This document shows, in pieces, positions 1 through 64,000 of a stretch of 64,000 nt of DNA. A program made the translations under genes and the position numbers. The stretch comes from Candidatus Microgenomates bacterium (lineage in GTDB: Bacteria; Patescibacteriota; JACPGU01): positions 241,211-305,210 of the forward strand of contig JACPGU010000002.1 in NCBI GenBank assembly GCA_016188915.1. Direction: 5' to 3'. Below the pieces are notes generated by a model. It worked only from the letters and a program-made list of their open reading frames with translations, had not been told where the DNA came from and searched no databases. Position 1 is the first letter of the stretch. The number at the start of each line of letters is the position of its first letter.

Positions 1-1
1 T

Positions 2-157
2 GCTTCCGATATGGAACAGGCGGTATGTTGGGCGAAAGACAGGGCAAAGCCTGGAGATATAGTTTTGCTCTCGCCAGGGTCGGCTAGCTTTAATCTTTTT
101 TTGAATGAATTTGATAGAGGAGAAAAATTTGTCAGAGCTATAAAATCTTGCCTGTAG
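2..157 (+). CDS. Mur ligase family protein, C-terminal fragment (MurD-like); 5' end lies outside the window
   Basis: The frame-2 translation ends ...PGDIVLLSPGSASFNLFLNEFDRGEKFVRAIKSCL*. This matches the conserved MurD-type C-terminus (LLSP.CAS.D.F.NFE.RG..F). The stop codon TAG is at 155-157. Confidence 0.5.
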   Translation, partial: ASDMEQAVCWAKDRAKPGDIVLLSPGSASFNLFLNEFDRGEKFVRAIKSCL

Positions 158-240
158 AGAGTCTTAAATTTCACAAATATTATAAGCCTTGCTTTTGGTG
201 GTTTGTTTAGAATATTATAAAAATATAGCAACAAAAACCT

Positions 241-1551
241 ATGGCAACAATTAAGAAAAAAACATCCGGTCTAAAAGTGAAAAAAACGGCAGGCATCAAG
301 AAGAAACAGCCCACTCGAGAATTGACTTTACCGGAAGATTATAATATCGGTCTTTTGCCTAGAATATCTTTGGCTTTTTTGGTAGTGATTTTATTGTCGG
401 TGACGCTCTATTATGTGGCGGTTGTCAGAAAAGAGAGCAGAATCAACGCGCCGGAAGAAAATACGATTGATGATTCTTTAGATAAAACTATCTTGCCGGA
501 TGATGAAGCGACAACGGCTGGACAGATTTTTTATTCTTTGGGAGACACATTGCTCTCTTACGATACGAGCAAAAGTGAGACAAAAAATTGGATTGGCAAA
601 GCTGATGATTGGCTGTTTCAGGAATCATCCGCGCCTACTTTGCTTTATCGTGATATTGCGGTGCTGGATGATAACAAAATAGGTTTTTCTTATTGTCAAA
701 AAGAAGGGGGAGAAAGACCTTGTGGTCTGTACACTTTTGATGTTAAGACTAAAAAAATAACTTTGGCTAAAGATCCGGGGCCAAATCTTACTATCGGTCA
801 AGCGGCTTGGTATTCGGCTGATAAATTAGCTTATTTTTTAGAAAATGATAAAGAAAACAAATCTAGTTTAATTTTGGCACGCGGAGGGGAATTGGCTACT
901 TTGGATGAAATTAATGGTCCTGCTTTAGGTCGTGGCGGGTTTGATGAAGATAGCGTCAAAATGGCTTTTTCTCCCGATGGGGTACATCTTTTGCAAATTG
1001 CCACCAATTCTCGCCGCGACGGAAGTGATTTCAATACTTATGTTTACGATACAATGACGGGTAAAAAAATAATCATCAACGGAGCTACTCAGCCAGAGTG
1101 GCTGAACAATGATACTATTGTCTATCGCAACCAAAGAGATGGAGGGGGAATTTATCAATTCAATATCAAAACATCAGCTTGGGAAAGATACAATGCAATA
1201 AAAATGGACGCATATAACCCACAAATTCTGGCAGGTAGTGATGAAATTTATTATGAAAAAGAAAGCGATAGAAGTGTTTGGTCGTATAATATAAAAAACG
1301 GCGACCATCAAAAAATAGCCGACAAAGCCTCTTCTTGGCGTTTTGTCTCTCCGGCGACAGCGATATATTTGACTTTGATAAAATGCGCCACTGATGGAGA
1401 AAAAAAACCAGCAGGAGCCTGCGATTTTTCTCCCGATGATTATTATCCAGACAAAGCGGTAGTTTTTGATTTGCGTTCATCGGAAGAAAGAGAAAAAATA
1501 AAAGAAAAAATATTTCCTCTCTCAAGCCATCAGTGGTTTACTGGTTTTTAA
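241..1551 (+). CDS. membrane-anchored PD40/TolB-like beta-propeller repeat protein (hypothetical)
   Basis: The 436-aa ORF has a Lys-rich N-terminus followed by one TM helix (LAFLVVILLSVTLYYVAVV). It carries repeated FSPDG / YS.D-type motifs typical of PD40/WD40-like propellers. It is followed by a strong terminator hairpin. Confidence 0.5.
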   Translation: MATIKKKTSGLKVKKTAGIKKKQPTRELTLPEDYNIGLLPRISLAFLVVILLSVTLYYVAVVRKESRINAPEENTIDDSLDKTILPDDEATTAGQIFYSLGDTLLSYDTSKSETKNWIGKADDWLFQESSAPTLLYRDIAVLDDNKIGFSYCQKEGGERPCGLYTFDVKTKKITLAKDPGPNLTIGQAAWYSADKLAYFLENDKENKSSLILARGGELATLDEINGPALGRGGFDEDSVKMAFSPDGVHLLQIATNSRRDGSDFNTYVYDTMTGKKIIINGATQPEWLNNDTIVYRNQRDGGGIYQFNIKTSAWERYNAIKMDAYNPQILAGSDEIYYEKESDRSVWSYNIKNGDHQKIADKASSWRFVSPATAIYLTLIKCATDGEKKPAGACDFSPDDYYPDKAVVFDLRSSEEREKIKEKIFPLSSHQWFTGF

Positions 1552-1565
1552 AACATAAAATACTT

Positions 1566-1616
1566 AAAAAACTACTTGCGAAGGTGTCACCTTCGCAAGT
1601 AGTTAGGTTTTTTTGA
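1566..1616. terminator. bidirectional rho-independent terminator (14-bp perfect stem, loop TGTCA) flanked by an A-run and a T-run
   Basis: The sequence aaaaa-ACTACTTGCGAAGG-tgtca-CCTTCGCAAGTAGT-taggttttttt lies between the convergent 241..1551 (+) and smpB (-) genes. The same 25-bp core recurs at 32143-32167. Confidence 0.75.
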
Positions 1617-2031
1617 GTTCTCTTTCTACATCTTTCTTTTTCAGACTCTCTCTTTTGTCCCATTTTTGTTTTCGGCGGGCGAGAGCTATTTCCAATTTCA
1701 CAAAGCCATTTTTCAGATGGATATTGAGAGGCACAATAGTGGCTCTTTTTTGTTCTATTAGTCCAGCCAGTCTTTCAATCTCTTTTTTGTGCGCGAGAAG
1801 ATGGCGATTTCTGATTGGTTCGTAATTTTTTTGATTAGCAGGTTTGTAAGCGCCGATATGCATATTTTTTATTATCAGCTCGCCACTTTCGATTATCACA
1901 AAACTACCCTTCAGATTGACCGAACCGGCTTTGATGGATTTGACTTCCGCTCCGGTCAATTTGATACCGACTTCCAGCTTTTCCGAAAGAGCATAATCGT
2001 GGAGAGCTTTTTTGTTGGTAGCTATAGTCAT
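1603..2031 (-). CDS. smpB: SsrA-binding protein SmpB
   Basis: The protein MTIATNKKALHDYALSEKLEVGIKLTGAEVKSIKAG...NIHLKNGFVKLEIALARRKQKWDKRE is the canonical SmpB sequence. The ATG start is taken at 2031; the ORF-track start at 2055 is a TTG. Confidence 0.9.
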   Translation of the reverse strand: MTIATNKKALHDYALSEKLEVGIKLTGAEVKSIKAGSVNLKGSFVIIESGELIIKNMHIGAYKPANQKNYEPIRNRHLLAHKKEIERLAGLIEQKRATIVPLNIHLKNGFVKLEIALARRKQKWDKRESLKKKDVERELKKT

Positions 2032-2090
2032 GGCTTCATTAAAACATAAAAACAAATAAACAAGAAGTCATTGAGATCAAGATATCAAAA

Positions 2091-2120
2091 AACCGCTTCT
2101 TTCAAAAGCGGCGGTTTTTT
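2091..2120 (-). terminator. rho-independent terminator hairpin downstream of the 77-aa minus-strand ORF
   Basis: The sequence aaaaaaCCGCTTctttcaaAAGCGGcggtttttt forms a stem with a T-run on the minus strand. Confidence 0.5.
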
Positions 2121-2136
2121 GATAAGTTGCAAATAA

Positions 2137-2370
2137 TTACGCAACAGTTGGGTCGCCTTCATCTGCCTTTGGTTCTTCAGCTGGTGCTTCTGCTGGAGCA
2201 GAGGCGTCTGCCGGAGAGACAGGAGCGCTCATGCCAGAATCCATAGTTGGATCGGCAGGAGCGGTATTGGCGTCTGTTGCACCTGCAGTAGGCTCTACTG
2301 GAGTAGCGCCATCAGTCGGAGTCACAGCAGATGCTGGATCAACGGCAGGGTTCATGTTTTCGTCAGACAT
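2137..2370 (-). CDS. small Ala/Pro/Thr/Asp-rich low-complexity protein (hypothetical)
   Basis: The 77-aa ORF is rich in PA, TD and A residues. It has its own downstream terminator and a divergent promoter region. Its coding status is uncertain. Confidence 0.35.
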   Translation of the reverse strand: MSDENMNPAVDPASAVTPTDGATPVEPTAGATDANTAPADPTMDSGMSAPVSPADASAPAEAPAEEPKADEGDPTVA

Positions 2371-2551
2371 TGTTCTCCCTTTCTAAAAAACTACTGCTAA
2401 GATATTCACATTTTATCAAAATTTAATATTCTTGTCAAATTTAGTATACTACCAATAGCTTTTGTCTCATGGGCTAACAGGTTAAGCGCCCTTTGCGTCT
2501 TGCTGGCTTTCGGCCTATGAGCTACAATCAAAAAGTAAATAATTAATTTTT

Positions 2552-3043
2552 ATGCTTGCTTCCTCGCATTTCATTATCGGCGCATCTGTCGGGAGACTTT
2601 CTGGCAATCCTTTTTTAGCGGCTTTTTTGGGATTTGTCACCCATTTTCTCGCTGATTTGGTGCCTCACTGGGACTTGGGCTATAATTTTTCCAAGACAAA
2701 AAAATCTTATTTTTTAGTATTTTTGGATATTTTGATCGGAATTATAATTTGCGGATTTTTTCTTTGGTGGCGACCTACTAATTGGAATGATATAGCCAGT
2801 GTCTTACTCGGAGGATTTTTTGGGCTAGTACCGGATTTTATCGGTTTTGGCGTCAAAATTTTTAAAATCAAATCTTTTGAATGGTATGTTCATCACCATG
2901 ATCGACTGCATTGGTTCATAAAGGAAGAACGGCCAGAATTTTCCGAATTTAAAATTATTCCTACGACACCTCGGATGGTTTTTTTCGGTCTCCTTTGGCA
3001 GGGACTGATTGTCGTCTTTTCTTTAATTATTTTGTGGGTCTAA
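2552..3043 (+). CDS. integral membrane protein, possibly a YdjM-like membrane-bound metal-dependent hydrolase (hypothetical)
   Basis: The 163-aa protein has 4-5 TM segments and conserved His residues (HFLADLVPHWD, HHHDRLHW). Confidence 0.4.
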   Translation: MLASSHFIIGASVGRLSGNPFLAAFLGFVTHFLADLVPHWDLGYNFSKTKKSYFLVFLDILIGIIICGFFLWWRPTNWNDIASVLLGGFFGLVPDFIGFGVKIFKIKSFEWYVHHHDRLHWFIKEERPEFSEFKIIPTTPRMVFFGLLWQGLIVVFSLIILWV

Positions 3044-3073
3044 AATTTAAATACTATACTAATAGATTATTTT

Positions 3074-3667
3074 ATGTACAATTTGCCAGAACTTCCCTAT
3101 CCCTATGAGGCTCTTGAGCCCTATATTGATAAAGAAACGATGGAAATTCATCATTTGAAGCACCATCAAGCCTATGTGAACAAATTGAATGAAGCCTTGG
3201 CCAAACATCCGGAATTGGCCGAAAAATCCTTAGAGGAACTACTAGCGGATCTTGAAGGTCTGCCGGAAGATATCAGAAAAGCGATCAAAAATCATGGTGG
3301 TGGCCATTATAACCACTCACTTTTTTGGCGCATTATGGGTCCTAGTTCGAAGAATAGGCCACAGGGAGAATTGCTCAAAAAAATTGAGGCTTCTTTTGGC
3401 TCCTTTTTCGAATTTAAGAAAAAATTTTCCGAAATAGCGATGGGAATATTCGGTTCCGGTTGGTGTTGGCTGGTAGAGCATGCCGGCCAACTAGAGATTG
3501 AAGCTACGCAAAATCAGGATTGTCCAATCTCATCTGGTAAAGTACCAATTCTTGCTCTGGATATCTGGGAGCATGCTTATTATCTGAAATACCAAAACAA
3601 GCGCGCTGATTATATAGAAAATTGGTGGCAAGTAGTTGATTGGAGCAATATTAGTAGTTCTAATTAA
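3074..3667 (+). CDS. sod: Fe/Mn superoxide dismutase
   Basis: The protein shows the [14 protein letters not shown] signature, the [19 protein letters not shown] motif and the conserved metal ligands. Confidence 0.95.
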
Positions 3668-3673
3668 AAGTCC

Positions 3674-3702
3674 TTGCTTTCTTTTGCTTAGTCTGGTATA
3701 AT
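3674..3702 (+). promoter_or_regulatory. sigma70-type promoter with an extended -10 element (TTGCTT-17-TGGTATAAT)
   Basis: The -35 TTGCTT is at 3674-3679 and the -10 TATAAT at 3697-3702, preceded by TGg. A ~110-nt leader lies ahead of the RRM protein gene. Confidence 0.4.
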
Positions 3703-3805
3703 TGTGCGCAAGTCGTAAGTTTTTTTAGTGTTTCGTTCTCACTGGCTTGCTAAAAGCTTGTGAAGAGCAACCTAAAAGAGGTCGCCTTACACGAGTTATT
3801 AGTAA

Positions 3806-4096
3806 GTGGGAAATTTTCAAATGGCACAAACGAACAAATTGTATGTTGGTGGATTGAGCTATAATACCACACAAGATTCATTCAAGGCTGCTTTTGAGCA
3901 AGCTGGATCAGTTGTTGACGCTGCGATTATCATGGACAAAATGACTGGTCGCTCCAAAGGCTTTGGCTTCGTCACCATGGGTAGCAACGAGGAAGCTGAT
4001 AAGGCTATTGAAATGTGGAATGAAAAAGAACTGGATGGCCGTATGATCCGCGTATCAGAGGCTCGTCCGATGGAAGAAAGACCAAAAAGATTCTAA
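3806..4096 (+). CDS. RNA-binding protein with a single RRM domain
   Basis: The protein has an RNP-2 motif (LYVGGL) and an RNP-1 motif (KGFGFVTM). It is a small glycine-free RRM protein of the type common in CPR and cyanobacteria. The start may be the second ATG at 3821. Confidence 0.8.
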   Translation: MGNFQMAQTNKLYVGGLSYNTTQDSFKAAFEQAGSVVDAAIIMDKMTGRSKGFGFVTMGSNEEADKAIEMWNEKELDGRMIRVSEARPMEERPKRF

Positions 4097-4114
4097 TCAA
4101 TCTTTCGGTCGCGA

Positions 4115-4147
4115 GAAACGCCTCAAGCAATTGAGGCGTTTCTTTTT
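4115..4147 (+). terminator. rho-independent terminator
   Basis: The sequence GAAACGCCTCAAgcaaTTGAGGCGTTTC forms a hairpin followed by TTTTT. Confidence 0.75.
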
Positions 4148-4180
4148 CAGCTAGTTTTCTTTATAAATTTTTATTCTAAA

Positions 4181-5980
4181 ATGAATATTCGCAATGTCGC
4201 TATTATCGCGCACGTTGACCATGGCAAAACTACCCTGGTTGATGCTATGCTTCGCCAGTCGCATACCCAGCTTTCCAAAGAAGCATCTGGGGCTGATTTG
4301 ATTATGGACTCTAACGAGCTTGAGAAAGAAAGAGGCATTACTATTTTTTCCAAAAACGCCTCTATTGTGGTGGATCAAAATGTTGGTGGAAAAGAAGAGA
4401 AAATAAAGATCAATATTATTGATACTCCCGGCCACGCGGACTTTGGTGGCGAGGTAGAAAGAGTTTTGAATATGGCGGACGGCTGTCTGCTTTTGGTGGA
4501 CGCCAAAGAAGGTCCGATGCCACAGACGCGTTTTGTTTTGAAAAAAGCTTTGCAGATGAAATTGAAAATAATCGTTGTCATCAATAAAATTGATAAACCA
4601 GACGCCAGAACCAATGTGGCGTTGAACAAAACTTTTGATTTGTTCGTGGAGTTGGGAGCCGACGATCAGACTTTGGATTTTCCTATTATTTATTGTGCTT
4701 CCAAACAGGGCAAGGCTGGCTGGGAACCTCACTTGGAGCATATGACGAGCATAGAACCTATCTTTGAGGCTATCTTGAATCATATTCCAGAGCCAAAAGG
4801 CGACACGGGAAAACCCTTTCAAATGTTGGTGACAACGATAGCGGCCGATACTTTCAAGGGTCGCATTGCCACCGGTCGTATTTATAACGGCCAGATTAAA
4901 TCTGGCCAAGATATTATTCACATCAATCGTTTAGGTGAGCAAAAAAAATATCGCCCCACTTCTTTGATGACTTTTTTGGGGTTGGGCAAAGTAGAAGTAA
5001 AAGAAGCGCAAGCCGGCGATATTATCGCTATCTCTGGTATTCCCGATGCCACTATCGGAGAGACTATTGCCGATAGTTTGAGCCCTGTGGCCCTACCCCT
5101 TTTGGCGATAGAAGAGCCGACAGTCAAAATGAATTTTGGCATCAATACTTCGCCTTTTGCGGGGAGAGAGGGACAATTTACCACTAGCCGACAGATTCGC
5201 GAGAGACTTTACAAAGAATTGGAAACAGACATGGCCTTGAGGGTGGAAGATGCGGATGGCAATAGCTGGACAGTTTCTGGACGTGGCGAACTGCATCTGT
5301 CTATTTTGATTGAGAGAATGCGTCGGGAGGGTTATGAATTGCAAGTGTCTCGACCACAAGTGATTATCAAAGAAAAAGAGGGTAAAAAAATGGTGCCCTA
5401 TGAACAGGTTTTTGTTGAAGTGCCGGAAGAGCATAGTGGCGCTGTGATCCAAAAATTAGGCTCTCGTCGTGGTGAATTAAAAGATATGCGAACGGATAAT
5501 GGTATTACTTCTCTAGAATTTGTTATGCCAACACAAGGACTCTTTGGCTATAGAACAGAATTTTTGACCGATACTAGGGGGCTGGGCATTATGAATTCTA
5601 TTTTTCATGAATACCGGGTAGATCCTGGCAGTTGGCAGGAAAGAGAATGGGGATCGCTGGTGGCGCATGAAACGGGAGAGACCAATATGTATGGTTTGCT
5701 TAACACACAAGAGAGAGGAACGCTTTTTTTGGGGCCAGGAGTGCCAGTTTATCGCGGTCAAGTGGTGGGCAGGCACAGCAAAAATAGCGATCTGTGGGTT
5801 AATGTTTGCAAAACCAAACAGCTTTCCAATGTTCGCTCTAAAGGAGAAGGCGTTTCCGAACATTTTGACAAGCCGAAAGAAATGGGACTGGAAGACGCTA
5901 TTGAATATATTTCATCTGATGAATTGGTAGAGATTACTCCGAAAAATATTCGTATTCGCAAAATGGATCTAAATGAGTAA
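4181..5980 (+). CDS. typA: translational GTPase TypA/BipA
   Basis: The N-terminus MNIRNVAIIAHVDHGKTTLVDAMLRQS carries G1-G5 motifs and TypA-type C-terminal domains. The protein is 599 aa. Confidence 0.95.
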   Translation: MNIRNVAIIAHVDHGKTTLVDAMLRQSHTQLSKEASGADLIMDSNELEKERGITIFSKNASIVVDQNVGGKEEKIKINIIDTPGHADFGGEVERVLNMADGCLLLVDAKEGPMPQTRFVLKKALQMKLKIIVVINKIDKPDARTNVALNKTFDLFVELGADDQTLDFPIIYCASKQGKAGWEPHLEHMTSIEPIFEAILNHIPEPKGDTGKPFQMLVTTIAADTFKGRIATGRIYNGQIKSGQDIIHINRLGEQKKYRPTSLMTFLGLGKVEVKEAQAGDIIAISGIPDATIGETIADSLSPVALPLLAIEEPTVKMNFGINTSPFAGREGQFTTSRQIRERLYKELETDMALRVEDADGNSWTVSGRGELHLSILIERMRREGYELQVSRPQVIIKEKEGKKMVPYEQVFVEVPEEHSGAVIQKLGSRRGELKDMRTDNGITSLEFVMPTQGLFGYRTEFLTDTRGLGIMNSIFHEYRVDPGSWQEREWGSLVAHETGETNMYGLLNTQERGTLFLGPGVPVYRGQVVGRHSKNSDLWVNVCKTKQLSNVRSKGEGVSEHFDKPKEMGLEDAIEYISSDELVEITPKNIRIRKMDLNE

Positions 5981-6036
5981 TCTTCGCCTCTTGTCTTGTT
6001 CTCGGTAAAGTTATATGCTTTAAGCAAAGGAGGAAT

Positions 6037-6495
6037 ATGGATATTGGCAGGGTTTTATTATCTTGGGAAACCAAGGATCAAAAAAGAGATCTTGACGCGG
6101 TCAAGATTATAATTGCTTTTGTTGTTATTGTGCTAGCGGCGGCTTGGGCGTTTTTTTCCAAACAATGGCTGACTGGTGGCACTTTTATCGGCGCGGTTTT
6201 GGTTTTGTCCTGGTATTTAGCGATGGGGCAAAAAAATATCGCCATCAGTATTACCGATAAAGGATTGATTATAGACGGCAGTTTTTATTCTTTTTCCGGG
6301 CTGAAAAATTATTGGGTTTCAAGAGAGGGAGTAGCGTATTTTGTTTCTCAATCAAAGCTTGCCTCTATTATTTCTTTACCCTTGGGAGAAACGCCAGCTG
6401 ACAAGATCTTTTCTTTGATCCCCAAAAATATTGTCAAAACTGAAAGTCAAAATGCCGATTTGGCCGATAAGGTAGCCAGGCTATTGCACAAATAA
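6037..6495 (+). CDS. hypothetical membrane protein (2 TM)
   Basis: The 152-aa ORF has a strong RBS (aaaGGAGGaatATG) and two hydrophobic helices. It has no recognisable family. Confidence 0.5.
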   Translation: MDIGRVLLSWETKDQKRDLDAVKIIIAFVVIVLAAAWAFFSKQWLTGGTFIGAVLVLSWYLAMGQKNIAISITDKGLIIDGSFYSFSGLKNYWVSREGVAYFVSQSKLASIISLPLGETPADKIFSLIPKNIVKTESQNADLADKVARLLHK

Positions 6496-6530
6496 GAGAT
6501 TTTGAAAAATATTTTTTTATGATATAATAT

Positions 6531-6551
6531 GACCGCTGTAGCGGTTTTTTT
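6531..6551 (+). terminator. terminator hairpin (ACCGCTgtAGCGGT + T7) immediately upstream of the tRNA
   Basis: A short stem is followed by a 7-nt T-run. Confidence 0.55.
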
Positions 6552-6623
6552 GCGCTCGTCGTTCAACGGATAGGACGCAGGCTTGCGGAGCCTGTAATAG
6601 AAGTTCGATTCTTCTCGAGCGCA
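6552..6623 (+). tRNA. tRNA-Arg with anticodon GCG (72 nt, no encoded CCA)
   Basis: The manual cloverleaf has acceptor GCGCTCG/CGAGCGC and D-stem GTTC/GGAC with loop AACGGATA. The anticodon stem CAGGC/GCCTG encloses loop TTGCGGA. The T-arm is AGAAG-TTCGATT-CTTCT and the discriminator is A. Confidence 0.6.
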
Positions 6624-6713
6624 TTGCATATTCCCAGCGTCGAATGTTAGGGATGTAGTTTTTGCTAGCGTAGTTATGTTTATAAAAAAAGCCTTGTAAG
6701 AGGGGTTTTTTAT

Positions 6714-6744
6714 TGTTATACTAACTACTAGTGATTTAGTAGTA
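6714..6744 (+). promoter_or_regulatory. extended -10 (TGtTATACT) followed by the inverted repeat ACTACTAgtgattTAGTAGT; candidate Rrf2 autoregulatory operator
   Basis: The palindrome at 6725-6744 lies ~15 nt upstream of the Rrf2 start codon. Confidence 0.4.
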
Positions 6745-6758
6745 GTCTAAAAAGAGTA

Positions 6759-7166
6759 ATGATAAAATTCAACAGGCAATCAGATTATGCTTTGGTTTTG
6801 GCTACGGAATTAGCCATTGACCACAAAAAAGGGAATTGGGTTCCCCTTTCCGTAGTGGCCGACAAATATAATTTGTCTGTTAAATTTTTAGGTTCGGTAG
6901 CCGGTATCTTACGCAAAAAAGGGCTGATTTTATCCAAAGAAGGAACGGGCGGTGGCTATGCTTTGGCGCAAGATCCCAGAGAAATTATGATCGGTGATAT
7001 TCTGTATGCTACCTTGACCGATTCCGCGCCGTCGCTTTGTACTTCCAGTATCGGTTGTGTTAATGAAAAAAAATGTCCGGCCAAGCCAGTTTGGGGAGTG
7101 GTGCAGGGAGTTTTGGAGGAAGTACTTTTTTCCATCAGCCTCAAAAGTTTGCTTAAGATTAAATAA
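6759..7166 (+). CDS. Rrf2 family transcriptional regulator (IscR/SufR-like)
   Basis: The protein has an N-terminal wHTH (MIKFNRQSDYALVLATELA) and a Cys cluster (CTSSIGCVNEKKCP). It is the first gene of the suf operon. Confidence 0.85.
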   Translation: MIKFNRQSDYALVLATELAIDHKKGNWVPLSVVADKYNLSVKFLGSVAGILRKKGLILSKEGTGGGYALAQDPREIMIGDILYATLTDSAPSLCTSSIGCVNEKKCPAKPVWGVVQGVLEEVLFSISLKSLLKIK

Positions 7167-7168
7167 CA

Positions 7169-7912
7169 ATGAATAATCTTCGTATTTCTAATTTGCGTGT
7201 CAGAATCGATGGTAAGGAGATCTTAAAAGGCGTAGACCTTTCTTTAAGCGAGGGCGAGATTCATATCCTAATCGGGCCTAATGGTTCTGGTAAATCAACC
7301 CTGGCGCAAATGGTAGCGGGAAATCCGGGATATCTAGCTAACCGTGGTAGCATCAAATTTTTTGGTAAAAATTTGTCAAAACTTTCTCCTGATGAAAGGG
7401 CCAAGATGGGGATTTTTGTCTCCTTCCAGTCCCCTATCGCTATTCCGGGGCTACCTTTATTCTCTTTGCTTTTTGAATCTTTTAAGGCGATATCAAATGA
7501 AAATAAAAATATTTCTTTTGAATATTTTTTTCGCGATCAAATTATTCCCGGCCTAAAACTTTTGGGGCTAGACCAGTCTTTTATCGATCGTAGCGTTAAT
7601 GATGGCCTCTCCGGCGGCGAGAGAAAAAAATCAGAGATTTTGCAAATGTTGGTTTTAAATCCTAAACTCACTATTTTAGATGAGATAGATTCGGGGCTGG
7701 ATATTGATGCTGTCAAAACAGTTTTTTCCGCTATCAAAAAAATCAAGACTAAAAACCCCCAGATGAGTATTCTGCTTATTACTCATAACCAAAATATTTT
7801 GCGCTATATTAATCCAGATATGGCGCATATCATGAATGATGGGAAGATTATTATTTCTGGTGGAACAGAATTGATTAGAAAAACAAGCGAAAAAGGCTAC
7901 AAGCAAGAATAA
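7169..7912 (+). CDS. sufC: Fe-S cluster assembly ATPase SufC
   Basis: The protein has a Walker A motif (GPNGSGKST) and the LSGGERKK signature. Confidence 0.9.
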   Translation: MNNLRISNLRVRIDGKEILKGVDLSLSEGEIHILIGPNGSGKSTLAQMVAGNPGYLANRGSIKFFGKNLSKLSPDERAKMGIFVSFQSPIAIPGLPLFSLLFESFKAISNENKNISFEYFFRDQIIPGLKLLGLDQSFIDRSVNDGLSGGERKKSEILQMLVLNPKLTILDEIDSGLDIDAVKTVFSAIKKIKTKNPQMSILLITHNQNILRYINPDMAHIMNDGKIIISGGTELIRKTSEKGYKQE

Positions 7913-7915
7913 TCT

Positions 7916-9340
7916 ATGGCACAAAAAAAGAATACCAAAATTTTTGCCGATTATGATCAGCGCTACCAGGAGCGTTATGGTTTTGCCGATGATGCTACAT
8001 CCTATACTCATTTGGGGAAGCCTGGTATAACGCGCGAGACCATTATGGAGATTTCTAAAATAAAAAAAGAACCAAAGTGGATGTTGGAAAAAAGACTGAT
8101 AGCCTATGATATTTTTTTAAAAAAACCCTTACCCAAATGGGGCGGTGATTTGTCAGGAATTGATTTTGGCAAGATTTATTATTACATTAGACCGAGCGAA
8201 AGAACGGAAAAAAAATGGCAAGATGTGCCGGACTATATCCGCAATACTTTTGATAAATTGGGCATCCCAGAGGCGGAAAAAAAATTTTTGGCAGGCGTGG
8301 GAGCGCAATATGAATCAGAAATGATGTATCATTCTATCCAAAAAGATTTGCAGAAACTAGGGGTTATCTTTCTCTCGCCTGATGAGGCATTAAAACAATA
8401 TCCAGATTTAGTCAAAGAATATTTCGGCACCGTAATCCCGGCATCTGACAACAAATTCGCGGCCTTAAATAGCGCTGTTTGGAGTGGTGGATCTTTTATC
8501 TACATTCCCAAAGGAGTCAAAGTAGAGATGCCCTTGCAGACATATTTTCGTATCAATTTTGCCTCCGCTGGCCAATTTGAAAGAACGCTGATTATTGCTG
8601 ATGAAGGATCGGAGATGCATTATATTGAAGGTTGTAGCGCGCCGATTCATTCAACTGATTCTTTGCACTCGGCAGTAGTGGAAATCATTGTCAAAAAAAA
8701 TGCCAAAGTGCGCTATACCACTATACAAAATTGGAGCCGTAATGTTTATAACCTCGTCACCAAAAGAGCGGCAGTTTATGAAGGTGGCAGAATGGAATGG
8801 ATTGATGGCAATCTAGGCTCAAAATTGACTATGAAATATCCTTCCGTCTATCTTTTGGGTGAAGGGGCGCATGGCGAGATTTTGTCTCTCGGTTTTGCCG
8901 GAAAAGGTCGTTGTCAGGATAATGGAGCCAAGGCTGTCCATGCCGCGCCTCGCACTACATCCTTGGTACGCGCCAAATCCATCGCGCGCGATGGTGGCAT
9001 TACTTCTTATCGTGGTTTGGTCAAAATAGAAAAAGGAATGAAAAATTGCTATGCCAAGGTGCAGTGCGACGCTTTGTTGGCAGACAGTAAATCAGTTTCT
9101 AATACTTATCCCACTATGGATATTAGAGAAAAAGATGCAAAAGTAGAACACGAGGCTTCCGTCTCCAAAATAGGAGAAGAGCAGCTTTTTTACCTTAAGT
9201 CGCGTGGTCTGACAGAAGAGGCGGCCATGCACTTGATCGTGGCGGGTTTTTTGGAGCCAATAGTTTCCGGTTTGCCGATGGAATACGCCATAGAATTGAA
9301 TCGTTTGGTGGAACTGGAGATGGAAGGAGCGGTGGGGTAA
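7916..9340 (+). CDS. sufB: Fe-S cluster assembly scaffold SufB
   Basis: The conserved SufB core is present (FIYIPKGVKVEMPLQTYFRINFASAGQFERTLIIADEGS...CSAP). Confidence 0.9.
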   Translation: MAQKKNTKIFADYDQRYQERYGFADDATSYTHLGKPGITRETIMEISKIKKEPKWMLEKRLIAYDIFLKKPLPKWGGDLSGIDFGKIYYYIRPSERTEKKWQDVPDYIRNTFDKLGIPEAEKKFLAGVGAQYESEMMYHSIQKDLQKLGVIFLSPDEALKQYPDLVKEYFGTVIPASDNKFAALNSAVWSGGSFIYIPKGVKVEMPLQTYFRINFASAGQFERTLIIADEGSEMHYIEGCSAPIHSTDSLHSAVVEIIVKKNAKVRYTTIQNWSRNVYNLVTKRAAVYEGGRMEWIDGNLGSKLTMKYPSVYLLGEGAHGEILSLGFAGKGRCQDNGAKAVHAAPRTTSLVRAKSIARDGGITSYRGLVKIEKGMKNCYAKVQCDALLADSKSVSNTYPTMDIREKDAKVEHEASVSKIGEEQLFYLKSRGLTEEAAMHLIVAGFLEPIVSGLPMEYAIELNRLVELEMEGAVG

Positions 9341-9351
9341 TTTACTTAATT

Positions 9352-9918
9352 ATGAAAAAGCAGAAAAAAGAACAATCAGAAAAAGAAATCATTCCAGAGA
9401 AGGTCGCGGAATTTTTTATGGCGACAAAAAAAAGTCAAGAAAAAAATCTAGCTTTTAGTTGGGGCAAAGATGATAGTTTTGAGCAGAGTATTAAAATATA
9501 TCTAGATGGCAAAGAGTCAAAGGTTTGCCTTACTGGTATTTTCGCAGGCTCTGATTTGATGAAAAAAAAGCTGCATTTAGAAATTGTAGCCGCCTCTCCC
9601 AAAACGCAGGCAGAAATTTTGCTCAAAGGCGTTTTGGAAGACCAGGCAGAATTAAATATCGCTGTGAGATTATCTATTCTCAAAAAATCAATTGACGCGA
9701 AAGTCGATTTACAGGCAAAATTTTTGCTTTTGTCTGAATCGGCGCGTGTTCTCATTACTCCTTCTTTAGAAATAGCAGAAAGTAATATTTTGGCCGCTTC
9801 GCATGCTGTAGCCATCGGCTCTTTGGATATGGATATGATTTTTTACATGGCTTCTCGAGGGATAAGCATAGAAAAAGCCAAAGAATTATTGAAAAAAAGT
9901 TTTCTATCGGTAGGATAA
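9352..9918 (+). CDS. sufD: SufD-like protein, short form (C-terminal SufD domain only)
   Basis: The C-terminal region FLLLSESARVLITPSLEIAESNILAASHAVAIGSLDMDMIFYMASRGIS matches the SufD C-terminus. The protein is only 188 aa. Confidence 0.6.
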   Translation: MKKQKKEQSEKEIIPEKVAEFFMATKKSQEKNLAFSWGKDDSFEQSIKIYLDGKESKVCLTGIFAGSDLMKKKLHLEIVAASPKTQAEILLKGVLEDQAELNIAVRLSILKKSIDAKVDLQAKFLLLSESARVLITPSLEIAESNILAASHAVAIGSLDMDMIFYMASRGISIEKAKELLKKSFLSVG

Positions 9919-9923
9919 TTATT

Positions 9924-10226
9924 ATGTGGAGACCAATTTTTGATACTAGCCAGATAAAACCAGGCCAAATCAAATCTGTTACGATAGATGGCAGAGCGAT
10001 AGCTATTTATAATGTTGAGGGGGAAATTTACGCCACAGGTGATACCTGCAGTCATGAACAAGTGTCTTTATCTGAAGGATATTTGGACGGATGCGTAGTA
10101 GAATGTGACGCTCACGGAGCCAAATTTGATATTCGGACAGGCGAGGTCAAATCTTTACCGGCAACTGTCGGCATCAAAACTTATCCTGTTAAAATAGAAA
10201 ACGGAGTGATACATATAAATTACTAA
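9924..10226 (+). CDS. Rieske [2Fe-2S] ferredoxin-like protein embedded in the suf operon
   Basis: The motifs CSHEQ...CDAHG (CXH...CXXH) are present in a 100-aa protein. Confidence 0.8.
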   Translation: MWRPIFDTSQIKPGQIKSVTIDGRAIAIYNVEGEIYATGDTCSHEQVSLSEGYLDGCVVECDAHGAKFDIRTGEVKSLPATVGIKTYPVKIENGVIHINY

Positions 10227-10236
10227 TATCTAAATT

Positions 10237-11454
10237 TTGTTAAAATCAATCAGAAAACAATTTCCCATATTGGATTCCAAAAACACTCGCGGTCAAAAAT
10301 TGGCCTATCTTGATAATGCTTCAACCACACAAAAGCCGAAAGTAGTGCTACGCGCTATTTCCGATTTTTATCAAAATTTTTGCGCCAATACACATCGTGG
10401 GGTTTACCAGCTGGCGGAAAATGCCACGCAGATTTTTGAAACTAGTCGCGAGATCGTGCAAAAATTCATCAATGCTCGCTATAGAGAAGAAATCATTTTT
10501 ACCAGCGGAACAACAGAATCTATCAATCTTTTGGCGCAAGCCTGGGGAGAAGAAAATATTAATCAAAATGATGAGATTATTCTCACGGAGATGGAACACC
10601 ATAGCAATCTAGTCCCTTGGCAGATTTTAGCGCAAAAAAAAGGCGCTCGTTTGCTTTTTATTCCCATCACTGCCGATGGGCAGCTGGACATGGCAGTTTA
10701 TGAAAAAATGCTGTCTTCAAAAACGAAATTGGTAGCACTTACCCATCTCTCCAATGTTTTGGGAACGATTAATGATATCAACTTTATCGTAAAAAAAGCA
10801 AAGAAATTCGGCGCGACCACTTTTGTTGACGCGGCGCAAAGCGTAGCCCATCTTGCACTTGACGTGCAAAAAATAAATTGTGATTTTTTGGCTTTTTCCG
10901 CGCATAAAATGTATGGACCTTTTGGACTGGGGGTACTTTATGGAAAAAGGGAGATTTTAGAAAAAATGTCACCCTACCAATATGGCGGTGAAATGATCAG
11001 AGAGGTCAATAAAGAAAAATCGTCCTGGAATAATCTGCCATACAAATTTGAAGCGGGAACACAAAATATCGCGGGAGCGGTGGGATTAGCGATGGCGATT
11101 GGCTTCCTCCGCAGGATAGGTTTTGCCAAAATCTCAAAACATGAGAGAAGTCTCTCCCATTATGCTATGAAAAAATTGAGTAAAAATAAAAATATCACAA
11201 TCTATGGGCCCTCTACTCGCGGAGCGGTAATTGCTTTTACTCACGATTTTATCCACCCGCATGATTTGTCGGCGATTTTAGATGCCAAACAAAATGTAGC
11301 TACTCGTTCTGGCCATCATTGCGCTATGCCCTTAGCCAAAAAAATAGGGGTAGAAGCCACCTGTCGTGTCAGTTTTGGTATTTATAATACCAAAGAAGAA
11401 ATAGATCGTTTGATGAAAGGGATTTTGTCGGCTGAAAAAATATTTAACAAATGA
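10237..11454 (+). CDS. sufS: cysteine desulfurase SufS (class V aminotransferase)
   Basis: The PLP-lysine region (FLAFSAHKMYGPFGLGVLYGK) and the C-terminal active-site Cys region (HHCAMPL) are present. Confidence 0.9.
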   Translation: MLKSIRKQFPILDSKNTRGQKLAYLDNASTTQKPKVVLRAISDFYQNFCANTHRGVYQLAENATQIFETSREIVQKFINARYREEIIFTSGTTESINLLAQAWGEENINQNDEIILTEMEHHSNLVPWQILAQKKGARLLFIPITADGQLDMAVYEKMLSSKTKLVALTHLSNVLGTINDINFIVKKAKKFGATTFVDAAQSVAHLALDVQKINCDFLAFSAHKMYGPFGLGVLYGKREILEKMSPYQYGGEMIREVNKEKSSWNNLPYKFEAGTQNIAGAVGLAMAIGFLRRIGFAKISKHERSLSHYAMKKLSKNKNITIYGPSTRGAVIAFTHDFIHPHDLSAILDAKQNVATRSGHHCAMPLAKKIGVEATCRVSFGIYNTKEEIDRLMKGILSAEKIFNK

Positions 11455-11460
11455 TTTTTT

Positions 11461-11823
11461 ATGGATATCTATCAGCAAAATATTTTGGACCATTATAAAA
11501 ATCCTCGCTATTTCGGAGAGATTGATGATGCTGACCATACTAAATGTTTGGAAAATCCCAGTTGCGGAGACAAAATCTGTATTGCTACAAGCTGTAAATT
11601 TTTCCGGTTTTCCGGCTCTGGTTGCGCTATATCGATGGCAACAGCTGATATTTTGCTGGAGTATGTGATAAAAAATAAATTAACTTTTCGGCAGATTTTG
11701 CGATTAAAAAAAGAAAATATTTTGGATTTGATAAAGATAGATTTACAGCCAGTGCGTCTCAAATGCGCTCTATTGCCCTTGGAGGTTTTGCAAAAAATGT
11801 TGGCCGAAATAGAGAAAAAATAA
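11461..11823 (+). CDS. sufU: SufU/IscU-like sulfur acceptor (NifU N-terminal domain family)
   Basis: The N-terminus MDIYQQNILDHYKNPRYFGEIDDADH matches the family. Three conserved Cys residues are present (NPSCGD, GSGCAIS, KCALLP). Confidence 0.8.
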   Translation: MDIYQQNILDHYKNPRYFGEIDDADHTKCLENPSCGDKICIATSCKFFRFSGSGCAISMATADILLEYVIKNKLTFRQILRLKKENILDLIKIDLQPVRLKCALLPLEVLQKMLAEIEKK

Positions 11824-11920
11824 TTTATCCACATTTTGGCGATTTACGCTAATTGACAGATGGTCTATAATATTAGTGATTAAAACAGCCCTTATTGGCT
11901 GTGTATAACTTTGTCAAAGA

Positions 11921-12637
11921 ATGAATTTTTTTGAAAAACATTTGCGCAAATTGGAAGTAGAAACAACCACCTTGGTCTTGGTAGCTACTTTAGTTTTAGG
12001 TGGGGTAGGAACTTCTCTTTACACTAACGCGGCGGCTACCCCCACTTTTAATCAGACCATTAACGCGGGGACTTTATCTACTGATATTCGAGATGCCAGC
12101 CGGGTAACTGTCGGCAGTCCGGCAGTAGCCATGGGCGCCAAAACTTTTAGCTTTGATTGTCTATCAGGCGGTTCAGCTGCTACTGGTACCTTGGGTTCAG
12201 CATCAGAAAGAATCTATGTGGACAATCCAGATGCCGCAGATAACGGTTGGACTTTGGCTATCGCGGCCACCGGTGGAGCTACTTCTACTTGGTCAGACGG
12301 CGGTTCCAACACTTATGATTTCAATGATTCTTCTGGTTCTGGTTGTACTGATGGAGCTGACGCTGACAGTAAGGGAGGACAGATGACTATTAACCCATCC
12401 GTAGGTTCAACCACGACCGATTATTCTGGCTCTGACACTACCGGTATTACTTTGGGCAACTCAACGGCTTTTGTTCAGGGCACTACGGATAGTGTCACCT
12501 TGGTGACAGCAGCTAATACTTCAGCAGATATTTGGCGGGGTTATTTCACGGGAGTAACTGTTTCCCAAACTATCCCAGCTGAACAAACGGCGGCCGCCTA
12601 TACTTTACAGTTTACCATCACAGTCTCTGCTTCGTAA
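11921..12637 (+). CDS. small secreted cell-surface protein with a WxL-like C-terminal domain
   Basis: The protein has an N-terminal signal anchor and a Thr/Ser/Gly-rich composition. Residues ~60-238 (VGSPAVAMGAKTFSF...GWTLAIAATGG...YTLQFTITVSAS) are homologous to the last ~190 aa of the 2446-aa protein at 15893..23233. Confidence 0.6.
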   Translation: MNFFEKHLRKLEVETTTLVLVATLVLGGVGTSLYTNAAATPTFNQTINAGTLSTDIRDASRVTVGSPAVAMGAKTFSFDCLSGGSAATGTLGSASERIYVDNPDAADNGWTLAIAATGGATSTWSDGGSNTYDFNDSSGSGCTDGADADSKGGQMTINPSVGSTTTDYSGSDTTGITLGNSTAFVQGTTDSVTLVTAANTSADIWRGYFTGVTVSQTIPAEQTAAAYTLQFTITVSAS

Positions 12638-12655
12638 TTTCTAACATTTTAAAAA

Positions 12656-13849
12656 ATGGCCAAAACAAAGAAAAAAAATATTAAATTAAAATACTTTGTC
12701 AGCCTCGTTTTCGCGGTCGTGATTTTGCTGTCAGGCTCTCCATCTTGGGCCATAGAATACGGTGGTATTGGTGGCCGGCCAGCCTATCCGCAGCCAGGCA
12801 ACGCTAGAAGCGAATCTATTTTTATCCATACAGCCGAGCCAGGCCAAATAGTCTCCGAAGGAGTAAAAGTTATCAATAATAGTGAGACTACCAGGACGAT
12901 TTCAGTCTACTCTACTGATTCGGTGGTTTCTTCTGGAGGTGCTTTTGCTTGCGCTCAAAAAGTAGATGCCAAAGAAAATGTGGGCGGTTGGATATCTTTG
13001 GAGAAAGAAATGGTCACTTTGCGCTCATTGTCTTCGGAGGTTATTCCTTTTACTATCAATGTTCCGCAAAATGCCGGTGTGGGCGAACAGTCAGGCTGTA
13101 TCGTTATTCAAGAGATGAAAGACTCGTCCGCCGGTCAAAATTTGAATGGTTTGGCGCTTTCTTTTCGCACTGCTATTCGCGTTTCTGTGACGGTACCGGG
13201 AGATATTACCAAAAAATTAGAGATTACGGGATTTTCTAAAACAAAAGGAGAAAAAGGCAAAATAATCTTTCAGCCCAAGGTGAAAAATCTTGGTAATGTC
13301 TCTGTTGATGCCGATGTGGAAGTCCGTCCCAAATATTTTTTTGGAGCAAGCGTCAAAGGAGATGATGGAAAAAAAATTGTTCTAGGTGGGGAATACCCGA
13401 TTTTACGCGGGCAAGAATCGGAATGGAATATGGATATGAAAAGTCCTTTTTGGGGCGGTCTATATCAGGCTATTCTTGCCGTTCGTTATAATGCCGATCC
13501 GAAGGTAGACGAGAACATAACGCAAGATGTCATCTGGACACATCTCTCTGTTTCACCAGTTTGGTTTTTTGTCTGGCCCAGTCTTCCCGCCTTGGCAATG
13601 GAGATAATTATTCTTTTAGCTATCTTGGCCTTGCTTTATTTCGTGATAATCGTGCAAAAAAGAAAATCTTGGATCAAGCACAGTTGGATTGAGCACAAAG
13701 TAAAATCCGGCGACAGCGTGGAGCATCTAGTGGAGCATTATCATGTCGCGTGGAAACTTTTTGTCAAAACCAATCACTTGAGGCCTCCGTACACTTTGAA
13801 GGTGGGCGAGACGGTGAAAGTGCCACCAAAGCCGGAAGGGAAGGCTTAA
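12656..13849 (+). CDS. DUF916/DUF3324-like cell-surface anchor protein with a C-terminal TM hairpin and a LysM-like tail
   Basis: The protein has a signal peptide (MAKTKKKNIKLKYFVSLVFAVVILLSGSPSWA) and a beta-rich ectodomain. A ~35-aa hydrophobic block follows (VWFFVWPSLPALAMEIIILLAILALLYFVII). The tail VKSGDSVEHLVEHYHV...LKVGETVKVP resembles LysM. The architecture matches the anchor protein of WxL loci. Confidence 0.5.
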   Translation: MAKTKKKNIKLKYFVSLVFAVVILLSGSPSWAIEYGGIGGRPAYPQPGNARSESIFIHTAEPGQIVSEGVKVINNSETTRTISVYSTDSVVSSGGAFACAQKVDAKENVGGWISLEKEMVTLRSLSSEVIPFTINVPQNAGVGEQSGCIVIQEMKDSSAGQNLNGLALSFRTAIRVSVTVPGDITKKLEITGFSKTKGEKGKIIFQPKVKNLGNVSVDADVEVRPKYFFGASVKGDDGKKIVLGGEYPILRGQESEWNMDMKSPFWGGLYQAILAVRYNADPKVDENITQDVIWTHLSVSPVWFFVWPSLPALAMEIIILLAILALLYFVIIVQKRKSWIKHSWIEHKVKSGDSVEHLVEHYHVAWKLFVKTNHLRPPYTLKVGETVKVPPKPEGKA

Positions 13850-14189
13850 GAAAATGAAGCTCTATGGGCTTTAAGCCCATAGTATCTCTTGTTTCCCTTC
13901 GGGACAAGAGATACGAGCCGTGTGGCTATTCAGCCACATTGATACGGCTCTAATCTGCGTAACATCCTCCGTCCTCCGATTCGGAGAACTCCGGGCTTGG
14001 CTTCATCCATCCCGCCAAGGCGGGATGGATTTCGCCTAAGATGTTATAAAAAATTAAGAAATTAAGAAAATAATCATTACCTACATCTTCTCGCCCGCTC
14101 TGTTAGCGGGCGAGATTTTTGATAGAAAAAACCCGCCACTTGTAAGTAGCGGGCGAAGTGAGCAAGCAAGGTAGAGTTCCCCTACCTTT
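13850..14189. other. GC-rich intergenic block with at least 8 consecutive stem-loops (possible structured RNA, or REP-like palindromes plus terminators)
   Basis: Hairpins include CTATGGGCtttaGCCCATAG, ATCTCTTGT..ACAAGAGAT and the nested GAGCCGTGTGGCTattcAGCCACattgatACGGCTC. Others are ATCCATCCCGCCaagGCGGGATGGAT, TCGCCCGCTctgttAGCGGGCGA and GGTAGagttcccCTACC followed by a T-run. GC content is much higher than in the flanks. Confidence 0.45.
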
Positions 14190-15716
14190 TTATTTCAGTA
14201 TGAGTTCTGATGGTGGGCGAAATTTGTAGCAGACTCTAAGCGCGTCGTGGATAGGGTGTCCCAGAAAGTTCGCGAAGAAGTCCTGCTCTGGTTCCTCGTC
14301 CTTTTTGTCAAAGAGTTCCAGCGCGCGGTCGACGACGGCAAAGAAGCTGGCCCACCATTTGCGAGTGCCGAGGCGCGCCGTCATAGAGCATCCGTCCACC
14401 ATGGCGTCAATGCCTCTTTTTTCCATGTAGGAGAGGAGCGAGTCGAAGAGTTCAATCCAGCTCTCGTTGGCGATCTCGGTCCAGACATGGCCGTGTTCGG
14501 ACAATACATCGGTTAAAGCCATCAGAATAGCGATGAGCGCTCCGGCCGAAATGGTGTTGATGCTGTTATCTTCCTTTTTGGCGATAGATTCTCTTGCCTT
14601 GGGGCCGACCACCCTCCACATATTGGTCTTGGCGATTGGAGGAAGATCTTTACCGCCCAAGCGTTGGTTGGCCATGATGACGCTTCTGATCTCGTTGCCT
14701 GATGCCACCTCGTCATAAATCTCAGCGATGAGCGCCTTGGCTCCCGGATAGACGAAATTGTAGATGCGCCGAAACTGTTCTCCGCCGGTAAGAAAGTCCT
14801 CCTGAATGTACTCAAAAAGCGCCTTGACTCCGAATCGGGAACAGTACTGGCGGATGACGCGAGCCACCTGATCCACGGAATCGATGAAGGATTCTTGCTG
14901 GCCCATCTTATGGCGAATGAAATATTGGTAGAGAGCTTCCACCAGTCCGAAGGGAGCGGCCAGCAAGCCCGATCTTTCACCAGTCAGGTCGCTGATACAC
15001 TCCTTTTCCAGAGTGGTTTGGAACATGAAGGGCGCGCCAATCAATGTTCCCCAAGCGAGCGTCACATCGGTGGCTTCCTCAATGGAGGCGCCCCCATTTT
15101 GTTCCACGGTGATGGAGCAATTGATGCCCGATCCTTGCTGGAAAAGTCGTCTCACAGTGTCGCCCATGCCCTTGGGGCAACAGCCGATGATGTTGATGTG
15201 CTTGGGTATCCTGATTCCCTCGTCTTTGAGGTATTTGATCAGAAACCCATGCGAGAAGCCCAGGAAAGCGCCTTTTTTCATCAAGGAGAAGATCTTCCGG
15301 TAGTGCATCACTTGCGCGTTGTCGTTGATGAGGAGTAATACCAGGTCAGATTTCTTGACGACGGCAAACATTTCTCCGAGGGTGCCATTTTCTTCGGTGA
15401 AGCCGGCCTCTCTTGCCTCGGAGGCGGACTGACTGCCCTCCCGTAGGCCGACGACGACTTTGATACCCGAGCCCTTCAGGCAGCCCCATAAATTTTGAGC
15501 TTGAGCCGGCGCTTGCGAGCCCCAGCCGATGACGCCGATTTGCTTGATGCCGGCTTCTTTGAGCGCCCTGATGGCTGTCGCTCTTTGTCTTTCCCCTCCT
15601 TTGACGATCTGTTCGGTTGTGCCTCCGATTTTGATCTCCTCCGTCCGGAAAAATGCCGAAAGAATCTCATTGCCTTTTTGCAGATCGGGATTTCTCGTTT
15701 CTGTTACTGTGGTCAT
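14190..15716 (-). CDS. ilvC: ketol-acid reductoisomerase-like protein (long class-II-length IlvC homologue)
   Basis: The motifs IGVIGWGSQAPAQAQNL, GFSHGF and PKGMGDTVRR align with the KARI Rossmann domain (GYGSQGHAHAQNL, AFAHGF, PKAPGHTVR). The protein is 508 aa. The gene has ~55-60% GC against a ~40% background. Confidence 0.75.
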   Translation of the reverse strand: MTTVTETRNPDLQKGNEILSAFFRTEEIKIGGTTEQIVKGGERQRATAIRALKEAGIKQIGVIGWGSQAPAQAQNLWGCLKGSGIKVVVGLREGSQSASEAREAGFTEENGTLGEMFAVVKKSDLVLLLINDNAQVMHYRKIFSLMKKGAFLGFSHGFLIKYLKDEGIRIPKHINIIGCCPKGMGDTVRRLFQQGSGINCSITVEQNGGASIEEATDVTLAWGTLIGAPFMFQTTLEKECISDLTGERSGLLAAPFGLVEALYQYFIRHKMGQQESFIDSVDQVARVIRQYCSRFGVKALFEYIQEDFLTGGEQFRRIYNFVYPGAKALIAEIYDEVASGNEIRSVIMANQRLGGKDLPPIAKTNMWRVVGPKARESIAKKEDNSINTISAGALIAILMALTDVLSEHGHVWTEIANESWIELFDSLLSYMEKRGIDAMVDGCSMTARLGTRKWWASFFAVVDRALELFDKKDEEPEQDFFANFLGHPIHDALRVCYKFRPPSELILK

Positions 15717-15892
15717 CTCGTCACCTCGCGTAGTTAGATTTTTAACGCTAAATATAGCTTATTTTATTATACCAAAAAAAATAAAAACAGCAATATTTAT
15801 CTTGTAATAGCCGAAATTAGACATGTTAGATTGGGGAAAAGTGAGGGTTTTCTCCTCTTCTAAACCTTATTTTTATCTTGTAAAATAAAGGT

Positions 15893-18800
15893 ATGGTGAA
15901 AAAACATTCACCAAAGGGCAAAAAAGCGCGGATCGGCGACGCTTTGTTCACTTTGAGAAAAAGAGGCAAAAGCCCCTGGTTTTTTGCTGTTTTTTTAATT
16001 GTTTTATTTTTAATAGGACAATTAACGAGCAAAGCCTATGCAGCCAATTTTTATCCCAATCTTTGTTTTGGTACTGCCGATAGCAAAAAAGCGGTCGGGC
16101 AGATTAAAAATAGCGCGTCTGATCAGACCCCTTCAGAATTTGCAGTAACAATAGACGAAGAGAACGTGACATTGGATTGCGCGCAATTTCGTGATGAGGG
16201 AAAATCCAGCAGAGTGCGCAAGGTGCAGGAAGCAACGCTAAAGATTTTTTGGAGTACGAATACAGATAGTATTGGCGAAGGGGCAAAAGCGAGTTTTTGG
16301 CAAACAAAGAAAGCTTTGGCGGCCGATGAAGAGACTACGACAGAAATTGTTAGCGAGAAAATAACAGAAGAGATAATTGCTCCGGAACAAATAGAAAACG
16401 TAATTTCTGGCCAGACAATAGGAACAACAGAGCCGATAGAAGATACAGTTTCCGATCAAGACGCGCAAATAAATAAGGCAACTATCGCTATTTCTTATAC
16501 TTTGGATAATGCCATTTGGCAAGATTTGGCAAATGTTGGGATAAATAATCTTGCGACAGAATTTCCTCTAAATCTCAAAGATTCAAGCGATATCGCCAAT
16601 TTCCATTTGCGTGTCACTTCAATCGGAGATTTTGGTCAAAATTTGGTTTTGTTAGACGGTTTTGCCATTAGCGCTGTATTCCAAAACGATTTTAGCGATG
16701 AAGAAATAGAGGCTTTACCTAGGGTAGATATTGGCGAAGAACTTTTTGTCGCGCCCAAAAAAGATTTCCGGGCAGATGAAGCAGTGGAATTTGAAATCAA
16801 AGGCTTTCAAGATGCGGGCACTTCGCAAAACCCAACTGCTTCTCTATCTGAAGCCCGAAGTATTAGTATTGCAAATCTTAAATCTCCCGCCCACCTTGTT
16901 GCGCAAGGTGTTGTGGGCAGGCAAATCTCAAATCTTCAATATATTTTCCCAGCTCATGCTGAAGAAATCACGGCTGGCGCAGTGCAGGTTTTGACCGCTG
17001 AAGTTTATGATCCTATTGGCAACACTGGAACGATAACACCTTTGGTGCAAGAAATAGGAGGAACGACCAAGATCATTGTCAACAAGCCCACTCGTGGATT
17101 CCGTCCCGGCAGGTATCGCTTGCATCTGGAAGTTTTGGATTTGGCTTCCAGCCAAATTCTTATTTCCGATCAAAATTTTACTTGGGGAGTTTTGGCTATC
17201 AACCTTAACAAATCGGTATATTTGCCCTTTGAAAGTGCTTATTTGCAAATGGGAGTGCTAGACGATCAAGGTTCTACCATCTGCAATGCTAATTTAAAAT
17301 TGGAAATAACAGATCCTTTGGGTGGGTTTACGATTTTGACGACCGCTTCTGGGTCGATTTCTTTAAGTGATCAATGTGATAAAAATAATGTGACGGACAC
17401 ACCCGATTATTTCGCTTATTATACAACCGGGGATCTCGGTGTCTATCAAATGACGCTGACCAATCTTACCAATCTTTATTCCGTTACAGACACTTTTGAG
17501 GTCAGAAACTATGCGCCGATGACGATAGAAAGAATCTCGGCCACGCGCATCAATCCCTTTAAGGCCAATTATCGAATGATTTTTGAATTGCGTGCCAACG
17601 AGGCTTTCTCCGGTGCTTTTTCTGAAACTCTGCCGGATAATTTTGAAGTAATTGATCCGACTATTAATAATGATACGGCTTACGATTTACTAATAACTTC
17701 CGGCGACAAAAAAATTATTTCTTGGAATCTCAGTCTCAATCGCAACCAGAGAAAAACCATTACCTATACTTACGATTCACCTGATGTTTCTCCTCAGCTT
17801 TACTTGGCAGGACCAGCTTCGGCGGGTACGATTTTTACCGAAACCAGAAATTGGCAGATCGCATCCGACGCTGCTTGCTCTTCTAACGGTACGGGCAATT
17901 GGAGTAATGGCGCCACATGGTCAGGATGTACGGGAACGGGAGGCGTGCCGGCGGCAGATGATACTATCACCATAACTGACGGTCATGCGGTAACATTGGA
18001 CACCACGGCCACCGTCGCGGGGCTTACTCTCTGCGACTCGGCGTGCAATGCCGATACTTCTTTGACCCATAGCGGGAGCAATGCCCTGACAGTCAATGGC
18101 ACGGTGACCATCAATGGTGGCGCCGGCGCCGGCGACAACACGCTCTGGACTATCAACGGTGGTTCGGCCACCGTTTCGGGAGCAATATCGTATAATCCGC
18201 AGTCTACGACTGGTGGTCGCGATGCCAAAATAGCACTATCCACCGGTACGCTCAACGCCAACGGAGGAATCGTCTTTGAGAATACCGCCGGCTCGGAAGA
18301 CAACCAAATGCTGGCGATGACCAGCACCGCGACTGTCAATCTCAAAGGGAGTATCAGCAATCAAACTCTTGCCGATATTCAGCCGGGGACGACGAGTACC
18401 TTTGTCTATATTGATAGCGCGGCGGCGCAGACGGTTGTCTTTGACGCGACCAGTTCCACCTACGCCAAGCTGACTTTCAGCAACACGCACGCTAGTGGCG
18501 TAACGCTTGGCGCGGCGCTTACCGCTACCAATACAACGGGGGACGTCAATGTCCTGCACGGAATATTTGTAACGGGCGGTTACAATATGACTGGTACCGG
18601 TTCCAATACGCTAACTATGAGCAACGGCTCGCAATTTGATCAGACGGGTGCTACTCTCATCAGCAGTTTCGCCGGTCTTTCCACTAGCGCGACGAGCACC
18701 TACCGACTTTTGACCACCAACGCCACTTTTTCCATGGCGACTTTGATCTATGGCAATGTGGTTGTTTCGCCGCAGGCCAACAATGTGGCGGTGACGCCCA

Positions 18801-21800
18801 GTTCCGGCACGCTGTCTATGCAGGGGTATCTGACGTTGGGAGGAGTGGGCGCCTATACCGGTATCACTTTAAATATTGACACTTCCGATCCGACCTTCAA
18901 TGTAGATGGCGATACGACGATAGGCGCCAACCATACATTGATCTTGAGCGCGACGGGGACAGCTACTTTCGGAGGAAGCTGGACGAATGCTGGCACCCTA
19001 ACCCACTCCTCCGGCACAGTCACTTTTGACGCGACCGACACGGGCAATACTATCAACAACAATTCTTCATCTTTTTACAATCTCAAGCTCAATGGCTCGG
19101 GCGGAGAATGGTCGGCGCTGACCAATACCTTGACTATCGCCAATGACCTCACAGTATCGGCCGGTACGCTTAATAATAGCGCTGGTACAGCCGACATTAC
19201 GGTTAACGGCAATGTGGCTTGTAATGGTACTTGCGGCACTGTCAATCTCACTTCCGGCACTTTCCTGCAAAGTGTGACGACCAACAAAGCTTTCGGCACC
19301 AATGTGGCGGTTGGCACTAATTGGATTTTTAACAATCTCACTTTCACCGGCACTTCGGATACTATCACCACCAGCTCTACCGGCACCGGCACTATTGAGG
19401 TCAAAACCAATTTGACGATTTCAACGGCTACCACTTTGGACGCGGGCAACCGCACCTTCATCCTTTCCGCGGCCTCCACCACTCCCGCCACTTTCACCGG
19501 CACTTTGACGGGTAATACTTCCATCTTTCGCTACACCGGCGCGGGCAACACCACTATTCCGGCCAGCACCGGGTACAGTACGGTTCAGCTCTATCCGGGC
19601 GCTAATTCCGCCATCTTCACTCTCGATTCTGGCACATTCACTCTGTCGGGAGATTTCATCGCGGGCGGAAATTCTTCTTACACCGGCACCACTGTTACGC
19701 TCGGCGCGAACAATCCAACGATGAATATCACGGGCGACTTTACCGTTTGCGCCTCTTCTTGTCCTGAAATGACTTTCACCAAATCATCTAACACTATTAC
19801 TCTAAACGGCACAGCCAATACCAAGACTATCACTGACAACAACACGACCAAGCAAGACCTTGGGAAAATCGCTATCGGCAACGCCTCGGCTGCCAAAATC
19901 GTCAATATGGGCTCTACTTTGAAATTGGAGACGCTCAATATCACTGCCAACGCCACTTTTTCTTTCAACAACGGAGCCTACACTTTGACTATTACCGGTA
20001 CCGGCACGCCATTAACCAAAACCGGTACCTTTACGGCGACCACTGGCACGACGACCTATGTTGGTAATGGCGCGACAACTATTACGGCGGCCACTTACAA
20101 CAATTTACAGATTTTTCCCGGTGGCGCCTCCGTTACTCACACCTTGGCTTCCGGCACTTTCACTATCGGTGGCGATTTGGATATCGGCGGGAATGCCAAT
20201 GGCGCTTCCACTGTCGTTACCGCTGGCGCGAACAACCCGACCATTGGTTTGACGGGCAATCTTGTGGTCTGCGCGTCCACTTGTTCCAACCAGATGACTT
20301 TCACCAAATCTTCCAATACTTTAACGTTGAATGGCACGGCCAATACCAAGACCATCACCGACAACAATACCACCAAGCAAGACCTCGGGGCTTTGGCTAT
20401 CGGCAATGGCGCAACGGCCAAACATATCGGGCTTGGCTCCAATATCAAGGCCACTTCCGTCAATATTACCGCTTCCGCTTTTTTTGAGCCGGGCGCCTAT
20501 ACGGCGACTTTGACAGCCAACGGCACGCCTTTTACCGTCTCCGGCACTTTCACGCCCGCCACTTCTACCATCGAATACGCCCCCGCTTCCACGACCGGTG
20601 TTACGGTAGCCTCCACCACCTATCATCATGTTATTTTCAATAAAACCTCCAACACTTTTTCACTGACCACATCCGGCATTACTACCGATACCGCTAATGG
20701 CGGTGGAGATTTGACTATTTCTGCCGGAACACTAGACACTGTTTCCGGCTCTAATTACCCGATTTCTATTGGGGGTTCTTGGACTAATAGCGACACCTTT
20801 ACCGCCAATTCTGGCACTGTTACCTTCACCTCGGTTAATACTGGAGAAACGCTTTCCGGCACATTGTCCGGCGCTTCTAGTTTCAATAACATAATTTTTA
20901 ATGGTTCAGGCGGAGAATGGACGCCAGGTTCAGCTGTTAATTTGAATGGCGATTTGACCATGACGGCCGGCACTCTGCTCGGCACGCAAAATATTACCGT
21001 CGCTGGCGGAGACGTGACTGGTGATGGCGCTATCACTCTTACCGGCGGGACATTCAAAGTGACGGGCGCTTCCGGCACGGGTTTTGGCGGGGCGACAGCT
21101 TGGAGTTTTTCCTCCCTTACTTTTGGCGATGGTGCTGATAGCGCGACGACGACCGCTACCGGCTCCGGTGGGATAACGGTTTCTTCTGTTCTGACCATTG
21201 ATGCCACTCATACTTTGGACGCGGCTGGTAAGATATGGACACTTTCCGGAACAACTGACCCCTTTGTTAAAACGGGAACTTTTACTCCTAATACTTCTAC
21301 TTTTAAATTTACCGGCAATGGCGCGACCAATATCCCCGCCACCACTTATTACAATTTGCAAGTTTTTCCCGGCGGAGCAGTCACCCATACCTTGGGCGCG
21401 GGAACTTTCACCATCAATAATAATCTGGATCTAGGCGGTAACACCAACCCGGCTTCAACAGTAATCACGGCGGCGACCAATTCTCCGACGGTGAACATTA
21501 CAGGTAATTTGACGCTTTGCGCCACTACTTGTTCCAATCAGATGACCTTCACCAAGGGCGGAACAATTACTTTGTCTGGCGCGGCTAATACCAAGAGCCT
21601 GACTGACAACAACACGACCAAGCAAGATCTGGGCGATATCACTATCGGCAACGCCTCCTTGGCCAAAATCATTCAGCTTGGTTCGTCGATCAAGGCGACC
21701 TCCATCAATATTACGACCAATGCAACGCTTGACGCTAACGGGACGAACACTATTACTTTGACCGGTACAACTACTCCTTTCACTACTAACGGCGCTTTTA

Positions 21801-23233
21801 CTTATTCCACCAGTACCGTGGTTTTCACCGGCAACGCATCTTTTACCATTCCGGCAACCACTTATTATAATTTAACTTTTAGTCCGACCGTGGTGACGAC
21901 CGGCAAGACCTATACTTTTGGCGGAGCAGTGGCGGTCAATAGCGCCTTGGATATCAATCCGGACGCGGCTACCAGTCTTTCTTTGACGGTCAATCTCGGT
22001 GGCGCGCTCACCGGCTCGCCGGCTGTCACCGTTAGAAGGCAAAATTCGGCGGCTTCCGTTTTGGATACTACGGCCGGCAATTATGGTATTACGGCTACCA
22101 GTTTTGACATCCAAGCAGGCGGGACAGTGACACTTAACGCTTCTACTGTTTCGGCTTCCGGCGCGGTGACCATTGCTTCATCGGGGACGTTAAATGCCAC
22201 TTCTGGCACTTTCAGTATTGGTGGCAATTACACGAATAATGGCACTTTTTCTAGCAACAACGGCACCGTTACCATCAACGGCTCTTCGCAGCAGACTTTG
22301 GCCGGAACGATGACAACGACCAACGCTTTCAAGACTCTGACAATTACCAATAGTAGTGGCGCCGATCCCGATGCTTCGCCTTCGGTAATTTTTTCGGCCG
22401 CGGCGACCGCCACCACTTTCAACGCGGTGACGGCCTCAACCAAAATTCGCTTCTTGGCGGGCGCGACCTATACTTTTACCACTTTCAATGTCAATGGCCA
22501 GGCGACCGGTACGCGCGTTCAGCTCCGTTCCTCTTCCTCGCCGACCGCTTGGTTGCTTGTCGCTAGTGGCAGTCCGGTGGTTTATAATACCAATCCCAAA
22601 GATTCCAATGCTTCCGGCGGGAGCAGCATTGATGCTTCAGCCGCATCCAATTTGGACGGTGCGGGCAATACCAATTGGAATTTTGGAGGACTTTCTACTG
22701 ATATTGTAGACAGTAATGGCGATCCAGTGGGTAGTCCAGCGGTAGCTATGGATAACGCTTCTTTAGGTTTTGCTTGCCAGTCTGCTACTGGTACCTTGGG
22801 GGCGGCTTCGCAGAAAATGCGTGTTTCCAATAGCACGGGCAATCCTTCATGGACCCTAACTATCGCGCCGACTGATGGGGCCACTACGACTTGGACGGCT
22901 GGCGCGCCCTTGTATGATTTTAACGACGCGACAGCTTCTGGCTGTTCGGATGGGATAGACGCTGATGGAGTGGGTGGACAGCTAACGATGAACGCTTCGG
23001 CAGGGACGGTGACGCCACAGGGCGGTTGTTCTTCTACGGGAATTACAAAAGGTAATTCAGCTGCTTTTGTGCAGGGCACTACTGACAGCGTCACCATTTT
23101 GTCGGCTAGCGGTCTGGCGGAAACTAGTTGTTATTGGGATTTGACAGGCGTTTCTTTGAGTCAATCAATTCCGCAAGAGCAAACTATCGGCAATTACTCT
23201 TTGAATATGACGATTACTTTGACTGCGAATTAA
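15893..23233 (+). CDS. giant (2446 aa) secreted Thr/Gly/Asn-rich tandem-repeat surface protein with a WxL-like C-terminal domain
   Basis: The protein has an N-terminal signal anchor. A beta-helix-like low-complexity region carries about four ~180-aa tandem repeats (NNPT.N.TG...CAS.C..MTFTKSSNT.TLNGTANTKTITDNNTTKQDLG). The C-terminal ~190 aa are homologous to the 238-aa protein at 11921..12637. Confidence 0.8.
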   Translation: MVKKHSPKGKKARIGDALFTLRKRGKSPWFFAVFLIVLFLIGQLTSKAYAANFYPNLCFGTADSKKAVGQIKNSASDQTPSEFAVTIDEENVTLDCAQFRDEGKSSRVRKVQEATLKIFWSTNTDSIGEGAKASFWQTKKALAADEETTTEIVSEKITEEIIAPEQIENVISGQTIGTTEPIEDTVSDQDAQINKATIAISYTLDNAIWQDLANVGINNLATEFPLNLKDSSDIANFHLRVTSIGDFGQNLVLLDGFAISAVFQNDFSDEEIEALPRVDIGEELFVAPKKDFRADEAVEFEIKGFQDAGTSQNPTASLSEARSISIANLKSPAHLVAQGVVGRQISNLQYIFPAHAEEITAGAVQVLTAEVYDPIGNTGTITPLVQEIGGTTKIIVNKPTRGFRPGRYRLHLEVLDLASSQILISDQNFTWGVLAINLNKSVYLPFESAYLQMGVLDDQGSTICNANLKLEITDPLGGFTILTTASGSISLSDQCDKNNVTDTPDYFAYYTTGDLGVYQMTLTNLTNLYSVTDTFEVRNYAPMTIERISATRINPFKANYRMIFELRANEAFSGAFSETLPDNFEVIDPTINNDTAYDLLITSGDKKIISWNLSLNRNQRKTITYTYDSPDVSPQLYLAGPASAGTIFTETRNWQIASDAACSSNGTGNWSNGATWSGCTGTGGVPAADDTITITDGHAVTLDTTATVAGLTLCDSACNADTSLTHSGSNALTVNGTVTINGGAGAGDNTLWTINGGSATVSGAISYNPQSTTGGRDAKIALSTGTLNANGGIVFENTAGSEDNQMLAMTSTATVNLKGSISNQTLADIQPGTTSTFVYIDSAAAQTVVFDATSSTYAKLTFSNTHASGVTLGAALTATNTTGDVNVLHGIFVTGGYNMTGTGSNTLTMSNGSQFDQTGATLISSFAGLSTSATSTYRLLTTNATFSMATLIYGNVVVSPQANNVAVTPSSGTLSMQGYLTLGGVGAYTGITLNIDTSDPTFNVDGDTTIGANHTLILSATGTATFGGSWTNAGTLTHSSGTVTFDATDTGNTINNNSSSFYNLKLNGSGGEWSALTNTLTIANDLTVSAGTLNNSAGTADITVNGNVACNGTCGTVNLTSGTFLQSVTTNKAFGTNVAVGTNWIFNNLTFTGTSDTITTSSTGTGTIEVKTNLTISTATTLDAGNRTFILSAASTTPATFTGTLTGNTSIFRYTGAGNTTIPASTGYSTVQLYPGANSAIFTLDSGTFTLSGDFIAGGNSSYTGTTVTLGANNPTMNITGDFTVCASSCPEMTFTKSSNTITLNGTANTKTITDNNTTKQDLGKIAIGNASAAKIVNMGSTLKLETLNITANATFSFNNGAYTLTITGTGTPLTKTGTFTATTGTTTYVGNGATTITAATYNNLQIFPGGASVTHTLASGTFTIGGDLDIGGNANGASTVVTAGANNPTIGLTGNLVVCASTCSNQMTFTKSSNTLTLNGTANTKTITDNNTTKQDLGALAIGNGATAKHIGLGSNIKATSVNITASAFFEPGAYTATLTANGTPFTVSGTFTPATSTIEYAPASTTGVTVASTTYHHVIFNKTSNTFSLTTSGITTDTANGGGDLTISAGTLDTVSGSNYPISIGGSWTNSDTFTANSGTVTFTSVNTGETLSGTLSGASSFNNIIFNGSGGEWTPGSAVNLNGDLTMTAGTLLGTQNITVAGGDVTGDGAITLTGGTFKVTGASGTGFGGATAWSFSSLTFGDGADSATTTATGSGGITVSSVLTIDATHTLDAAGKIWTLSGTTDPFVKTGTFTPNTSTFKFTGNGATNIPATTYYNLQVFPGGAVTHTLGAGTFTINNNLDLGGNTNPASTVITAATNSPTVNITGNLTLCATTCSNQMTFTKGGTITLSGAANTKSLTDNNTTKQDLGDITIGNASLAKIIQLGSSIKATSINITTNATLDANGTNTITLTGTTTPFTTNGAFTYSTSTVVFTGNASFTIPATTYYNLTFSPTVVTTGKTYTFGGAVAVNSALDINPDAATSLSLTVNLGGALTGSPAVTVRRQNSAASVLDTTAGNYGITATSFDIQAGGTVTLNASTVSASGAVTIASSGTLNATSGTFSIGGNYTNNGTFSSNNGTVTINGSSQQTLAGTMTTTNAFKTLTITNSSGADPDASPSVIFSAAATATTFNAVTASTKIRFLAGATYTFTTFNVNGQATGTRVQLRSSSSPTAWLLVASGSPVVYNTNPKDSNASGGSSIDASAASNLDGAGNTNWNFGGLSTDIVDSNGDPVGSPAVAMDNASLGFACQSATGTLGAASQKMRVSNSTGNPSWTLTIAPTDGATTTWTAGAPLYDFNDATASGCSDGIDADGVGGQLTMNASAGTVTPQGGCSSTGITKGNSAAFVQGTTDSVTILSASGLAETSCYWDLTGVSLSQSIPQEQTIGNYSLNMTITLTAN
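19690..21700 (+). repeat. in-frame tandem coding repeats (~540-bp period, about four copies) inside the giant gene
   Basis: A recurring DNA block containing accaagcaagacct occurs at ~19850, ~20390 and ~21625. The protein-level repeats are listed above. Confidence 0.7.
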
Positions 23234-23302
23234 TGATTTACCTATTGTTGCTGTGAGGACTGATGTTATAATAAAAACAAGTTTTATAATTAATTTTGTT
23301 CT

Positions 23303-23446
23303 ATGCCAAAAAACAAAAACAAAAAAAGCCAAAAAGGAGATTTTTGCGTGGGCGATTGTTGTTTTCGGAAAGTATATTGGGCGACTTTGGCCGTTTTGGT
23401 TTTACAGATAGCAATTCTCTTGGTTTTCATTTGGAAGTTTATATGA
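23303..23446 (+). CDS. 47-aa ORF (MPKNKNKKSQKGDFCVGDCCFRKVYWATLAVLVLQIAILLVFIWKFI) duplicating the signal-anchor region of the downstream giant gene
   Basis: Its TM segment and DNA (ttttacagatagc..) are paralogous to codons ~25-45 of the 23462..27748 gene (FLIVVLVLQIAVLAILV). It lies 16 nt upstream of that gene. It is not on the ORF track because it is under 60 aa. Confidence 0.3.
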   Translation: MPKNKNKKSQKGDFCVGDCCFRKVYWATLAVLVLQIAILLVFIWKFI

Positions 23447-23461
23447 AATAACTTCTAGCAA

Positions 23462-26400
23462 ATGAAATGGATAAAAAACAAAAAAAGCTATCTTTCCCCC
23501 CTTTCTTTTTTCAAAGAAAAAAGCAATCAAATTTATTCTTTTTTGATTGTTGTTTTAGTTTTACAGATAGCTGTTCTTGCTATTTTGGTGCCATTAGTGC
23601 GGGGAGTAAATTCTACTACTCACACCAGCCAAGAAGATTTTGCGGCAGGCGCTATCTCTCAAACAGCAGTGACTAATAGCTCTGGCGGTGAGATTTCTTT
23701 GGCTACTGTTTCTTCCAGTTTTGCCCAACAATCTTTCGGCACTAACTCTCTCGGCGAAGTAGGAGTCAAGGTCAATGATTTATACGCCGCCTATAGCCCC
23801 AGTCTAGTCCACGATTCCTTAGGCAATACCTACGTTGCCTACTTTTTCGCCGGTTCAACTTGGGATATTGTAGTCAAAAAATATGATTCTGCCGGAGCGC
23901 AAGATTTGACTTTTGGCACAGCTGGCACTTTGACTATTTCATCTTCTGCTGTTGCCGGCGGGATTATGCCCAATACACCATCTTTGGTAGTGGACAATAC
24001 CAACAGTAATCTCTATGTCGCCTGGGATGCCGGAGCGCCTCTCGCCAGCGCTAAAACTATTTATGCCAAAAAGTTTTCTTTTGCTGGTGTTATTGACACG
24101 AGTTTTGGCACGAGCGGGCTTTTGACTGCCGGTAGTAATAACAAATCTATCAGCACGGATCATAGTTTTTCTATTAGTATTGATACCAATAGCAAACTCT
24201 ACATTGCCACGAATGGTACGAGCGGGACGAGCCTCACAGTCAAAAGATACACTACGGCCGGAGCCCTGGATGCTAGCTACGCGACATCCGGAACATTAAC
24301 AGCCGTTTCTACCGGCAACGCGGTCGGTGACCCATATATGGTAGTTAATGGTGGCGACAATCTTTATCTCCTTTACTACGAAAATATTTCCGGTCCGCAC
24401 AAAATCTACGCCAGGAAATTCAATTCTTCGGGAGTAACGGTGACCAGCTTTGGCGCCAGTGGAATCTTGGAGATCGCTTCTTCCACGCAGGCATTGCGAG
24501 ATCCCGTGGTAGTTTTCGGTGGTTCAGAGAACGGCTATGTCGTTTGGACGGAAGCGGCCAACAATGATATTTACGCCAAGAAATTTTCCACGGCCGGAGT
24601 TTTAGACACGAGTTTTGGCACGAGTGGTATGGCAACAATAACTACAGCTAGTAATATTCAGAGGAAACCGGCGCTGGCCCTAGATTCCAGTGAAAATATG
24701 TATATCGCCTGGGAAGATAATCGCGGAGCGGATTACAGCATTTATACTAAAAAATTCAATTCCTCTGGCACGTTGGTTTCCGGCTTTGGAACGGCGGGAG
24801 AATTAGCCACTTTCGATAATAGCAACAATCAATTTTATCCGGCGATTATGACTGATGCCACCGGTGATATTTATCTTGCTGCTTCTGATGATCGCTCTAC
24901 CGGCAATACCAAATATGATTTGTATATAAGAAAATTCAATTCCTCCGGTACGCGATATAACGATTATTCACCGGCCACAGCAGATGATGTGGCGATCAGC
25001 GGTGAATCTTCTAGCCAAGAACATCCTGCTTCCGCTACCGATTCTGACAACAATGTTTATTTCGTTTGGCGCAATATGGCAACGGACGCCAACGGCGATA
25101 TTTATATGAAAAAATACAGCGCCATGGGCTTTCTCTACGACGGTACATCCGCTTCTCCGGAATTTGGCACCGACGGGCAGGTCTTGATTTCCTCTGCCGG
25201 GACGAACGCTGCCCAGCGCGCGCCACGGATAACGCTAGATAGCACTGATAATATTTATGTCTCTTGGTATGACAATCGTGATGGGGCAAATTACGACGCT
25301 TACGTGAAAAAATTTAGCAGTAGTGGCGCGCTAGACGCAACTTTTGGCTCATCAGGAGAGTTAACGGTGGAGGCAGGGATTTTAATCGGCGCGGGCGAAT
25401 CCGATGAACTACCGACAGAAATGGGGCTGGGGGTGGATTCCTCTGACAATATCTATGTTGCTTATTACAAAGATTTGGCTCTGGATGGCGCTGATTACGC
25501 GGTCTATATCAGGAAATACTCTTCGGCCGGCGTTATCGTTTCGGCCTTTGGCAGTTCCGGCACTTTGACGGTAGCAAGTAGCAGCCTAGCCGATACCTTT
25601 CCCACGCTGACTATTTCTTCCGCTAATAATCTTTATGTCGGTTATGTGGAATGGGAGCTGGACTTCTCTGACTCTAAAGTGAAGATTAAAAAATATAATT
25701 CTTCCGGGACGATAGATAGCGCTTTTGGTACGAGCGGGACCATCACTTACGATAATGTTGGCGATATTGATCGCGAGGCGAGGCTGGCTTTGGATTCTAC
25801 CGGAGCCGTTTATCTGGCTTCGGGCAATGTAGATGATCTCATCGCGCCTACTGCCTACCAAATATTCCTGACCAAATATGATTCAGCTGGCGTTATCGTT
25901 ACGAGCTTTGGTACCGGTGGCACGATCACTTTGGCGACTTCAGCCAATGCGACCATCTATCCTTCTATCGCCACAGATTCGGCAGACAATATCTATGCTA
26001 CTTGGACGCAAACGGTAGCCGATAATGATATCAAGCTTCGCGTTTACAATACTGCCGGAACGCTCAATACTAATGTTGGCACTAACGGAGTTTTGGTTTT
26101 GGACTCTACAACGGCCAATGCCAATCAGGTAGCTATAACCGTTGGAGCAGGAGACGCTATCTATTTTGCTTGGTCGGACGGGGCGATATCTGGCGCCAAA
26201 TATGATTTCACTGGCGGTTCGACTGTCTATTATACTTCTGGTACTTTTGAATCGGCCACGATTGATACTGGCTCTAGCACGCAAGTTTACGGCAATTTGT
26301 CTTGGTCGGTAACGACGCCAGTCGGCACATCGGTTTTGTTCCAGGTGGCTACGGCCACCACTGATAGCGGCTATGTCTATCGCGGACCGGGTGGATTTTT

Positions 26401-27748
26401 GGACACCTACTACACCACTTCCTCTGGTCATAATATTTGGTCAGGGGCGGACAGCCAGAGATATTTCCGCTACAAAATGATTTTGGCCACGACCGATGCT
26501 ACGGCCAGTCCTAGTGTAGCCAGTGTTACTATCGCTTATAACCTGCCACCAAACGCCCCTTCTTCTTTAGGGCCGATGGCTTCTATCGACGGAACGGCTT
26601 CTTCTAACACCAGACCTAACTTCTCTTTTACCTTGACCGACAATGATACATCCGACACGGTTGGCTATCGTATTCAAATTAGCCAAGTGAGCGACTTTTC
26701 TTCCAGTATCGTTGACTATACTTCGGCTATGGCCACTCAGGGGACAGCTTCTTTTTCAGTTGGACAGGCTACAGGTAGTGGTAGCTATACGACGGGGTGG
26801 CTTAATCAGACTTTGTCTGAAGGAAATTATTATTGGCGCGTCGCTGCTATTGACGAAAACAATCTTATCGGTAATTGGACGACAGCCAATTCAGGCAATG
26901 TTGCTTTGACAATTTCTTTGCCACCATCCTATACGGCACCTATCGAATCAACCGGCGGAGGTGGCGGGGTAGAACCCAAGGCCGCCACGCCAGAGAAAAA
27001 GGCCACAGAGACCTTTACCGATAATTTTTCCATAAATATTAATGACGATCAGATCAATACAACTAATCTGGAAGTTACTTTGCGTTTTAGTGCTCCTTCT
27101 TCTGCTACGGAAGTGGAGATTTCTAATTATCCTGACTTCAAAGAATCTACTCGCGATCAATTCGCTAGAGAGAAAAAATGGTCTATCTGTGCCGACAAAG
27201 ATACAGGCGCGGTCGGAAAAGCCAACATCAAAACCCACAATTGTTCAGAGGGCGAGTACAGCGTCTATGCTAGATTTTATAATGCCAAAGGAGAAATGTC
27301 GGCAGTTTTCAGAGACACCATCTCTTATCGTCTGAATACGAAAGATATAACTGAGGGGGCAAATCAAGCTATCCCAGAGAAAGGTGGCACGCCACAAAAT
27401 ATTAGTGAGACAATTAGCCCCAACGATAATACTGGTAGTCAAACAGAGATTTTGCCGGCGCTGGTTTTTGTTCCCGACATCATCTTTTTCAACAATATGC
27501 GAGTGGGTTCCAATGGGGTGGAAGTCAAGGCTTTGCAGGAATTTTTGAATAAAAACGGTTTTACGGTAGCTGATAATGGTCCTGGTTCTTCCGGCGGTGA
27601 AACGCAGTATTACGGCGCGTTGACTGCCCGGGCAGTGGCTAGATTTCAAGAAGCCAATGCTGATCAGATTTTGACTCCCTTGGGCTACACCAAGGGTACG
27701 GGTATCTTTGGTCCCGCGACGAGAAATTATATTAATTCACTGAAATGA
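23462..27748 (+). CDS. giant (1428 aa) secreted protein with ~15 delta-60-like repeats, Ig/FN3-like modules and a C-terminal peptidoglycan-binding (PG_binding_1-like) domain
   Basis: Repeated units of ~45-60 aa (IYAKKF.S.G.LDTSFGTSG.LT...) follow a signal anchor. The C-terminus VGSNGVEVKALQEFLNKNGF...YYGALTARAVARFQEAN resembles a PG-binding domain. Confidence 0.8.
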   Translation: MKWIKNKKSYLSPLSFFKEKSNQIYSFLIVVLVLQIAVLAILVPLVRGVNSTTHTSQEDFAAGAISQTAVTNSSGGEISLATVSSSFAQQSFGTNSLGEVGVKVNDLYAAYSPSLVHDSLGNTYVAYFFAGSTWDIVVKKYDSAGAQDLTFGTAGTLTISSSAVAGGIMPNTPSLVVDNTNSNLYVAWDAGAPLASAKTIYAKKFSFAGVIDTSFGTSGLLTAGSNNKSISTDHSFSISIDTNSKLYIATNGTSGTSLTVKRYTTAGALDASYATSGTLTAVSTGNAVGDPYMVVNGGDNLYLLYYENISGPHKIYARKFNSSGVTVTSFGASGILEIASSTQALRDPVVVFGGSENGYVVWTEAANNDIYAKKFSTAGVLDTSFGTSGMATITTASNIQRKPALALDSSENMYIAWEDNRGADYSIYTKKFNSSGTLVSGFGTAGELATFDNSNNQFYPAIMTDATGDIYLAASDDRSTGNTKYDLYIRKFNSSGTRYNDYSPATADDVAISGESSSQEHPASATDSDNNVYFVWRNMATDANGDIYMKKYSAMGFLYDGTSASPEFGTDGQVLISSAGTNAAQRAPRITLDSTDNIYVSWYDNRDGANYDAYVKKFSSSGALDATFGSSGELTVEAGILIGAGESDELPTEMGLGVDSSDNIYVAYYKDLALDGADYAVYIRKYSSAGVIVSAFGSSGTLTVASSSLADTFPTLTISSANNLYVGYVEWELDFSDSKVKIKKYNSSGTIDSAFGTSGTITYDNVGDIDREARLALDSTGAVYLASGNVDDLIAPTAYQIFLTKYDSAGVIVTSFGTGGTITLATSANATIYPSIATDSADNIYATWTQTVADNDIKLRVYNTAGTLNTNVGTNGVLVLDSTTANANQVAITVGAGDAIYFAWSDGAISGAKYDFTGGSTVYYTSGTFESATIDTGSSTQVYGNLSWSVTTPVGTSVLFQVATATTDSGYVYRGPGGFLDTYYTTSSGHNIWSGADSQRYFRYKMILATTDATASPSVASVTIAYNLPPNAPSSLGPMASIDGTASSNTRPNFSFTLTDNDTSDTVGYRIQISQVSDFSSSIVDYTSAMATQGTASFSVGQATGSGSYTTGWLNQTLSEGNYYWRVAAIDENNLIGNWTTANSGNVALTISLPPSYTAPIESTGGGGGVEPKAATPEKKATETFTDNFSININDDQINTTNLEVTLRFSAPSSATEVEISNYPDFKESTRDQFAREKKWSICADKDTGAVGKANIKTHNCSEGEYSVYARFYNAKGEMSAVFRDTISYRLNTKDITEGANQAIPEKGGTPQNISETISPNDNTGSQTEILPALVFVPDIIFFNNMRVGSNGVEVKALQEFLNKNGFTVADNGPGSSGGETQYYGALTARAVARFQEANADQILTPLGYTKGTGIFGPATRNYINSLK

Positions 27749-27789
27749 AATTCGTAGAGGCGTTGCAATGCAACGTCTCTACGAATTTC
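27747..27789. terminator. long near-perfect hairpin (AAATTCGTAGAGgCGTTGCAatGCAACGtCTCTACGAATTT) between the giant gene stop and the tRNA-Pro 3' end
   Basis: The hairpin is ~19 bp. On the minus strand it is followed by a T-rich stretch. Confidence 0.6.
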
Positions 27790-27791
27790 AA

Positions 27792-27864
27792 TCGGGATAG
27801 GCAGACTTGAACTGCCGACCTCCACGTCCCGAACGTGGCGCGCTACCAACTGCGCTATACCCCG
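27792..27864 (-). tRNA. tRNA-Pro with anticodon CGG (73 nt, no encoded CCA)
   Basis: The minus-strand sequence is CGGGGTA-TA-GCGC-AGTTGGTA-GCGC-G-CCACG-TTCGGGA-CGTGG-AGGTC-GGCAG-TTCAAGT-CTGCC-TATCCCG-A. The acceptor has one G-U pair. Confidence 0.85.
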
Positions 27865-27867
27865 ACT

Positions 27868-27960
27868 CAAGCTCTGGCGGGCAGGCGAATCGTGTGCCTT
27901 AGCCAATTAGGCCAGTCGCCGACACAAGCTTTGGCGGGTGGCGCGCTACCAGTGCTACTT
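27868..27960. repeat. tRNA-Pro 5'-fragment duplication plus a 20-nt direct repeat (CAAGCTyTGGCGGGyrGGCG) upstream of tRNA-Pro
   Basis: The copy at 27868-27887 directly abuts the tRNA 5' end. The copy at 27925-27945 is fused to GGCGCGCTACCAGTGCTAC, whose reverse complement GTAGCACTGGTAGCGCGCC resembles the tRNA-Pro D-arm TAGCGCAGTTGGTAGCGCGCC. Confidence 0.5.
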
Positions 27961-28038
27961 ACCGAAATCGGATATCGGTAAATAGTATTTTATCAAAAAA
28001 GACAGACGAAACAAAAAGTTTAAGTTTTCTTCTTGAGA

Positions 28039-28067
28039 TTTGACATTTTTTTGAGGAAGAGTAAAAT
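28039..28067 (+). promoter_or_regulatory. near-consensus sigma70 promoter TTGACA-17-TAAAAT
   Basis: TTGACA is at 28039-28044 and TAAAAT at 28062-28067. Confidence 0.5.
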
Positions 28068-28074
28068 AGTGGCT

Positions 28075-28204
28075 ACCTATGAAAAACAGCAATATCAAAA
28101 ATCTCATTTCTGTCATTTTGCTACCATCGCTGGACGGTGATTTTGCTGTTGGCATATAGAAAAGATTCCAACAACGAAACCACCGCCCAGGCGGTGGTTT
28201 TTTA
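28075..28204 (+). ncRNA. candidate ~130-nt promoter-to-terminator transcript (sRNA or leader) containing a 26-codon sORF
   Basis: The predicted TSS is at ~28075. The sORF at 28079-28159 encodes MKNSNIKNLISVILLPSLDGDFAVGI and has no SD. The terminator AAACCACCGCCcagGCGGTGGTTT+TTTT lies at 28177-28204. Confidence 0.3.
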
Positions 28205-28230
28205 AATACCTTAAAAATCGGAGGCAGAAT

Positions 28231-28939
28231 ATGGAAACGATTAGCGACCATTTCCCTTTTTGTAGTCTTGACGAAGCGGTTGACGTTCAGAAAAAAAAGA
28301 CGGTTTGATACTGGCCTTTTTAAGGCCGTAGAAAAATTTGTCGGAGAACTGCCTGATTTTTTGCAAAAAGATTTTGATTGGAAAAAACCGACGACGGCTA
28401 TTGTCACGCCCCTGGCCAGTTGGCGAGAAGTAGATCAGATTTTTCTTGATCGATCTGCCAGAGTAGGCGCGCGCGCGATTTGGCTGGAATTTTCCAAGGA
28501 TCTTTTTAGTCCCACTAATTGTTGGAAAAAAGAATTCATTTTGGTTCGCAATAACGGCCAGACAAGAACTTTGGTTAACCCCGAGAGATTTGCTGGTCAA
28601 CCCTTTGCCTGGGTCGTGGTCGATGATGGTGACTATCTGATTGATTGCCATCATCAATTGCGTCACAGATTGACGGAAGGTACAGATGGTCGAACGCCGT
28701 ATTTTGACATCTCTCCCTGGCTTTGCCAAAAAAGAAATGGTCAAAAGCTCGGCCATATCACACCCCTTCTGGCTTTGGCGGTCATGCATTTCATTTTAGT
28801 TTTGTATGACCATACCCCTTCTCTACTAGCCAAAAAAATCCAGCCGGCCAGTCTTTTGATAGAACAAAGATTGGGCGTTAGGCCGTTGATTGTTGATCTC
28901 GGCGTTTCACATTCTTCGGCCAGGATTTTGCTCCAGTAA
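28231..28939 (+). pseudogene. hypothetical protein gene interrupted by a +1 frameshift in an A8 homopolymer (28291-28298)
   Basis: An ATG at 28231 has a strong RBS (aatcGGAGGcagaatATG) and encodes METISDHFPFCSLDEAVDVQKKK, stopping at 28306. Deleting one A joins it in frame to the 223-aa ORF, whose only upstream start is a TTG at 28268. Confidence 0.45.
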
Positions 28940-28992
28940 TTTTTTTAGGCTAAGATAGATGGTCACCCCTTCTCTCTTGGCTTGTTTCAAAA

Positions 28993-29022
28993 AAAACGCC
29001 CCTCATCACGGGGGCGTTTTTT
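28993..29022. terminator. bidirectional rho-independent terminator
   Basis: The sequence aaaaaaACGCCCCtcatcacGGGGGCGTtttttg is flanked by A and T runs between convergent genes. Confidence 0.75.
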
Positions 29023-29064
29023 GTATTTATTCGAACGATTCGCTCTAATTCAAGCAATTCGCAT

Positions 29065-30087
29065 CTAAAGTTTCTTTTTAATCGTCGGATATTCCTTAGT
29101 TAGCACCGAGATGGTGGCGACCGCCGGAACGGCGAGCAGTACTCCCAAAATCCCTGCCAATTTACCGCCGACCAAAAGGGCGATTAGAGTGATAAAGGGA
29201 GAAATCCCTAGCGCTTTTTGCATTATTTTTGGTACGAAAACCTGATTTTCCAATTGCTGGATGATGACATAGGCAATCAAAACGACGACTGCCAGCCAGG
29301 GCGAAGACAGATAGGCCAAAATCACTGCCGGGATAGCCGCGATAATCGGCCCAATGGTTGGTATAACTTCCATTAGTCCGGCGATTAAACCCAGGGTCAA
29401 AGCGTATGGCACTTGCAAAATAAACAAAATAATAGTAGTGGCTACGCCTACCACCGCCATCAAGCTGATTTGTCCGACCACCCAAGCTCCCATTTTATCC
29501 GAAATCTTTTTGCTGACTTCCACGATGTAGGCTTTCTGAGAAATAGGCATTAAGGAAACAAAAAATTTCCTAATACCATCTTCTTCCAGGAGCAAAAATA
29601 AAGTCAGAACCAGAATGTAGAACAAAGTCGCTATTCCTCCAAAAAAGCTACTGGCCGATTTGACGATGGTATCAGCAACATTTCCCAGGGTAGAGGAGGC
29701 TGATTTGATAGAACTAGAAGAGTCCAATAAGCCGTTGCCACTGAAAGTGCTGAAAAGCTCATTAATTTTTTGAGAATAGCCTGGTAGATTGTGGGAGATA
29801 TTTTGGATTTGGTCAACAACTGGCGGAATAATCATATAGCCGATAATGCCAAAGATCAAAAGAAGCCCCAAATAAATCAGAAGAATGGCCATTATTCTGG
29901 GAATATTGAGGCGGTCTTTTATTTTGTCAACCAATGGCGAGAGTGCGGCGTTTAGGATAAGAACGATAAAGAGAGTGAGGATAATATCAAATAGATGCAG
30001 CAAAAGATAAAAGCTAATGATAGCAACAGCCACTTTGACAATACTGCTCCAAGATATTTCCCAGACGGTAGTTTGTTTTGTTGACAT
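29065..30087 (-). CDS. AI-2E family transporter (PerM/YhhT/TqsA-like)
   Basis: The protein has ~8 TM helices and the family-typical N-terminus (IVKVAVAIISFYLLLHLFDIILTLFIVLILNAALSPLVD). The start is taken at the internal MSTKQ; the longer ORF-track start would overlap rplY. Confidence 0.8.
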   Translation of the reverse strand: MSTKQTTVWEISWSSIVKVAVAIISFYLLLHLFDIILTLFIVLILNAALSPLVDKIKDRLNIPRIMAILLIYLGLLLIFGIIGYMIIPPVVDQIQNISHNLPGYSQKINELFSTFSGNGLLDSSSSIKSASSTLGNVADTIVKSASSFFGGIATLFYILVLTLFLLLEEDGIRKFFVSLMPISQKAYIVEVSKKISDKMGAWVVGQISLMAVVGVATTIILFILQVPYALTLGLIAGLMEVIPTIGPIIAAIPAVILAYLSSPWLAVVVLIAYVIIQQLENQVFVPKIMQKALGISPFITLIALLVGGKLAGILGVLLAVPAVATISVLTKEYPTIKKKL

Positions 30088-30127
30088 TATTTTTTGATTA
30101 GTTTTTGTTTTTATTATATAACGAGAT

Positions 30128-30823
30128 CTATTCTTTGGCTGGAGTTTGCTCTTCGGCGAGCGCTTCGTTTTCTGTTTCTTCTTTCTCTGGTTTCTCAACG
30201 GCATCGCCAACAGCTTCAATATTTTCCTCTACTTTTTCTTCCAGCGCGGCTAATTCTTCTTCACTCCTAGGCGGATTGACCAAGGCAATAGTTTCTTTAA
30301 GGTCGGTAATCATTTCTACATTGGCTGGCAATTTGATGTCGGAAGCCGTGATAGAGTCCTCAAAAGTTTTCAATTTTTCCAAATTGACCTCTAGCTCGTG
30401 CGGAATATTGGCCGGTAAACATTTGACCTCAATTTCAGTTTTATTAGTGATTAATGTTCCTTCCAAATCTTTTACCGCGGTCGATTCACCAACGAATTTT
30501 ATCGGTATGGTGGTTTCTATTTCTTCGTCCATTTTTACTTCATAAAAATCAATATGGATAGCTTCGTCGCGAAGAGGATCCAGCTGCACATCATGTGCCA
30601 AAACGTTACGAGGGGTATTCTCGCCTTCAATGTTTAATTCAATCAAACTGTTCTCTCCCGCTTGGCGAAAAACACGATTGAATTCTTTTAGATCAATAGA
30701 AATATTGACATTGGTTTTACCCTTGCCATAAACTACACCAGGAGTAATACCGATCTGTCGCAAAGGCCCCAATCTTGCTCCCTTCTCTTCTCTTTTTTTA
30801 GCTATCAGTTTGTATCCTACCAT
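30128..30823 (-). CDS. rplY: 50S ribosomal protein L25 (long Ctc/general stress protein form)
   Basis: The N-terminus MVGYKLIAKKREEKGARLGPLRQIGITPGVVYGKG matches L25. A beta-barrel domain and an acidic C-terminal tail follow. Confidence 0.9.
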   Translation of the reverse strand: MVGYKLIAKKREEKGARLGPLRQIGITPGVVYGKGKTNVNISIDLKEFNRVFRQAGENSLIELNIEGENTPRNVLAHDVQLDPLRDEAIHIDFYEVKMDEEIETTIPIKFVGESTAVKDLEGTLITNKTEIEVKCLPANIPHELEVNLEKLKTFEDSITASDIKLPANVEMITDLKETIALVNPPRSEEELAALEEKVEENIEAVGDAVEKPEKEETENEALAEEQTPAKE

Positions 30824-31265
30824 TTTTGCTTCCTTTCAGTATGCTTTTTTTGTTATTTTTAATTATTTCGCTGAAGTCACCTTTGAAATTTTTGATATTT
30901 TTGTAAAAATCTAGGATGTCGTCATCTTGGACGGGGCCTTTTTTGATGAAATCAATCATCTCATTCATTTTAACGTCTATCAAAAATGGCTTTTCTGATT
31001 TTCTGTCGTTTTTTTCGCTAGTAAAGGCAAAACTTGCCATAATAGTATTCTGGCATTCGCGACAATTAAGGTGGCCAACATAGCCGGAATCAAAACGAGC
31101 GACGATGGTGATATTAGACTCCATGTAATCAGCGCCACAAAAAGGGCAATGTACCAAACGGCTGATATCTGGCACTATTTCTTCGTTGCCACTCCAAGAA
31201 TCAAAAAAATTATAGCCCGACATATTTTTGTATTGTTTTTTAAATCCATCTTTAGTATAACACAA
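30798..31265 (-). CDS. hypothetical zinc-ribbon protein
   Basis: The 155-aa protein has the motifs HCPFCG...CRECQNT. Confidence 0.5.
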   Translation of the reverse strand: MCYTKDGFKKQYKNMSGYNFFDSWSGNEEIVPDISRLVHCPFCGADYMESNITIVARFDSGYVGHLNCRECQNTIMASFAFTSEKNDRKSEKPFLIDVKMNEMIDFIKKGPVQDDDILDFYKNIKNFKGDFSEIIKNNKKSILKGSKNGRIQTDS

Positions 31266-31460
31266 TACTTCCCGATGTTCAACTGTTTACTAAATAGGTG
31301 ACTCCAAAGCAAAGCGCCGCCTTTGCCTTGGAGCAAACGGGCGGCGCTATTTTGGAACTTCGAGGGGAGGTGTCCCCTCTTGAAAAAAACGTCCTCTCTG
31401 TCTTTAACGGGCGACTGAATAACAGAAAAAATGAGAGGAACTTTTTCTGTTTTGGTTGGG

Positions 31461-32099
31461 TTACAAAAACGGATATCCTTGAGGGACGAGTAAACTTTTT
31501 GGATTTTGTCCGTCCCAAGATATTTCTCCTGTCAAAACCAACTTGGTAATGTACCATTGCCAGGCACGCTCTTTTTCGTTGACGCGAGCGGCCAAAGTTT
31601 CGGCGGTGTCGTCTTCCCTTATTAAAACGGGATAGCGGAAAATAACCGGACCTTTGTCATATTCGTCGGTGACGAAATGCATTGTTACCGCGCTTTCCAT
31701 TATAAGGCCTTTCTTGTATGAGTCAATAACTGATTCGTGGACAAAGTGCCCATACATCCCTTGCCCGCCAAAGAGCGGCAAGGGCCCCGGGTGGATATTG
31801 ATGGTTTTGGTAGGGTCAAGACCTTTTGCCAATTTTAACCAGCCAGAAAGCGCAATCAAGTCGGGACTGTATTTTGCAACCAACTTCTGGTATCCCTCGG
31901 CCTCATAAGGGCCGGGGAAATATTCAAAAGGAACTCCATATTCTTGAGCGATTTGGAAAACTCCTCCCTCCGGATGGGAGGAAACGACGGCAACAATGTC
32001 GGCTGGCAAGAGACCGGTCTTGGTATGTTCAACTAATTCTCCAAAACCACTACCCCCGCCCGTTTTACTGCCCGAAGCGAAAACTAAGATTTTTTTCAT
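31461..32099 (-). CDS. purN: phosphoribosylglycinamide formyltransferase-like protein (PurN family)
   Basis: The protein is collinear with PurN: the motifs MKKILVFASGS..G, INIHPGPLPLFGG and HFVTDEYDKGPVIFR align with the E. coli PurN regions INIHPSLLP and HFVTDELDGGPVILQ, and the C-terminus ends PQGY. Confidence 0.75.
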   Translation of the reverse strand: MKKILVFASGSKTGGGSGFGELVEHTKTGLLPADIVAVVSSHPEGGVFQIAQEYGVPFEYFPGPYEAEGYQKLVAKYSPDLIALSGWLKLAKGLDPTKTINIHPGPLPLFGGQGMYGHFVHESVIDSYKKGLIMESAVTMHFVTDEYDKGPVIFRYPVLIREDDTAETLAARVNEKERAWQWYITKLVLTGEISWDGQNPKSLLVPQGYPFL

Positions 32100-32138
32100 A
32101 GTTGCTTTTTTTGAAATTGAAATATTGAAATATAATAT

Positions 32139-32171
32139 ACTTCTTGCGAAGGTGTCACCTTCGCAAGAAGT
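32139..32171. terminator. second copy of the 14-bp-stem palindromic terminator (ACTTCTTGCGAAGGtgtcaCCTTCGCAAGAAGT) downstream of the HIT gene
   Basis: The 25-bp core CTTGCGAAGGTGTCACCTTCGCAAG is identical to the one at 1575-1599. Confidence 0.7.
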
Positions 32172-32177
32172 GGGGAT

Positions 32178-32588
32178 TTAAGATAATTTTAGTTTTTCGG
32201 CCATACTTTGCAATTCCTTTGCTATGGGGCTAGCAGTCTTTTCTTCTAGCAAAACTTTTGAAGTAATGTCAGTTGTCTCTTGCATCGGTACAATGTGAAT
32301 ATGAGCATGAGGGACATCAAAACCCATGGTCATTATACCAGTTTTGAGAGGCCTTAATTCTTCGTTGACTTTTTCCGCTATTTTTTTGACAGCCAGCATC
32401 AATTTGACAAAATCATCATCGATCAGGTCATAAAAATCGGGCGTATGTTTCTTTGGCACGACCAAAATATGCCCTTCTCTTATCGGATGAATGTCTAAAA
32501 ATGCTAGACAATTTTCGTCCTCATAGACTTTGTGGCAGGGGATCTCTCCCCGAATGATTTGACAAAAAATGCAGTTGTTATTTTTCAT
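32178..32588 (-). CDS. HIT family (histidine triad) nucleotide hydrolase
   Basis: The protein has the HIT motif (HAHIHIVP) and an N-terminal CIFCQII..GE region. The start is taken at MKNNNC. Confidence 0.85.
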   Translation of the reverse strand: MKNNNCIFCQIIRGEIPCHKVYEDENCLAFLDIHPIREGHILVVPKKHTPDFYDLIDDDFVKLMLAVKKIAEKVNEELRPLKTGIMTMGFDVPHAHIHIVPMQETTDITSKVLLEEKTASPIAKELQSMAEKLKLS

Positions 32589-33105
32589 TTTTCCTCCTAT
32601 GCTTATGGTAGTCATTTTATCATTAAAAAGACATTTTGTGAAAAAAAATATTATTTTGATAATAATACTAGCAGTTTTAATCGGCGGAGGATATTGGTTT
32701 TGGCAAAAAAATGAAAATAAAAAGCAAAATTTTGTTTCGGATAATACTACTGAAGAAGAAAGGCTAGAATCAATACTAGTCCAGACAGAAGAGAAAAAAG
32801 AAAGCCAAAAGGTAGAGACACCTTTTGCTGAAAATAGGGAAGAAAATCAATCTGTTCAGGCAAAAACATATAATGTGTCTATTAAGAATTTTGCTTTTTT
32901 ATCTGGTAATTTAACCATCAAAAGAGGAGATACGGTGATCTGGACAAATTTTGATAGTATTGGGCATACAGCAACTGGAGGTAGCTTTGATAGTAAAATA
33001 TTAAATAAAGGAGAGAGTTTTTCTTTTACTTTTTATTCTTCTGGCACCTTTGATTATCTTTGCTCGCCCCACCCCTACATGAAGGGAAAGATAGTAGTAG
33101 AATGA
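32569..33105 (+). CDS. membrane-anchored cupredoxin (plastocyanin/pseudoazurin-like type-1 copper protein)
   Basis: The Cu ligands G-H-T (GHTATG) and C-x2-H-x2-M (YLCSPHPYMKG) are present, preceded by an N-terminal TM. The start is ambiguous. Confidence 0.75.
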   Translation: MQLLFFIFPPMLMVVILSLKRHFVKKNIILIIILAVLIGGGYWFWQKNENKKQNFVSDNTTEEERLESILVQTEEKKESQKVETPFAENREENQSVQAKTYNVSIKNFAFLSGNLTIKRGDTVIWTNFDSIGHTATGGSFDSKILNKGESFSFTFYSSGTFDYLCSPHPYMKGKIVVE

Positions 33106-33127
33106 AACTCTATAGCCTAAGATGCTA

Positions 33128-33165
33128 TAAAAATACCCGCCTTTTGGCGGGTCAATTATTTTTCG
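33128..33165. terminator. bidirectional terminator (ACCCGCCttttgGCGGGT)
   Basis: The hairpin lies between convergent genes and is flanked by A and T runs. Confidence 0.7.
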
Positions 33166-33619
33166 GATAAAAGCTGATGCCATCCAGGATAAGGTTAGCG
33201 TCTTTTCTCTCTAAAAGATGAGAAATAATTTTTTCCAGGGATACCCTTTCGCGACAAGCCTTGCTGGCCAAGAAACGCAAAAGAGAGGTGGTCAAAGAAT
33301 CTTTTGTGAGGTCAGAACTAGTTTGCGCGGCGGCGATGACTTTTTTCAGCTCTGCTGCCGGTAAATTTTTGGTTAATTTTCTCCAAAGGCTGGCAGCGTT
33401 ATCTTTCGGGGCTTCTGTCACCATTTTTTCAATACAGCGCAAACAAGCAGAAGTGCCGTCGTTAAAACCGATATATGGTCTTTGATGCTCTTGACAGTAG
33501 TACCCAGATTGCTCCGCACACGAAAGGCAAGCAGAAGTATTTAGCTTTCCGTCGATCCTTTTTATGGGGAGAAAAACCAAAGTTTGGCCAATATCCTGAT
33601 CACAAATTTCACAATGCAT
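33152..33619 (-). CDS. hypothetical Cys-rich zinc-finger protein
   Basis: The N-terminus has CxxC...CxxC pairs (MHCEICDQ...CLSCAEQSGYYCQEH...CLRC). Confidence 0.5.
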   Translation of the reverse strand: MHCEICDQDIGQTLVFLPIKRIDGKLNTSACLSCAEQSGYYCQEHQRPYIGFNDGTSACLRCIEKMVTEAPKDNAASLWRKLTKNLPAAELKKVIAAAQTSSDLTKDSLTTSLLRFLASKACRERVSLEKIISHLLERKDANLILDGISFYPKNN

Positions 33620-33654
33620 TCTTTCTCGCTCCCTTCGTCGGTTTTTAATGTTCC

Positions 33655-34353
33655 CTAGACAAATTTCTTGAATTGTCCAATGTCACGATCTTTATAGAGT
33701 TTGGGTAACATATCTTCTGGCTTCCAATTTTTTTTCATCGCTTCAATATTCTCATGCGTGTGGTATTTGCCACGCTTGGCGTATTCATCTTTTTCCTCGA
33801 TTTTTCCCACTTCGTGGAAGATAATTTGAGCGATGCGCATGCCAACGACCAAAGGAATAATAATGGTGCTAAAGTTGGTGATTTCCATCGTCCAGCGATT
33901 GACATAGCCAATATCGCCCCAGCCGGCGCATTTGCAGACGCCGATGCCGATTCTCCCCAATGAACTTCGAGCGCGCATTTCGGTTGTTAGCGCCGGTAAA
34001 CTCTTTGTGCCGTTTTTGCCACCGATGAATTCTGTCGTGTGAGCCAAAATAGTCTCGCCAGGCGCAACAAAAATTACCTGATCGTCGTCTTCTAGATTGA
34101 AGAAGGGATTGATTTTGGAACGAACTTTTTTTACCTCGATGGACTGCTCTACCTTGGGATACATCTTGGCAATTGATTCTTCCCAGAAGGGATTGAGTGT
34201 TTCGGTGTCGTGAGCGCGACTTTGGCGATAAAAATATTGCCCCAAACGCACATCGCAACTGCTATTGGCAATGTCTTCTTCGTTGAAGGGGTCGATGATG
34301 ATATTGCCGGCCTGGTAATGTTTCAATATTTCTGGTTTGGAGAGGACGGACAT
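33655..34353 (-). CDS. dcd: dCTP deaminase family protein (Dcd/dUTPase fold)
   Basis: The motifs GNIIIDPFNEEDIANSSCDVRLG and ARSSLGRIGI match Dcd (IEPF......VDLRLG; GRSSLARLGL). Confidence 0.8.
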   Translation of the reverse strand: MSVLSKPEILKHYQAGNIIIDPFNEEDIANSSCDVRLGQYFYRQSRAHDTETLNPFWEESIAKMYPKVEQSIEVKKVRSKINPFFNLEDDDQVIFVAPGETILAHTTEFIGGKNGTKSLPALTTEMRARSSLGRIGIGVCKCAGWGDIGYVNRWTMEITNFSTIIIPLVVGMRIAQIIFHEVGKIEEKDEYAKRGKYHTHENIEAMKKNWKPEDMLPKLYKDRDIGQFKKFV

Positions 34354-34394
34354 AGGGAAATTGCAGATTTAAGATCGCAGATTGATAATTAAAT

Positions 34395-34886
34395 TTAGCC
34401 GAGGAAATTGCGAAGACGAGGGAAGCGAGAGCAGATGGGGAGCTTCGAACACCAATTTTCCAGGCCGAAAGAGCGACCGGCTCTGAAACTGGCCAAAACC
34501 AGCAAGGCAAAGGCGTAGATGACGTGTTCGTCAACAATGAAAGCGTGAGCGTTGGGGTAGGGGAAATCCAAAATCGGCAAGTAATAAAGCGCCATCAAAA
34601 GCACGCCCATGATTGAAGCAAAACGAGTGAAAATTCCCAAAAGCAAAGCGACGCCAATGAGTAATTGTCCCCATTCGTTCAGGAAATTGGTGATATTGAT
34701 GATGTCTGGGCTGGAAAGCCATTGGTAAAAATCGGGCAGGGTTTTGGCGACTTTCAGATATCCGGCCGCCGACCAATCGGAATTGAACATCTTGGTAATG
34801 CCGGAATAAAAAAACATCCAGCCCAGAGAGAGGCGCAGGAGGATCAGAGACACTTTTTGAAAACGCGAAACATTTTCGTTTTTCAT
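34395..34886 (-). CDS. DoxX family membrane protein
   Basis: The protein has 4 TM segments and a DoxX-type N-terminus (LRLSLGWMFFYSGITK). Confidence 0.8.
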   Translation of the reverse strand: MKNENVSRFQKVSLILLRLSLGWMFFYSGITKMFNSDWSAAGYLKVAKTLPDFYQWLSSPDIINITNFLNEWGQLLIGVALLLGIFTRFASIMGVLLMALYYLPILDFPYPNAHAFIVDEHVIYAFALLVLASFRAGRSFGLENWCSKLPICSRFPRLRNFLG

Positions 34887-34939
34887 AGGATTTTGTTTTT
34901 ACTTTTAATGATTCTATTCTAGCAAAAAGAGTTATTTTT

Positions 34940-36115
34940 TCAAAGTCCCAAATGAGCAAGAAGGAGGCGGAAGAATCGAGTTTTGGGCAGGATTCGCCAA
35001 AAAAAGCGTAGATCGGCCAATTTTCTTAGCGCATAGCCAGTCTTTCCGGCAAAAGCTTTTTTGCCCAAGCAAGCGATCGCCCAGCGAGGACCGATAGGGA
35101 TAATGTAGGCGACGGGATGTCTCATACGCGTCAAAAGTTTCCCCCCGGCTATTTTTCGGCAGATATTTTCTGCTGTCAGCCGTCCGTGCGCGATAGCTGA
35201 TTGCGCGGTGCCGACATCGTCAGTATCGGCGCTGTCGCCGATGACAAAAATGTTTTTACTCTTGCTTGCTTGCAAGAAATTGTCCACCGTCACTTGTCTA
35301 GATTTGCCGTGGCGCAATTTTGCCTTGGCGAAAAAAGGATTATTTTTCGTGCCGGCCGTCCAGACGACGGTCTTTGTTTTCACGCCGAAATCACGAAAGA
35401 TGATGTTGCCAGCGTTTTCACGCACTACGGTTCTCCTTGTCAAAATCTTCACGCCTAATTTTTCCAATCGTCTGGTGGCAAGCCTAGACACATTTTTTGA
35501 TAAATGAGGCAGGAGGCGCGCGTGTCGTTCGACTAATTCAATGCCGACCGACTCATTTTTGCGAGCAAAGTAAGCTATTTCTCCGGCCAGCTCCACTCCC
35601 GTTGGTCCTCCGCCTACGATGACTATATTTTCTCGTTTTTTGGCTGATAAGATCTTTTGCAGGCGCGCTTTCAGTTTCAAGGCATCGGCATGCGACTTGA
35701 AAGGATACGCCCTTTTTGGGAGACCGGGAATATCGAAAAAATTAGTTTCACTGCCAATAGCTAACACTAAATAATCAAAGGAGTATTTTTTTTGCCCAAT
35801 AATTTTTTTGTTTTTAATGTCCAGCTTTTTGACGCGGTCGATGGCAATACGAATATTTTTTTCTGCAAAAATATCTTTGAGTCTCACGGCCACTCCCGGC
35901 GCGTGACGGTCACTGACTAGACGGTACAAAGAAGGTTTGTATTCAAAATCCGCTTTGTCGCTGATTAAAGTGATAGCGACATTGGACAGATTTTTCTTCG
36001 CCAGCTCCAGCGCTGTCGTTATTCCGCCGAATCCCCCACCGACGATAATGATCCGCACTCCGCTCTTCTCTTTGTCGAGCTTTATGGGATGAGTTTTTGT
36101 TTTGGTTTTTGGCAT
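34940..36115 (-). CDS. ndh: type II NADH dehydrogenase (NDH-2)-like FAD/NAD(P)-binding oxidoreductase
   Basis: Two GxGxxG dinucleotide folds are present (IIIVGGGFGG, IVIVGGGPTG). Confidence 0.8.
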   Translation of the reverse strand: MPKTKTKTHPIKLDKEKSGVRIIIVGGGFGGITTALELAKKNLSNVAITLISDKADFEYKPSLYRLVSDRHAPGVAVRLKDIFAEKNIRIAIDRVKKLDIKNKKIIGQKKYSFDYLVLAIGSETNFFDIPGLPKRAYPFKSHADALKLKARLQKILSAKKRENIVIVGGGPTGVELAGEIAYFARKNESVGIELVERHARLLPHLSKNVSRLATRRLEKLGVKILTRRTVVRENAGNIIFRDFGVKTKTVVWTAGTKNNPFFAKAKLRHGKSRQVTVDNFLQASKSKNIFVIGDSADTDDVGTAQSAIAHGRLTAENICRKIAGGKLLTRMRHPVAYIIPIGPRWAIACLGKKAFAGKTGYALRKLADLRFFWRILPKTRFFRLLLAHLGL

Positions 36116-36122
36116 ATAGCAA

Positions 36123-36896
36123 TTATCGCATTTTTTTAGCCATTAAAGCCAGAGCCGAATTTTCTTTGTATCTGCCCTTGCCTAGAAAAAGCGGGTAGAA
36201 AATTTTTTCCGCTTTTATTTTAGTTTTTCCCTCTTGACCGATGACCTGCCTTGTCTTTATCAGTCGAAAATCTTTGAGCGCTGGATTTTGCTGAAATTTT
36301 TTCCCCACTTTGTATATACCATAAACACGGAATACCTCTGATTTTTGCTTTAATTTTTTCTTTCCCGTCAAGGCTCCAATATTAATCAGCATCTGCCTGG
36401 TTACGTCTAGGGCCTTTGGGTAATTAGCCATTTTTTTGTTTGGCCCGAATTCTAAAGCAATGCCTCTTTGCACATGAGAGATGAGCTCCTTGCCCCCAAA
36501 AACATTTTTTTTCACTAAAGCAACTTTTTCTATCGGGACGAATCTTAGCATTCTTTTTATCTCTTTATCGTATTTAGTGACGATGGCGAGCCTGTCAATA
36601 TCAGAATTGGTGGCATGAATATCTATAACTAAATCATAGCAAGACAGGGCTTTTCTTAGTTGATAAGCTATTTTTTCCTCATTTTGACCATTTTTTTTGC
36701 CGGGAAAAGATCTATTCAGATCTTTCTTTATCCAGCGCTTCCTTTTCTCGTAGGCGGGTTGATTGCCAATGAAAAAATCCAAAACAAATCCCTCCTTAAC
36801 TTTTGCTTTTTTAAGTTCCTTGATCACTTTGATGCCGATAATTTCATCGCCATGGACGCAACCGACAATAGCGATTTTGAAAATTTTTCTATTCAT
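36123..36896 (-). CDS. succinylglutamate desuccinylase/aspartoacylase (AstE/AspA) family zinc hydrolase
   Basis: The motifs IVGCVHGDEIIG and the AstE_AspA-type Zn ligands are present. Confidence 0.7.
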   Translation of the reverse strand: MNRKIFKIAIVGCVHGDEIIGIKVIKELKKAKVKEGFVLDFFIGNQPAYEKRKRWIKKDLNRSFPGKKNGQNEEKIAYQLRKALSCYDLVIDIHATNSDIDRLAIVTKYDKEIKRMLRFVPIEKVALVKKNVFGGKELISHVQRGIALEFGPNKKMANYPKALDVTRQMLINIGALTGKKKLKQKSEVFRVYGIYKVGKKFQQNPALKDFRLIKTRQVIGQEGKTKIKAEKIFYPLFLGKGRYKENSALALMAKKMR

Positions 36897-36929
36897 AAAC
36901 TTTTAGTTAATTATATACAAAAACAAATT

Positions 36930-36958
36930 GAGGCGGGAAGTATGTTCCCGCCTCACAA
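36930..36958 (-). terminator. terminator hairpin GAGGCGGGaagtatgttCCCGCCTC
   Basis: The 8-bp GC stem is followed by a T-rich run on the minus strand after the GCS2 gene. Confidence 0.6.
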
Positions 36959-36959
36959 T

Positions 36960-37787
36960 TTAGGCAACATTTTGAGCTAAAGCTTGTTGGCAAATACCGT
37001 AACATACTCTGGCCCAAAAGACTATTTCGTCTATATCTTCCGTAGTGTCGAACATACGGAATTCGATAGTGCCATGTTTGGAGATTCTGATGAAATCCCA
37101 AAGCTGGCGCGGATCGTTGTCAAATCTTTCGTTGACTGCTCTTTGATAAAATTCTTCCCAGTTTGCGTAGCGAGGCGGGAAAAATTTGGTTATCATATGC
37201 TTCTGGAAGATGTCCATTTTGGCGTTCATCCCGATGGCTGCCCGGCAGTATTCGGAAATCCTCTGGTCGGTCGCTCCTAATCGACAGAGATATTTGAATG
37301 ACTCGACAGCTTTGTTGTAAACAGCCATGGCCTCTGCATGGCTAGGCATGCCAATATGGATATGTACTCCTGCTACACGACAAGCCGCCAGAAGCACTTG
37401 TCTCGGGAGATCTTTGGTGATGCCCAGATATCTCGTATCGGGGTAGACATCTAATGGCATATCTTCCGGCGCGACTGGACAAAATATGCGGGAGAAACGG
37501 AGTTTTTTTTCGGCTTCTTTGATGACTCCCTCTACCTCTAGAATGTTTCTTCTCAGATTTTCGATGGGGCATGCTTCTGGTGTTCTCCATTCCAGTTGAC
37601 AGGCAGAAAGCTCATAAGTGAAGCAATCAGACAATTCAGGAGCGATGGTCTTGATGCCCATCAGAATGCGATGGGCAATCGGAGCTATCTGGCCATTTTC
37701 GGCAAGATGACATTCTATCTCTACTCCGACCTTTTCGGTATTTTCAGGAGCAAATTGGTAAAGAGCCATAAATTCTTCCATTCCCAT
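36960..37787 (-). CDS. carboxylate-amine ligase (glutamate-cysteine ligase family 2, YbdK-like)
   Basis: The GCS2 motifs VGVEIECHL, GVHIHIG and GTIEFRMFD are present. The start ATG at 37787 is preceded by AAAGGAGA. Confidence 0.7.
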   Translation of the reverse strand: MGMEEFMALYQFAPENTEKVGVEIECHLAENGQIAPIAHRILMGIKTIAPELSDCFTYELSACQLEWRTPEACPIENLRRNILEVEGVIKEAEKKLRFSRIFCPVAPEDMPLDVYPDTRYLGITKDLPRQVLLAACRVAGVHIHIGMPSHAEAMAVYNKAVESFKYLCRLGATDQRISEYCRAAIGMNAKMDIFQKHMITKFFPPRYANWEEFYQRAVNERFDNDPRQLWDFIRISKHGTIEFRMFDTTEDIDEIVFWARVCYGICQQALAQNVA

Positions 37788-38054
37788 GACAAGTCGTCTC
37801 CTTTCGTTTTTTGTAAAATTTGGGAATAAAAAACTGGCCTTTGGCGGCCAGTTGTTTGTCCTGTTTTCAATATCTAAACATGTCAAACTAACTGATCGCC
37901 AAATGGTCAGTATTAAGCCAGAAGAAAAAATTACCTTGAGCAATATTTATCATGATTTTATTATATTCCTAGTCGCAAGATTGTCAACACACAAAACAAA
38001 ATTTCGTCTATAGTTGGGATATCTTGAGGTTTGCCTATGAATTTTACTTCGTTG

Positions 38055-38546
38055 TTACAACTTGTCAACAATGTCTATTTTTTTATCCAAGACGATGTCT
38101 TTCTCTCCGAATTTGAACATCCCTTTCAATAAATTTCCTTTTATAACATCTGGTAGCCAGAAAATATCATCCGGCCACATTTCCTGAAAAGGCAATTCAT
38201 TTATGGGAAACCATTTTGGTTTCATTTCATCACTTTCTTTTGGTTCGCCGTTCCAATTTTCAACAAGATAAACGTGAACCATTTGATCCCAGGCTGGATT
38301 ATGAGGAAAGTAAAAAGACAATTCCGCAACTTTGTTTAGGTCTTGCACATCAACATCTATTTCTTCCTTCGTCTCGCGTCTCGCGGCGTCCTCAATCGTT
38401 TCTCTTTGATCATTTACTTTTCCACCGACTCCGTTCCATCTGTTCATGCCAAAACCTCGTTTTTTCATAGCGAGACAAATATTTTTTATCTCCCCGTCTG
38501 ATTTTTTGACCAAAAATAAAAGTGTTGCGTCTCTTAATTTATCCAT
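38055..38546 (-). CDS. NUDIX hydrolase (MutT-like)
   Basis: The Nudix box GGKVNDQRETIEDAARRETKEEIDV is present. Confidence 0.8.
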   Translation of the reverse strand: MDKLRDATLLFLVKKSDGEIKNICLAMKKRGFGMNRWNGVGGKVNDQRETIEDAARRETKEEIDVDVQDLNKVAELSFYFPHNPAWDQMVHVYLVENWNGEPKESDEMKPKWFPINELPFQEMWPDDIFWLPDVIKGNLLKGMFKFGEKDIVLDKKIDIVDKL

Positions 38547-38589
38547 AATTTTTATTTTAATTATAGGTATACAAATTATAGCAGTTTCG

Positions 38590-39189
38590 CTAAAAAGTAG
38601 TTAATGATTTTTGTATTAATTCCGCCACTTCTGGCCAGGAATAAGCGCGACGAACATTGGTGGGTAAAGAACTATTTCTATTCCAAGGATGATCGAGCAA
38701 AATTACTTGTTGGCAAACAGGGGCGCATTCTATGGCATAATGCGCGCCGTCTTCTATCAAAGTGTCCACCCTCAAATTTCGGCAGATATCGGCTTTGGTT
38801 TGCCTTTCTTTTTTTGTGTGAATATTGTCGGAGAAATGAATTTCTAAAAAAGGATTATCAGGAAAATGTTTCGCTAACCATTCGTCGGTTATTGGCCGAT
38901 GTTCGAGAAAACGGGAGGTAATCAAAGACAAATCGTGTCCAGATGAGCGCAGTTTTTTCACTGCCTCTTGCGCGCCATCAAGCGGTAGCATTTTTCTCGC
39001 GTGCCTTGAAGAGAAAAAATCTTTAACGAGCGCCACACCCTCTTCCATAGTGCCATCCCACAGAGTCCAGAGCGCATACTGAACGACATCCTCATAACGA
39101 AAAGATGCCCCCATTTTTTCATTGGTATAAGTCAAAAAACTACGAGTGAAGTCACAAAGCACATTATCTATATCAATGCCGATACGCAT
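38590..39189 (-). CDS. HAD-superfamily 5'(3')-deoxyribonucleotidase (NT5C-like)
   Basis: The DxDxV motif (IDIDNVL) is at the N-terminus. Size and layout match PF06941. Confidence 0.65.
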   Translation of the reverse strand: MRIGIDIDNVLCDFTRSFLTYTNEKMGASFRYEDVVQYALWTLWDGTMEEGVALVKDFFSSRHARKMLPLDGAQEAVKKLRSSGHDLSLITSRFLEHRPITDEWLAKHFPDNPFLEIHFSDNIHTKKERQTKADICRNLRVDTLIEDGAHYAIECAPVCQQVILLDHPWNRNSSLPTNVRRAYSWPEVAELIQKSLTTF

Positions 39190-39203
39190 AGATTTTTTAA
39201 TAG

Positions 39204-40511
39204 TTATGGTCGACGGCGACGAAAATGACCGCCAAAAGAGTTGCCGCCACGGTGTGGCCTGCCGGGGCGAGAGCCACCAGATCGGGGAGAGCCGAAATTG
39301 GGACGACCCTTTCCGCCAGTGGTCGGACGGCGCGGCCCCATTTCGTTTCTGGGCATAAAGGGCGCGGGACGGGCGGGTGGTAATTCCGGTAGATAAGAAA
39401 TAGTAATGGTTTGATTGATTAGTCTTTCAATGGCATGCAATTCGCGTTTCTGATCAGGGGCGATGAAAGAAATGGCGTGTCCGCCAGCGCCAGCGCGGGC
39501 TGTTCTGCCGATACGATGGACATAGTCTTCGGCGGCGGCTGGCAGGTCGTAATTGATAACCAGCTCAATGCCGACGACATCAATACCGCGGGAAGCGATG
39601 TCGGTGGCAATCAAGACGCGATATTTGCCCGACTTGAAGCCTTCCAGAGCGTCTCGTCTTTGCGAGAGAGATCTATTGGAATGAAGCTCGGCCACCGTGT
39701 GTCCCATTTCGCGAATAGCCAGCGTCAGTCGCTTGGCGGTGTGCTTGGTGCGAGTGAAGATCAAGGTGGCGCCACGATAATCATTTAATAATTTTTCTAT
39801 CAAACGATTTTTTGCTTCTTTGGGGAGCATGAAAACTTCTTGAGTGATTTTGTCCACGGTAGAACCAGCGGGAGCGACCTCTATCCTAATCGGCGTTTTC
39901 ATATAAGTAGTCGCTATCTTCATAATCTCGTAGGGCATCGTGGCGGAAAAAAGCATAGTTTGGCGTCGAGAGGGCAGGGTGGCAAAAATCTTTTTAATCT
40001 GGGGAGCGAAGCCCATGTCGAGCATTCTGTCAGCTTCGTCTAGGACGACAATACGCACTTCGTCTAGCTTCACTGTCTTTTGTTGCAAGTGGTCATTTAA
40101 TCTTCCCGGAGTAGCGATAATGATGTGTGGGCTACGGGCTAGCGCGGAAATCTGCGGTTGCAGAGATGTCCCGCCGATTAAGATCACTGTTTTGAGGCCG
40201 AGATGTCCGCCGATTTTGCGCAAAGATTCGTCTACTTGGATAGCCAGTTCTCTGGTCGGCAAAACCACTAGGCCGCGCGCGCCCTTTTCCGCTTGCAGTC
40301 TTTGGATCATTGGTAGGCCGAAAGCCAAGGTTTTGCCCGTGCCTGTCTGCGCGATGCCGACGACATCTTGACCGTCCATAGCGACAGGGATGGCTTGTGT
40401 CTGAATGGGCGTTGGCTGGGCGTATTTGAGCTTTGATAATATTTCCAAAAAATCCGGGGCGATCCCCAGCCCGGAAAAATTTGGCGTTGATGGTTGAGTA
40501 TTTGGTTCCAT
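39204..40511 (-). CDS. DEAD-box ATP-dependent RNA helicase (RhlE/DeaD-like) with an Arg/Gly-rich tail
   Basis: The Q-motif, AQTGTGKT, DEAD, SAT and HRIGRTAR motifs are all present. Confidence 0.9.
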   Translation of the reverse strand: MEPNTQPSTPNFSGLGIAPDFLEILSKLKYAQPTPIQTQAIPVAMDGQDVVGIAQTGTGKTLAFGLPMIQRLQAEKGARGLVVLPTRELAIQVDESLRKIGGHLGLKTVILIGGTSLQPQISALARSPHIIIATPGRLNDHLQQKTVKLDEVRIVVLDEADRMLDMGFAPQIKKIFATLPSRRQTMLFSATMPYEIMKIATTYMKTPIRIEVAPAGSTVDKITQEVFMLPKEAKNRLIEKLLNDYRGATLIFTRTKHTAKRLTLAIREMGHTVAELHSNRSLSQRRDALEGFKSGKYRVLIATDIASRGIDVVGIELVINYDLPAAAEDYVHRIGRTARAGAGGHAISFIAPDQKRELHAIERLINQTITISYLPELPPARPAPFMPRNEMGPRRPTTGGKGRPNFGSPRSGGSRPGRPHRGGNSFGGHFRRRRP

Positions 40512-40583
40512 ATTGGTGATTAATGGCTAAGCTACTAAGTATTAATAGCAATGATTATTTGTTTTTAGTATATTTTGTGGATA

Positions 40584-40838
40584 TTAACGATGAGGACAAC
40601 CGGCCCAACAGCAAGGCCGACGCTTTCCGTTCGTGAGATCCACGCACAGTCTCTCAACTCGACGTTTTCTGGTTTCTAGTTTCTTTGCGGATATAATCCA
40701 GCAAATCCATTCATTACGCGCGAGTGGCGTAATGTCCTTCCACGCTGTTTGCGCCGTCGGGGTTGTAGCAAGAGCCTTTCGTAAATCAATCGGTATTCTA
40801 TGTGGCGTCACGCCGATGGTAGCTTCTTTTTTTAGCAT
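40584..40838 (-). CDS. YdeI/OmpD-associated family protein (PF13376-like)
   Basis: The segment WICWIISAKKLETRKRRVERLCVDLTNGK matches the family signature (W....AK..ETR.RR). The gene and its upstream region are locally GC-rich. Confidence 0.6.
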   Translation of the reverse strand: MLKKEATIGVTPHRIPIDLRKALATTPTAQTAWKDITPLARNEWICWIISAKKLETRKRRVERLCVDLTNGKRRPCCWAGCPHR

Positions 40839-41100
40839 ATATTTTTGACTCCAAAATAAGCGACTCTTTCAAATCGTGAAGTTTCTGCCAACGGTACCTT
40901 TTGGTTAAAATCCGAACTTTTTTTGACGAAAATCCGAATCCCGAATTTTAAAATCCAATCGCTCGGGCGGGCAAAAAGGAAGGGGGTTGGGGGGAGCGAA
41001 TTTTTGCCCGCCCTCGCTTTCCGATTCCAATTTTTTTCCGCCTCCGCCGAATTTTGTGCCAGTGAAACTGGCGCGCCGTCCAATAGGTTTATTATAGCCG

Positions 41101-41976
41101 CTATTTCGAAACGAATCCAGCAGAGACCACCAAAATCAAACCCAAAATATAAACCGGTAAAAAGATTTCTTGAAAGAATAAAACAATCAAAATAGCCGCA
41201 AGGATAGGAGTTAGGAAAACAAAAGGCGCGATAAATGACGCTTTGGCATAGCTTAATCCTTTCAGCCAAAGAATATAAGAAAATCCGTTTATAAAAATCC
41301 CATTCCCTAAAATTGGAATTAATTCATTTTTTGACGGCATTGCAAAATGAGAAAATAATAACATTGCAATAAAAGAAAATAGCGTCGCCGAAAGAAAAAA
41401 TAATGTGGTCGCAGAAAATGGTTCAAAATTTACTTTTTTACTTAATACTGAAAATAAGCCAAAAACAGAAGCTGCAAATAAAACAATGAAATCGGTGAAT
41501 AAATTACTTAAATTTACCGCCGAAAAATCTCCCTTAGTTAATACAACGAAAACGCCGATAAACCCCAAAATGATGGCGATTATATTTCTTAGAGAAATTT
41601 TTTCCTTCAGAAAGAAGAAAGAAAAAATTACAATAAAAATAGGCCAAGTATATTGGATAATCAAAACTTCTAAACCTTTCGCATTGGCATATCCGAAGTA
41701 AAGAAGTAAATAATATAAAAAAGTTCCTAAAAATCCCAAACCAAGAGCAGTAAAAAAAGATTTTTTGTTGTAATTTTTTAATTCAAAAGCTTTACCTGAA
41801 AATATTGTGCTTAATAGTAAAACTACAAACGAAAGCAAGCTAGACCAAAACAAAAATTGATAATTATCCAAATTTGTCTGACCAAGTCTAGAGACAACTG
41901 GTATAAATGCCCAGAGTATTATGCAGGCAAAAATAAAAAGAAGTGCTTTTGATTTGTTTTCAGAAATTATAGTCAT
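41101..41976 (-). CDS. EamA/DMT superfamily transporter
   Basis: The protein has 10 TM helices and a duplicated EamA domain layout. Confidence 0.8.
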   Translation of the reverse strand: MTIISENKSKALLFIFACIILWAFIPVVSRLGQTNLDNYQFLFWSSLLSFVVLLLSTIFSGKAFELKNYNKKSFFTALGLGFLGTFLYYLLLYFGYANAKGLEVLIIQYTWPIFIVIFSFFFLKEKISLRNIIAIILGFIGVFVVLTKGDFSAVNLSNLFTDFIVLFAASVFGLFSVLSKKVNFEPFSATTLFFLSATLFSFIAMLLFSHFAMPSKNELIPILGNGIFINGFSYILWLKGLSYAKASFIAPFVFLTPILAAILIVLFFQEIFLPVYILGLILVVSAGFVSK

Positions 41977-41978
41977 AA

Positions 41979-42806
41979 CTATTTTTTCCTTACAATAATC
42001 ATCATGTGTCCACTTGTGTCAACAACAAAAGACTCGGTGCAAATTTGCATATGAATTTCAAGCCAATTTTTCCACGCTTCTGGAAATTTCTTCGCAAATT
42101 TGTTCGTTACTTTTTCATCAACATTCAATCCCTCTAGGCCAATCTTGCTGATAACTTCAATATTTTCTTTCAAAAACATTTTCTCTAATTCATCAGAAGT
42201 AAAATAATGGCAATAGCCATTACCCCGCCATTTATAATCCTCTCCATTTTCAACAAGGTTTTGAAAATGTTTTTTGAAACCAACTTCTTGCGGCCAGCCC
42301 GCTGGTGTGGCCAGCATAACTCCATATTTGCTCATTACGGAAGCAAAAATTGGTGCGCCAGCTTTTGCGACTCTTACCAATTCTGAAATGGCTTTCTGTC
42401 GTTTTGCTTTTGGGTGAACATGCGAAAGTGGACCACCTAAACACAAAACTGCATCAAAAGAATTGTCAGAAAATTTTGAGAGGTTGGTTATTGATCCTTG
42501 GACAATATTCTTCACTTTATTAGTGACTTTTTCTTTCTTGATTTGTTTTTTCGCAAGTTCCAAATGCTCAGCTACTAAGTCAAACAAAATAACATCGTAG
42601 CCCAATTTTGCGAGCTCAATAGTATATCTTCCTGGGCCACCTCCGGCATCTAAAACTAAACCATTTTTAGGAAGATATTTTTTAAGAAAAGAAAAAGTCG
42701 TTAAAAATTCTAATTCATGAAATGAGTCTTTAATTAATCTTTTCCATTCACCATTTACACTGGCGGAATAAACTTTTTTTGTTAGTTTTGTTTCTTTGCT
42801 GTCCAT
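41979..42806 (-). CDS. class I SAM-dependent methyltransferase
   Basis: Motif I (VLDAGGGPGRY) and motif II (DVILFDL) are present. Confidence 0.8.
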   Translation of the reverse strand: MDSKETKLTKKVYSASVNGEWKRLIKDSFHELEFLTTFSFLKKYLPKNGLVLDAGGGPGRYTIELAKLGYDVILFDLVAEHLELAKKQIKKEKVTNKVKNIVQGSITNLSKFSDNSFDAVLCLGGPLSHVHPKAKRQKAISELVRVAKAGAPIFASVMSKYGVMLATPAGWPQEVGFKKHFQNLVENGEDYKWRGNGYCHYFTSDELEKMFLKENIEVISKIGLEGLNVDEKVTNKFAKKFPEAWKNWLEIHMQICTESFVVDTSGHMMIIVRKK

Positions 42807-42808
42807 GG

Positions 42809-43024
42809 TTATTTAATTAAATCATCAACCGAAACATCTAGCGCTTTGGCGATTTTTCGCAAGGTTTCAATTGTTGGATTAGTAATTCCGCCGGTTTCAA
42901 GTTTAATGATTGAATTATAAGAAACATCCGCCGCTTTTGAGAGGCGATCTTGCGACAAGCCCTTGGCTTGCCTTGACCTCTTTATGTTCTTGATGTTCTT
43001 GCTTATTTTATTATCTTGCGTCAA
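42809..43024 (-). CDS. XRE-family helix-turn-helix transcriptional regulator
   Basis: The Cro/C1-type HTH region is QAKGLSQDRLSKAADVSYNSIIKLETG. Confidence 0.8.
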   Translation of the reverse strand: MTQDNKISKNIKNIKRSRQAKGLSQDRLSKAADVSYNSIIKLETGGITNPTIETLRKIAKALDVSVDDLIK

Positions 43025-43052
43025 TACTACTATTATCTAAACCCTGAAACCA

Positions 43053-43116
43053 CCGTTTGTAGAAATATTTTGGTATAAATACCAAAATATTTCTACAAAC
43101 GGAGAAGGAGGGATTC
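43053..43116. repeat. perfect 24-bp-arm palindrome fused to an 18-nt duplicate of the tRNA-Ser(GCT) 3' end (att-like scar)
   Basis: The palindrome is CCGTTTGTAGAAATATTTTGGTATaaATACCAAAATATTTCTACAAACGG. The segment ACGGAGAAGGAGGGATTC at 43099-43116 is identical to 43299-43316, which spans the tRNA T-loop to its 3' end. The two copies are exactly 200 bp apart. Confidence 0.6.
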
Positions 43117-43260
43117 CTCTTCGCTCCGACCCGCCTAGACTCGGCGAGGCTGGCTCGAATTCGGGGCGCTACACACAATGAAAAGTTGCGCTCGCTCGCT
43201 TTCCACCTGCCTGCCGGCAGGCAGGCTCGCGCCCTTCGAATCCCCGCCATATCTTGATTG

Positions 43261-43296
43261 ATAACCAAAGAATATCAATTGATATTCTTTGGTTAT
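43261..43296. repeat. perfect 18-bp-arm palindrome immediately 3' of tRNA-Ser(GCT)
   Basis: The palindrome is ATAACCAAAGAATATCAATTGATATTCTTTGGTTAT. Confidence 0.7.
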
Positions 43297-43299
43297 CAA

Positions 43300-43390
43300 C
43301 GGAGAAGGAGGGATTCGAACCCTCGATACGGGTTTTCACCCGTATAACGGTTTAGCAAACCGCCGCCTTCAGCCACTCGGCCACCTCTCC
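43300..43390 (-). tRNA. tRNA-Ser with anticodon GCT (type II, 91 nt)
   Basis: The minus-strand sequence is GGAGAGG-TG-GCC-GAGTGGCTGAA-GGC-G-GCGGT-TTGCTAA-ACCGT-(long variable arm)-GAGGG-TTCGAAT-CCCTC-CTTCTCC-G. Confidence 0.85.
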
Positions 43391-43552
43391 ATATTTTTGA
43401 TTTAAACATCACGATAGACTGAAACATCTTTTCTGCTCTAGGCGGCATATCAACCTTTGGTTGATTACGCCTTTCCCGCCACAACTATCATAAAATATTA
43501 TAGTAGGCGGGACCCCTGCCTCGCCGGCAGGCAGGCCGCCTTTGGCGGTGGC

Positions 43553-43573
43553 AGCCACTCGGCCACCTCTCCT
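43553..43573. repeat. 21-nt duplicate of the tRNA-Ser(GCT) 5' end, ~165 bp upstream of the gene
   Basis: The plus-strand CAGCCACTCGGCCACCTCTCC is the reverse complement of GGAGAGGTGGCCGAGTGGCTG, i.e. tRNA positions 1-21. It is adjacent to the GC palindrome CCTGCCTCGCCGGCAGGCAGG at 43516-43536, which pairs with CCTGCCTGCCGGCAGGCAGG at 43207-43226. Confidence 0.6.
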
Positions 43574-43676
43574 GGTCTAATTTTGCTCCAAATCTTTGAT
43601 TTTCTTGTCCATCTTAGCACAATTAAGAAATTGAGTTAATATGGAGATTCCGATATAATCATGTGGTAAATCAAAT

Positions 43677-43763
43677 GGAGAGCTGCCAGAGTGGTCGAAT
43701 GGGCCGCACTCGAAATGCGGTAAGGGCGTAAGCCTTTCAGAGGTTCGAATCCTCTGCTCTCCG
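43677..43763 (+). tRNA. tRNA-Ser with anticodon CGA (type II, 87 nt)
   Basis: The sequence is GGAGAGC-TG-GCC-AGAGTGGTCGAATG-GGC-CGCAC-TCGAAAT-GTGCG.. The anticodon stem CCGCA/TGCGG encloses loop CTCGAAA. The T-arm is AGAGG-TTCGAAT-CCTCT, the acceptor 3' strand is GCTCTCC and the discriminator is G. Confidence 0.85.
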
Positions 43764-43836
43764 TTTGCCCTAAACAATAGAGCGGCAAACCTAAAAGACC
43801 TATACTTTCATAGCTTCAAACTTATTATCATAAGGA

Positions 43837-44697
43837 TTATTTAAGGTTACTTAAATATTTCTTCAATTCATCTTTGGTCTCAGGATGTTTTAGCCCTAGC
43901 TCTATATTGGCTTTGAGCCAGCCGATTTTGGAGCCGGTATCATAATATTTACCTTCTATCTGACAAGCATAGACGGGACGTTTTTTGACCAAATTATTGA
44001 TGGCATCGGTCAGCCATTTTTCTCCACCTTTTCCAGGCTTTAGATTCTCTATTTCATCAAAAATGTCAGGAGTCAAAATATAGCCGGAAGGAGCGGCCAA
44101 AAGAGAGGGAGTTTTCTCTGGGCCCGGTTTTTCCACTACGGATTTTACTTGATAAATATTGCCGGTTATTTTGTCGGCCTCCAACATACCGTATTTTTCG
44201 GTATCAGCTTTTTCTACCGTATAGCCAGTTAGGACAGGATTTTGATATTGATTGAAAACTTCAATCAATTGTTTCAAGCGGGGCTTTTCGCCGACAAAAA
44301 GATCGTCACCAAAAGCGACGGCAAAAGGTTCATCGCCGATAATGCTTTTGGCGCACAAAACAGCGGCGCCATTGCCTGGAGAACCTTTTTGGCGGACATA
44401 GACAAAATTGGCCATTTGAGCTATTTTTCTTACTTCGGCCAACATCTCTTTTTGTCCCTTTGTCTCCAGCCATTGCTCTACGTCTTTAGAATAATCAAAA
44501 TGATCCTCAACGGATCTTTTCATGGAGCTAGTCACCAAGATAATATCGGTAATACCAGAGGCTACTGCTTCTTCTACGATGTATTGCAAGATAGGCTTGT
44601 CTACTATTGGCAACATTTCTTTGGGCTGAGCCTTGGTAGCTGGCAAAAATCTTGTACCAAAACCGGCTACCGGTATTACGCATTTTCTTATCGGCAT
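43837..44697 (-). CDS. galU: UTP--glucose-1-phosphate uridylyltransferase
   Basis: The N-terminus MPIRKCVIPVAGFGTRFLPATKAQPKEMLPIVDKPILQYIVEEA is the canonical GalU sequence. The start is taken at MPIRK, because the longer ORF-track start lies inside an inverted repeat. Confidence 0.85.
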   Translation of the reverse strand: MPIRKCVIPVAGFGTRFLPATKAQPKEMLPIVDKPILQYIVEEAVASGITDIILVTSSMKRSVEDHFDYSKDVEQWLETKGQKEMLAEVRKIAQMANFVYVRQKGSPGNGAAVLCAKSIIGDEPFAVAFGDDLFVGEKPRLKQLIEVFNQYQNPVLTGYTVEKADTEKYGMLEADKITGNIYQVKSVVEKPGPEKTPSLLAAPSGYILTPDIFDEIENLKPGKGGEKWLTDAINNLVKKRPVYACQIEGKYYDTGSKIGWLKANIELGLKHPETKDELKKYLSNLK

Positions 44698-44732
44698 ATT
44701 TTTTGTTGCATTAATTGGACTTAATTTCATCT

Positions 44733-44983
44733 GCATGGTGGAGGGGGAGACCCGCCTGCTGGCGAGGCAGGGATTCGCCCAGTTATTCGACTGGGCACCA
44801 GATCGAATAATCTGGCAAACTCATTTACTGCCTTAAACGGAGAGAGTGGGATTCGAACCCACGAACCACTTGCGTGGTTAACAGTTTTCAAGACTGTCGC
44901 CTTCAACCACTCGGCCATCTCTCCGCTTCTCTGCGGTGGCAAGACAATTGCACTAAACTACTATGCGACCCCTCCACCATGCA
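44733..44983. repeat. 15-bp inverted repeat (TGCATGGTGGAGGGG / CCCCTCCACCATGCA) bracketing tRNA-Ser(TGA) and ~160 bp of GC-rich hairpins
   Basis: The arms are at 44733-44747 and 44969-44983. Internal hairpins include CCCAGTtattcgaCTGGG and CCAGATcgaataATCTGG. Confidence 0.55.
44838..44924 (-). tRNA. tRNA-Ser with anticodon TGA (type II, 87 nt)
   Basis: The minus-strand sequence is GGAGAGA-TG-GCC-GAGTGGTTGAA-GGC-G-ACAGT-CTTGAAA-ACTGT-(variable arm)-GTGGG-TTCGAAT-CCCAC-TCTCTCC-G. Confidence 0.85.
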
Positions 44984-45153
44984 GATTTTCCCTTAAGCTA
45001 TGCTATCATACTATAAAATTTGACTGATTTCAACTGAGTAGATATACAGATATTTTTACTATATTTAGCCAAAATGTTAAATAAAGAATTTGACCAGAAG
45101 AGCTTTTTGTGCTAAATTTAAAAAATCATAACAACATTTAATATATTATTTCT

Positions 45154-46968
45154 ATGAAGTTCATTTTTGATTTTTTGAAAAATAATTGGATTATCCTTTT
45201 ACTGGTTGTGATTGTCGCGACTAGTTTTGGGTATTCTGATTACAGCAAACGCACTATCCCCAAAGAAGAAATAGGCATTTCCGAAATAGCCGAGCAGGTA
45301 GAAAAAGGAATGGTGGAAAAAATAGAAATCACCGGCAATCAATTAAAAATCTTTTTTAAAGAAAAAGATGAGAAGGGCCAGAGCAAAACAGAGACTACCT
45401 ACAAAGAAGACGGCGTTTCTCTGACTCAATATGGTATCACTCCTGAAAAAGTAAAAATTGATATTAAAAATGCCGAAGCCGGCTCTATTTGGTGGGGAAT
45501 TTTTTCCACCTTTGTTCCCTTTCTTTTGCTGGCCGGATTTTTATGGTTTATTTTTCGTCAAGCGCAGGGTGCCAACTCGCAAGCTATGTCTTTTGGTAAA
45601 TCAAAAGCCAGGCTCAATATTCAAAATGTAAAAACTACCTTTGCTGATGTGGCGGGCAGTGAAGAGTCTAAAAAAGATTTGATTGAAGTGGTAGATTTTT
45701 TGAAAAATCCAAAAAAATATCGCGATTTGGGAGCGCAGATTCCGAGAGGAGTTTTACTCATTGGACCTCCAGGAACAGGAAAAACATTGCTAGCCAAAGC
45801 TGTGGCCGGCGAGGCAGGAGCGCCATTTTTTTCCATTTCCGGCTCGGAATTTGTGGAGATGTTTGTCGGCGTGGGAGCGTCTCGTGTCCGCGATCTTTTT
45901 GCCAAAGCTCGTCGCAACGCACCGTGCATTATTTTTATTGACGAAATAGACGCTGTCGGTCGTCAAAGAGGAGCGGGTCTAGGTGGATCTCATGATGAAA
46001 GAGAGCAGACATTGAACCAAATTTTGGTAGAATTGGATGGTTTTGACACCGAAGAAAATGTCATCGTCATGGCGGCTACCAATAGGCCTGATGTGTTGGA
46101 TCCGGCGCTACTTCGTCCCGGCCGTTTTGATCGCCAAGTTTTGGTTGATCTGCCGGACATTAAAGAGCGCGAAGCTATTCTCGCGGTACACGCCAAAGGA
46201 AAGCCTTTGGCCAAAGATGTTGATCTAAAAAAATTAGCACAAAAAACTTCTGGTTTCTCTGGTGCTGATTTGAAAAATCTTTTGAACGAAGGCGCTATTT
46301 TGGCTGCCAGAGAGAACAAAAAAAATATCGGGCAGGCCGATGTAGCTGAAGCGATAGAAAAAGTAATGATGGGACCGGAAAGAAAAAGCAAGGTAATATC
46401 AGAAAAAGAAAAACAAATTACCGCCTACCATGAGGCGGGACACGCTCTTGTTGCCCATTTCTCTCCTCATGCCGATCCGGTGCATAAAATTTCCATTATC
46501 TCTCGTGGTCGCGCTCTGGGCTATACTTGGAATCCGCCAGAGCAAGATAGGGTTCTGCAATCCAGATCGGAATTTGAGGACGATTTGGCGGTAATGCTGG
46601 GCGGGAGAGAGGCAGAGCTTTTGACTTTTAAAGAGGTTACTACTGGCGCGCATAATGATCTGGCAAGGGTTTCCAAACTAGCACGCGCCATGGTGACCGA
46701 ATACGGTATGAGCGACAAATTAGGGCCTATCTCGCTAAACGGCAAAGATAGTGTAGTTTTTTTGGGTAAGGATTTGGCCGAAGCAAAAAATTATAGTGAA
46801 AAAACCGCGCAAATAATAGACGAAGAAATTTCTCGCATTATTGAAATGGCCGGTAAAGCTGCACGCGATATTTTGATCAAAAATAAGGCCATTTTGAAAA
46901 AGTTAACTGATGAATTGTTAGTCAAAGAAACTTTAGAGCGCGAGGAATTTGAAGCGCTGATGGGATAA
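45154..46968 (+). CDS. ftsH: ATP-dependent zinc metalloprotease FtsH
   Basis: The protein has an N-terminal TM pair, the AAA+ Walker A motif (GPPGTGKT), the SRH region and the zinc-binding HEAGHALVA motif. Confidence 0.95.
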
Positions 46969-47049
46969 GTATTGTTAAGACGCACAAAGTTGTAACTGAA
47001 AAATAGGGCGCGATGATAAATGTCGTGCTCTATTTTCTTATCCAAAAAT

Positions 47050-47079
47050 TTCTACTCTATTTCTGCTCTATGGTATAAT
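47050..47079 (+). promoter_or_regulatory. promoter with an extended -10 element TGGTATAAT (same element as at 3694-3702)
   Basis: The sequence ctaTGGTATAATc at 47071-47079 lies ~45 nt upstream of the ABC transporter ATG. Confidence 0.35.
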
Positions 47080-47121
47080 CTATTTGTGTGGTTAGTTTTT
47101 AGTTCGTTCAATTCGTGTATC

Positions 47122-48921
47122 ATGCACACCAAAACTAGGAGACAAAAAACAAAACAAGGGTTCAAAGTCTTTTTCAAAATAATCGCCGAATACAAAGGGG
47201 CGGTGATTTTTTTTGCTATTTTTGGCGTTCTATCTTCTATTATAAACGGTGCTATGCCGTATATTTCAGGTAAGCTTTTTGACAGTATCTTGGATTTTGA
47301 CTCTACTGTGGCTATTTTTGGTTCTCACTACCACATTTGGGCGGTGATGTTGGCCTTTTGGCTTTTGGCTCAGGTGATTCTTCGAATTATTGATTCCATC
47401 TCTTCTAGGAAAAGAGAGATTTTCGCCAGAGACCTAGAGGCCAATTATATGCTCAAAGCAATCAAAAAACTCTCACATTTGCCCCTCTCGTTTTTTAAAC
47501 AAAATAAATTAGGAGAGACACTGCGACGCGTCAATTCCGCCTCTGATCGACTGGAATCGGCCATGAATATGATTTTTGATATAGCGCCGGATATTTTGAG
47601 TATCATTTTTGGCTTCATTTTTGTCTTTGCTATCAATTATACTTTTGGCCTTATTATGCTTTTGGTGGTGATTCTTTATGCCCTAGTGGTTTTTTACACA
47701 TTAGCGCCAGCCAGCCAATTGCGACACGCTATTTTCAAAAAATATGATATTGCCTATGGCAATTTTTATGACGCGATGGGCAATATCAAAATAGTGAAGC
47801 AGTCAGGGCAGGAAGAATATGAAGAAAAAAGATTCCGACACATCGTTGATCAAGCCAGAGGAATGTACAGAAAAGTGGTTAATCTCCATGAGAGGGTCAA
47901 CCTTTTTCAAAAATTTTCCATTGTGGTCATGCAATTTTCTGTTTTTTTCATTTCTGTTTACGCCATTCACCGTGGACAAATTAGCATTGGCGATTTGTTT
48001 GCTGTCAATGGCTATACGGCAATGATTTTGGGACCCTTTACCCAAATGAGTCGCTGGTGGAACTGGTTGTCTGATTGTCTGGTTTCACTAGTACGAGTGG
48101 AAAAAATTTTTGGCCATAAAGATGAAGAATATTTCCCCTTTGATTCTGAAAAGATTAACAAAATTTCTGGCAATATTAGTTTTCGTAATGTTTCTTTCTC
48201 CTACATTGGAGGCAATGACGAAGAGAAGAAAAAAGACAAAACCGATGTTTTGAAGGGTGTTAGCTTCGAAATAAAAAAAGGCCAAACAGTGGCGCTGGTC
48301 GGTAAATCGGGCGTGGGCAAGACGACCATTGCCGATCTCGTTTCCGGATTTTATTTTCCGCAAAAAGGGAAAATTTTGGTTGACGGCCATGATACGCGAT
48401 CTCTCCCTCTACATCTTTTGCGCAAAAATATTGCCGTAGTTTCGCAAGATATTGTTATTTTTAACGAAAGTATCAAATACAATATCCGCTATGGGCAACT
48501 AGGTATTGACGAAAGAGGGGTCATTTCTGCCGCCAAAGAAGCTGGCGCGCACGAATTCATCAAAGGTTTCAAGAAAAAATATAATCAGTTGGTGGGTGAG
48601 CGCGGAGTAAAGCTTTCCGGGGGTCAAAGGCAGAGGATAGCGATTGCGCAGGCGATTTTGAAAAACGCGCAAGTTCTAATCCTTGACGAGCCGACTTCGG
48701 CGCTGGACGCGCAAACCGAAAATATCGTCACCAAATCTCTGGAAAAATTGATGAAAGGCAAAACCACTATTATTATCGCGCATCGGTTGGCCACGGTCAG
48801 AAAAGCGGACAAAATAATCGTGCTGGAAAAAGGTAGAGTGGTAGAAGAGGGCAAGCATATTGATTTGATCAAAAAAAGAAACGGCGCCTATCGGAAATTT
48901 TACGAACTGCAAAAATTATAG
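47122..48921 (+). CDS. ABC transporter, fused permease/ATP-binding exporter (MsbA/type I exporter family)
   Basis: A 6-TM domain is followed by Walker A (GKSGVGKTT), the LSGGQRQRIAIA signature and Walker B (ILDEPTSALD). The start is taken at MHTKT; the ORF track extends it to 47020. Confidence 0.85.
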   Translation: MHTKTRRQKTKQGFKVFFKIIAEYKGAVIFFAIFGVLSSIINGAMPYISGKLFDSILDFDSTVAIFGSHYHIWAVMLAFWLLAQVILRIIDSISSRKREIFARDLEANYMLKAIKKLSHLPLSFFKQNKLGETLRRVNSASDRLESAMNMIFDIAPDILSIIFGFIFVFAINYTFGLIMLLVVILYALVVFYTLAPASQLRHAIFKKYDIAYGNFYDAMGNIKIVKQSGQEEYEEKRFRHIVDQARGMYRKVVNLHERVNLFQKFSIVVMQFSVFFISVYAIHRGQISIGDLFAVNGYTAMILGPFTQMSRWWNWLSDCLVSLVRVEKIFGHKDEEYFPFDSEKINKISGNISFRNVSFSYIGGNDEEKKKDKTDVLKGVSFEIKKGQTVALVGKSGVGKTTIADLVSGFYFPQKGKILVDGHDTRSLPLHLLRKNIAVVSQDIVIFNESIKYNIRYGQLGIDERGVISAAKEAGAHEFIKGFKKKYNQLVGERGVKLSGGQRQRIAIAQAILKNAQVLILDEPTSALDAQTENIVTKSLEKLMKGKTTIIIAHRLATVRKADKIIVLEKGRVVEEGKHIDLIKKRNGAYRKFYELQKL

Positions 48922-49071
48922 ACGCGAAGCGTTACGGGCAGGTAGCAATGCGGGCAGGGACGTCGGACATCTTTGCGAAGGAAGTTAGGTGCGTAAGCCC
49001 TATAATGAACCGCTTAATTTTTGTGTTATAATGATTCGTGTGATTAGTTTCTGAATTAGTGCTATTAGTGT

Positions 49072-50652
49072 ATGAAAAATGTTATAGATAAAATTTCACA
49101 AGTGGGTAGGAACGCGGCGGTAATTGCCGCTACTTCTTTGGTATCTCGTCTTTTGGGGATTTTCCGTGATCGTGTTCTGGCTTCTGAATTCGGCGCAGGA
49201 TCTGTTTTGGATAGTTATTACGCCGCTTTTCGTATCCCTGATTTTGTCTTCAATCTAATTATTTTGGGTGCTTTGTCAGCAGCTCTTATTCCTATATTTT
49301 CTTCTCTTCTTTTCAAAAACAAAGAAAAGGCTTGGCAGGTAGTAAACAATTTCGCCTCAATTTCTTTTGTTTTTATGGCGGCTGTTTTGCTTGTGCTATT
49401 TTTTGCTACTCCTTGGCTGGTCAAAATAATGGCACCAGGGTTTGAAAAAGAAGCTTTTGCTATGACAGTATCTATGACACGAGTGATGTTGCTCTCTCCT
49501 ATCTTTTTTGCTCTTTCCTCTATCGTCGGTGGTGTGCTGAATTCTTTCGGTCGATTTTTTGCTTATTCTATTGCCCCGATTATTTACAATATCGGCATTA
49601 TCTGCGGAGCGCTATATCTGGTGCCCACTTTCGGTCCGGCGGGTTTGGCCTGGGGAGTAATTGCCGGCGCGGCCGGTCATCTGTTGATTCAGCTACCGAC
49701 CTTTTTCTCTTCTGGCTTTCGTTTCCGCCCTAGTTTCAATCTCAAGGACCCTTATTTCAAAAAAATCTTGATTCTGATGCTACCGGTAACGTTGGGTTTG
49801 GCACTGATGCAGATAAATCTTTTTGTGGATAGTTTTTTCGGGTCTCTTTTGGAGGAAGGCAGTATCGCTATCATTAATTTTTCAACCAATATTGTCAGTT
49901 TGCCAGTTGGACTAGTGGGAATTTCAGTTGCCGTTTCCATATTTCCGCTTTTGGCCTATGCTTATACAGAAAAAAAAGAAGCTCTTTTTTCTTTCCATTT
50001 CACTGGCGCTTTCAATCTGATGGTTTATCTTTTGATTCCGGCGATGGTTTTTACCGTTTTGTTTCGCGCCTATATCGTTCGTTTGCTTTTGGGGGCCGGG
50101 CTTTTTGATGTTTCCGACACAGTTTGGACTAGTCGCGCCTTGGGATATTTGTCTTTGAGCATCGTGGCGCAAGGGATGATTCCTTTTTTGGTTCGCGCTT
50201 TTTATGCTATTGGAGACACGAAAACACCGGTCAAAATAACTTTTGTGGCGGTTTTTATTAATATTTTATGCAGTATTATTTTTACTATGATAATTCCTTT
50301 CCGCGTGGTGGGGCTAGCTCTAGCGGCCAGTATAGCGGCCTTTGTCAATTTCTTTTTCCTTTTGCTTGCCATAAGGAAGCGTTTTGGGCATATTGATTTC
50401 GTCGCTATTTTAGGGCCGACCGGGAAATATATGCTTTTTAGTTTAGCGGCTGGTTTTGTCGCCTATCGCACTCTTTATTGGGTGGAGCCGTATATTGATA
50501 CAGCGATGACTCTCGGGCTTTTTCTTCAAACGATGATAGCCGGACTAGCGGCTGTTGCCATTTACATTATTTTAAGCATTATTTTCAAAGTACCTGAAGC
50601 AGAAAGATTAGTCTCCGGCGCTAGGAGAGCATTGAGGGTGGTTAGAAGATAA
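49072..50652 (+). CDS. murJ: lipid II flippase MurJ (MviN)
   Basis: The N-terminus LVSRLLGIFRDRVLASEFGAGSVLDSYYAAFRIPDFVFNL is MurJ-type. The protein has 14 TM segments. Confidence 0.85.
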   Translation: MKNVIDKISQVGRNAAVIAATSLVSRLLGIFRDRVLASEFGAGSVLDSYYAAFRIPDFVFNLIILGALSAALIPIFSSLLFKNKEKAWQVVNNFASISFVFMAAVLLVLFFATPWLVKIMAPGFEKEAFAMTVSMTRVMLLSPIFFALSSIVGGVLNSFGRFFAYSIAPIIYNIGIICGALYLVPTFGPAGLAWGVIAGAAGHLLIQLPTFFSSGFRFRPSFNLKDPYFKKILILMLPVTLGLALMQINLFVDSFFGSLLEEGSIAIINFSTNIVSLPVGLVGISVAVSIFPLLAYAYTEKKEALFSFHFTGAFNLMVYLLIPAMVFTVLFRAYIVRLLLGAGLFDVSDTVWTSRALGYLSLSIVAQGMIPFLVRAFYAIGDTKTPVKITFVAVFINILCSIIFTMIIPFRVVGLALAASIAAFVNFFFLLLAIRKRFGHIDFVAILGPTGKYMLFSLAAGFVAYRTLYWVEPYIDTAMTLGLFLQTMIAGLAAVAIYIILSIIFKVPEAERLVSGARRALRVVRR

Positions 50653-50733
50653 AATTTAGTTTATTGATGTTACAAAAAAGAAACTTTGTGGCGACTCTCG
50701 ACCGTGATTTTTTGATAGTCGAATCGCCGAGCG

Positions 50734-52521
50734 TTATTTTTTCATCAAATCCAAGAAAACTGAAGGTGGCACGTGGACTTTGCCGAGAGCCTTCATCTTC
50801 TTTTTACCTTCTTTTTGCTTTTTGAGTAATTTGTCCTTGCGCGTTCTGTCGCCCCCATAAAGATAACCCGTCACGTCTTTTTTCATCGCGGAAATTGTCT
50901 CGCGCGCCAAGACTTTTGAGCCTATCGCTGCCTGAATGGCAATCTCAAACATTTGGCGAGGTATCAGCTCTTTTAATTTTTTGACAATGGCAGATCCCTC
51001 TTTTTGGGCTTCGTTTTTGTCTACGATGCGGCTTAATGTGTCCACTCTTTCATTAGCTAATAATATGTCTATCTTGACCAAGTTGCCAGATCTTATGCCT
51101 AAATGCTCGTAGTTTAGGGAAGCGTAGCCAGAAGAGACAGACTTCAAATCATCATAAAAATCTTTGACCATTACCGCCAGAGGTAATTCGTATTTGATCA
51201 AAGCCTTGGTCTCGTCCAAATAGCTGACATCTTTATAGATACCACGATAGCGGCCCAACATTTCCATCACATTGCCCACTTGCGTCTTGGGCAACAAAAT
51301 TTCAGTAGTTACCCATGGCTCTCGAATTTCGGCAATCGCGGAGGGATCAGGAAATTCAGCGGGGTTGGAGGTGAAAATTGTTTCTTTGTTAGTTTTGACT
51401 ATTTCATAGCCTACGGTCGGGCTAGTAACAACTAGTTCAAGAGAAGATTCTCTTTCCAAGCGTTCTTTGACAATGTCCAAATGAAGCATTCCCAAAAAAC
51501 CGCAACGAAAACCCAGCCCTAAGGCAGGAGATTTCTCTGGTACAAAAGAAAGAGAAGAATCATTCATTTTGAGCTTACTGATGCCGTCGCGCAGTTTGCC
51601 ATAATCATTGGAGTCTGCCGGATAGACACCGGCAAAAACGGTAGGCTTTACTTTTTGATAGCCCAACAAAGCTTTGGTGGACATCTTGTCTTTTTCTAGC
51701 GCTATGGTGTCACCAACTGAAGCCAAGGAAATGTCTTTTAACGAGGTGACGATATAGCCAATTTCACCGCAAGAAAGAGCTTCTGTTCTTTGCATTTTTG
51801 GAGTAAAGTGTCCAATCTCCAAGGCTTCAGTTTTTTTGTCGGCAGCCATCATAGTAATAATATCTTTGTTTTTAAGAGAGCCGTCAAATATTCTAATGTA
51901 GGTGATGACTCCGCGGTAGGAATCATAATTGGCATCAAAAATCAGCGCGCGCAATGGGCCGTCAATTTTGCCTTGAGGAGGAGGGGTTTTTTCTATAATA
52001 GCTTCCAGGATAGACTCTACATTTTCTCCAGTTTTAGCAGAGACATAGAGCATTTCTTCTTTTTTGAAGCCAAAGGTAGCAATCAATTCACCGGCTACTT
52101 TTTCTCTGTCTGCGGCCGGCAAATCTATTTTATTAATGACTGGGATTAATTTTAATCCTTGTTCTTGGGCAAGGCTTGCTACTGCCAAAGTTTGCGCTTG
52201 GATGCCTTGCGCCGCGTCTACAACTAATAGTGCGCCTTCAACGGCGGCCAGTGATCTAGAAACTTCATAGGAAAAATCCACGTGTCCGGGAGTATCAATC
52301 AAATTCAGGGTATAGCGTTCAGCGTTTAGCGTATAGGACATGCGAACCGGTTGCAATTTTATCGTAATACCGCGCTCTCTCTCCAAGTCCATACTGTCCA
52401 AAACTTGATTAGTCATTTCTCTTTTTGACACTGTTTTTGTCAATTCCAAAAGACGGTCAGCCAAGGTTGACTTCCCGTGATCAATGTGAGCAATAATGCA
52501 AAAATTACGAATGTTTTTCAT
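50734..52521 (-). CDS. lepA: elongation factor 4 (LepA)
   Basis: The N-terminus MKNIRNFCIIAHIDHGKSTLADRLLE and the LepA-specific C-terminal domain are present. Confidence 0.95.
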   Translation of the reverse strand: MKNIRNFCIIAHIDHGKSTLADRLLELTKTVSKREMTNQVLDSMDLERERGITIKLQPVRMSYTLNAERYTLNLIDTPGHVDFSYEVSRSLAAVEGALLVVDAAQGIQAQTLAVASLAQEQGLKLIPVINKIDLPAADREKVAGELIATFGFKKEEMLYVSAKTGENVESILEAIIEKTPPPQGKIDGPLRALIFDANYDSYRGVITYIRIFDGSLKNKDIITMMAADKKTEALEIGHFTPKMQRTEALSCGEIGYIVTSLKDISLASVGDTIALEKDKMSTKALLGYQKVKPTVFAGVYPADSNDYGKLRDGISKLKMNDSSLSFVPEKSPALGLGFRCGFLGMLHLDIVKERLERESSLELVVTSPTVGYEIVKTNKETIFTSNPAEFPDPSAIAEIREPWVTTEILLPKTQVGNVMEMLGRYRGIYKDVSYLDETKALIKYELPLAVMVKDFYDDLKSVSSGYASLNYEHLGIRSGNLVKIDILLANERVDTLSRIVDKNEAQKEGSAIVKKLKELIPRQMFEIAIQAAIGSKVLARETISAMKKDVTGYLYGGDRTRKDKLLKKQKEGKKKMKALGKVHVPPSVFLDLMKK

Positions 52522-53594
52522 ACGAGATCGACCCTTTTTCTATTTTTTGCCAATGCAGAAATAACTCCCATACTAATAGTCAAAAATATCAGCAGAGAAA
52601 TAATGGCTATCAGTTTGAGTTGTGTATTAAGAGTCAAAGCGATAGCGCCAAAAGCAGCTGTTATTAACCAAAAAATAATCACGATGAAGCGTCTAGACAA
52701 TCCCAAATCTAATAATTTATGATGCAGATGATCTCTATCGGCTGTCCAAGGTGCTTTGCCATTTATCGCGCGAGAAAATACTACCCATAGTCCGTCAAAT
52801 ATTGGTAGGCCCAGAACGAGTAAAGCAGTAGCTATTTTACTGCCGGTGATAATAGCCAAAACTGCCAAAACTAGCCCCAGGAATTGGCTGCCGACATCTC
52901 CCATAAAAATTTTGGCCGGGTTAAGATTCCAGGGCAAAAATCCTAAAATAGCGCCACAAGCAATAAGAGCGATAATGGCAGACAAAGGCTGTTCAACCGC
53001 GGGGCTGATGCTTAAAAGATAGATAATAAAAAAAGCAATGGCAGAAACACCGCCGGCCAGCCCGTCTAGCCCGTCCAAAAAATTGACAATATTAATCATC
53101 CCTATGATCCAAAGTAGCGCCAAAAGGTCAGCCCAAAGGGTGAGGTGATAGATAGCGCCGGCAATCTCTAGGGGAATCTGAATTTGTCCCAAATAAAAAA
53201 AACCGCCCAAAGGATTAGTGATATATTTGACTCCGATTCCAGATAAAATAATAATAACAGCGGCGATTATCTGAAAAATAATTTTTTCCCCAGGAGCAAG
53301 ACGTTTGCGGTCATCGATCGTACTGGCGACAAAAAGTAGAAGACTACTTAAAAAAAGGCCGATTAGATATTTTAGATAAAAACCGGAAGTATTATTGATC
53401 AAAACAAAGGCTAGGACAACCAACCAAAAAGCTACAAAAAAAGCAATCCCACCAGTATTAGGAACGGGGATATGGTGAATTTTTCTAGGTTCGGAAGCGT
53501 AATCAAAAAACTTTTTTTTCAAGGCTATTTTCCAAGACAAAATCGTTAACCCAAAAGAAAGAAAAAGTGTGGCTAGAAAAAAGTATAATGCCAT
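52518..53594 (-). CDS. polyprenyl-phosphate N-acetylhexosamine-1-phosphate transferase (MraY/WecA family)
   Basis: The protein has 10 TM segments and the motifs VPNTGG, IDDRKRL and FMGDVGSQFLG. Confidence 0.75.
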   Translation of the reverse strand: MALYFFLATLFLSFGLTILSWKIALKKKFFDYASEPRKIHHIPVPNTGGIAFFVAFWLVVLAFVLINNTSGFYLKYLIGLFLSSLLLFVASTIDDRKRLAPGEKIIFQIIAAVIIILSGIGVKYITNPLGGFFYLGQIQIPLEIAGAIYHLTLWADLLALLWIIGMINIVNFLDGLDGLAGGVSAIAFFIIYLLSISPAVEQPLSAIIALIACGAILGFLPWNLNPAKIFMGDVGSQFLGLVLAVLAIITGSKIATALLVLGLPIFDGLWVVFSRAINGKAPWTADRDHLHHKLLDLGLSRRFIVIIFWLITAAFGAIALTLNTQLKLIAIISLLIFLTISMGVISALAKNRKRVDLV

Positions 53595-53694
53595 AGTAAA
53601 ATGATGATTAAGAAAATAAGAAATTAAGAAAATAACATTCGTTATTTTTTAGCTAAAATTCTACCTTTAATTATTAACTGTTAATTATTATCGT

Positions 53695-54510
53695 ATGGAA
53701 AATAAAAACAAAATATTTTTGGTCGCTGGTATCCTGGGGGTATTACTTCTCTTGGTAATTATTATACCTTCATTTACTGGTAAAAATAAAGGAGGAACTG
53801 AACAGATAGTGACGAGCATTATTTTGGCCAAATCTGTGAGTGAGGCAGGTGTGGCTACTGGTCAGACGGATATTTTTTCTACGGAAGACCCAGGGATTTA
53901 CGCCTTGGTTTCTCTTAATGCTTTGCCAGCCAAATCCAATGTAGAATACCAATGGTATTATGCCAGTGGTCGTAGTGTGCAATATTCGGAGAAAAAGAAA
54001 CCGGAAAAAGATTACACCGGTAAAAGTCGCGCTGTTTTTCCCAAGACAGAGAAAAGCTTTATTAGTGGCGATTATGAATTTCGTATTTTAATTAGCAATC
54101 AATTAGTCGGTAAAAAATCTTTTGTAATCAAAACGCCAAATGAATTGAAAAAAGATTACCGTTTGACGGTCATTACTGATGCGCAACTGGTAGAAAAAGT
54201 TTCCTTAAGCGGTGTGCCTGGCAGTATCGGCAAGGATGTATTCGCGGCTGATACCGCCAATATTTATGCCGCTATTAGTTTTTCTGGTGCCAGTAGCAAT
54301 GTTTTTGAGGCTCAATGGGTATATCTGCCAGAGAATAAGATTTTCAAAACTTATAAAAAAACTATTACTGGCAATGGTACTTTTGCTGTACCGCTGGAAG
54401 CCAAAAAAGATTCTTGGTTGCCGGTTGCTTCTTGGGCCAAGGGCAAATATTCTTTGAAAATCACTTTGGACGACGATTTGGTGCGAGAATTATTTTTTGA
54501 GATCCAATAA
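53695..54510 (+). CDS. hypothetical secreted protein with an internal ~100-aa tandem domain duplication
   Basis: A signal/TM region is followed by two homologous modules (DIFSTEDPGIYALVSLNALPAKSNVEYQWYY / DVFAADTANIYAAISFSGASSNVFEAQWVYL). Confidence 0.5.
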   Translation: MENKNKIFLVAGILGVLLLLVIIIPSFTGKNKGGTEQIVTSIILAKSVSEAGVATGQTDIFSTEDPGIYALVSLNALPAKSNVEYQWYYASGRSVQYSEKKKPEKDYTGKSRAVFPKTEKSFISGDYEFRILISNQLVGKKSFVIKTPNELKKDYRLTVITDAQLVEKVSLSGVPGSIGKDVFAADTANIYAAISFSGASSNVFEAQWVYLPENKIFKTYKKTITGNGTFAVPLEAKKDSWLPVASWAKGKYSLKITLDDDLVRELFFEIQ

Positions 54511-54520
54511 TATCTAATGA

Positions 54521-54558
54521 TTTTAAAAATACCCCGCAAAAGCGGGGTATTTTTAAAA
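54521..54558. terminator. bidirectional terminator (ATACCCCGCaaaaGCGGGGTAT)
   Basis: The stem is flanked by ttttaaaa on both sides, between convergent genes. Confidence 0.75.
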
Positions 54559-55101
54559 TCATGCTCTATACAGCTCTTCCTCGGAAAACCAAATATTTAA
54601 TTCTCTTTGAGCCTCTAAAATATCTGAAGAAGCATGGACAATATTTGTGATTGGACGATTATTTTGATCGGCAAGACGATAAGTGTCCAGAGAATAATCT
54701 CCGCGAATAGTGCCAGGAGCGGCCGCGGCCGGTTCGGTAGCACCGACTAATTTTCTTACTGTAGAGATGGCATTATGCCCTTGAGCGGCAACGGCAACAA
54801 TCGGACCGGAAGATATAAAATCCATTAATTGCTGACGCACCATTTGCCCATGCTCTAATTCGGTTTTATCAAAAGGCAATCCTTTCTCTTCGTAATTTTT
54901 TTTAGTTTTCTCTCCCATGGATTTGAGCCATTCTTCATTATCGGCATAATGCTGTCCGGCTTTTTTACTGTCTGGCCAGACCATTTTTAATCCGATAATA
55001 TCCAGGCCTACTTTTTCCAGCCTGCTCAAAACATCGCCGATTATTTTTTTCTTTACGCCGTCAGGTTTTAGCAAAATAAGAGTGACCTCGGTGTTCTCCA
55101 T
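54559..55101 (-). CDS. ndk: nucleoside diphosphate kinase (long form with insertions)
   Basis: The motifs LILLKPDGV, GPIVAVA, GTIRGDY and N..HASD are present. Confidence 0.85.
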   Translation of the reverse strand: MENTEVTLILLKPDGVKKKIIGDVLSRLEKVGLDIIGLKMVWPDSKKAGQHYADNEEWLKSMGEKTKKNYEEKGLPFDKTELEHGQMVRQQLMDFISSGPIVAVAAQGHNAISTVRKLVGATEPAAAAPGTIRGDYSLDTYRLADQNNRPITNIVHASSDILEAQRELNIWFSEEELYRA

Positions 55102-55102
55102 G

Positions 55103-56479
55103 TTAGAATTTGATTAATTTTAGTAATTCCGCTTGGGTTTTTTCTTTGTTCAGCGGTCCAACGACAGCAAGATTGCAATTTTCTGAACGGAATATTTCTC
55201 GCGCTATTTTTTTTAAATCTTGATTGGTGACAGAGCGAATTTTTTTCAAATAATCATCCGGCATTTGGATTTTTCCTTCCAAGAGTTCGCTGGTTCCTAG
55301 ATTCCCAGCAATGAAATTAGAGCTTTCCATGGCCAATTTCAGACTACCCACATTATTTTCTTTGGCCATTTCTATTTCTTGTTTGGAAAAGCCATATTTT
55401 TTGGCGTGGCGTAAAATATCCATGATAGCCCGAAAGGCTTTGATGGTTTTTTCGGGAGCAAAGCCACCATTGATGCAAAAAAGACCAGTATCAAAATAAT
55501 TCCAGACGCTAGCATTGACCGAATAGGCTAGTCCTCTTTTTTCCCTGATTTCTGTAAAAAGCTTCGAGCTCATATAGCCACCCAGGATATCGGCCAAGAC
55601 CGCTCGCGTGTATTTACGACGGTCTTCTGTCAGGTAGCCGAACGAATGAAAACCGAGACGCATTTTGGCTTGTTCCCATTTTTTTTCGTGGACTAAAACG
55701 CGAGGAATAATTTGAGAAATACTGATTTTTTTCTGTTTTTCTTTAGTTTGTCCGTGCAATGAGCCAAACATTTTAACAGCCATTTTTTTTGTTTTTTCTT
55801 CTTTGATATTACCACAAATAGAAATGACGGTATTATTCGGATTGTAGAGACGGCGGTAGAAATCAAGGATTTTTTGTCTGTTAATGGCAGAAACAGTTTT
55901 TTCATTGCCGATAACAGGTCGACCCAGTGAAGTATCGCCGTAAACTAATTCTTGGAAAATATCGTTGGTAAAAGAGCCCGGTCTATCGCGGTGCATTTTC
56001 ATTTCTTCCAAAATAACGCCTTTTTCTTTTTTTATTTCTTTAGGCAAAAGCAAAGAGGAGGACAACATGTCGGACAAAATATCAAGCGCCAAGGTTAATT
56101 TATCTGCCGGTAAATAAATCCAGTAAATAGTTATCTCCTCCGAAGTAGAAGCATTCCAGTGACCGCCGACTCCATCGATTTCTCTAGAGATATCCAGAGC
56201 GGTCGGTCTTTTCTTCGTGCCCTTGAAGGCCATATGCTCCAAGAAATGGGCAATGCCGGAAATCTCCGGTGTCTCATATCTGGAGCCGGCGCCGAACATC
56301 ACTTGCACCGAAACAGCATCCGTTTCTTTCATCGGAGAAGTAATCAGGCGGAGGCCGTTGGGCAATTTGGTTTTAGTGAATTTTAATTTCATGGATTCAT
56401 GACTTAAGTAGCCTCTGATAAACAATTGATTTGCTAAAAATTGATCTTTTTTGTTAAAATTTTTGAAAAAATTTATCAC
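55103..56479 (-). CDS. M16 family zinc peptidase (insulinase-like, probably an inactive/active pair in one chain)
   Basis: The HFLEHMAFKGT (HxxEH) motif is present. The true start is probably MKLKFTKTKLPNGLRLI, ~87 nt inside the ORF. Confidence 0.8.
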   Translation of the reverse strand: MINFFKNFNKKDQFLANQLFIRGYLSHESMKLKFTKTKLPNGLRLITSPMKETDAVSVQVMFGAGSRYETPEISGIAHFLEHMAFKGTKKRPTALDISREIDGVGGHWNASTSEEITIYWIYLPADKLTLALDILSDMLSSSLLLPKEIKKEKGVILEEMKMHRDRPGSFTNDIFQELVYGDTSLGRPVIGNEKTVSAINRQKILDFYRRLYNPNNTVISICGNIKEEKTKKMAVKMFGSLHGQTKEKQKKISISQIIPRVLVHEKKWEQAKMRLGFHSFGYLTEDRRKYTRAVLADILGGYMSSKLFTEIREKRGLAYSVNASVWNYFDTGLFCINGGFAPEKTIKAFRAIMDILRHAKKYGFSKQEIEMAKENNVGSLKLAMESSNFIAGNLGTSELLEGKIQMPDDYLKKIRSVTNQDLKKIAREIFRSENCNLAVVGPLNKEKTQAELLKLIKF

Positions 56480-56702
56480 TTAGCTTAGGCTAAACTCAAA
56501 ATTTTGTTCAAAAATTTTATCTAAAAAATCTCTAATTTTATATCTAAATATTGTTTATCAGAGGTTACTTAACAATGATAGACCCAAAGAGCATAACACG
56601 GATAGAATTTCTTTTGTAGCCCCTTTCTCTTTACTTAAATCGCAGATGTCGTACAATACTCCTATCCATACTTCATGCCTCATAATTCATGCTTCATCAC
56701 CT

Positions 56703-57668
56703 ATGAACCTCAACGATCTCATTCGCCAATTCTTGGAACATCTGGAAGTTGAACGTGGCAAAAGCCTCAAAACGATAGAAAACTATCAGCACTATTTGAA
56801 TCGTTTTTTGATTTTTGCCGAAGGTTTGGGCGTGAAAGAGCCGACACAGATAGATCAAGATGTCATTCGTCAATACCGTCTCTACTTGAACCGTCTGACC
56901 AATCAAAAAGGCGAAATGCTCAGAAAAGTGACGCAAAATTATCATTCCATCGCCTTGCGCGCTTTTTTGAAATATCTGGCCAAAAGAGATATCAAATCTT
57001 TGTCGGCGGAAAAAGTGGAATTAGCCAAACAAGAAGACCGAGAAGTGAGCTTCTTGGATGCCCAAGAATTGGAAAGGCTGATGGCATCTCCCGCGATGTA
57101 TGAAAAAAATGTGACCAAAAGAATGCGTGATGAAGCGATTCTTCATACTTTGTTTTCCACCGGTCTGCGTGTCTCGGAGCTTTGCTCGCTTAATCGTGAG
57201 CAAGTGGATTTAGAGCGAGGCGAATTTTCCGTTCGAGGCAAGGGGAGCAAAATCCGCGTCGTTTTTTTGTCAAATGAGGCCAAAGAATTTTTGCGAAAAT
57301 ATTTGGAGAGAAGAAAAGACAATCATAAGGCTGTTTTTGTTCCGGTCTTGCATAAAGTGCGCGGAGCGGGTAATTCCCCGACGTCCGACGTCGGGGAGAA
57401 AATCGGGCGCGAGATGCGCCTGACTTCTCGTTCGGTGGAGAGACTAATCGCTCATTACGCTAAATTGGCCGGCATTATCAAAAAAGTTTCACCGCATACC
57501 TTAAGGCATTGCTTCGCGACCGATTTACTGATGAACGGCGCCGATATTCGTAGTGTGCAGTCTATGCTCGGCCATTCTTCTATTACCACCACGCAAATTT
57601 ATACTCATGTGACCAATCAACAATTGCGCGATGTCCATCGCGCTTTCCACGGGAAGACAAAAAAATAA
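56703..57668 (+). CDS. xerD: tyrosine site-specific recombinase XerD/XerC-like
   Basis: The N-terminal SAM-like domain (LIRQFLEHLEVERGKSLKTIENY) and the C-terminal catalytic motifs HTLRHCFATDLL...LGHSSITTTQIYTHV are present. The protein carries a ~40-aa insertion. Confidence 0.8.
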   Translation: MNLNDLIRQFLEHLEVERGKSLKTIENYQHYLNRFLIFAEGLGVKEPTQIDQDVIRQYRLYLNRLTNQKGEMLRKVTQNYHSIALRAFLKYLAKRDIKSLSAEKVELAKQEDREVSFLDAQELERLMASPAMYEKNVTKRMRDEAILHTLFSTGLRVSELCSLNREQVDLERGEFSVRGKGSKIRVVFLSNEAKEFLRKYLERRKDNHKAVFVPVLHKVRGAGNSPTSDVGEKIGREMRLTSRSVERLIAHYAKLAGIIKKVSPHTLRHCFATDLLMNGADIRSVQSMLGHSSITTTQIYTHVTNQQLRDVHRAFHGKTKK

Positions 57669-57695
57669 CCCCGCTCGCTAGAGCGGGGACTAATT
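57669..57695. terminator. bidirectional terminator (CCCCGCTCgctaGAGCGGGG)
   Basis: The hairpin lies between convergent genes, with an A-run upstream. Confidence 0.7.
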
Positions 57696-57711
57696 TGCGC
57701 GATTAAAGCGA

Positions 57712-58746
57712 TTAGGGAGATGGAGGCATAGTGTAATCGCTTGTTTCGTCTGTCGGAGGGGGCTGGTCGGGGTCTAGCTCTTTGAGCCTTCGTCCGCATT
57801 GGCCGCAGAAGATGTCATCTTCGGCGGCTTCTTTTTGACACATCGGACACTTTCGGACATCGGGATTTTGCGTGGAGCCCATTTTTTCCGAAGCCTTTTC
57901 CTCGCCCATTGAGCCTTCCTCCTTGCGTTCTTTCTTCTGACGGCATTTTGGGCAGAAATCATAGCCTTTGGGAATCGGGGCGTTACATTGGGGACAGTAA
58001 GGTGACGAAATGGCCGTGCCGAGTTCTTTTTTCTGTGACCTTTCGTCACTAATGAGCTCAGCGCCACAGCCACCGCAGAAGATTCCGTCTCCTATGACGC
58101 ACAGTTCGGCGGTAGTGTAGGTGCCAGGAGTTTTCATCTCCACTTCTTTCTCCATATCTTCCATATCTTCGCGCGCCAGTTTCAAGAGAGCATCCCAAGA
58201 CCCCGTTTCTTCTGCAATAATGAAGAGATTAAGGGGGTCATAGCCTGGCTTTTGGGCATTGCCGGGCTCATTCAGCCAGTCAATTAGCTGATTCGTCTGG
58301 TAGAAAAGAGTGTTGGCCATCGTCATTACTTCACTGGATGTTTGCTCTTGGGCGAGTAAATTCCTCAGCAGTTTATGGAGGTATTGCAGGGCGTCGACGC
58401 TGGATACAATCAAGTTCATATCTTCGATCCGAGCCACTCTCTTAGTCAAAAAGGCAGGGTCGTCGTATCGATGAGATGGAACTTGAAATTTTGCAATAGG
58501 CGCGATGACCCCTTGCTTGGTATTGTTGACGACGACAGGTTTTATCTGCCTTTTTCTCGCCTCTCGCGATGGCCGTGGTCGGAAAATGAGGTAAATCAGA
58601 CCGTAGGCAGTCAGAACGATCGCCAATAGCAGAACGAGCGAGCAGATGTCAGTCGGCAGGCTCACACCGAGAGAGCTGGACAACCGATTGATGAAGGGGG
58701 TTGTGATTTCCTCCCACAAGTCGAAAAAGCTGAAAATAGTCTCCAT
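57712..58746 (-). CDS. hypothetical membrane protein with C-terminal tandem zinc-ribbon domains
   Basis: An N-terminal TM is followed by a cytoplasmic region and three CxxC...CxxC ribbons (FCGGCG..CPQCN; CPKCR; CPMCQ..CGQCG). Confidence 0.5.
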   Translation of the reverse strand: METIFSFFDLWEEITTPFINRLSSSLGVSLPTDICSLVLLLAIVLTAYGLIYLIFRPRPSREARKRQIKPVVVNNTKQGVIAPIAKFQVPSHRYDDPAFLTKRVARIEDMNLIVSSVDALQYLHKLLRNLLAQEQTSSEVMTMANTLFYQTNQLIDWLNEPGNAQKPGYDPLNLFIIAEETGSWDALLKLAREDMEDMEKEVEMKTPGTYTTAELCVIGDGIFCGGCGAELISDERSQKKELGTAISSPYCPQCNAPIPKGYDFCPKCRQKKERKEEGSMGEEKASEKMGSTQNPDVRKCPMCQKEAAEDDIFCGQCGRRLKELDPDQPPPTDETSDYTMPPSP

Positions 58747-58910
58747 GGCGGAGCGCCTCCTTGATTTTGGTTTTGTGATTTTTTAAACATCAAAAAATCT
58801 TTCCTTATTATAGCCTATTTCGCTTTATAAAGTCAATATTTTTCTGGCAATGTCCGACTTTGCCAGACTTTTTGGCTATCGGTATTCTTGTTTTTGTGCT
58901 AAAATACTTC

Positions 58911-58938
58911 ATAACTCATAACTCATAACTCATAGCTC
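58911..58938. repeat. heptamer tandem repeat (ATAACTC)x3 + ATAGCTC
   Basis: The repeat is seen directly in the intergenic region upstream of 57712..58746. Confidence 0.6.
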
Positions 58939-59083
58939 ATGCTTAGCATCGGCAATTTCACTATTCTGATTTTCCCCTAGTAATGCCTTTTGAAATTAAA
59001 TTAAATATGCCTAAGCCACGCAAAAAAAGAATCATCCTACAAAGGGATGAAAATGGGCGGATTTTGCACTCTAAAGTGGCCGA

Positions 59084-59275
59084 TTAATTAGATTTTTCAT
59101 TGTTGTCGGTGAGGACTTGTTCTTTTTCTTTATTCTCTAGATATATTTTATATAAAATCTCATAATATTGGGTTATTTGTTCTGCATATAGCCCCGCTTC
59201 CTCATCTGTTAGCTCTTTTCCAGCCTCCTCTTTTACTATTCGTTTGAATTCTTGTATTAATTTTTCTGATAACAT
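59084..59275 (-). CDS. small acidic helical protein (hypothetical)
   Basis: The 63-aa ORF may be the last gene of the minus-strand operon. Confidence 0.3.
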   Translation of the reverse strand: MLSEKLIQEFKRIVKEEAGKELTDEEAGLYAEQITQYYEILYKIYLENKEKEQVLTDNNEKSN

Positions 59276-59476
59276 ATCTTTGTTCTAAATGATAATTGTT
59301 TTAAGCTCCTAAATTACCGAACAAATACCGAATATTTACTGAATAAGAAGATAAAAAACTACCCCTATATAAAAGCTCCTATTCAAAAATGGCGTTGGGG
59401 GGGGTCTTTCCTTTATGGGTGGTAAGCCGAGTGGGAATCCTGCTTCCTCAAAGCGAAGGCTAACTTAAAGTATTTC

Positions 59477-59932
59477 TTAAACTTTTTTGTTCTTTGCTAG
59501 ATTATGGCCGTATTTAACAGCATTTAGGATTAATAGTTGGATTTCTTTTACAAAAAACTTTGGGTAACTTACTAAATCCTCTTCTGATTCATTTGGATAG
59601 CTTTTTGAATCTTCTTCAAATTCTCCTGAACAATTTCTTAGATCCTTTTCTAATTCACACAGATAAATATTATTAGCCTTTTCTTTAATTTCCTCCTCAC
59701 TTATTAACTGACCATCTTCAATACCATATTTGACGGCTTCCCTAATGCGATCGTAGTGCCAGAAGGGGATATTGACGATATCTCTTATTTCTTTCCATCT
59801 TTCTTTGGTTATATGCACATTACCTATAGACTCATCAACATACTTTCTTAGAAGACTATCTAAAGCATCATAGGGATTAGTTTCAAAATCAAATGTTTCT
59901 TGGTTTTTCATAGGTTTATATTTAAAAGACAA
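59477..59932 (-). CDS. hypothetical acidic cytoplasmic protein
   Basis: The 151-aa protein has no recognisable family. It overlaps the upstream CPBP gene by 11 nt, suggesting translational coupling. Confidence 0.45.
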   Translation of the reverse strand: MSFKYKPMKNQETFDFETNPYDALDSLLRKYVDESIGNVHITKERWKEIRDIVNIPFWHYDRIREAVKYGIEDGQLISEEEIKEKANNIYLCELEKDLRNCSGEFEEDSKSYPNESEEDLVSYPKFFVKEIQLLILNAVKYGHNLAKNKKV

Positions 59933-60701
59933 AGATAATATTACTTAATATATTATTTCCTATATGCCCCAATATAGCATATTTAAACCCATACCTCATC
60001 CGCAAAAATCCCAATATTAAACCCCCTGTTGCTTGGGGGAGAATAAAGAAAGGAATCAAAAACCAAAAGTTGCTAAAGTTGGAAAAGTTAGACAAATGAT
60101 CTAGCCCAAACAATATTGCCGAGATATAGAAAATATACCCAAATCTTTTTTGGTAGAAGCTCCTGATTTTTTGTTCGTTTAGGAATCTCTTCATTGTCTT
60201 TGCCAGCAGAAAACCCAGTACTAAGACTATAGTAATCATAATAGGAGCTATAATCCAGTCATAAGGGTCAGAAAACACTGTAATGAGCCAGCCCCAGCCA
60301 ATATCCACACTAGCTATCCAAGTTCGTAATTCCTCAAAAAATGCGATACAGAGGAATATAAGGGCAAATGCGAGGTTGTAAAAAGAGAATCTCAGCCCAA
60401 GCCTAAATGTAAGCTCCTCCATGACAGGAGCTCCTATCAAAACGACTAGAATATAATAGATCGGTCTATAATCAGCCTCTCCTCCCACAAAGTTTCCGAC
60501 ATCATAATCAAATAATCTAAATAGGTGGTAATTAAGATATACCAATATGCTATTAATTGCCAATCCTATTATTATTAGAATGAGAATATTAAGAAGGTCA
60601 ACCGCCGTTTTCTTTTTGTTTGAATCAATGGAATAATCGGGTTTCCGTAAAAACTTCAGAAAAGATAAAACTATGTTTTCCTGATCTATTTTATTTTCCA
60701 T
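59922..60701 (-). CDS. CPBP family intramembrane glutamic endopeptidase (CAAX protease / Abi bacteriocin-immunity family)
   Basis: Multiple TM helices carry motif 1 EExxxR (GAPVMEELTFRLGLRF) and a His motif (FGLDHL). Confidence 0.75.
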   Translation of the reverse strand: MENKIDQENIVLSFLKFLRKPDYSIDSNKKKTAVDLLNILILIIIGLAINSILVYLNYHLFRLFDYDVGNFVGGEADYRPIYYILVVLIGAPVMEELTFRLGLRFSFYNLAFALIFLCIAFFEELRTWIASVDIGWGWLITVFSDPYDWIIAPIMITIVLVLGFLLAKTMKRFLNEQKIRSFYQKRFGYIFYISAILFGLDHLSNFSNFSNFWFLIPFFILPQATGGLILGFLRMRYGFKYAILGHIGNNILSNIIFVF

Positions 60702-61194
60702 TTTTGTTTGTTGGTATTTTGGTCTCTTTTATTAGCTTTGGTGGTCTAATGCTCGTGTCATAAACTGATATTTTGTCGTCTGATATTATCGTGGTCATCT
60801 TTGAATCATGATAATTAAAAAGCTCCTTTAGTTGTTTGCTTCGTGCCTTTTTAAAGAAGTGGAGATAGTTGGTTTTAAAATTTGATCTTTGTTGGCTACT
60901 GAATTGTTGTATATTCAATTGCTCTTCAAAAAGAACATCCAAGCTCTTTTTTGAATCATCCTCGCATGCTTTAACAAAGACAGGGAGTAAAGAGTGGCAA
61001 CAATGGCCTGAACAGCCAAAATCTATTATTTGATTAGCGAATATATTTATTATCCAGATCAGAAAATCAATAGGAGCTTCAAATCCCATTTTGGCCAATA
61101 ATTCCTCGGCTTTGATTGGTGAAGCTCCTCGTACATGAAAACCGCCCTTGTCAGCATATCCGCTTAAATTGTCTAAGCGTTGTTGGTTGGTCAT
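60691..61194 (-). CDS. hypothetical cytoplasmic protein with a degenerate GCSGHCC motif
   Basis: The 167-aa protein contains IIDFGCSGHCCHSLLP, which weakly recalls a SAM-binding GxGxG motif. It overlaps the CPBP gene by 11 nt. Confidence 0.4.
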   Translation of the reverse strand: MTNQQRLDNLSGYADKGGFHVRGASPIKAEELLAKMGFEAPIDFLIWIINIFANQIIDFGCSGHCCHSLLPVFVKACEDDSKKSLDVLFEEQLNIQQFSSQQRSNFKTNYLHFFKKARSKQLKELFNYHDSKMTTIISDDKISVYDTSIRPPKLIKETKIPTNKNGK

Positions 61195-61199
61195 AATAT

Positions 61200-61439
61200 T
61201 TATTGATTAATCGCATAAATAACGGAGAATATTGTAAAAGCTATAAATAATAGACCTCCCAATATTGCTAAAATTCTGGAAAGTATGGGGCTACTACTTG
61301 TAGAGGGTCTTAGTGGATCCCCAACAGTAAAGCTCTTAGATAGCTCTTCATTGGAATAAAATATGCCACTAAATAAAGCTCCTAACCCAATTCCCAGTGA
61401 CACTATTGCTACTAATACTATCCCAATAATTTTCATCAT
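61200..61439 (-). CDS. small two-TM membrane protein (79 aa), first gene of the operon
   Basis: Two hydrophobic helices are separated by a Ser/Pro-rich loop. The gene lies 6 nt upstream of the next gene. Confidence 0.45.
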   Translation of the reverse strand: MMKIIGIVLVAIVSLGIGLGALFSGIFYSNEELSKSFTVGDPLRPSTSSSPILSRILAILGGLLFIAFTIFSVIYAINQ

Positions 61440-61459
61440 ATTTTTAAATTATTGATAAA

Positions 61460-61600
61460 ACAAAAGGACAACCTTGCAGGTTGTCACACCCAATTAGACA
61501 GGTTGTGCCTAATTGTTTTACAAAGTTGCCCTATTCTTGGTACAACCTTGCATTATCCTCACGGATAAAAAGCATAATAAATCTAATTGGGTGTGACAGA
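61460..61600. promoter_or_regulatory. promoter/operator region with nested inverted repeats
   Basis: A 15-bp perfect IR (GTCACACCCAATTAG at 61483-61497, CTAATTGGGTGTGAC at 61584-61598) has its arms 86 bp apart. The palindrome ACAACCTTGCAGGTTGT is at 61469-61485. A second copy of ACAACCTTGCA is at 61543-61553. Confidence 0.45.
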
Positions 61601-61623
61601 TTCATTATAGCACGACATAAAAA

Positions 61624-61650
61624 ATAGCGTAATATAGATTATCACGCTAT
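61624..61650 (-). terminator. terminator (ATAGCGTgataatctatattACGCTAT + T-run on the minus strand) after the GmrSD-like gene
   Basis: The hairpin is followed by TTTTTTATG on the minus strand. Confidence 0.6.
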
Positions 61651-61682
61651 TTTATGTTATTTCTCCAAGTTGTTTATCTCCC

Positions 61683-63389
61683 CTAAAACTCTAAATTCCA
61701 AACCTTATCTATAGAATATTTGGATAATTCTTGTGCTCTTTCCTTTATACTGTCTTCATTCCACGCGTCTCGTTGCAGATATTTTGAAAATATTTCTATA
61801 CCTTGAGCATACTCAACTAGCCCATGATTTTGGCCACTACCAGCTTTTTTGGTTTTCCAATCAGAATCTCTTATGGATGAATTGAGTTGTTTTGTTATTA
61901 AAGTTAAATTGCCTAATGTTAATATTAGATCGTCACGGTCATTTTCCTGCTCGTTTGTTAAATTATCGTCTTTCCAGTTATTCCGCCATTTTTTTGGCAT
62001 CACATGCTCTAGGCTATATTCGTCAAAATACTTAAGTTCCGTAGAGTTTAGATTGCTCCTAATAGATCTTTCAATTAAGTAAAGAATTCCTTTGGCTTGT
62101 TTGTTGCTTAGATCAGATTGTTTGATACCTTCTTCAACATCTTGATCGGAAGGCATATAATTAATTTTCTCCCCCTTCATTTCAATAAGCTCCTTCAATT
62201 TTTCTAGCGTGTTTATCTCGTTATTTATGAAGCTCCTAAATAATTGGTTATAATTTTTTGTCGTTTTCTTACAGATTAATCTTCGCATTAAATAAGCCTC
62301 AAGATATCTAAAAATTTTGTTCCTTTCATCTTGATTGGTAACCTTTTTTGCTACATACAGGATATACGGGATAATCGTCGCCGTATCCAACCCAAACATA
62401 ACCAAATTCAATCTTTGGACATAATCATTTTTGTTTACATCCTGTTCTACGATCTTTGGATTAACTGTGTTTTTATAAACAGAAGCATACTCTTTTAATT
62501 CACTTACCACTAAATCTTTAACTAAGCCATACTTAGCAATAAATTCTTTATACGAATTGAATACAGAATCAACCTTAAAATAACGCTCCTTATCATCAGA
62601 GGTAACATTAAGATCCTTCTCTTGAATTTTTATAAATAAATATGATTGCAAAAATAGATCTATATTATTTCTGATGCTTCGGCCTGAAGTAACTTCTTGA
62701 TCCCAATATTCCTTAATCTCGTCATCTTTTTCAAAAACATCTCGCCAGTTTTTGTTGTAAAATTCTATATCGTCTCGGAATAAGTAATTTTTTAGCAATT
62801 CAGCAGTTGTCAATCTAACACCAAGAGAGTTTATGGTATCAAAAATCTGTTGCTCATCTTCATTGAAAAGAAGATCAATGCCGACAAATAAAACATTAGA
62901 TAATAGATTGTTTGGATTTATTTCATTTGCCTCAATATTTTTTAGAAAATAGTCGTAACACCTGCTTATTTGGCTCTTCTTCTCTTTTGCATCAAGTTCT
63001 TGGTCTGTCAGTATTTTTTCAAAAATAGGTTTATCTGAGTAATTATGCTCTAAAATTATATTATTATTAAACATTGTAAAGATTTCCTGAAACTTTTCAG
63101 GTGTTTCATTTTTATTAAACAATGCCTTAAAAAACAACATAACCGTTGTTAATCTTTGTTGGCCATCAATAATTGTTCTAACATTATTTTCATTTACCTG
63201 CGTCTCCTGTTGTTTTAATATAACCGATCCCATGAAGTAGGGGCAGTTGGCACGAGAGGCATACCTCATGTCATCTAAAAATCTCTCCCATTGTTCTTCT
63301 TGCCAAACATAAGATCTTTGAAAATGAGGTATTTTCAATTTATTGGCTCTATTAAATATGTCAGATATATTTCTTTTTCCAGCTTCCAT
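61683..63389 (-). CDS. GmrSD-family (DUF262 + DUF1524) type IV modification-dependent restriction endonuclease candidate
   Basis: The N-terminal DUF262/ParB-like motifs are KIPHFQRSYVW and IIDGQQRLTT. The C-terminal DUF1524 His-Me finger is EHVMPKKW...N...NLTLI..LN. Confidence 0.8.
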   Translation of the reverse strand: MEAGKRNISDIFNRANKLKIPHFQRSYVWQEEQWERFLDDMRYASRANCPYFMGSVILKQQETQVNENNVRTIIDGQQRLTTVMLFFKALFNKNETPEKFQEIFTMFNNNIILEHNYSDKPIFEKILTDQELDAKEKKSQISRCYDYFLKNIEANEINPNNLLSNVLFVGIDLLFNEDEQQIFDTINSLGVRLTTAELLKNYLFRDDIEFYNKNWRDVFEKDDEIKEYWDQEVTSGRSIRNNIDLFLQSYLFIKIQEKDLNVTSDDKERYFKVDSVFNSYKEFIAKYGLVKDLVVSELKEYASVYKNTVNPKIVEQDVNKNDYVQRLNLVMFGLDTATIIPYILYVAKKVTNQDERNKIFRYLEAYLMRRLICKKTTKNYNQLFRSFINNEINTLEKLKELIEMKGEKINYMPSDQDVEEGIKQSDLSNKQAKGILYLIERSIRSNLNSTELKYFDEYSLEHVMPKKWRNNWKDDNLTNEQENDRDDLILTLGNLTLITKQLNSSIRDSDWKTKKAGSGQNHGLVEYAQGIEIFSKYLQRDAWNEDSIKERAQELSKYSIDKVWNLEF

Positions 63390-63421
63390 ATAATTTATTT
63401 TTATTAATAGGTTTTATTATA

Positions 63422-64000
63422 CTACAAATCAGATAGCCTTTTCCATATCTCTACCATTGCTAGAGTATCTAACTCGCAATATTTGAGCATGTCTTGATAT
63501 AAGTGTTCTCGTTCTTCCTTGTCCACCTTCTCGTCTGTTAGTGTGAACCATGAAACTGAAGCTGTGCCACCCTCTTGGATATTAAGCTCCTTATATGACA
63601 GGTGAGGTACCATTACTGGTAATACTTTCTTGAGTGAGGCGGAAGCCTTAAAGCCCTTGTCTGCTACATATCCATTCTTAAATATCATCATCAAATCAAA
63701 CATTCTTTCATTCATACCCTCAAAGAATTCTTTATATTCAGGGTTTCTGCTGGCAATACCTGTATTACAACTCTTTTCAAAAGACATATTCCACGATATA
63801 AAAGTTCCTTTTTCTCCGACGATATTATTCAGCGATTCATAAAGATCTTTGGTCGGGTCTTTGTATTCTTTTTCTAAAAACTCATAATGCTTTGCTTCTG
63901 CGTTTGGAGCTTCTATGACATGTAAAGAGTATTGAAACGGGATATTCTCGTAAGGCCTAAGCCCATCAAATAGAGGTACGGCTCCTCCAAATGTCTCATA
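63422..64000 (-). CDS. hypothetical protein, 5'-truncated by the window edge, with a DEDDy 3'-5' exonuclease-like C-terminal motif
   Basis: The reading frame is open from the window edge to the stop at 63422. The C-terminus ...HLYQDMLKYCELDTLAMVEIWKRL resembles exonuclease motif III (Y-x3-D), as in RNase D/DnaQ-like domains. Confidence 0.45.
   Translation of the reverse strand, partial: YETFGGAVPLFDGLRPYENIPFQYSLHVIEAPNAEAKHYEFLEKEYKDPTKDLYESLNNIVGEKGTFISWNMSFEKSCNTGIASRNPEYKEFFEGMNERMFDLMMIFKNGYVADKGFKASASLKKVLPVMVPHLSYKELNIQEGGTASVSWFTLTDEKVDKEEREHLYQDMLKYCELDTLAMVEIWKRLSDL

Follow-up and report, generated by a model that had tools for sequence, protein, structure and literature searches.

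Most characterised GmrSD enzymes cleave chemically modified phage DNA. Eco94GmrSD, EcoCT GmrSD and BrxU (7P9K) are type IV enzymes acting on hmC, glc-hmC and 5mC DNA (PMC4437046, PMC8565348), and HEC-06 is a GmrSD-like stand-alone defence protein embedded in Hma systems, in which E471 and H472 are necessary for defence (Payne et al., bioRxiv 10.1101/2024.01.29.577857). The Q and R residues equivalent to those of the DGQQR motif are needed for defence or ATPase activity in HEC-06 and DndI (bioRxiv 10.1101/2024.01.29.577857; PMC11662687). RloF and other DUF262 genes are linked to type I R-M loci in Campylobacter jejuni (Machnicka et al. 2015, PMC4619093), and no neighbouring domains are more enriched around GmrSD genes than those of type I systems (PMC4619093); finding GmrSD beside type I R-M is a known, textbook pattern. 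The DUF2779 family (PF11074) is a Cas4-like plus DEDD(y) fusion (PMC13621843) assigned to RNase-H-like clade F.17 (PMC3985635); the minimal cell JCVI-syn3.0 has a quasi-essential member of it, MMSYN1_0389 (PMC13621843).

Here we describe a locus in which a gmrSD-like gene lies beside a DUF2779 gene, at the end of a 64,000-nucleotide stretch of DNA (the window) from a Candidatus Microgenomates (CPR/Patescibacteria) MAG. Taken as a whole, the best explanation, and one that we hold with good confidence, is that this is the end of a defence island, with an autonomous, probably type IV GmrSD enzyme and an optional DUF2779 protein that would resect DNA ends.

Organisation of the defence island

An exact look-up of the GmrSD protein of the window gave no match, and it was a variant differing at one residue (P0001) that led to a contig (L051) that is 99.96% identical to the window and runs on past its edge. 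The array seen there is co-directional on the minus strand and consists of hsdM, a small TM ORF, hsdS, a second small TM ORF, the Shedu gene sduA, hsdR, the DUF2779 gene, gmrSD and a terminator, with the last 1.4 genes inside the window. The type I R-M system lies past the window end and is complete (MTase_I 2.7e-237, Specificity_I 1.7e-94, REase_I E 0), its gene identities being also backed by Pfam domains, and the slot between hsdS and hsdR is occupied by the Shedu gene (SduA_C/DUF4263, PF14082, 45.2 bits against a cut-off of 27; 15 PADLOC SduA models match, the best at 6.3e-16). The DUF2779 gene, between hsdR and gmrSD, has an island-like GC content of 0.33–0.35, and on its other flank gmrSD is followed by small membrane proteins and a CPBP protease. 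The locus is a low-GC, horizontally acquired defence island of at least 17 kb, with gmrSD as its distal end. The short elements between the genes are:

63390..63421, minus strand: 32-bp gap from the DUF2779 stop to the gmrSD start
63445 to 63416, minus strand: sigma-70-like -35/-10 pair TGGAAA-18-TATAAT overlapping the 32-bp gap (consensus match only, 10/12)
61621..61653, minus strand: terminator-like hairpin with 14-bp arms, a 5-nt loop and a T-run (inverted repeat I2, RNA fold)

The terminator-like hairpin is 30 bp past the gmrSD stop and closes the array that begins at hsdM. A separate intergenic hairpin of 117 nt belongs to no Rfam family, and no further copy of it was found in the window or in the loci retrieved; three IMG/VR matches to one of its 17-nt arms are at chance level.

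Of the partner genes raised by the initial annotation (BREX, Dnd/Ssp and methyltransferases), a methyltransferase gene is present as hsdM of the type I system, whereas no Dnd, Ssp or BREX genes were found adjoining gmrSD among the genes of the extending contig and in the window flank. BREX genes (pglZ, brxC, pglX) were not found among the genes of that contig, and among the best 25 of 56 PADLOC families the only BREX-related match in the window is a generic helicase match to BrxHI. The sole SspA/DndA-like match in the other 61 kb of the window, again among the best 25 of 56 PADLOC families, was rejected as a phosphorothioate system, being SufS beside SufB in a SUF operon. In a CPR genome of ~1 Mb, the locus brings several layers of defence together in little space and is well resolved: a type IV-like enzyme and an uncharacterised nuclease accompany a type I R-M system in which a Shedu gene is embedded. 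This fits recent reports of CPR genomes rich in defence genes, a literature that contradicts the earlier statement that restriction is sparse in them.

The GmrSD-like enzyme

The gmrSD-like gene, its domains and its motifs are placed as follows:

61683..63389, minus strand: gmrSD-like gene, an ORF of 568 aa encoding a single chain of DUF262, helical linker and DUF1524 (GenBank MBI2448430.1-like, 'DUF262 domain-containing protein')
62778..63368, minus strand: DUF262 / GmrSD_N (ParB-Srx-like NTPase), residues 8–204 (Pfam PF03235, E 2.7e-35)
Inside the DUF262 domain, minus strand: motif F23-Q-R25
63153-63167, minus strand: DUF262 motif D75-G-Q-Q-R79
61719..62153, minus strand: DUF1524 / GmrSD_C His-Me-finger nuclease, residues 413–557 (Pfam PF07510, E 7.5e-19)
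62004-62009, minus strand: DUF1524 motif E461-H462
61908-61910, minus strand: DUF1524 residue N494
61881-61883, minus strand: DUF1524 residue N503

At the level of sequence, both Pfam matches are strong, span the full domains and are far above chance, with 122.7 bits against a cut-off of 33.2 for PF03235 (profile positions 1–199 of 199) and 68.4 bits against 23 for PF07510, and they bear out the full DUF262 (DGQQR) plus DUF1524 architecture that the initial annotation had read from the protein. The catalytic residues show no loss, with DGQQR, E461, H462, N494 and N503 all invariant in an alignment of 43 GmrSD homologues sharing 51–93% identity. The protein has more than 5000 database relatives, and relatives borne on plasmids share at most 28% identity with it; the family is very large and horizontally mobile, and the 568-aa protein is an ordinary member of it. 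We class the protein as a GmrSD-family enzyme with intact catalytic residues, predicted to be autonomous, and its mode is most likely type IV (modification-dependent) restriction, which would complement the adjoining type I R-M system. Of the earlier assignment to the GmrSD/BrxU family, the GmrSD part holds on Pfam, motifs and fold, and BREX-associated BrxU is rejected on distribution and context, as covered by the genes of the extending contig and the best 25 of 56 PADLOC families in the window. Taken alone the gmrSD gene adds little, as another family member in its usual setting by a type I R-M system.

Comparisons with known structures point in part to a different mode. When the AF2 model (pLDDT 87.8) was compared to the PDB with Foldseek, all matches with E < 0.01 were to DndI, SspE or BrxU, in the order DndI (9jfl, 4.9e-15, TM 0.55, identity 16%), SspE (5.9e-11) and BrxU (1.4e-7), and a PDB sequence search gave matches limited to DndI, another DUF262 protein and SspE. 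The best PADLOC match is to Orf5 (1.7e-63), followed by HEC-06 (9.6e-49 and 3.2e-45) and mREase_IV (1e-31), with weaker matches to SspE models; Orf5 is probably Dnd-associated, a link that we infer from accession numbers falling between the DndA and PbeA blocks, having found no literature that equates it with DndI. The top structural and PADLOC matches count against a type IV mode and suggest the phosphorothioate-sensing branch, in which the protein would be a DndI/SspE-type effector, its nickase restrained by phosphorothioate marks from a Dnd or Ssp system encoded elsewhere, that attacks unmodified DNA. We think this improbable, for three reasons. First, known DndI and SspE genes adjoin their modification operons (PMC11662687), whereas gmrSD is flanked here by hsdR and DUF2779 on one side and by the membrane protein and protease genes on the other, and the one SspA/DndA-like match in the 61 kb (among the best 25 of 56 PADLOC families) is SufS of a SUF operon. 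Secondly, the SspE and PDB sequence matches are confined to the shared N-terminal DUF262 domain. Thirdly, equally full-length matches are found to HEC-06, a validated stand-alone defence.

For the preferred type IV mode, the DUF262 domain would bind and hydrolyse NTP through DGQQR and would license the DUF1524 His-Me finger (E-H...N...N) to nick or cleave DNA. The two neighbouring systems would then divide their targets, type I R-M acting on DNA without the host methylation mark and GmrSD on phage DNA whose modified bases let it escape.

The DUF2779 neighbour and its genomic associations

The DUF2779 gene is truncated by the window edge, and the parts inside the window are:

63422..64000, minus strand: 3' part of the DUF2779 gene (residues 300–491 of 491), 192 codons open to the window edge, with a DEDDy-type RNase-H-fold 3'-5' exonuclease domain
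63995-63997, minus strand: DEDDy domain residue E301
63776-63778, minus strand: DEDDy domain residue E374
63695-63697, minus strand: DEDDy domain residue D401
63467-63481, minus strand: Exo III motif Y473-x3-D477 (Y-C-E-L-D)

Residue D299 and the Cas4-like N-terminal half are past the window end, and the extending contig completes the gene as a 491-aa fusion of a Cas4-like PD-(D/E)XK/4-Cys nuclease and a DEDDy 3'-5' exonuclease. The window fragment already matches PF11074 with 118.4 bits (E 3e-34) and the full-length protein with 126 bits, against a cut-off of 23.3; weak matches of the fragment are to RNase_H_2 (0.0022) and, over the final 33 residues, DNA_pol_A_exo1 (0.031). The N-terminal PD-(D/E)XK domain has the catalytic D...E-x-K and retains the full set of four Cas4 cysteines (C13, C208, C214 and C220), and this half is predicted to be a 4Fe-4S domain. 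The C-terminal half has the Exo I D-x-E, the Exo II acidic residue, the Exo III Y-x3-D and an RNase-H-like fold; fold comparison was used because a PDB sequence search gave no match. Y473 and D477 are invariant across 58 DUF2779 homologues, so that the motif noted in the initial annotation is real, although 'exonuclease-III-like' was the wrong wording, this being the Exo III motif of DEDD-type enzymes and not exonuclease III (Xth). The family is a widespread yet uncharacterised Cas4-DEDDy fusion; since PADLOC includes no model for DUF2779, nothing can be read from its absence from lists of known defence genes.

Whether the two genes belong together depends on the side from which the association is viewed. 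At loci of GmrSD relatives sharing 40–82% identity, DUF2779 was present at one of 46 (tblastn plus HMM search), and type I R-M genes adjoin the relative at 10 of the 46. The adjacency was at first inferred to be incidental from this survey, a conclusion reversed by the reciprocal one, in which a DUF262 protein is the commonest immediate neighbour of DUF2779 (11 of 91 other loci). The composite anti-phage locus proposed earlier is partly supported, as a defence island, its pairing recurrent from the DUF2779 side and not conserved from the GmrSD side. The DUF262 partners belong to at least seven unrelated subfamilies with different effector domains (DUF1524, HNH, HEPN or DUF4357), are separated from DUF2779 by -1 to 110 bp, are co-directional in 10 of 11 cases, and lie upstream at eight loci and downstream at four. 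R-M genes of types I and III often neighbour DUF2779 as well, and its preferred positions are directly beside DUF262 proteins and at R-M operon ends. The enrichment beside R-M/defence seed matches is only modest (12% compared to 5.5% for other ORFs at the same loci; odds ratio 2.4, p 0.019), and ~60% of long-flank DUF2779 loci have no R-M seed match inside 10 kb. The recurrent and so far unreported DUF2779-DUF262 linkage is the novel point of the analysis, and a modest one.

The 32-bp gap between the co-directional genes, and the recurrence of DUF262-DUF2779 pairs with very short gaps including a 1-bp overlap (L092), would fit an obligate two-component restriction system with the exonuclease as a required subunit. 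This is very unlikely indeed and was rejected, being largely refuted by distribution: 45 of the 46 loci of GmrSD relatives lack DUF2779, 80 of the 91 DUF2779 loci lack an adjoining DUF262 gene, and gene order and partner effector domains vary. Moreover, single-gene Eco94GmrSD, BrxU and HEC-06 are active alone (PMC4437046, PMC8565348, bioRxiv 10.1101/2024.01.29.577857), and a promoter-like site lies 5' of gmrSD. DUF2779 is an optional component of the island rather than an obligate GmrSD subunit.

A general DNA-end-processing or repair nuclease with no role in defence, brought beside these genes by an integration hotspot or by coincidence in CPR genomes rich in R-M genes, is a quite possible alternative, though we lean away from it. 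The quasi-essential MMSYN1_0389 (PMC13621843) and a CPR copy directly after Ku and LigD (L053) favour general DNA maintenance and weigh against a restriction role; other copies lie amid sugar-metabolism or ribosomal genes (L055, L054), or are convergent with the R-M operon (L102, L135, L144), and two loci (L049, L050) have common downstream core genes and different upstream defence content. R-M methylase domains are equally common in immediate neighbours and at least six genes away, such that whole DUF2779 neighbourhoods are R-M-rich. Against this, the gene here has island-like GC and is flanked by two defence genes, and DUF262 genes are specifically concentrated in the adjoining slot with short gaps and a shared direction. 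Within a single lineage, the identities of partner and DUF2779 fall in step, from 90/91% to 49–53/57–58%. DUF2779 is also dispensable in some CPR genomes, with an IS-disrupted copy (L048) and frameshifted ones (L049, L050); the 192-aa fragment as a query returned only fragments and short ORFs, including such disrupted copies.

As part of the island, DUF2779 would most plausibly resect restriction-made nicks and ends from both polarities, filling the post-restriction role of RecBCD in E. coli. More broadly, and tentatively, for we think it rather unlikely, DUF2779, as a Cas4-like 5'-3' nuclease joined to a DEDDy 3'-5' exonuclease, may be an unrecognised defence-island part, an end-resection partner of DUF262 nickases (GmrSD, DndI and HEPN-fused) and of type I and III enzymes. 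Nicks and single cuts would then become irreversible degradation of phage DNA, for example in CPR bacteria, possibly supplying nucleotides to cells unable to make them, and the window would offer one example of a recurring 'restriction plus dual exonuclease' module. The survey provides a testable hypothesis of function, the processing of restriction-generated DNA ends, and puts the family forward as a candidate accessory defence gene.

Comparison with known systems

HEC-06 is similarly a single chain of DUF262, linker and DUF1524 of ~560–570 aa, aligning from residues 5–567 here to 9–561 of the 562 model positions (PADLOC E 3.2e-45), a similarity at the family level only; Q78/R79 and E461/H462 here correspond to Q79/R80 and E471/H472 there. 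Both genes lie within or next to a second restriction-type system and share its strand, but gmrSD here follows a type I R-M operon, whereas HEC-06 is embedded in Hma. DndI (9JFL) and SspE (6JIV/7DRS), phosphorothioate-sensing DUF262-DUF1524 nickases, are the best structural matches and share the domain order and the DGQQR NTPase motif (PMC11662687); they differ in identity (14–17%), in sequence similarity detectable in the DUF262 domain only, and in their dnd or ssp modification genes, which are neither adjacent here nor in the 61 kb examined (among the best 25 of 56 PADLOC families). Eco94GmrSD, EcoCT GmrSD and BrxU share the Pfam architecture GmrSD_N plus GmrSD_C, and BrxU is likewise paired with a system targeting unmodified DNA, as in BREX plus BrxU on pEFER (PMC8565348), although it is only the fifth structural match (E 1.4e-7, TM 0.33) and BREX genes were not found here among the genes of the extending contig or the best 25 of 56 PADLOC families. 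Like RloF, the protein is a DUF262 protein encoded within or beside an hsd operon, but its gene is past hsdR with DUF2779 in between, and not between hsdS and hsdR. Finally, the CPR DUF2779 protein shares PF11074 (E 1.4e-36), the two-domain fusion, and the conserved D...E-x-K and DEDD plus Tyr with MMSYN1_0389, from which it differs in being shorter (491 aa), in having four Cas4 cysteines compared to two in the mycoplasma protein, and in the placement of its gene within a defence island.

The GmrSD gene and the type I array

The two genes at the right end of the window lie as follows.

61683–63389, minus strand: GmrSD gene, 568-aa ORF
63422–64000, minus strand: 3′ part of the DUF2779 gene, its frame open to the window edge, 32 bp upstream of GmrSD and on the same strand

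The GmrSD protein has the full DUF262 plus DUF1524 organisation recognised in the initial annotation, with GmrSD_N (DUF262) at residues 8–204 (Pfam, E 2.7e-35) and GmrSD_C (DUF1524) at residues 413–557 (E 7.5e-19), both far over the gathering scores. Its full-length PADLOC matches are to GmrSD-like models ('Orf5', 1.7e-63; HEC-06, 9.6e-49 and 3.2e-45; mREase_IV, 1e-31), and matches to the SspE models are confined to the N-terminal domain. The catalytic residues withstand alignment of 43 homologues (51–93% identity), in which F23-Q-R25, D75-G-Q-Q-R79, E461-H462, N494 and N503 are all invariant. The AlphaFold model (pLDDT 87.8) finds solely DUF262-DUF1524 proteins in the PDB using Foldseek: DndI 9jfl (E 4.9e-15, TM 0.55), SspE (5.9e-11) and BrxU (1.4e-7). 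Because the domains, invariant residues and fold matches are all present, the gene is, judged from its sequence, intact and carries all of the residues needed in HEC-06, DndI and BrxU, as known from mutagenesis (bioRxiv 10.1101/2024.01.29.577857; PMC11662687). In every testable respect it belongs to the GmrSD family; its context is that of neither the SspE/DndI nor the BrxU subtype.

Among 46 genome loci, relatives share 75–82% identity in other Patescibacteria, 65% in a MAG of the DPANN archaeon Aenigmatarchaeota (L005), and about 50% in Bacteroidota, Methylophaga and Nitrospinales (among L007–L017), values which indicate that horizontal spread of the subfamily has probably been wide and inter-domain. 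Some relatives have extra C-terminal domains (DUF4357, PF14088, PF18899). Type I genes are nearby in 10 of the 46 loci, a known pattern (PMC4619093; bioRxiv 10.1101/2024.01.29.577857).

A 19.3-kb Logan contig (L047/L051), reached through a single-residue variant of the protein (P0001), is 99.96% identical to window 58953–64000 over 5048 bp; it stops at 58953 of the window and carries the locus past 64000. GenBank has both proteins, DUF2779 as MBI2448431.1 and DUF262 as MBI2448430.1, on a contig of 311.8 kb assigned to 'Candidatus Microgenomates bacterium', Patescibacteria group, in agreement with the CPR attribution. The truncated neighbour is completed as a 491-aa DUF2779 gene between hsdR and GmrSD, within an array of eight genes, all on one strand.

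Genes of the array, in order, on the gene strand (minus strand of the window)
L051, first: hsdM, 512 aa, MTase_I (PADLOC, Pfam)
L051 3393–4058, hsdM/hsdS gap: small ORF, 221 aa, N-terminal hydrophobic stretch (membrane segment by eye)
L051, third: hsdS, 423 aa, Specificity_I (PADLOC, Pfam)
L051 5328–5780, hsdS/sduA gap: small ORF, 150 aa, N-terminal hydrophobic stretch (membrane segment by eye)
L051 5782–6894, hsdS/hsdR gap: Shedu SduA-like nuclease, 370 aa, SduA (PADLOC, Pfam)
L051, sixth: hsdR, 1025 aa, REase_I (PADLOC, Pfam)
Seventh, 22 bp after hsdR: DUF2779, 491 aa
Eighth and last, 32 bp after DUF2779: GmrSD, 568 aa

The two small ORFs have no PADLOC or NCBIfam match, with all Pfam matches below gathering scores, and may be defence or regulatory genes embedded in the operon. 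The hsdM-hsdS-sduA-hsdR order is shared by L144, an unrelated contig from IMG/VR, where a DUF2779 gene likewise adjoins it.

The array includes a type I methyltransferase, hsdM. The flanks of the GmrSD gene are free of dnd, ssp and BREX genes, and because of this a type IV mode is favoured over a phosphorothioate-sensing one. DndI is the best structural match of the model, and the 'Orf5' models are probably of Dnd origin, as would suit a phosphorothioate-sensing enzyme of the DndI/SspE kind; against this, besides the flanks, the sole SspA/DndA-like match in the window, among the matches listed, is SufS, adjoining SufB, and we regard such an enzyme as distinctly improbable. That PADLOC match is spurious as a phosphorothioate system, being explained by the SUF operon.

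7169–11823, plus strand: SUF iron-sulfur assembly operon
7169–7912, plus strand: putative SufC, ORF of expected size
7916–9340, plus strand: SufB, confirmed against PDB sequences
10237–11454, plus strand: SufS, confirmed against PDB sequences
11461–11823, plus strand: putative SufU, ORF of expected size

By analogy with characterised relatives, the DUF262 domain would hydrolyse NTP and control a His-Me-finger nuclease. In the favoured type IV mode the enzyme would be a complement to type I R-M, which attacks unmarked DNA; BREX with BrxU is a precedent (PMC8565348; bioRxiv 10.1101/2024.01.29.577857).

The low-GC island and its edge

Over the window's final 4 kb GC content is 0.33–0.35, and across L051 it is 0.31–0.43, against 0.39–0.53 in the remaining window. 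The low-GC block is unbroken from about 58000 to 64000 and through L051 1–15996, at 0.31–0.39 save one bin of 0.43 in L051. Housekeeping genes (FtsH, ABC transporter, MurJ, LepA, NDK, M16 peptidase) extend to about 56.5 kb. The GC drop, the gene order and the halt of housekeeping genes therefore place the GmrSD locus at one end of a defence island, low in GC and at least 17 kb long.

15893–23233, plus strand: very large ORF, 2446 aa, in the part where window GC peaks (0.47–0.53)
23462–27748, plus strand: very large ORF, 1428 aa, in the same part
56646–57668, plus strand: Xer-like tyrosine recombinase, full-length XerC/XerD model matches below equivalog cut-offs
57712–58746: zinc-ribbon-rich protein, 344 aa, in the low-GC block
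59922–60701: CPBP/Rce1-like intramembrane protease, in the low-GC block
61467–61485, minus strand: second terminator-like hairpin, on the other side of the 117-nt hairpin
Within 61455–61600, minus strand: 117-nt hairpin with perfect 17-nt arms (61482–61498 and 61582–61598) and internal sub-hairpins
61621–61653, minus strand: terminator-like hairpin 3′ of the GmrSD stop

The low-GC block reaches past recognised defence genes and also takes in small membrane proteins. The recombinase, placed exactly where the housekeeping genes end and the block starts, could be the chromosomal Xer or an island integrase. The 117-nt hairpin, flanked by the two terminator-like hairpins, has TATAAT about 10 nt upstream and a predicted RNA fold with z = -5.9 to -7.0; it matches no Rfam family and is unique within the window and the fetched loci. 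Candidate identities are a small RNA, the remnant of a MITE-like element and a site of recombination where the island joins the chromosome.

DUF2779 and its neighbours

The fragment at 63422–64000 matches DUF2779/PF11074 (E 3e-34) and, weakly, RNase_H_2 and DNA_pol_A_exo1; it comprises residues 300–491, the exonuclease domain minus its first Asp. The full protein has a Cas4-like N-terminal half (Pfam Cas_Cas4 over cut-off; PADLOC Cas4 1.9e-12) and the C-terminal PF11074 domain. Residues invariant in 58 homologues include C13, D99, E114, K116, C208, C214 and C220, a PD-(D/E)XK site with four Fe-S cysteines, and D299, E301, E374, D401, Y473 and D477, a DEDD site with Tyr. The Y-x3-D motif noted earlier is genuine: it is Y-C-E-L-D (window 63467–63481), containing Y473 and D477. 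The AlphaFold model of the full protein has high confidence (pLDDT 94.1), and Foldseek matches the N-terminal half to Cas4 and MGME1.

Seen from the GmrSD side the pairing is not meaningful, with a DUF2779 gene in 1 of 46 loci, there 5.5 kb off on the opposite strand. On the DUF2779 side, a Pfam scan of 91 further non-redundant loci shows GmrSD_N to be the commonest family among 147 directly flanking ORFs (10 members), followed by ResIII (5), N6_Mtase, Eco57I and GmrSD_C (3 each), and McrBC, HSDR_N, EcoR124_C, RhuM and NYN (2 each). GmrSD_N occurs in at most 1 of 148 control ORFs at least six genes away in the same loci (Fisher p 0.005); DNA-methylase domains are equally frequent in both sets. 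An iterative search finds 15 DUF262 ORFs, 11 of them immediate neighbours versus 15% expected (binomial p 8e-7), with gaps of -1 to 110 bp and 10 of the 11 co-directional. The partners vary in architecture (DUF262 with DUF1524, HNH, HEPN or DUF4357) and form at least seven groups of mutual identity no higher than 26%, partner identity following DUF2779 identity in one group; DUF2779 genes paired with DUF262 are scattered over 9 of 42 sequence clusters.

The end of a type I or III R-M operon is likewise occupied by DUF2779 in L058 (where it shares 76% identity with the window protein), L080, L094, L099, L102, L117 and L135, and the triple of type I, DUF262 and DUF2779 recurs in L062, L115, L136 and L140. 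A 55-kb viral-labelled contig (IMGVR_UViG_3300032737_000190) has two divergent DUF2779 paralogues about 17 kb apart (L141 and L150), the L150 copy followed by a DUF262-DUF1524 gene. Adjacency to any R-M or defence seed match is just 12%, versus 5.5% for other ORFs of the same loci (p 0.019); about 60% of long-flank loci have no R-M seed match within 10 kb, R-M-adjacent copies are convergent in three cases, and some copies are beside Ku/LigD or housekeeping genes. One CPR array (L053 3369–9500: Ku, LigD, a 369-aa ORF, DUF2779) is suggestive of a part in processing the ends of double-strand breaks. DUF2779 is dispensable in three CPR genomes, because it is split there by an HTH + DDE_3 insertion sequence (L048 6012–8597) or frameshifted (L049 6698–7878; L050 2245–3690); each copy is at the margin of a stretch of variable content that includes R-M, ThsB-TIR or PycTM genes.

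The most economical idea is that DUF2779 would resect, with two polarities, nicks or ends left by restriction modules. We consider a defence-linked role and a purely housekeeping one about evenly balanced, and a specific partnership with DUF262 enzymes rather doubtful.

Relation to known systems

The initial annotation is upheld in its observation and largely in its interpretation; its reason for interest, the sparsity of restriction in CPR genomes, is contradicted, as each of these carries a smaller number of systems but more of them per Mb, R-M being the chief defence known in them, and islands of type I R-M have already been described (PMC12259885; PMC12455944). The two-domain make-up of DUF2779 agrees with a survey of the RNase-H-like superfamily, which placed it in a 3′-5′ exonuclease clade, fused to DUF83 (PMC3985635), and with a 2026 analysis of MMSYN1_0389, a quasi-essential gene of JCVI-syn3.0, which is described there as a fusion of Cas4 and DEDD(y) whose function is unknown (PMC13621843). 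No paper connecting DUF2779 with DUF262 or R-M loci came to light, and DUF2779 is absent from the supplementary lists of Machnicka et al. The island layout repeats published themes, a GmrSD-like gene next to a type I R-M system and further defence genes inside an hsd operon; both GmrSD gene and island belong to known kinds, the association of DUF2779 with DUF262 and R-M genes is the sole new element, and the interest of the locus rests mainly on this lead.
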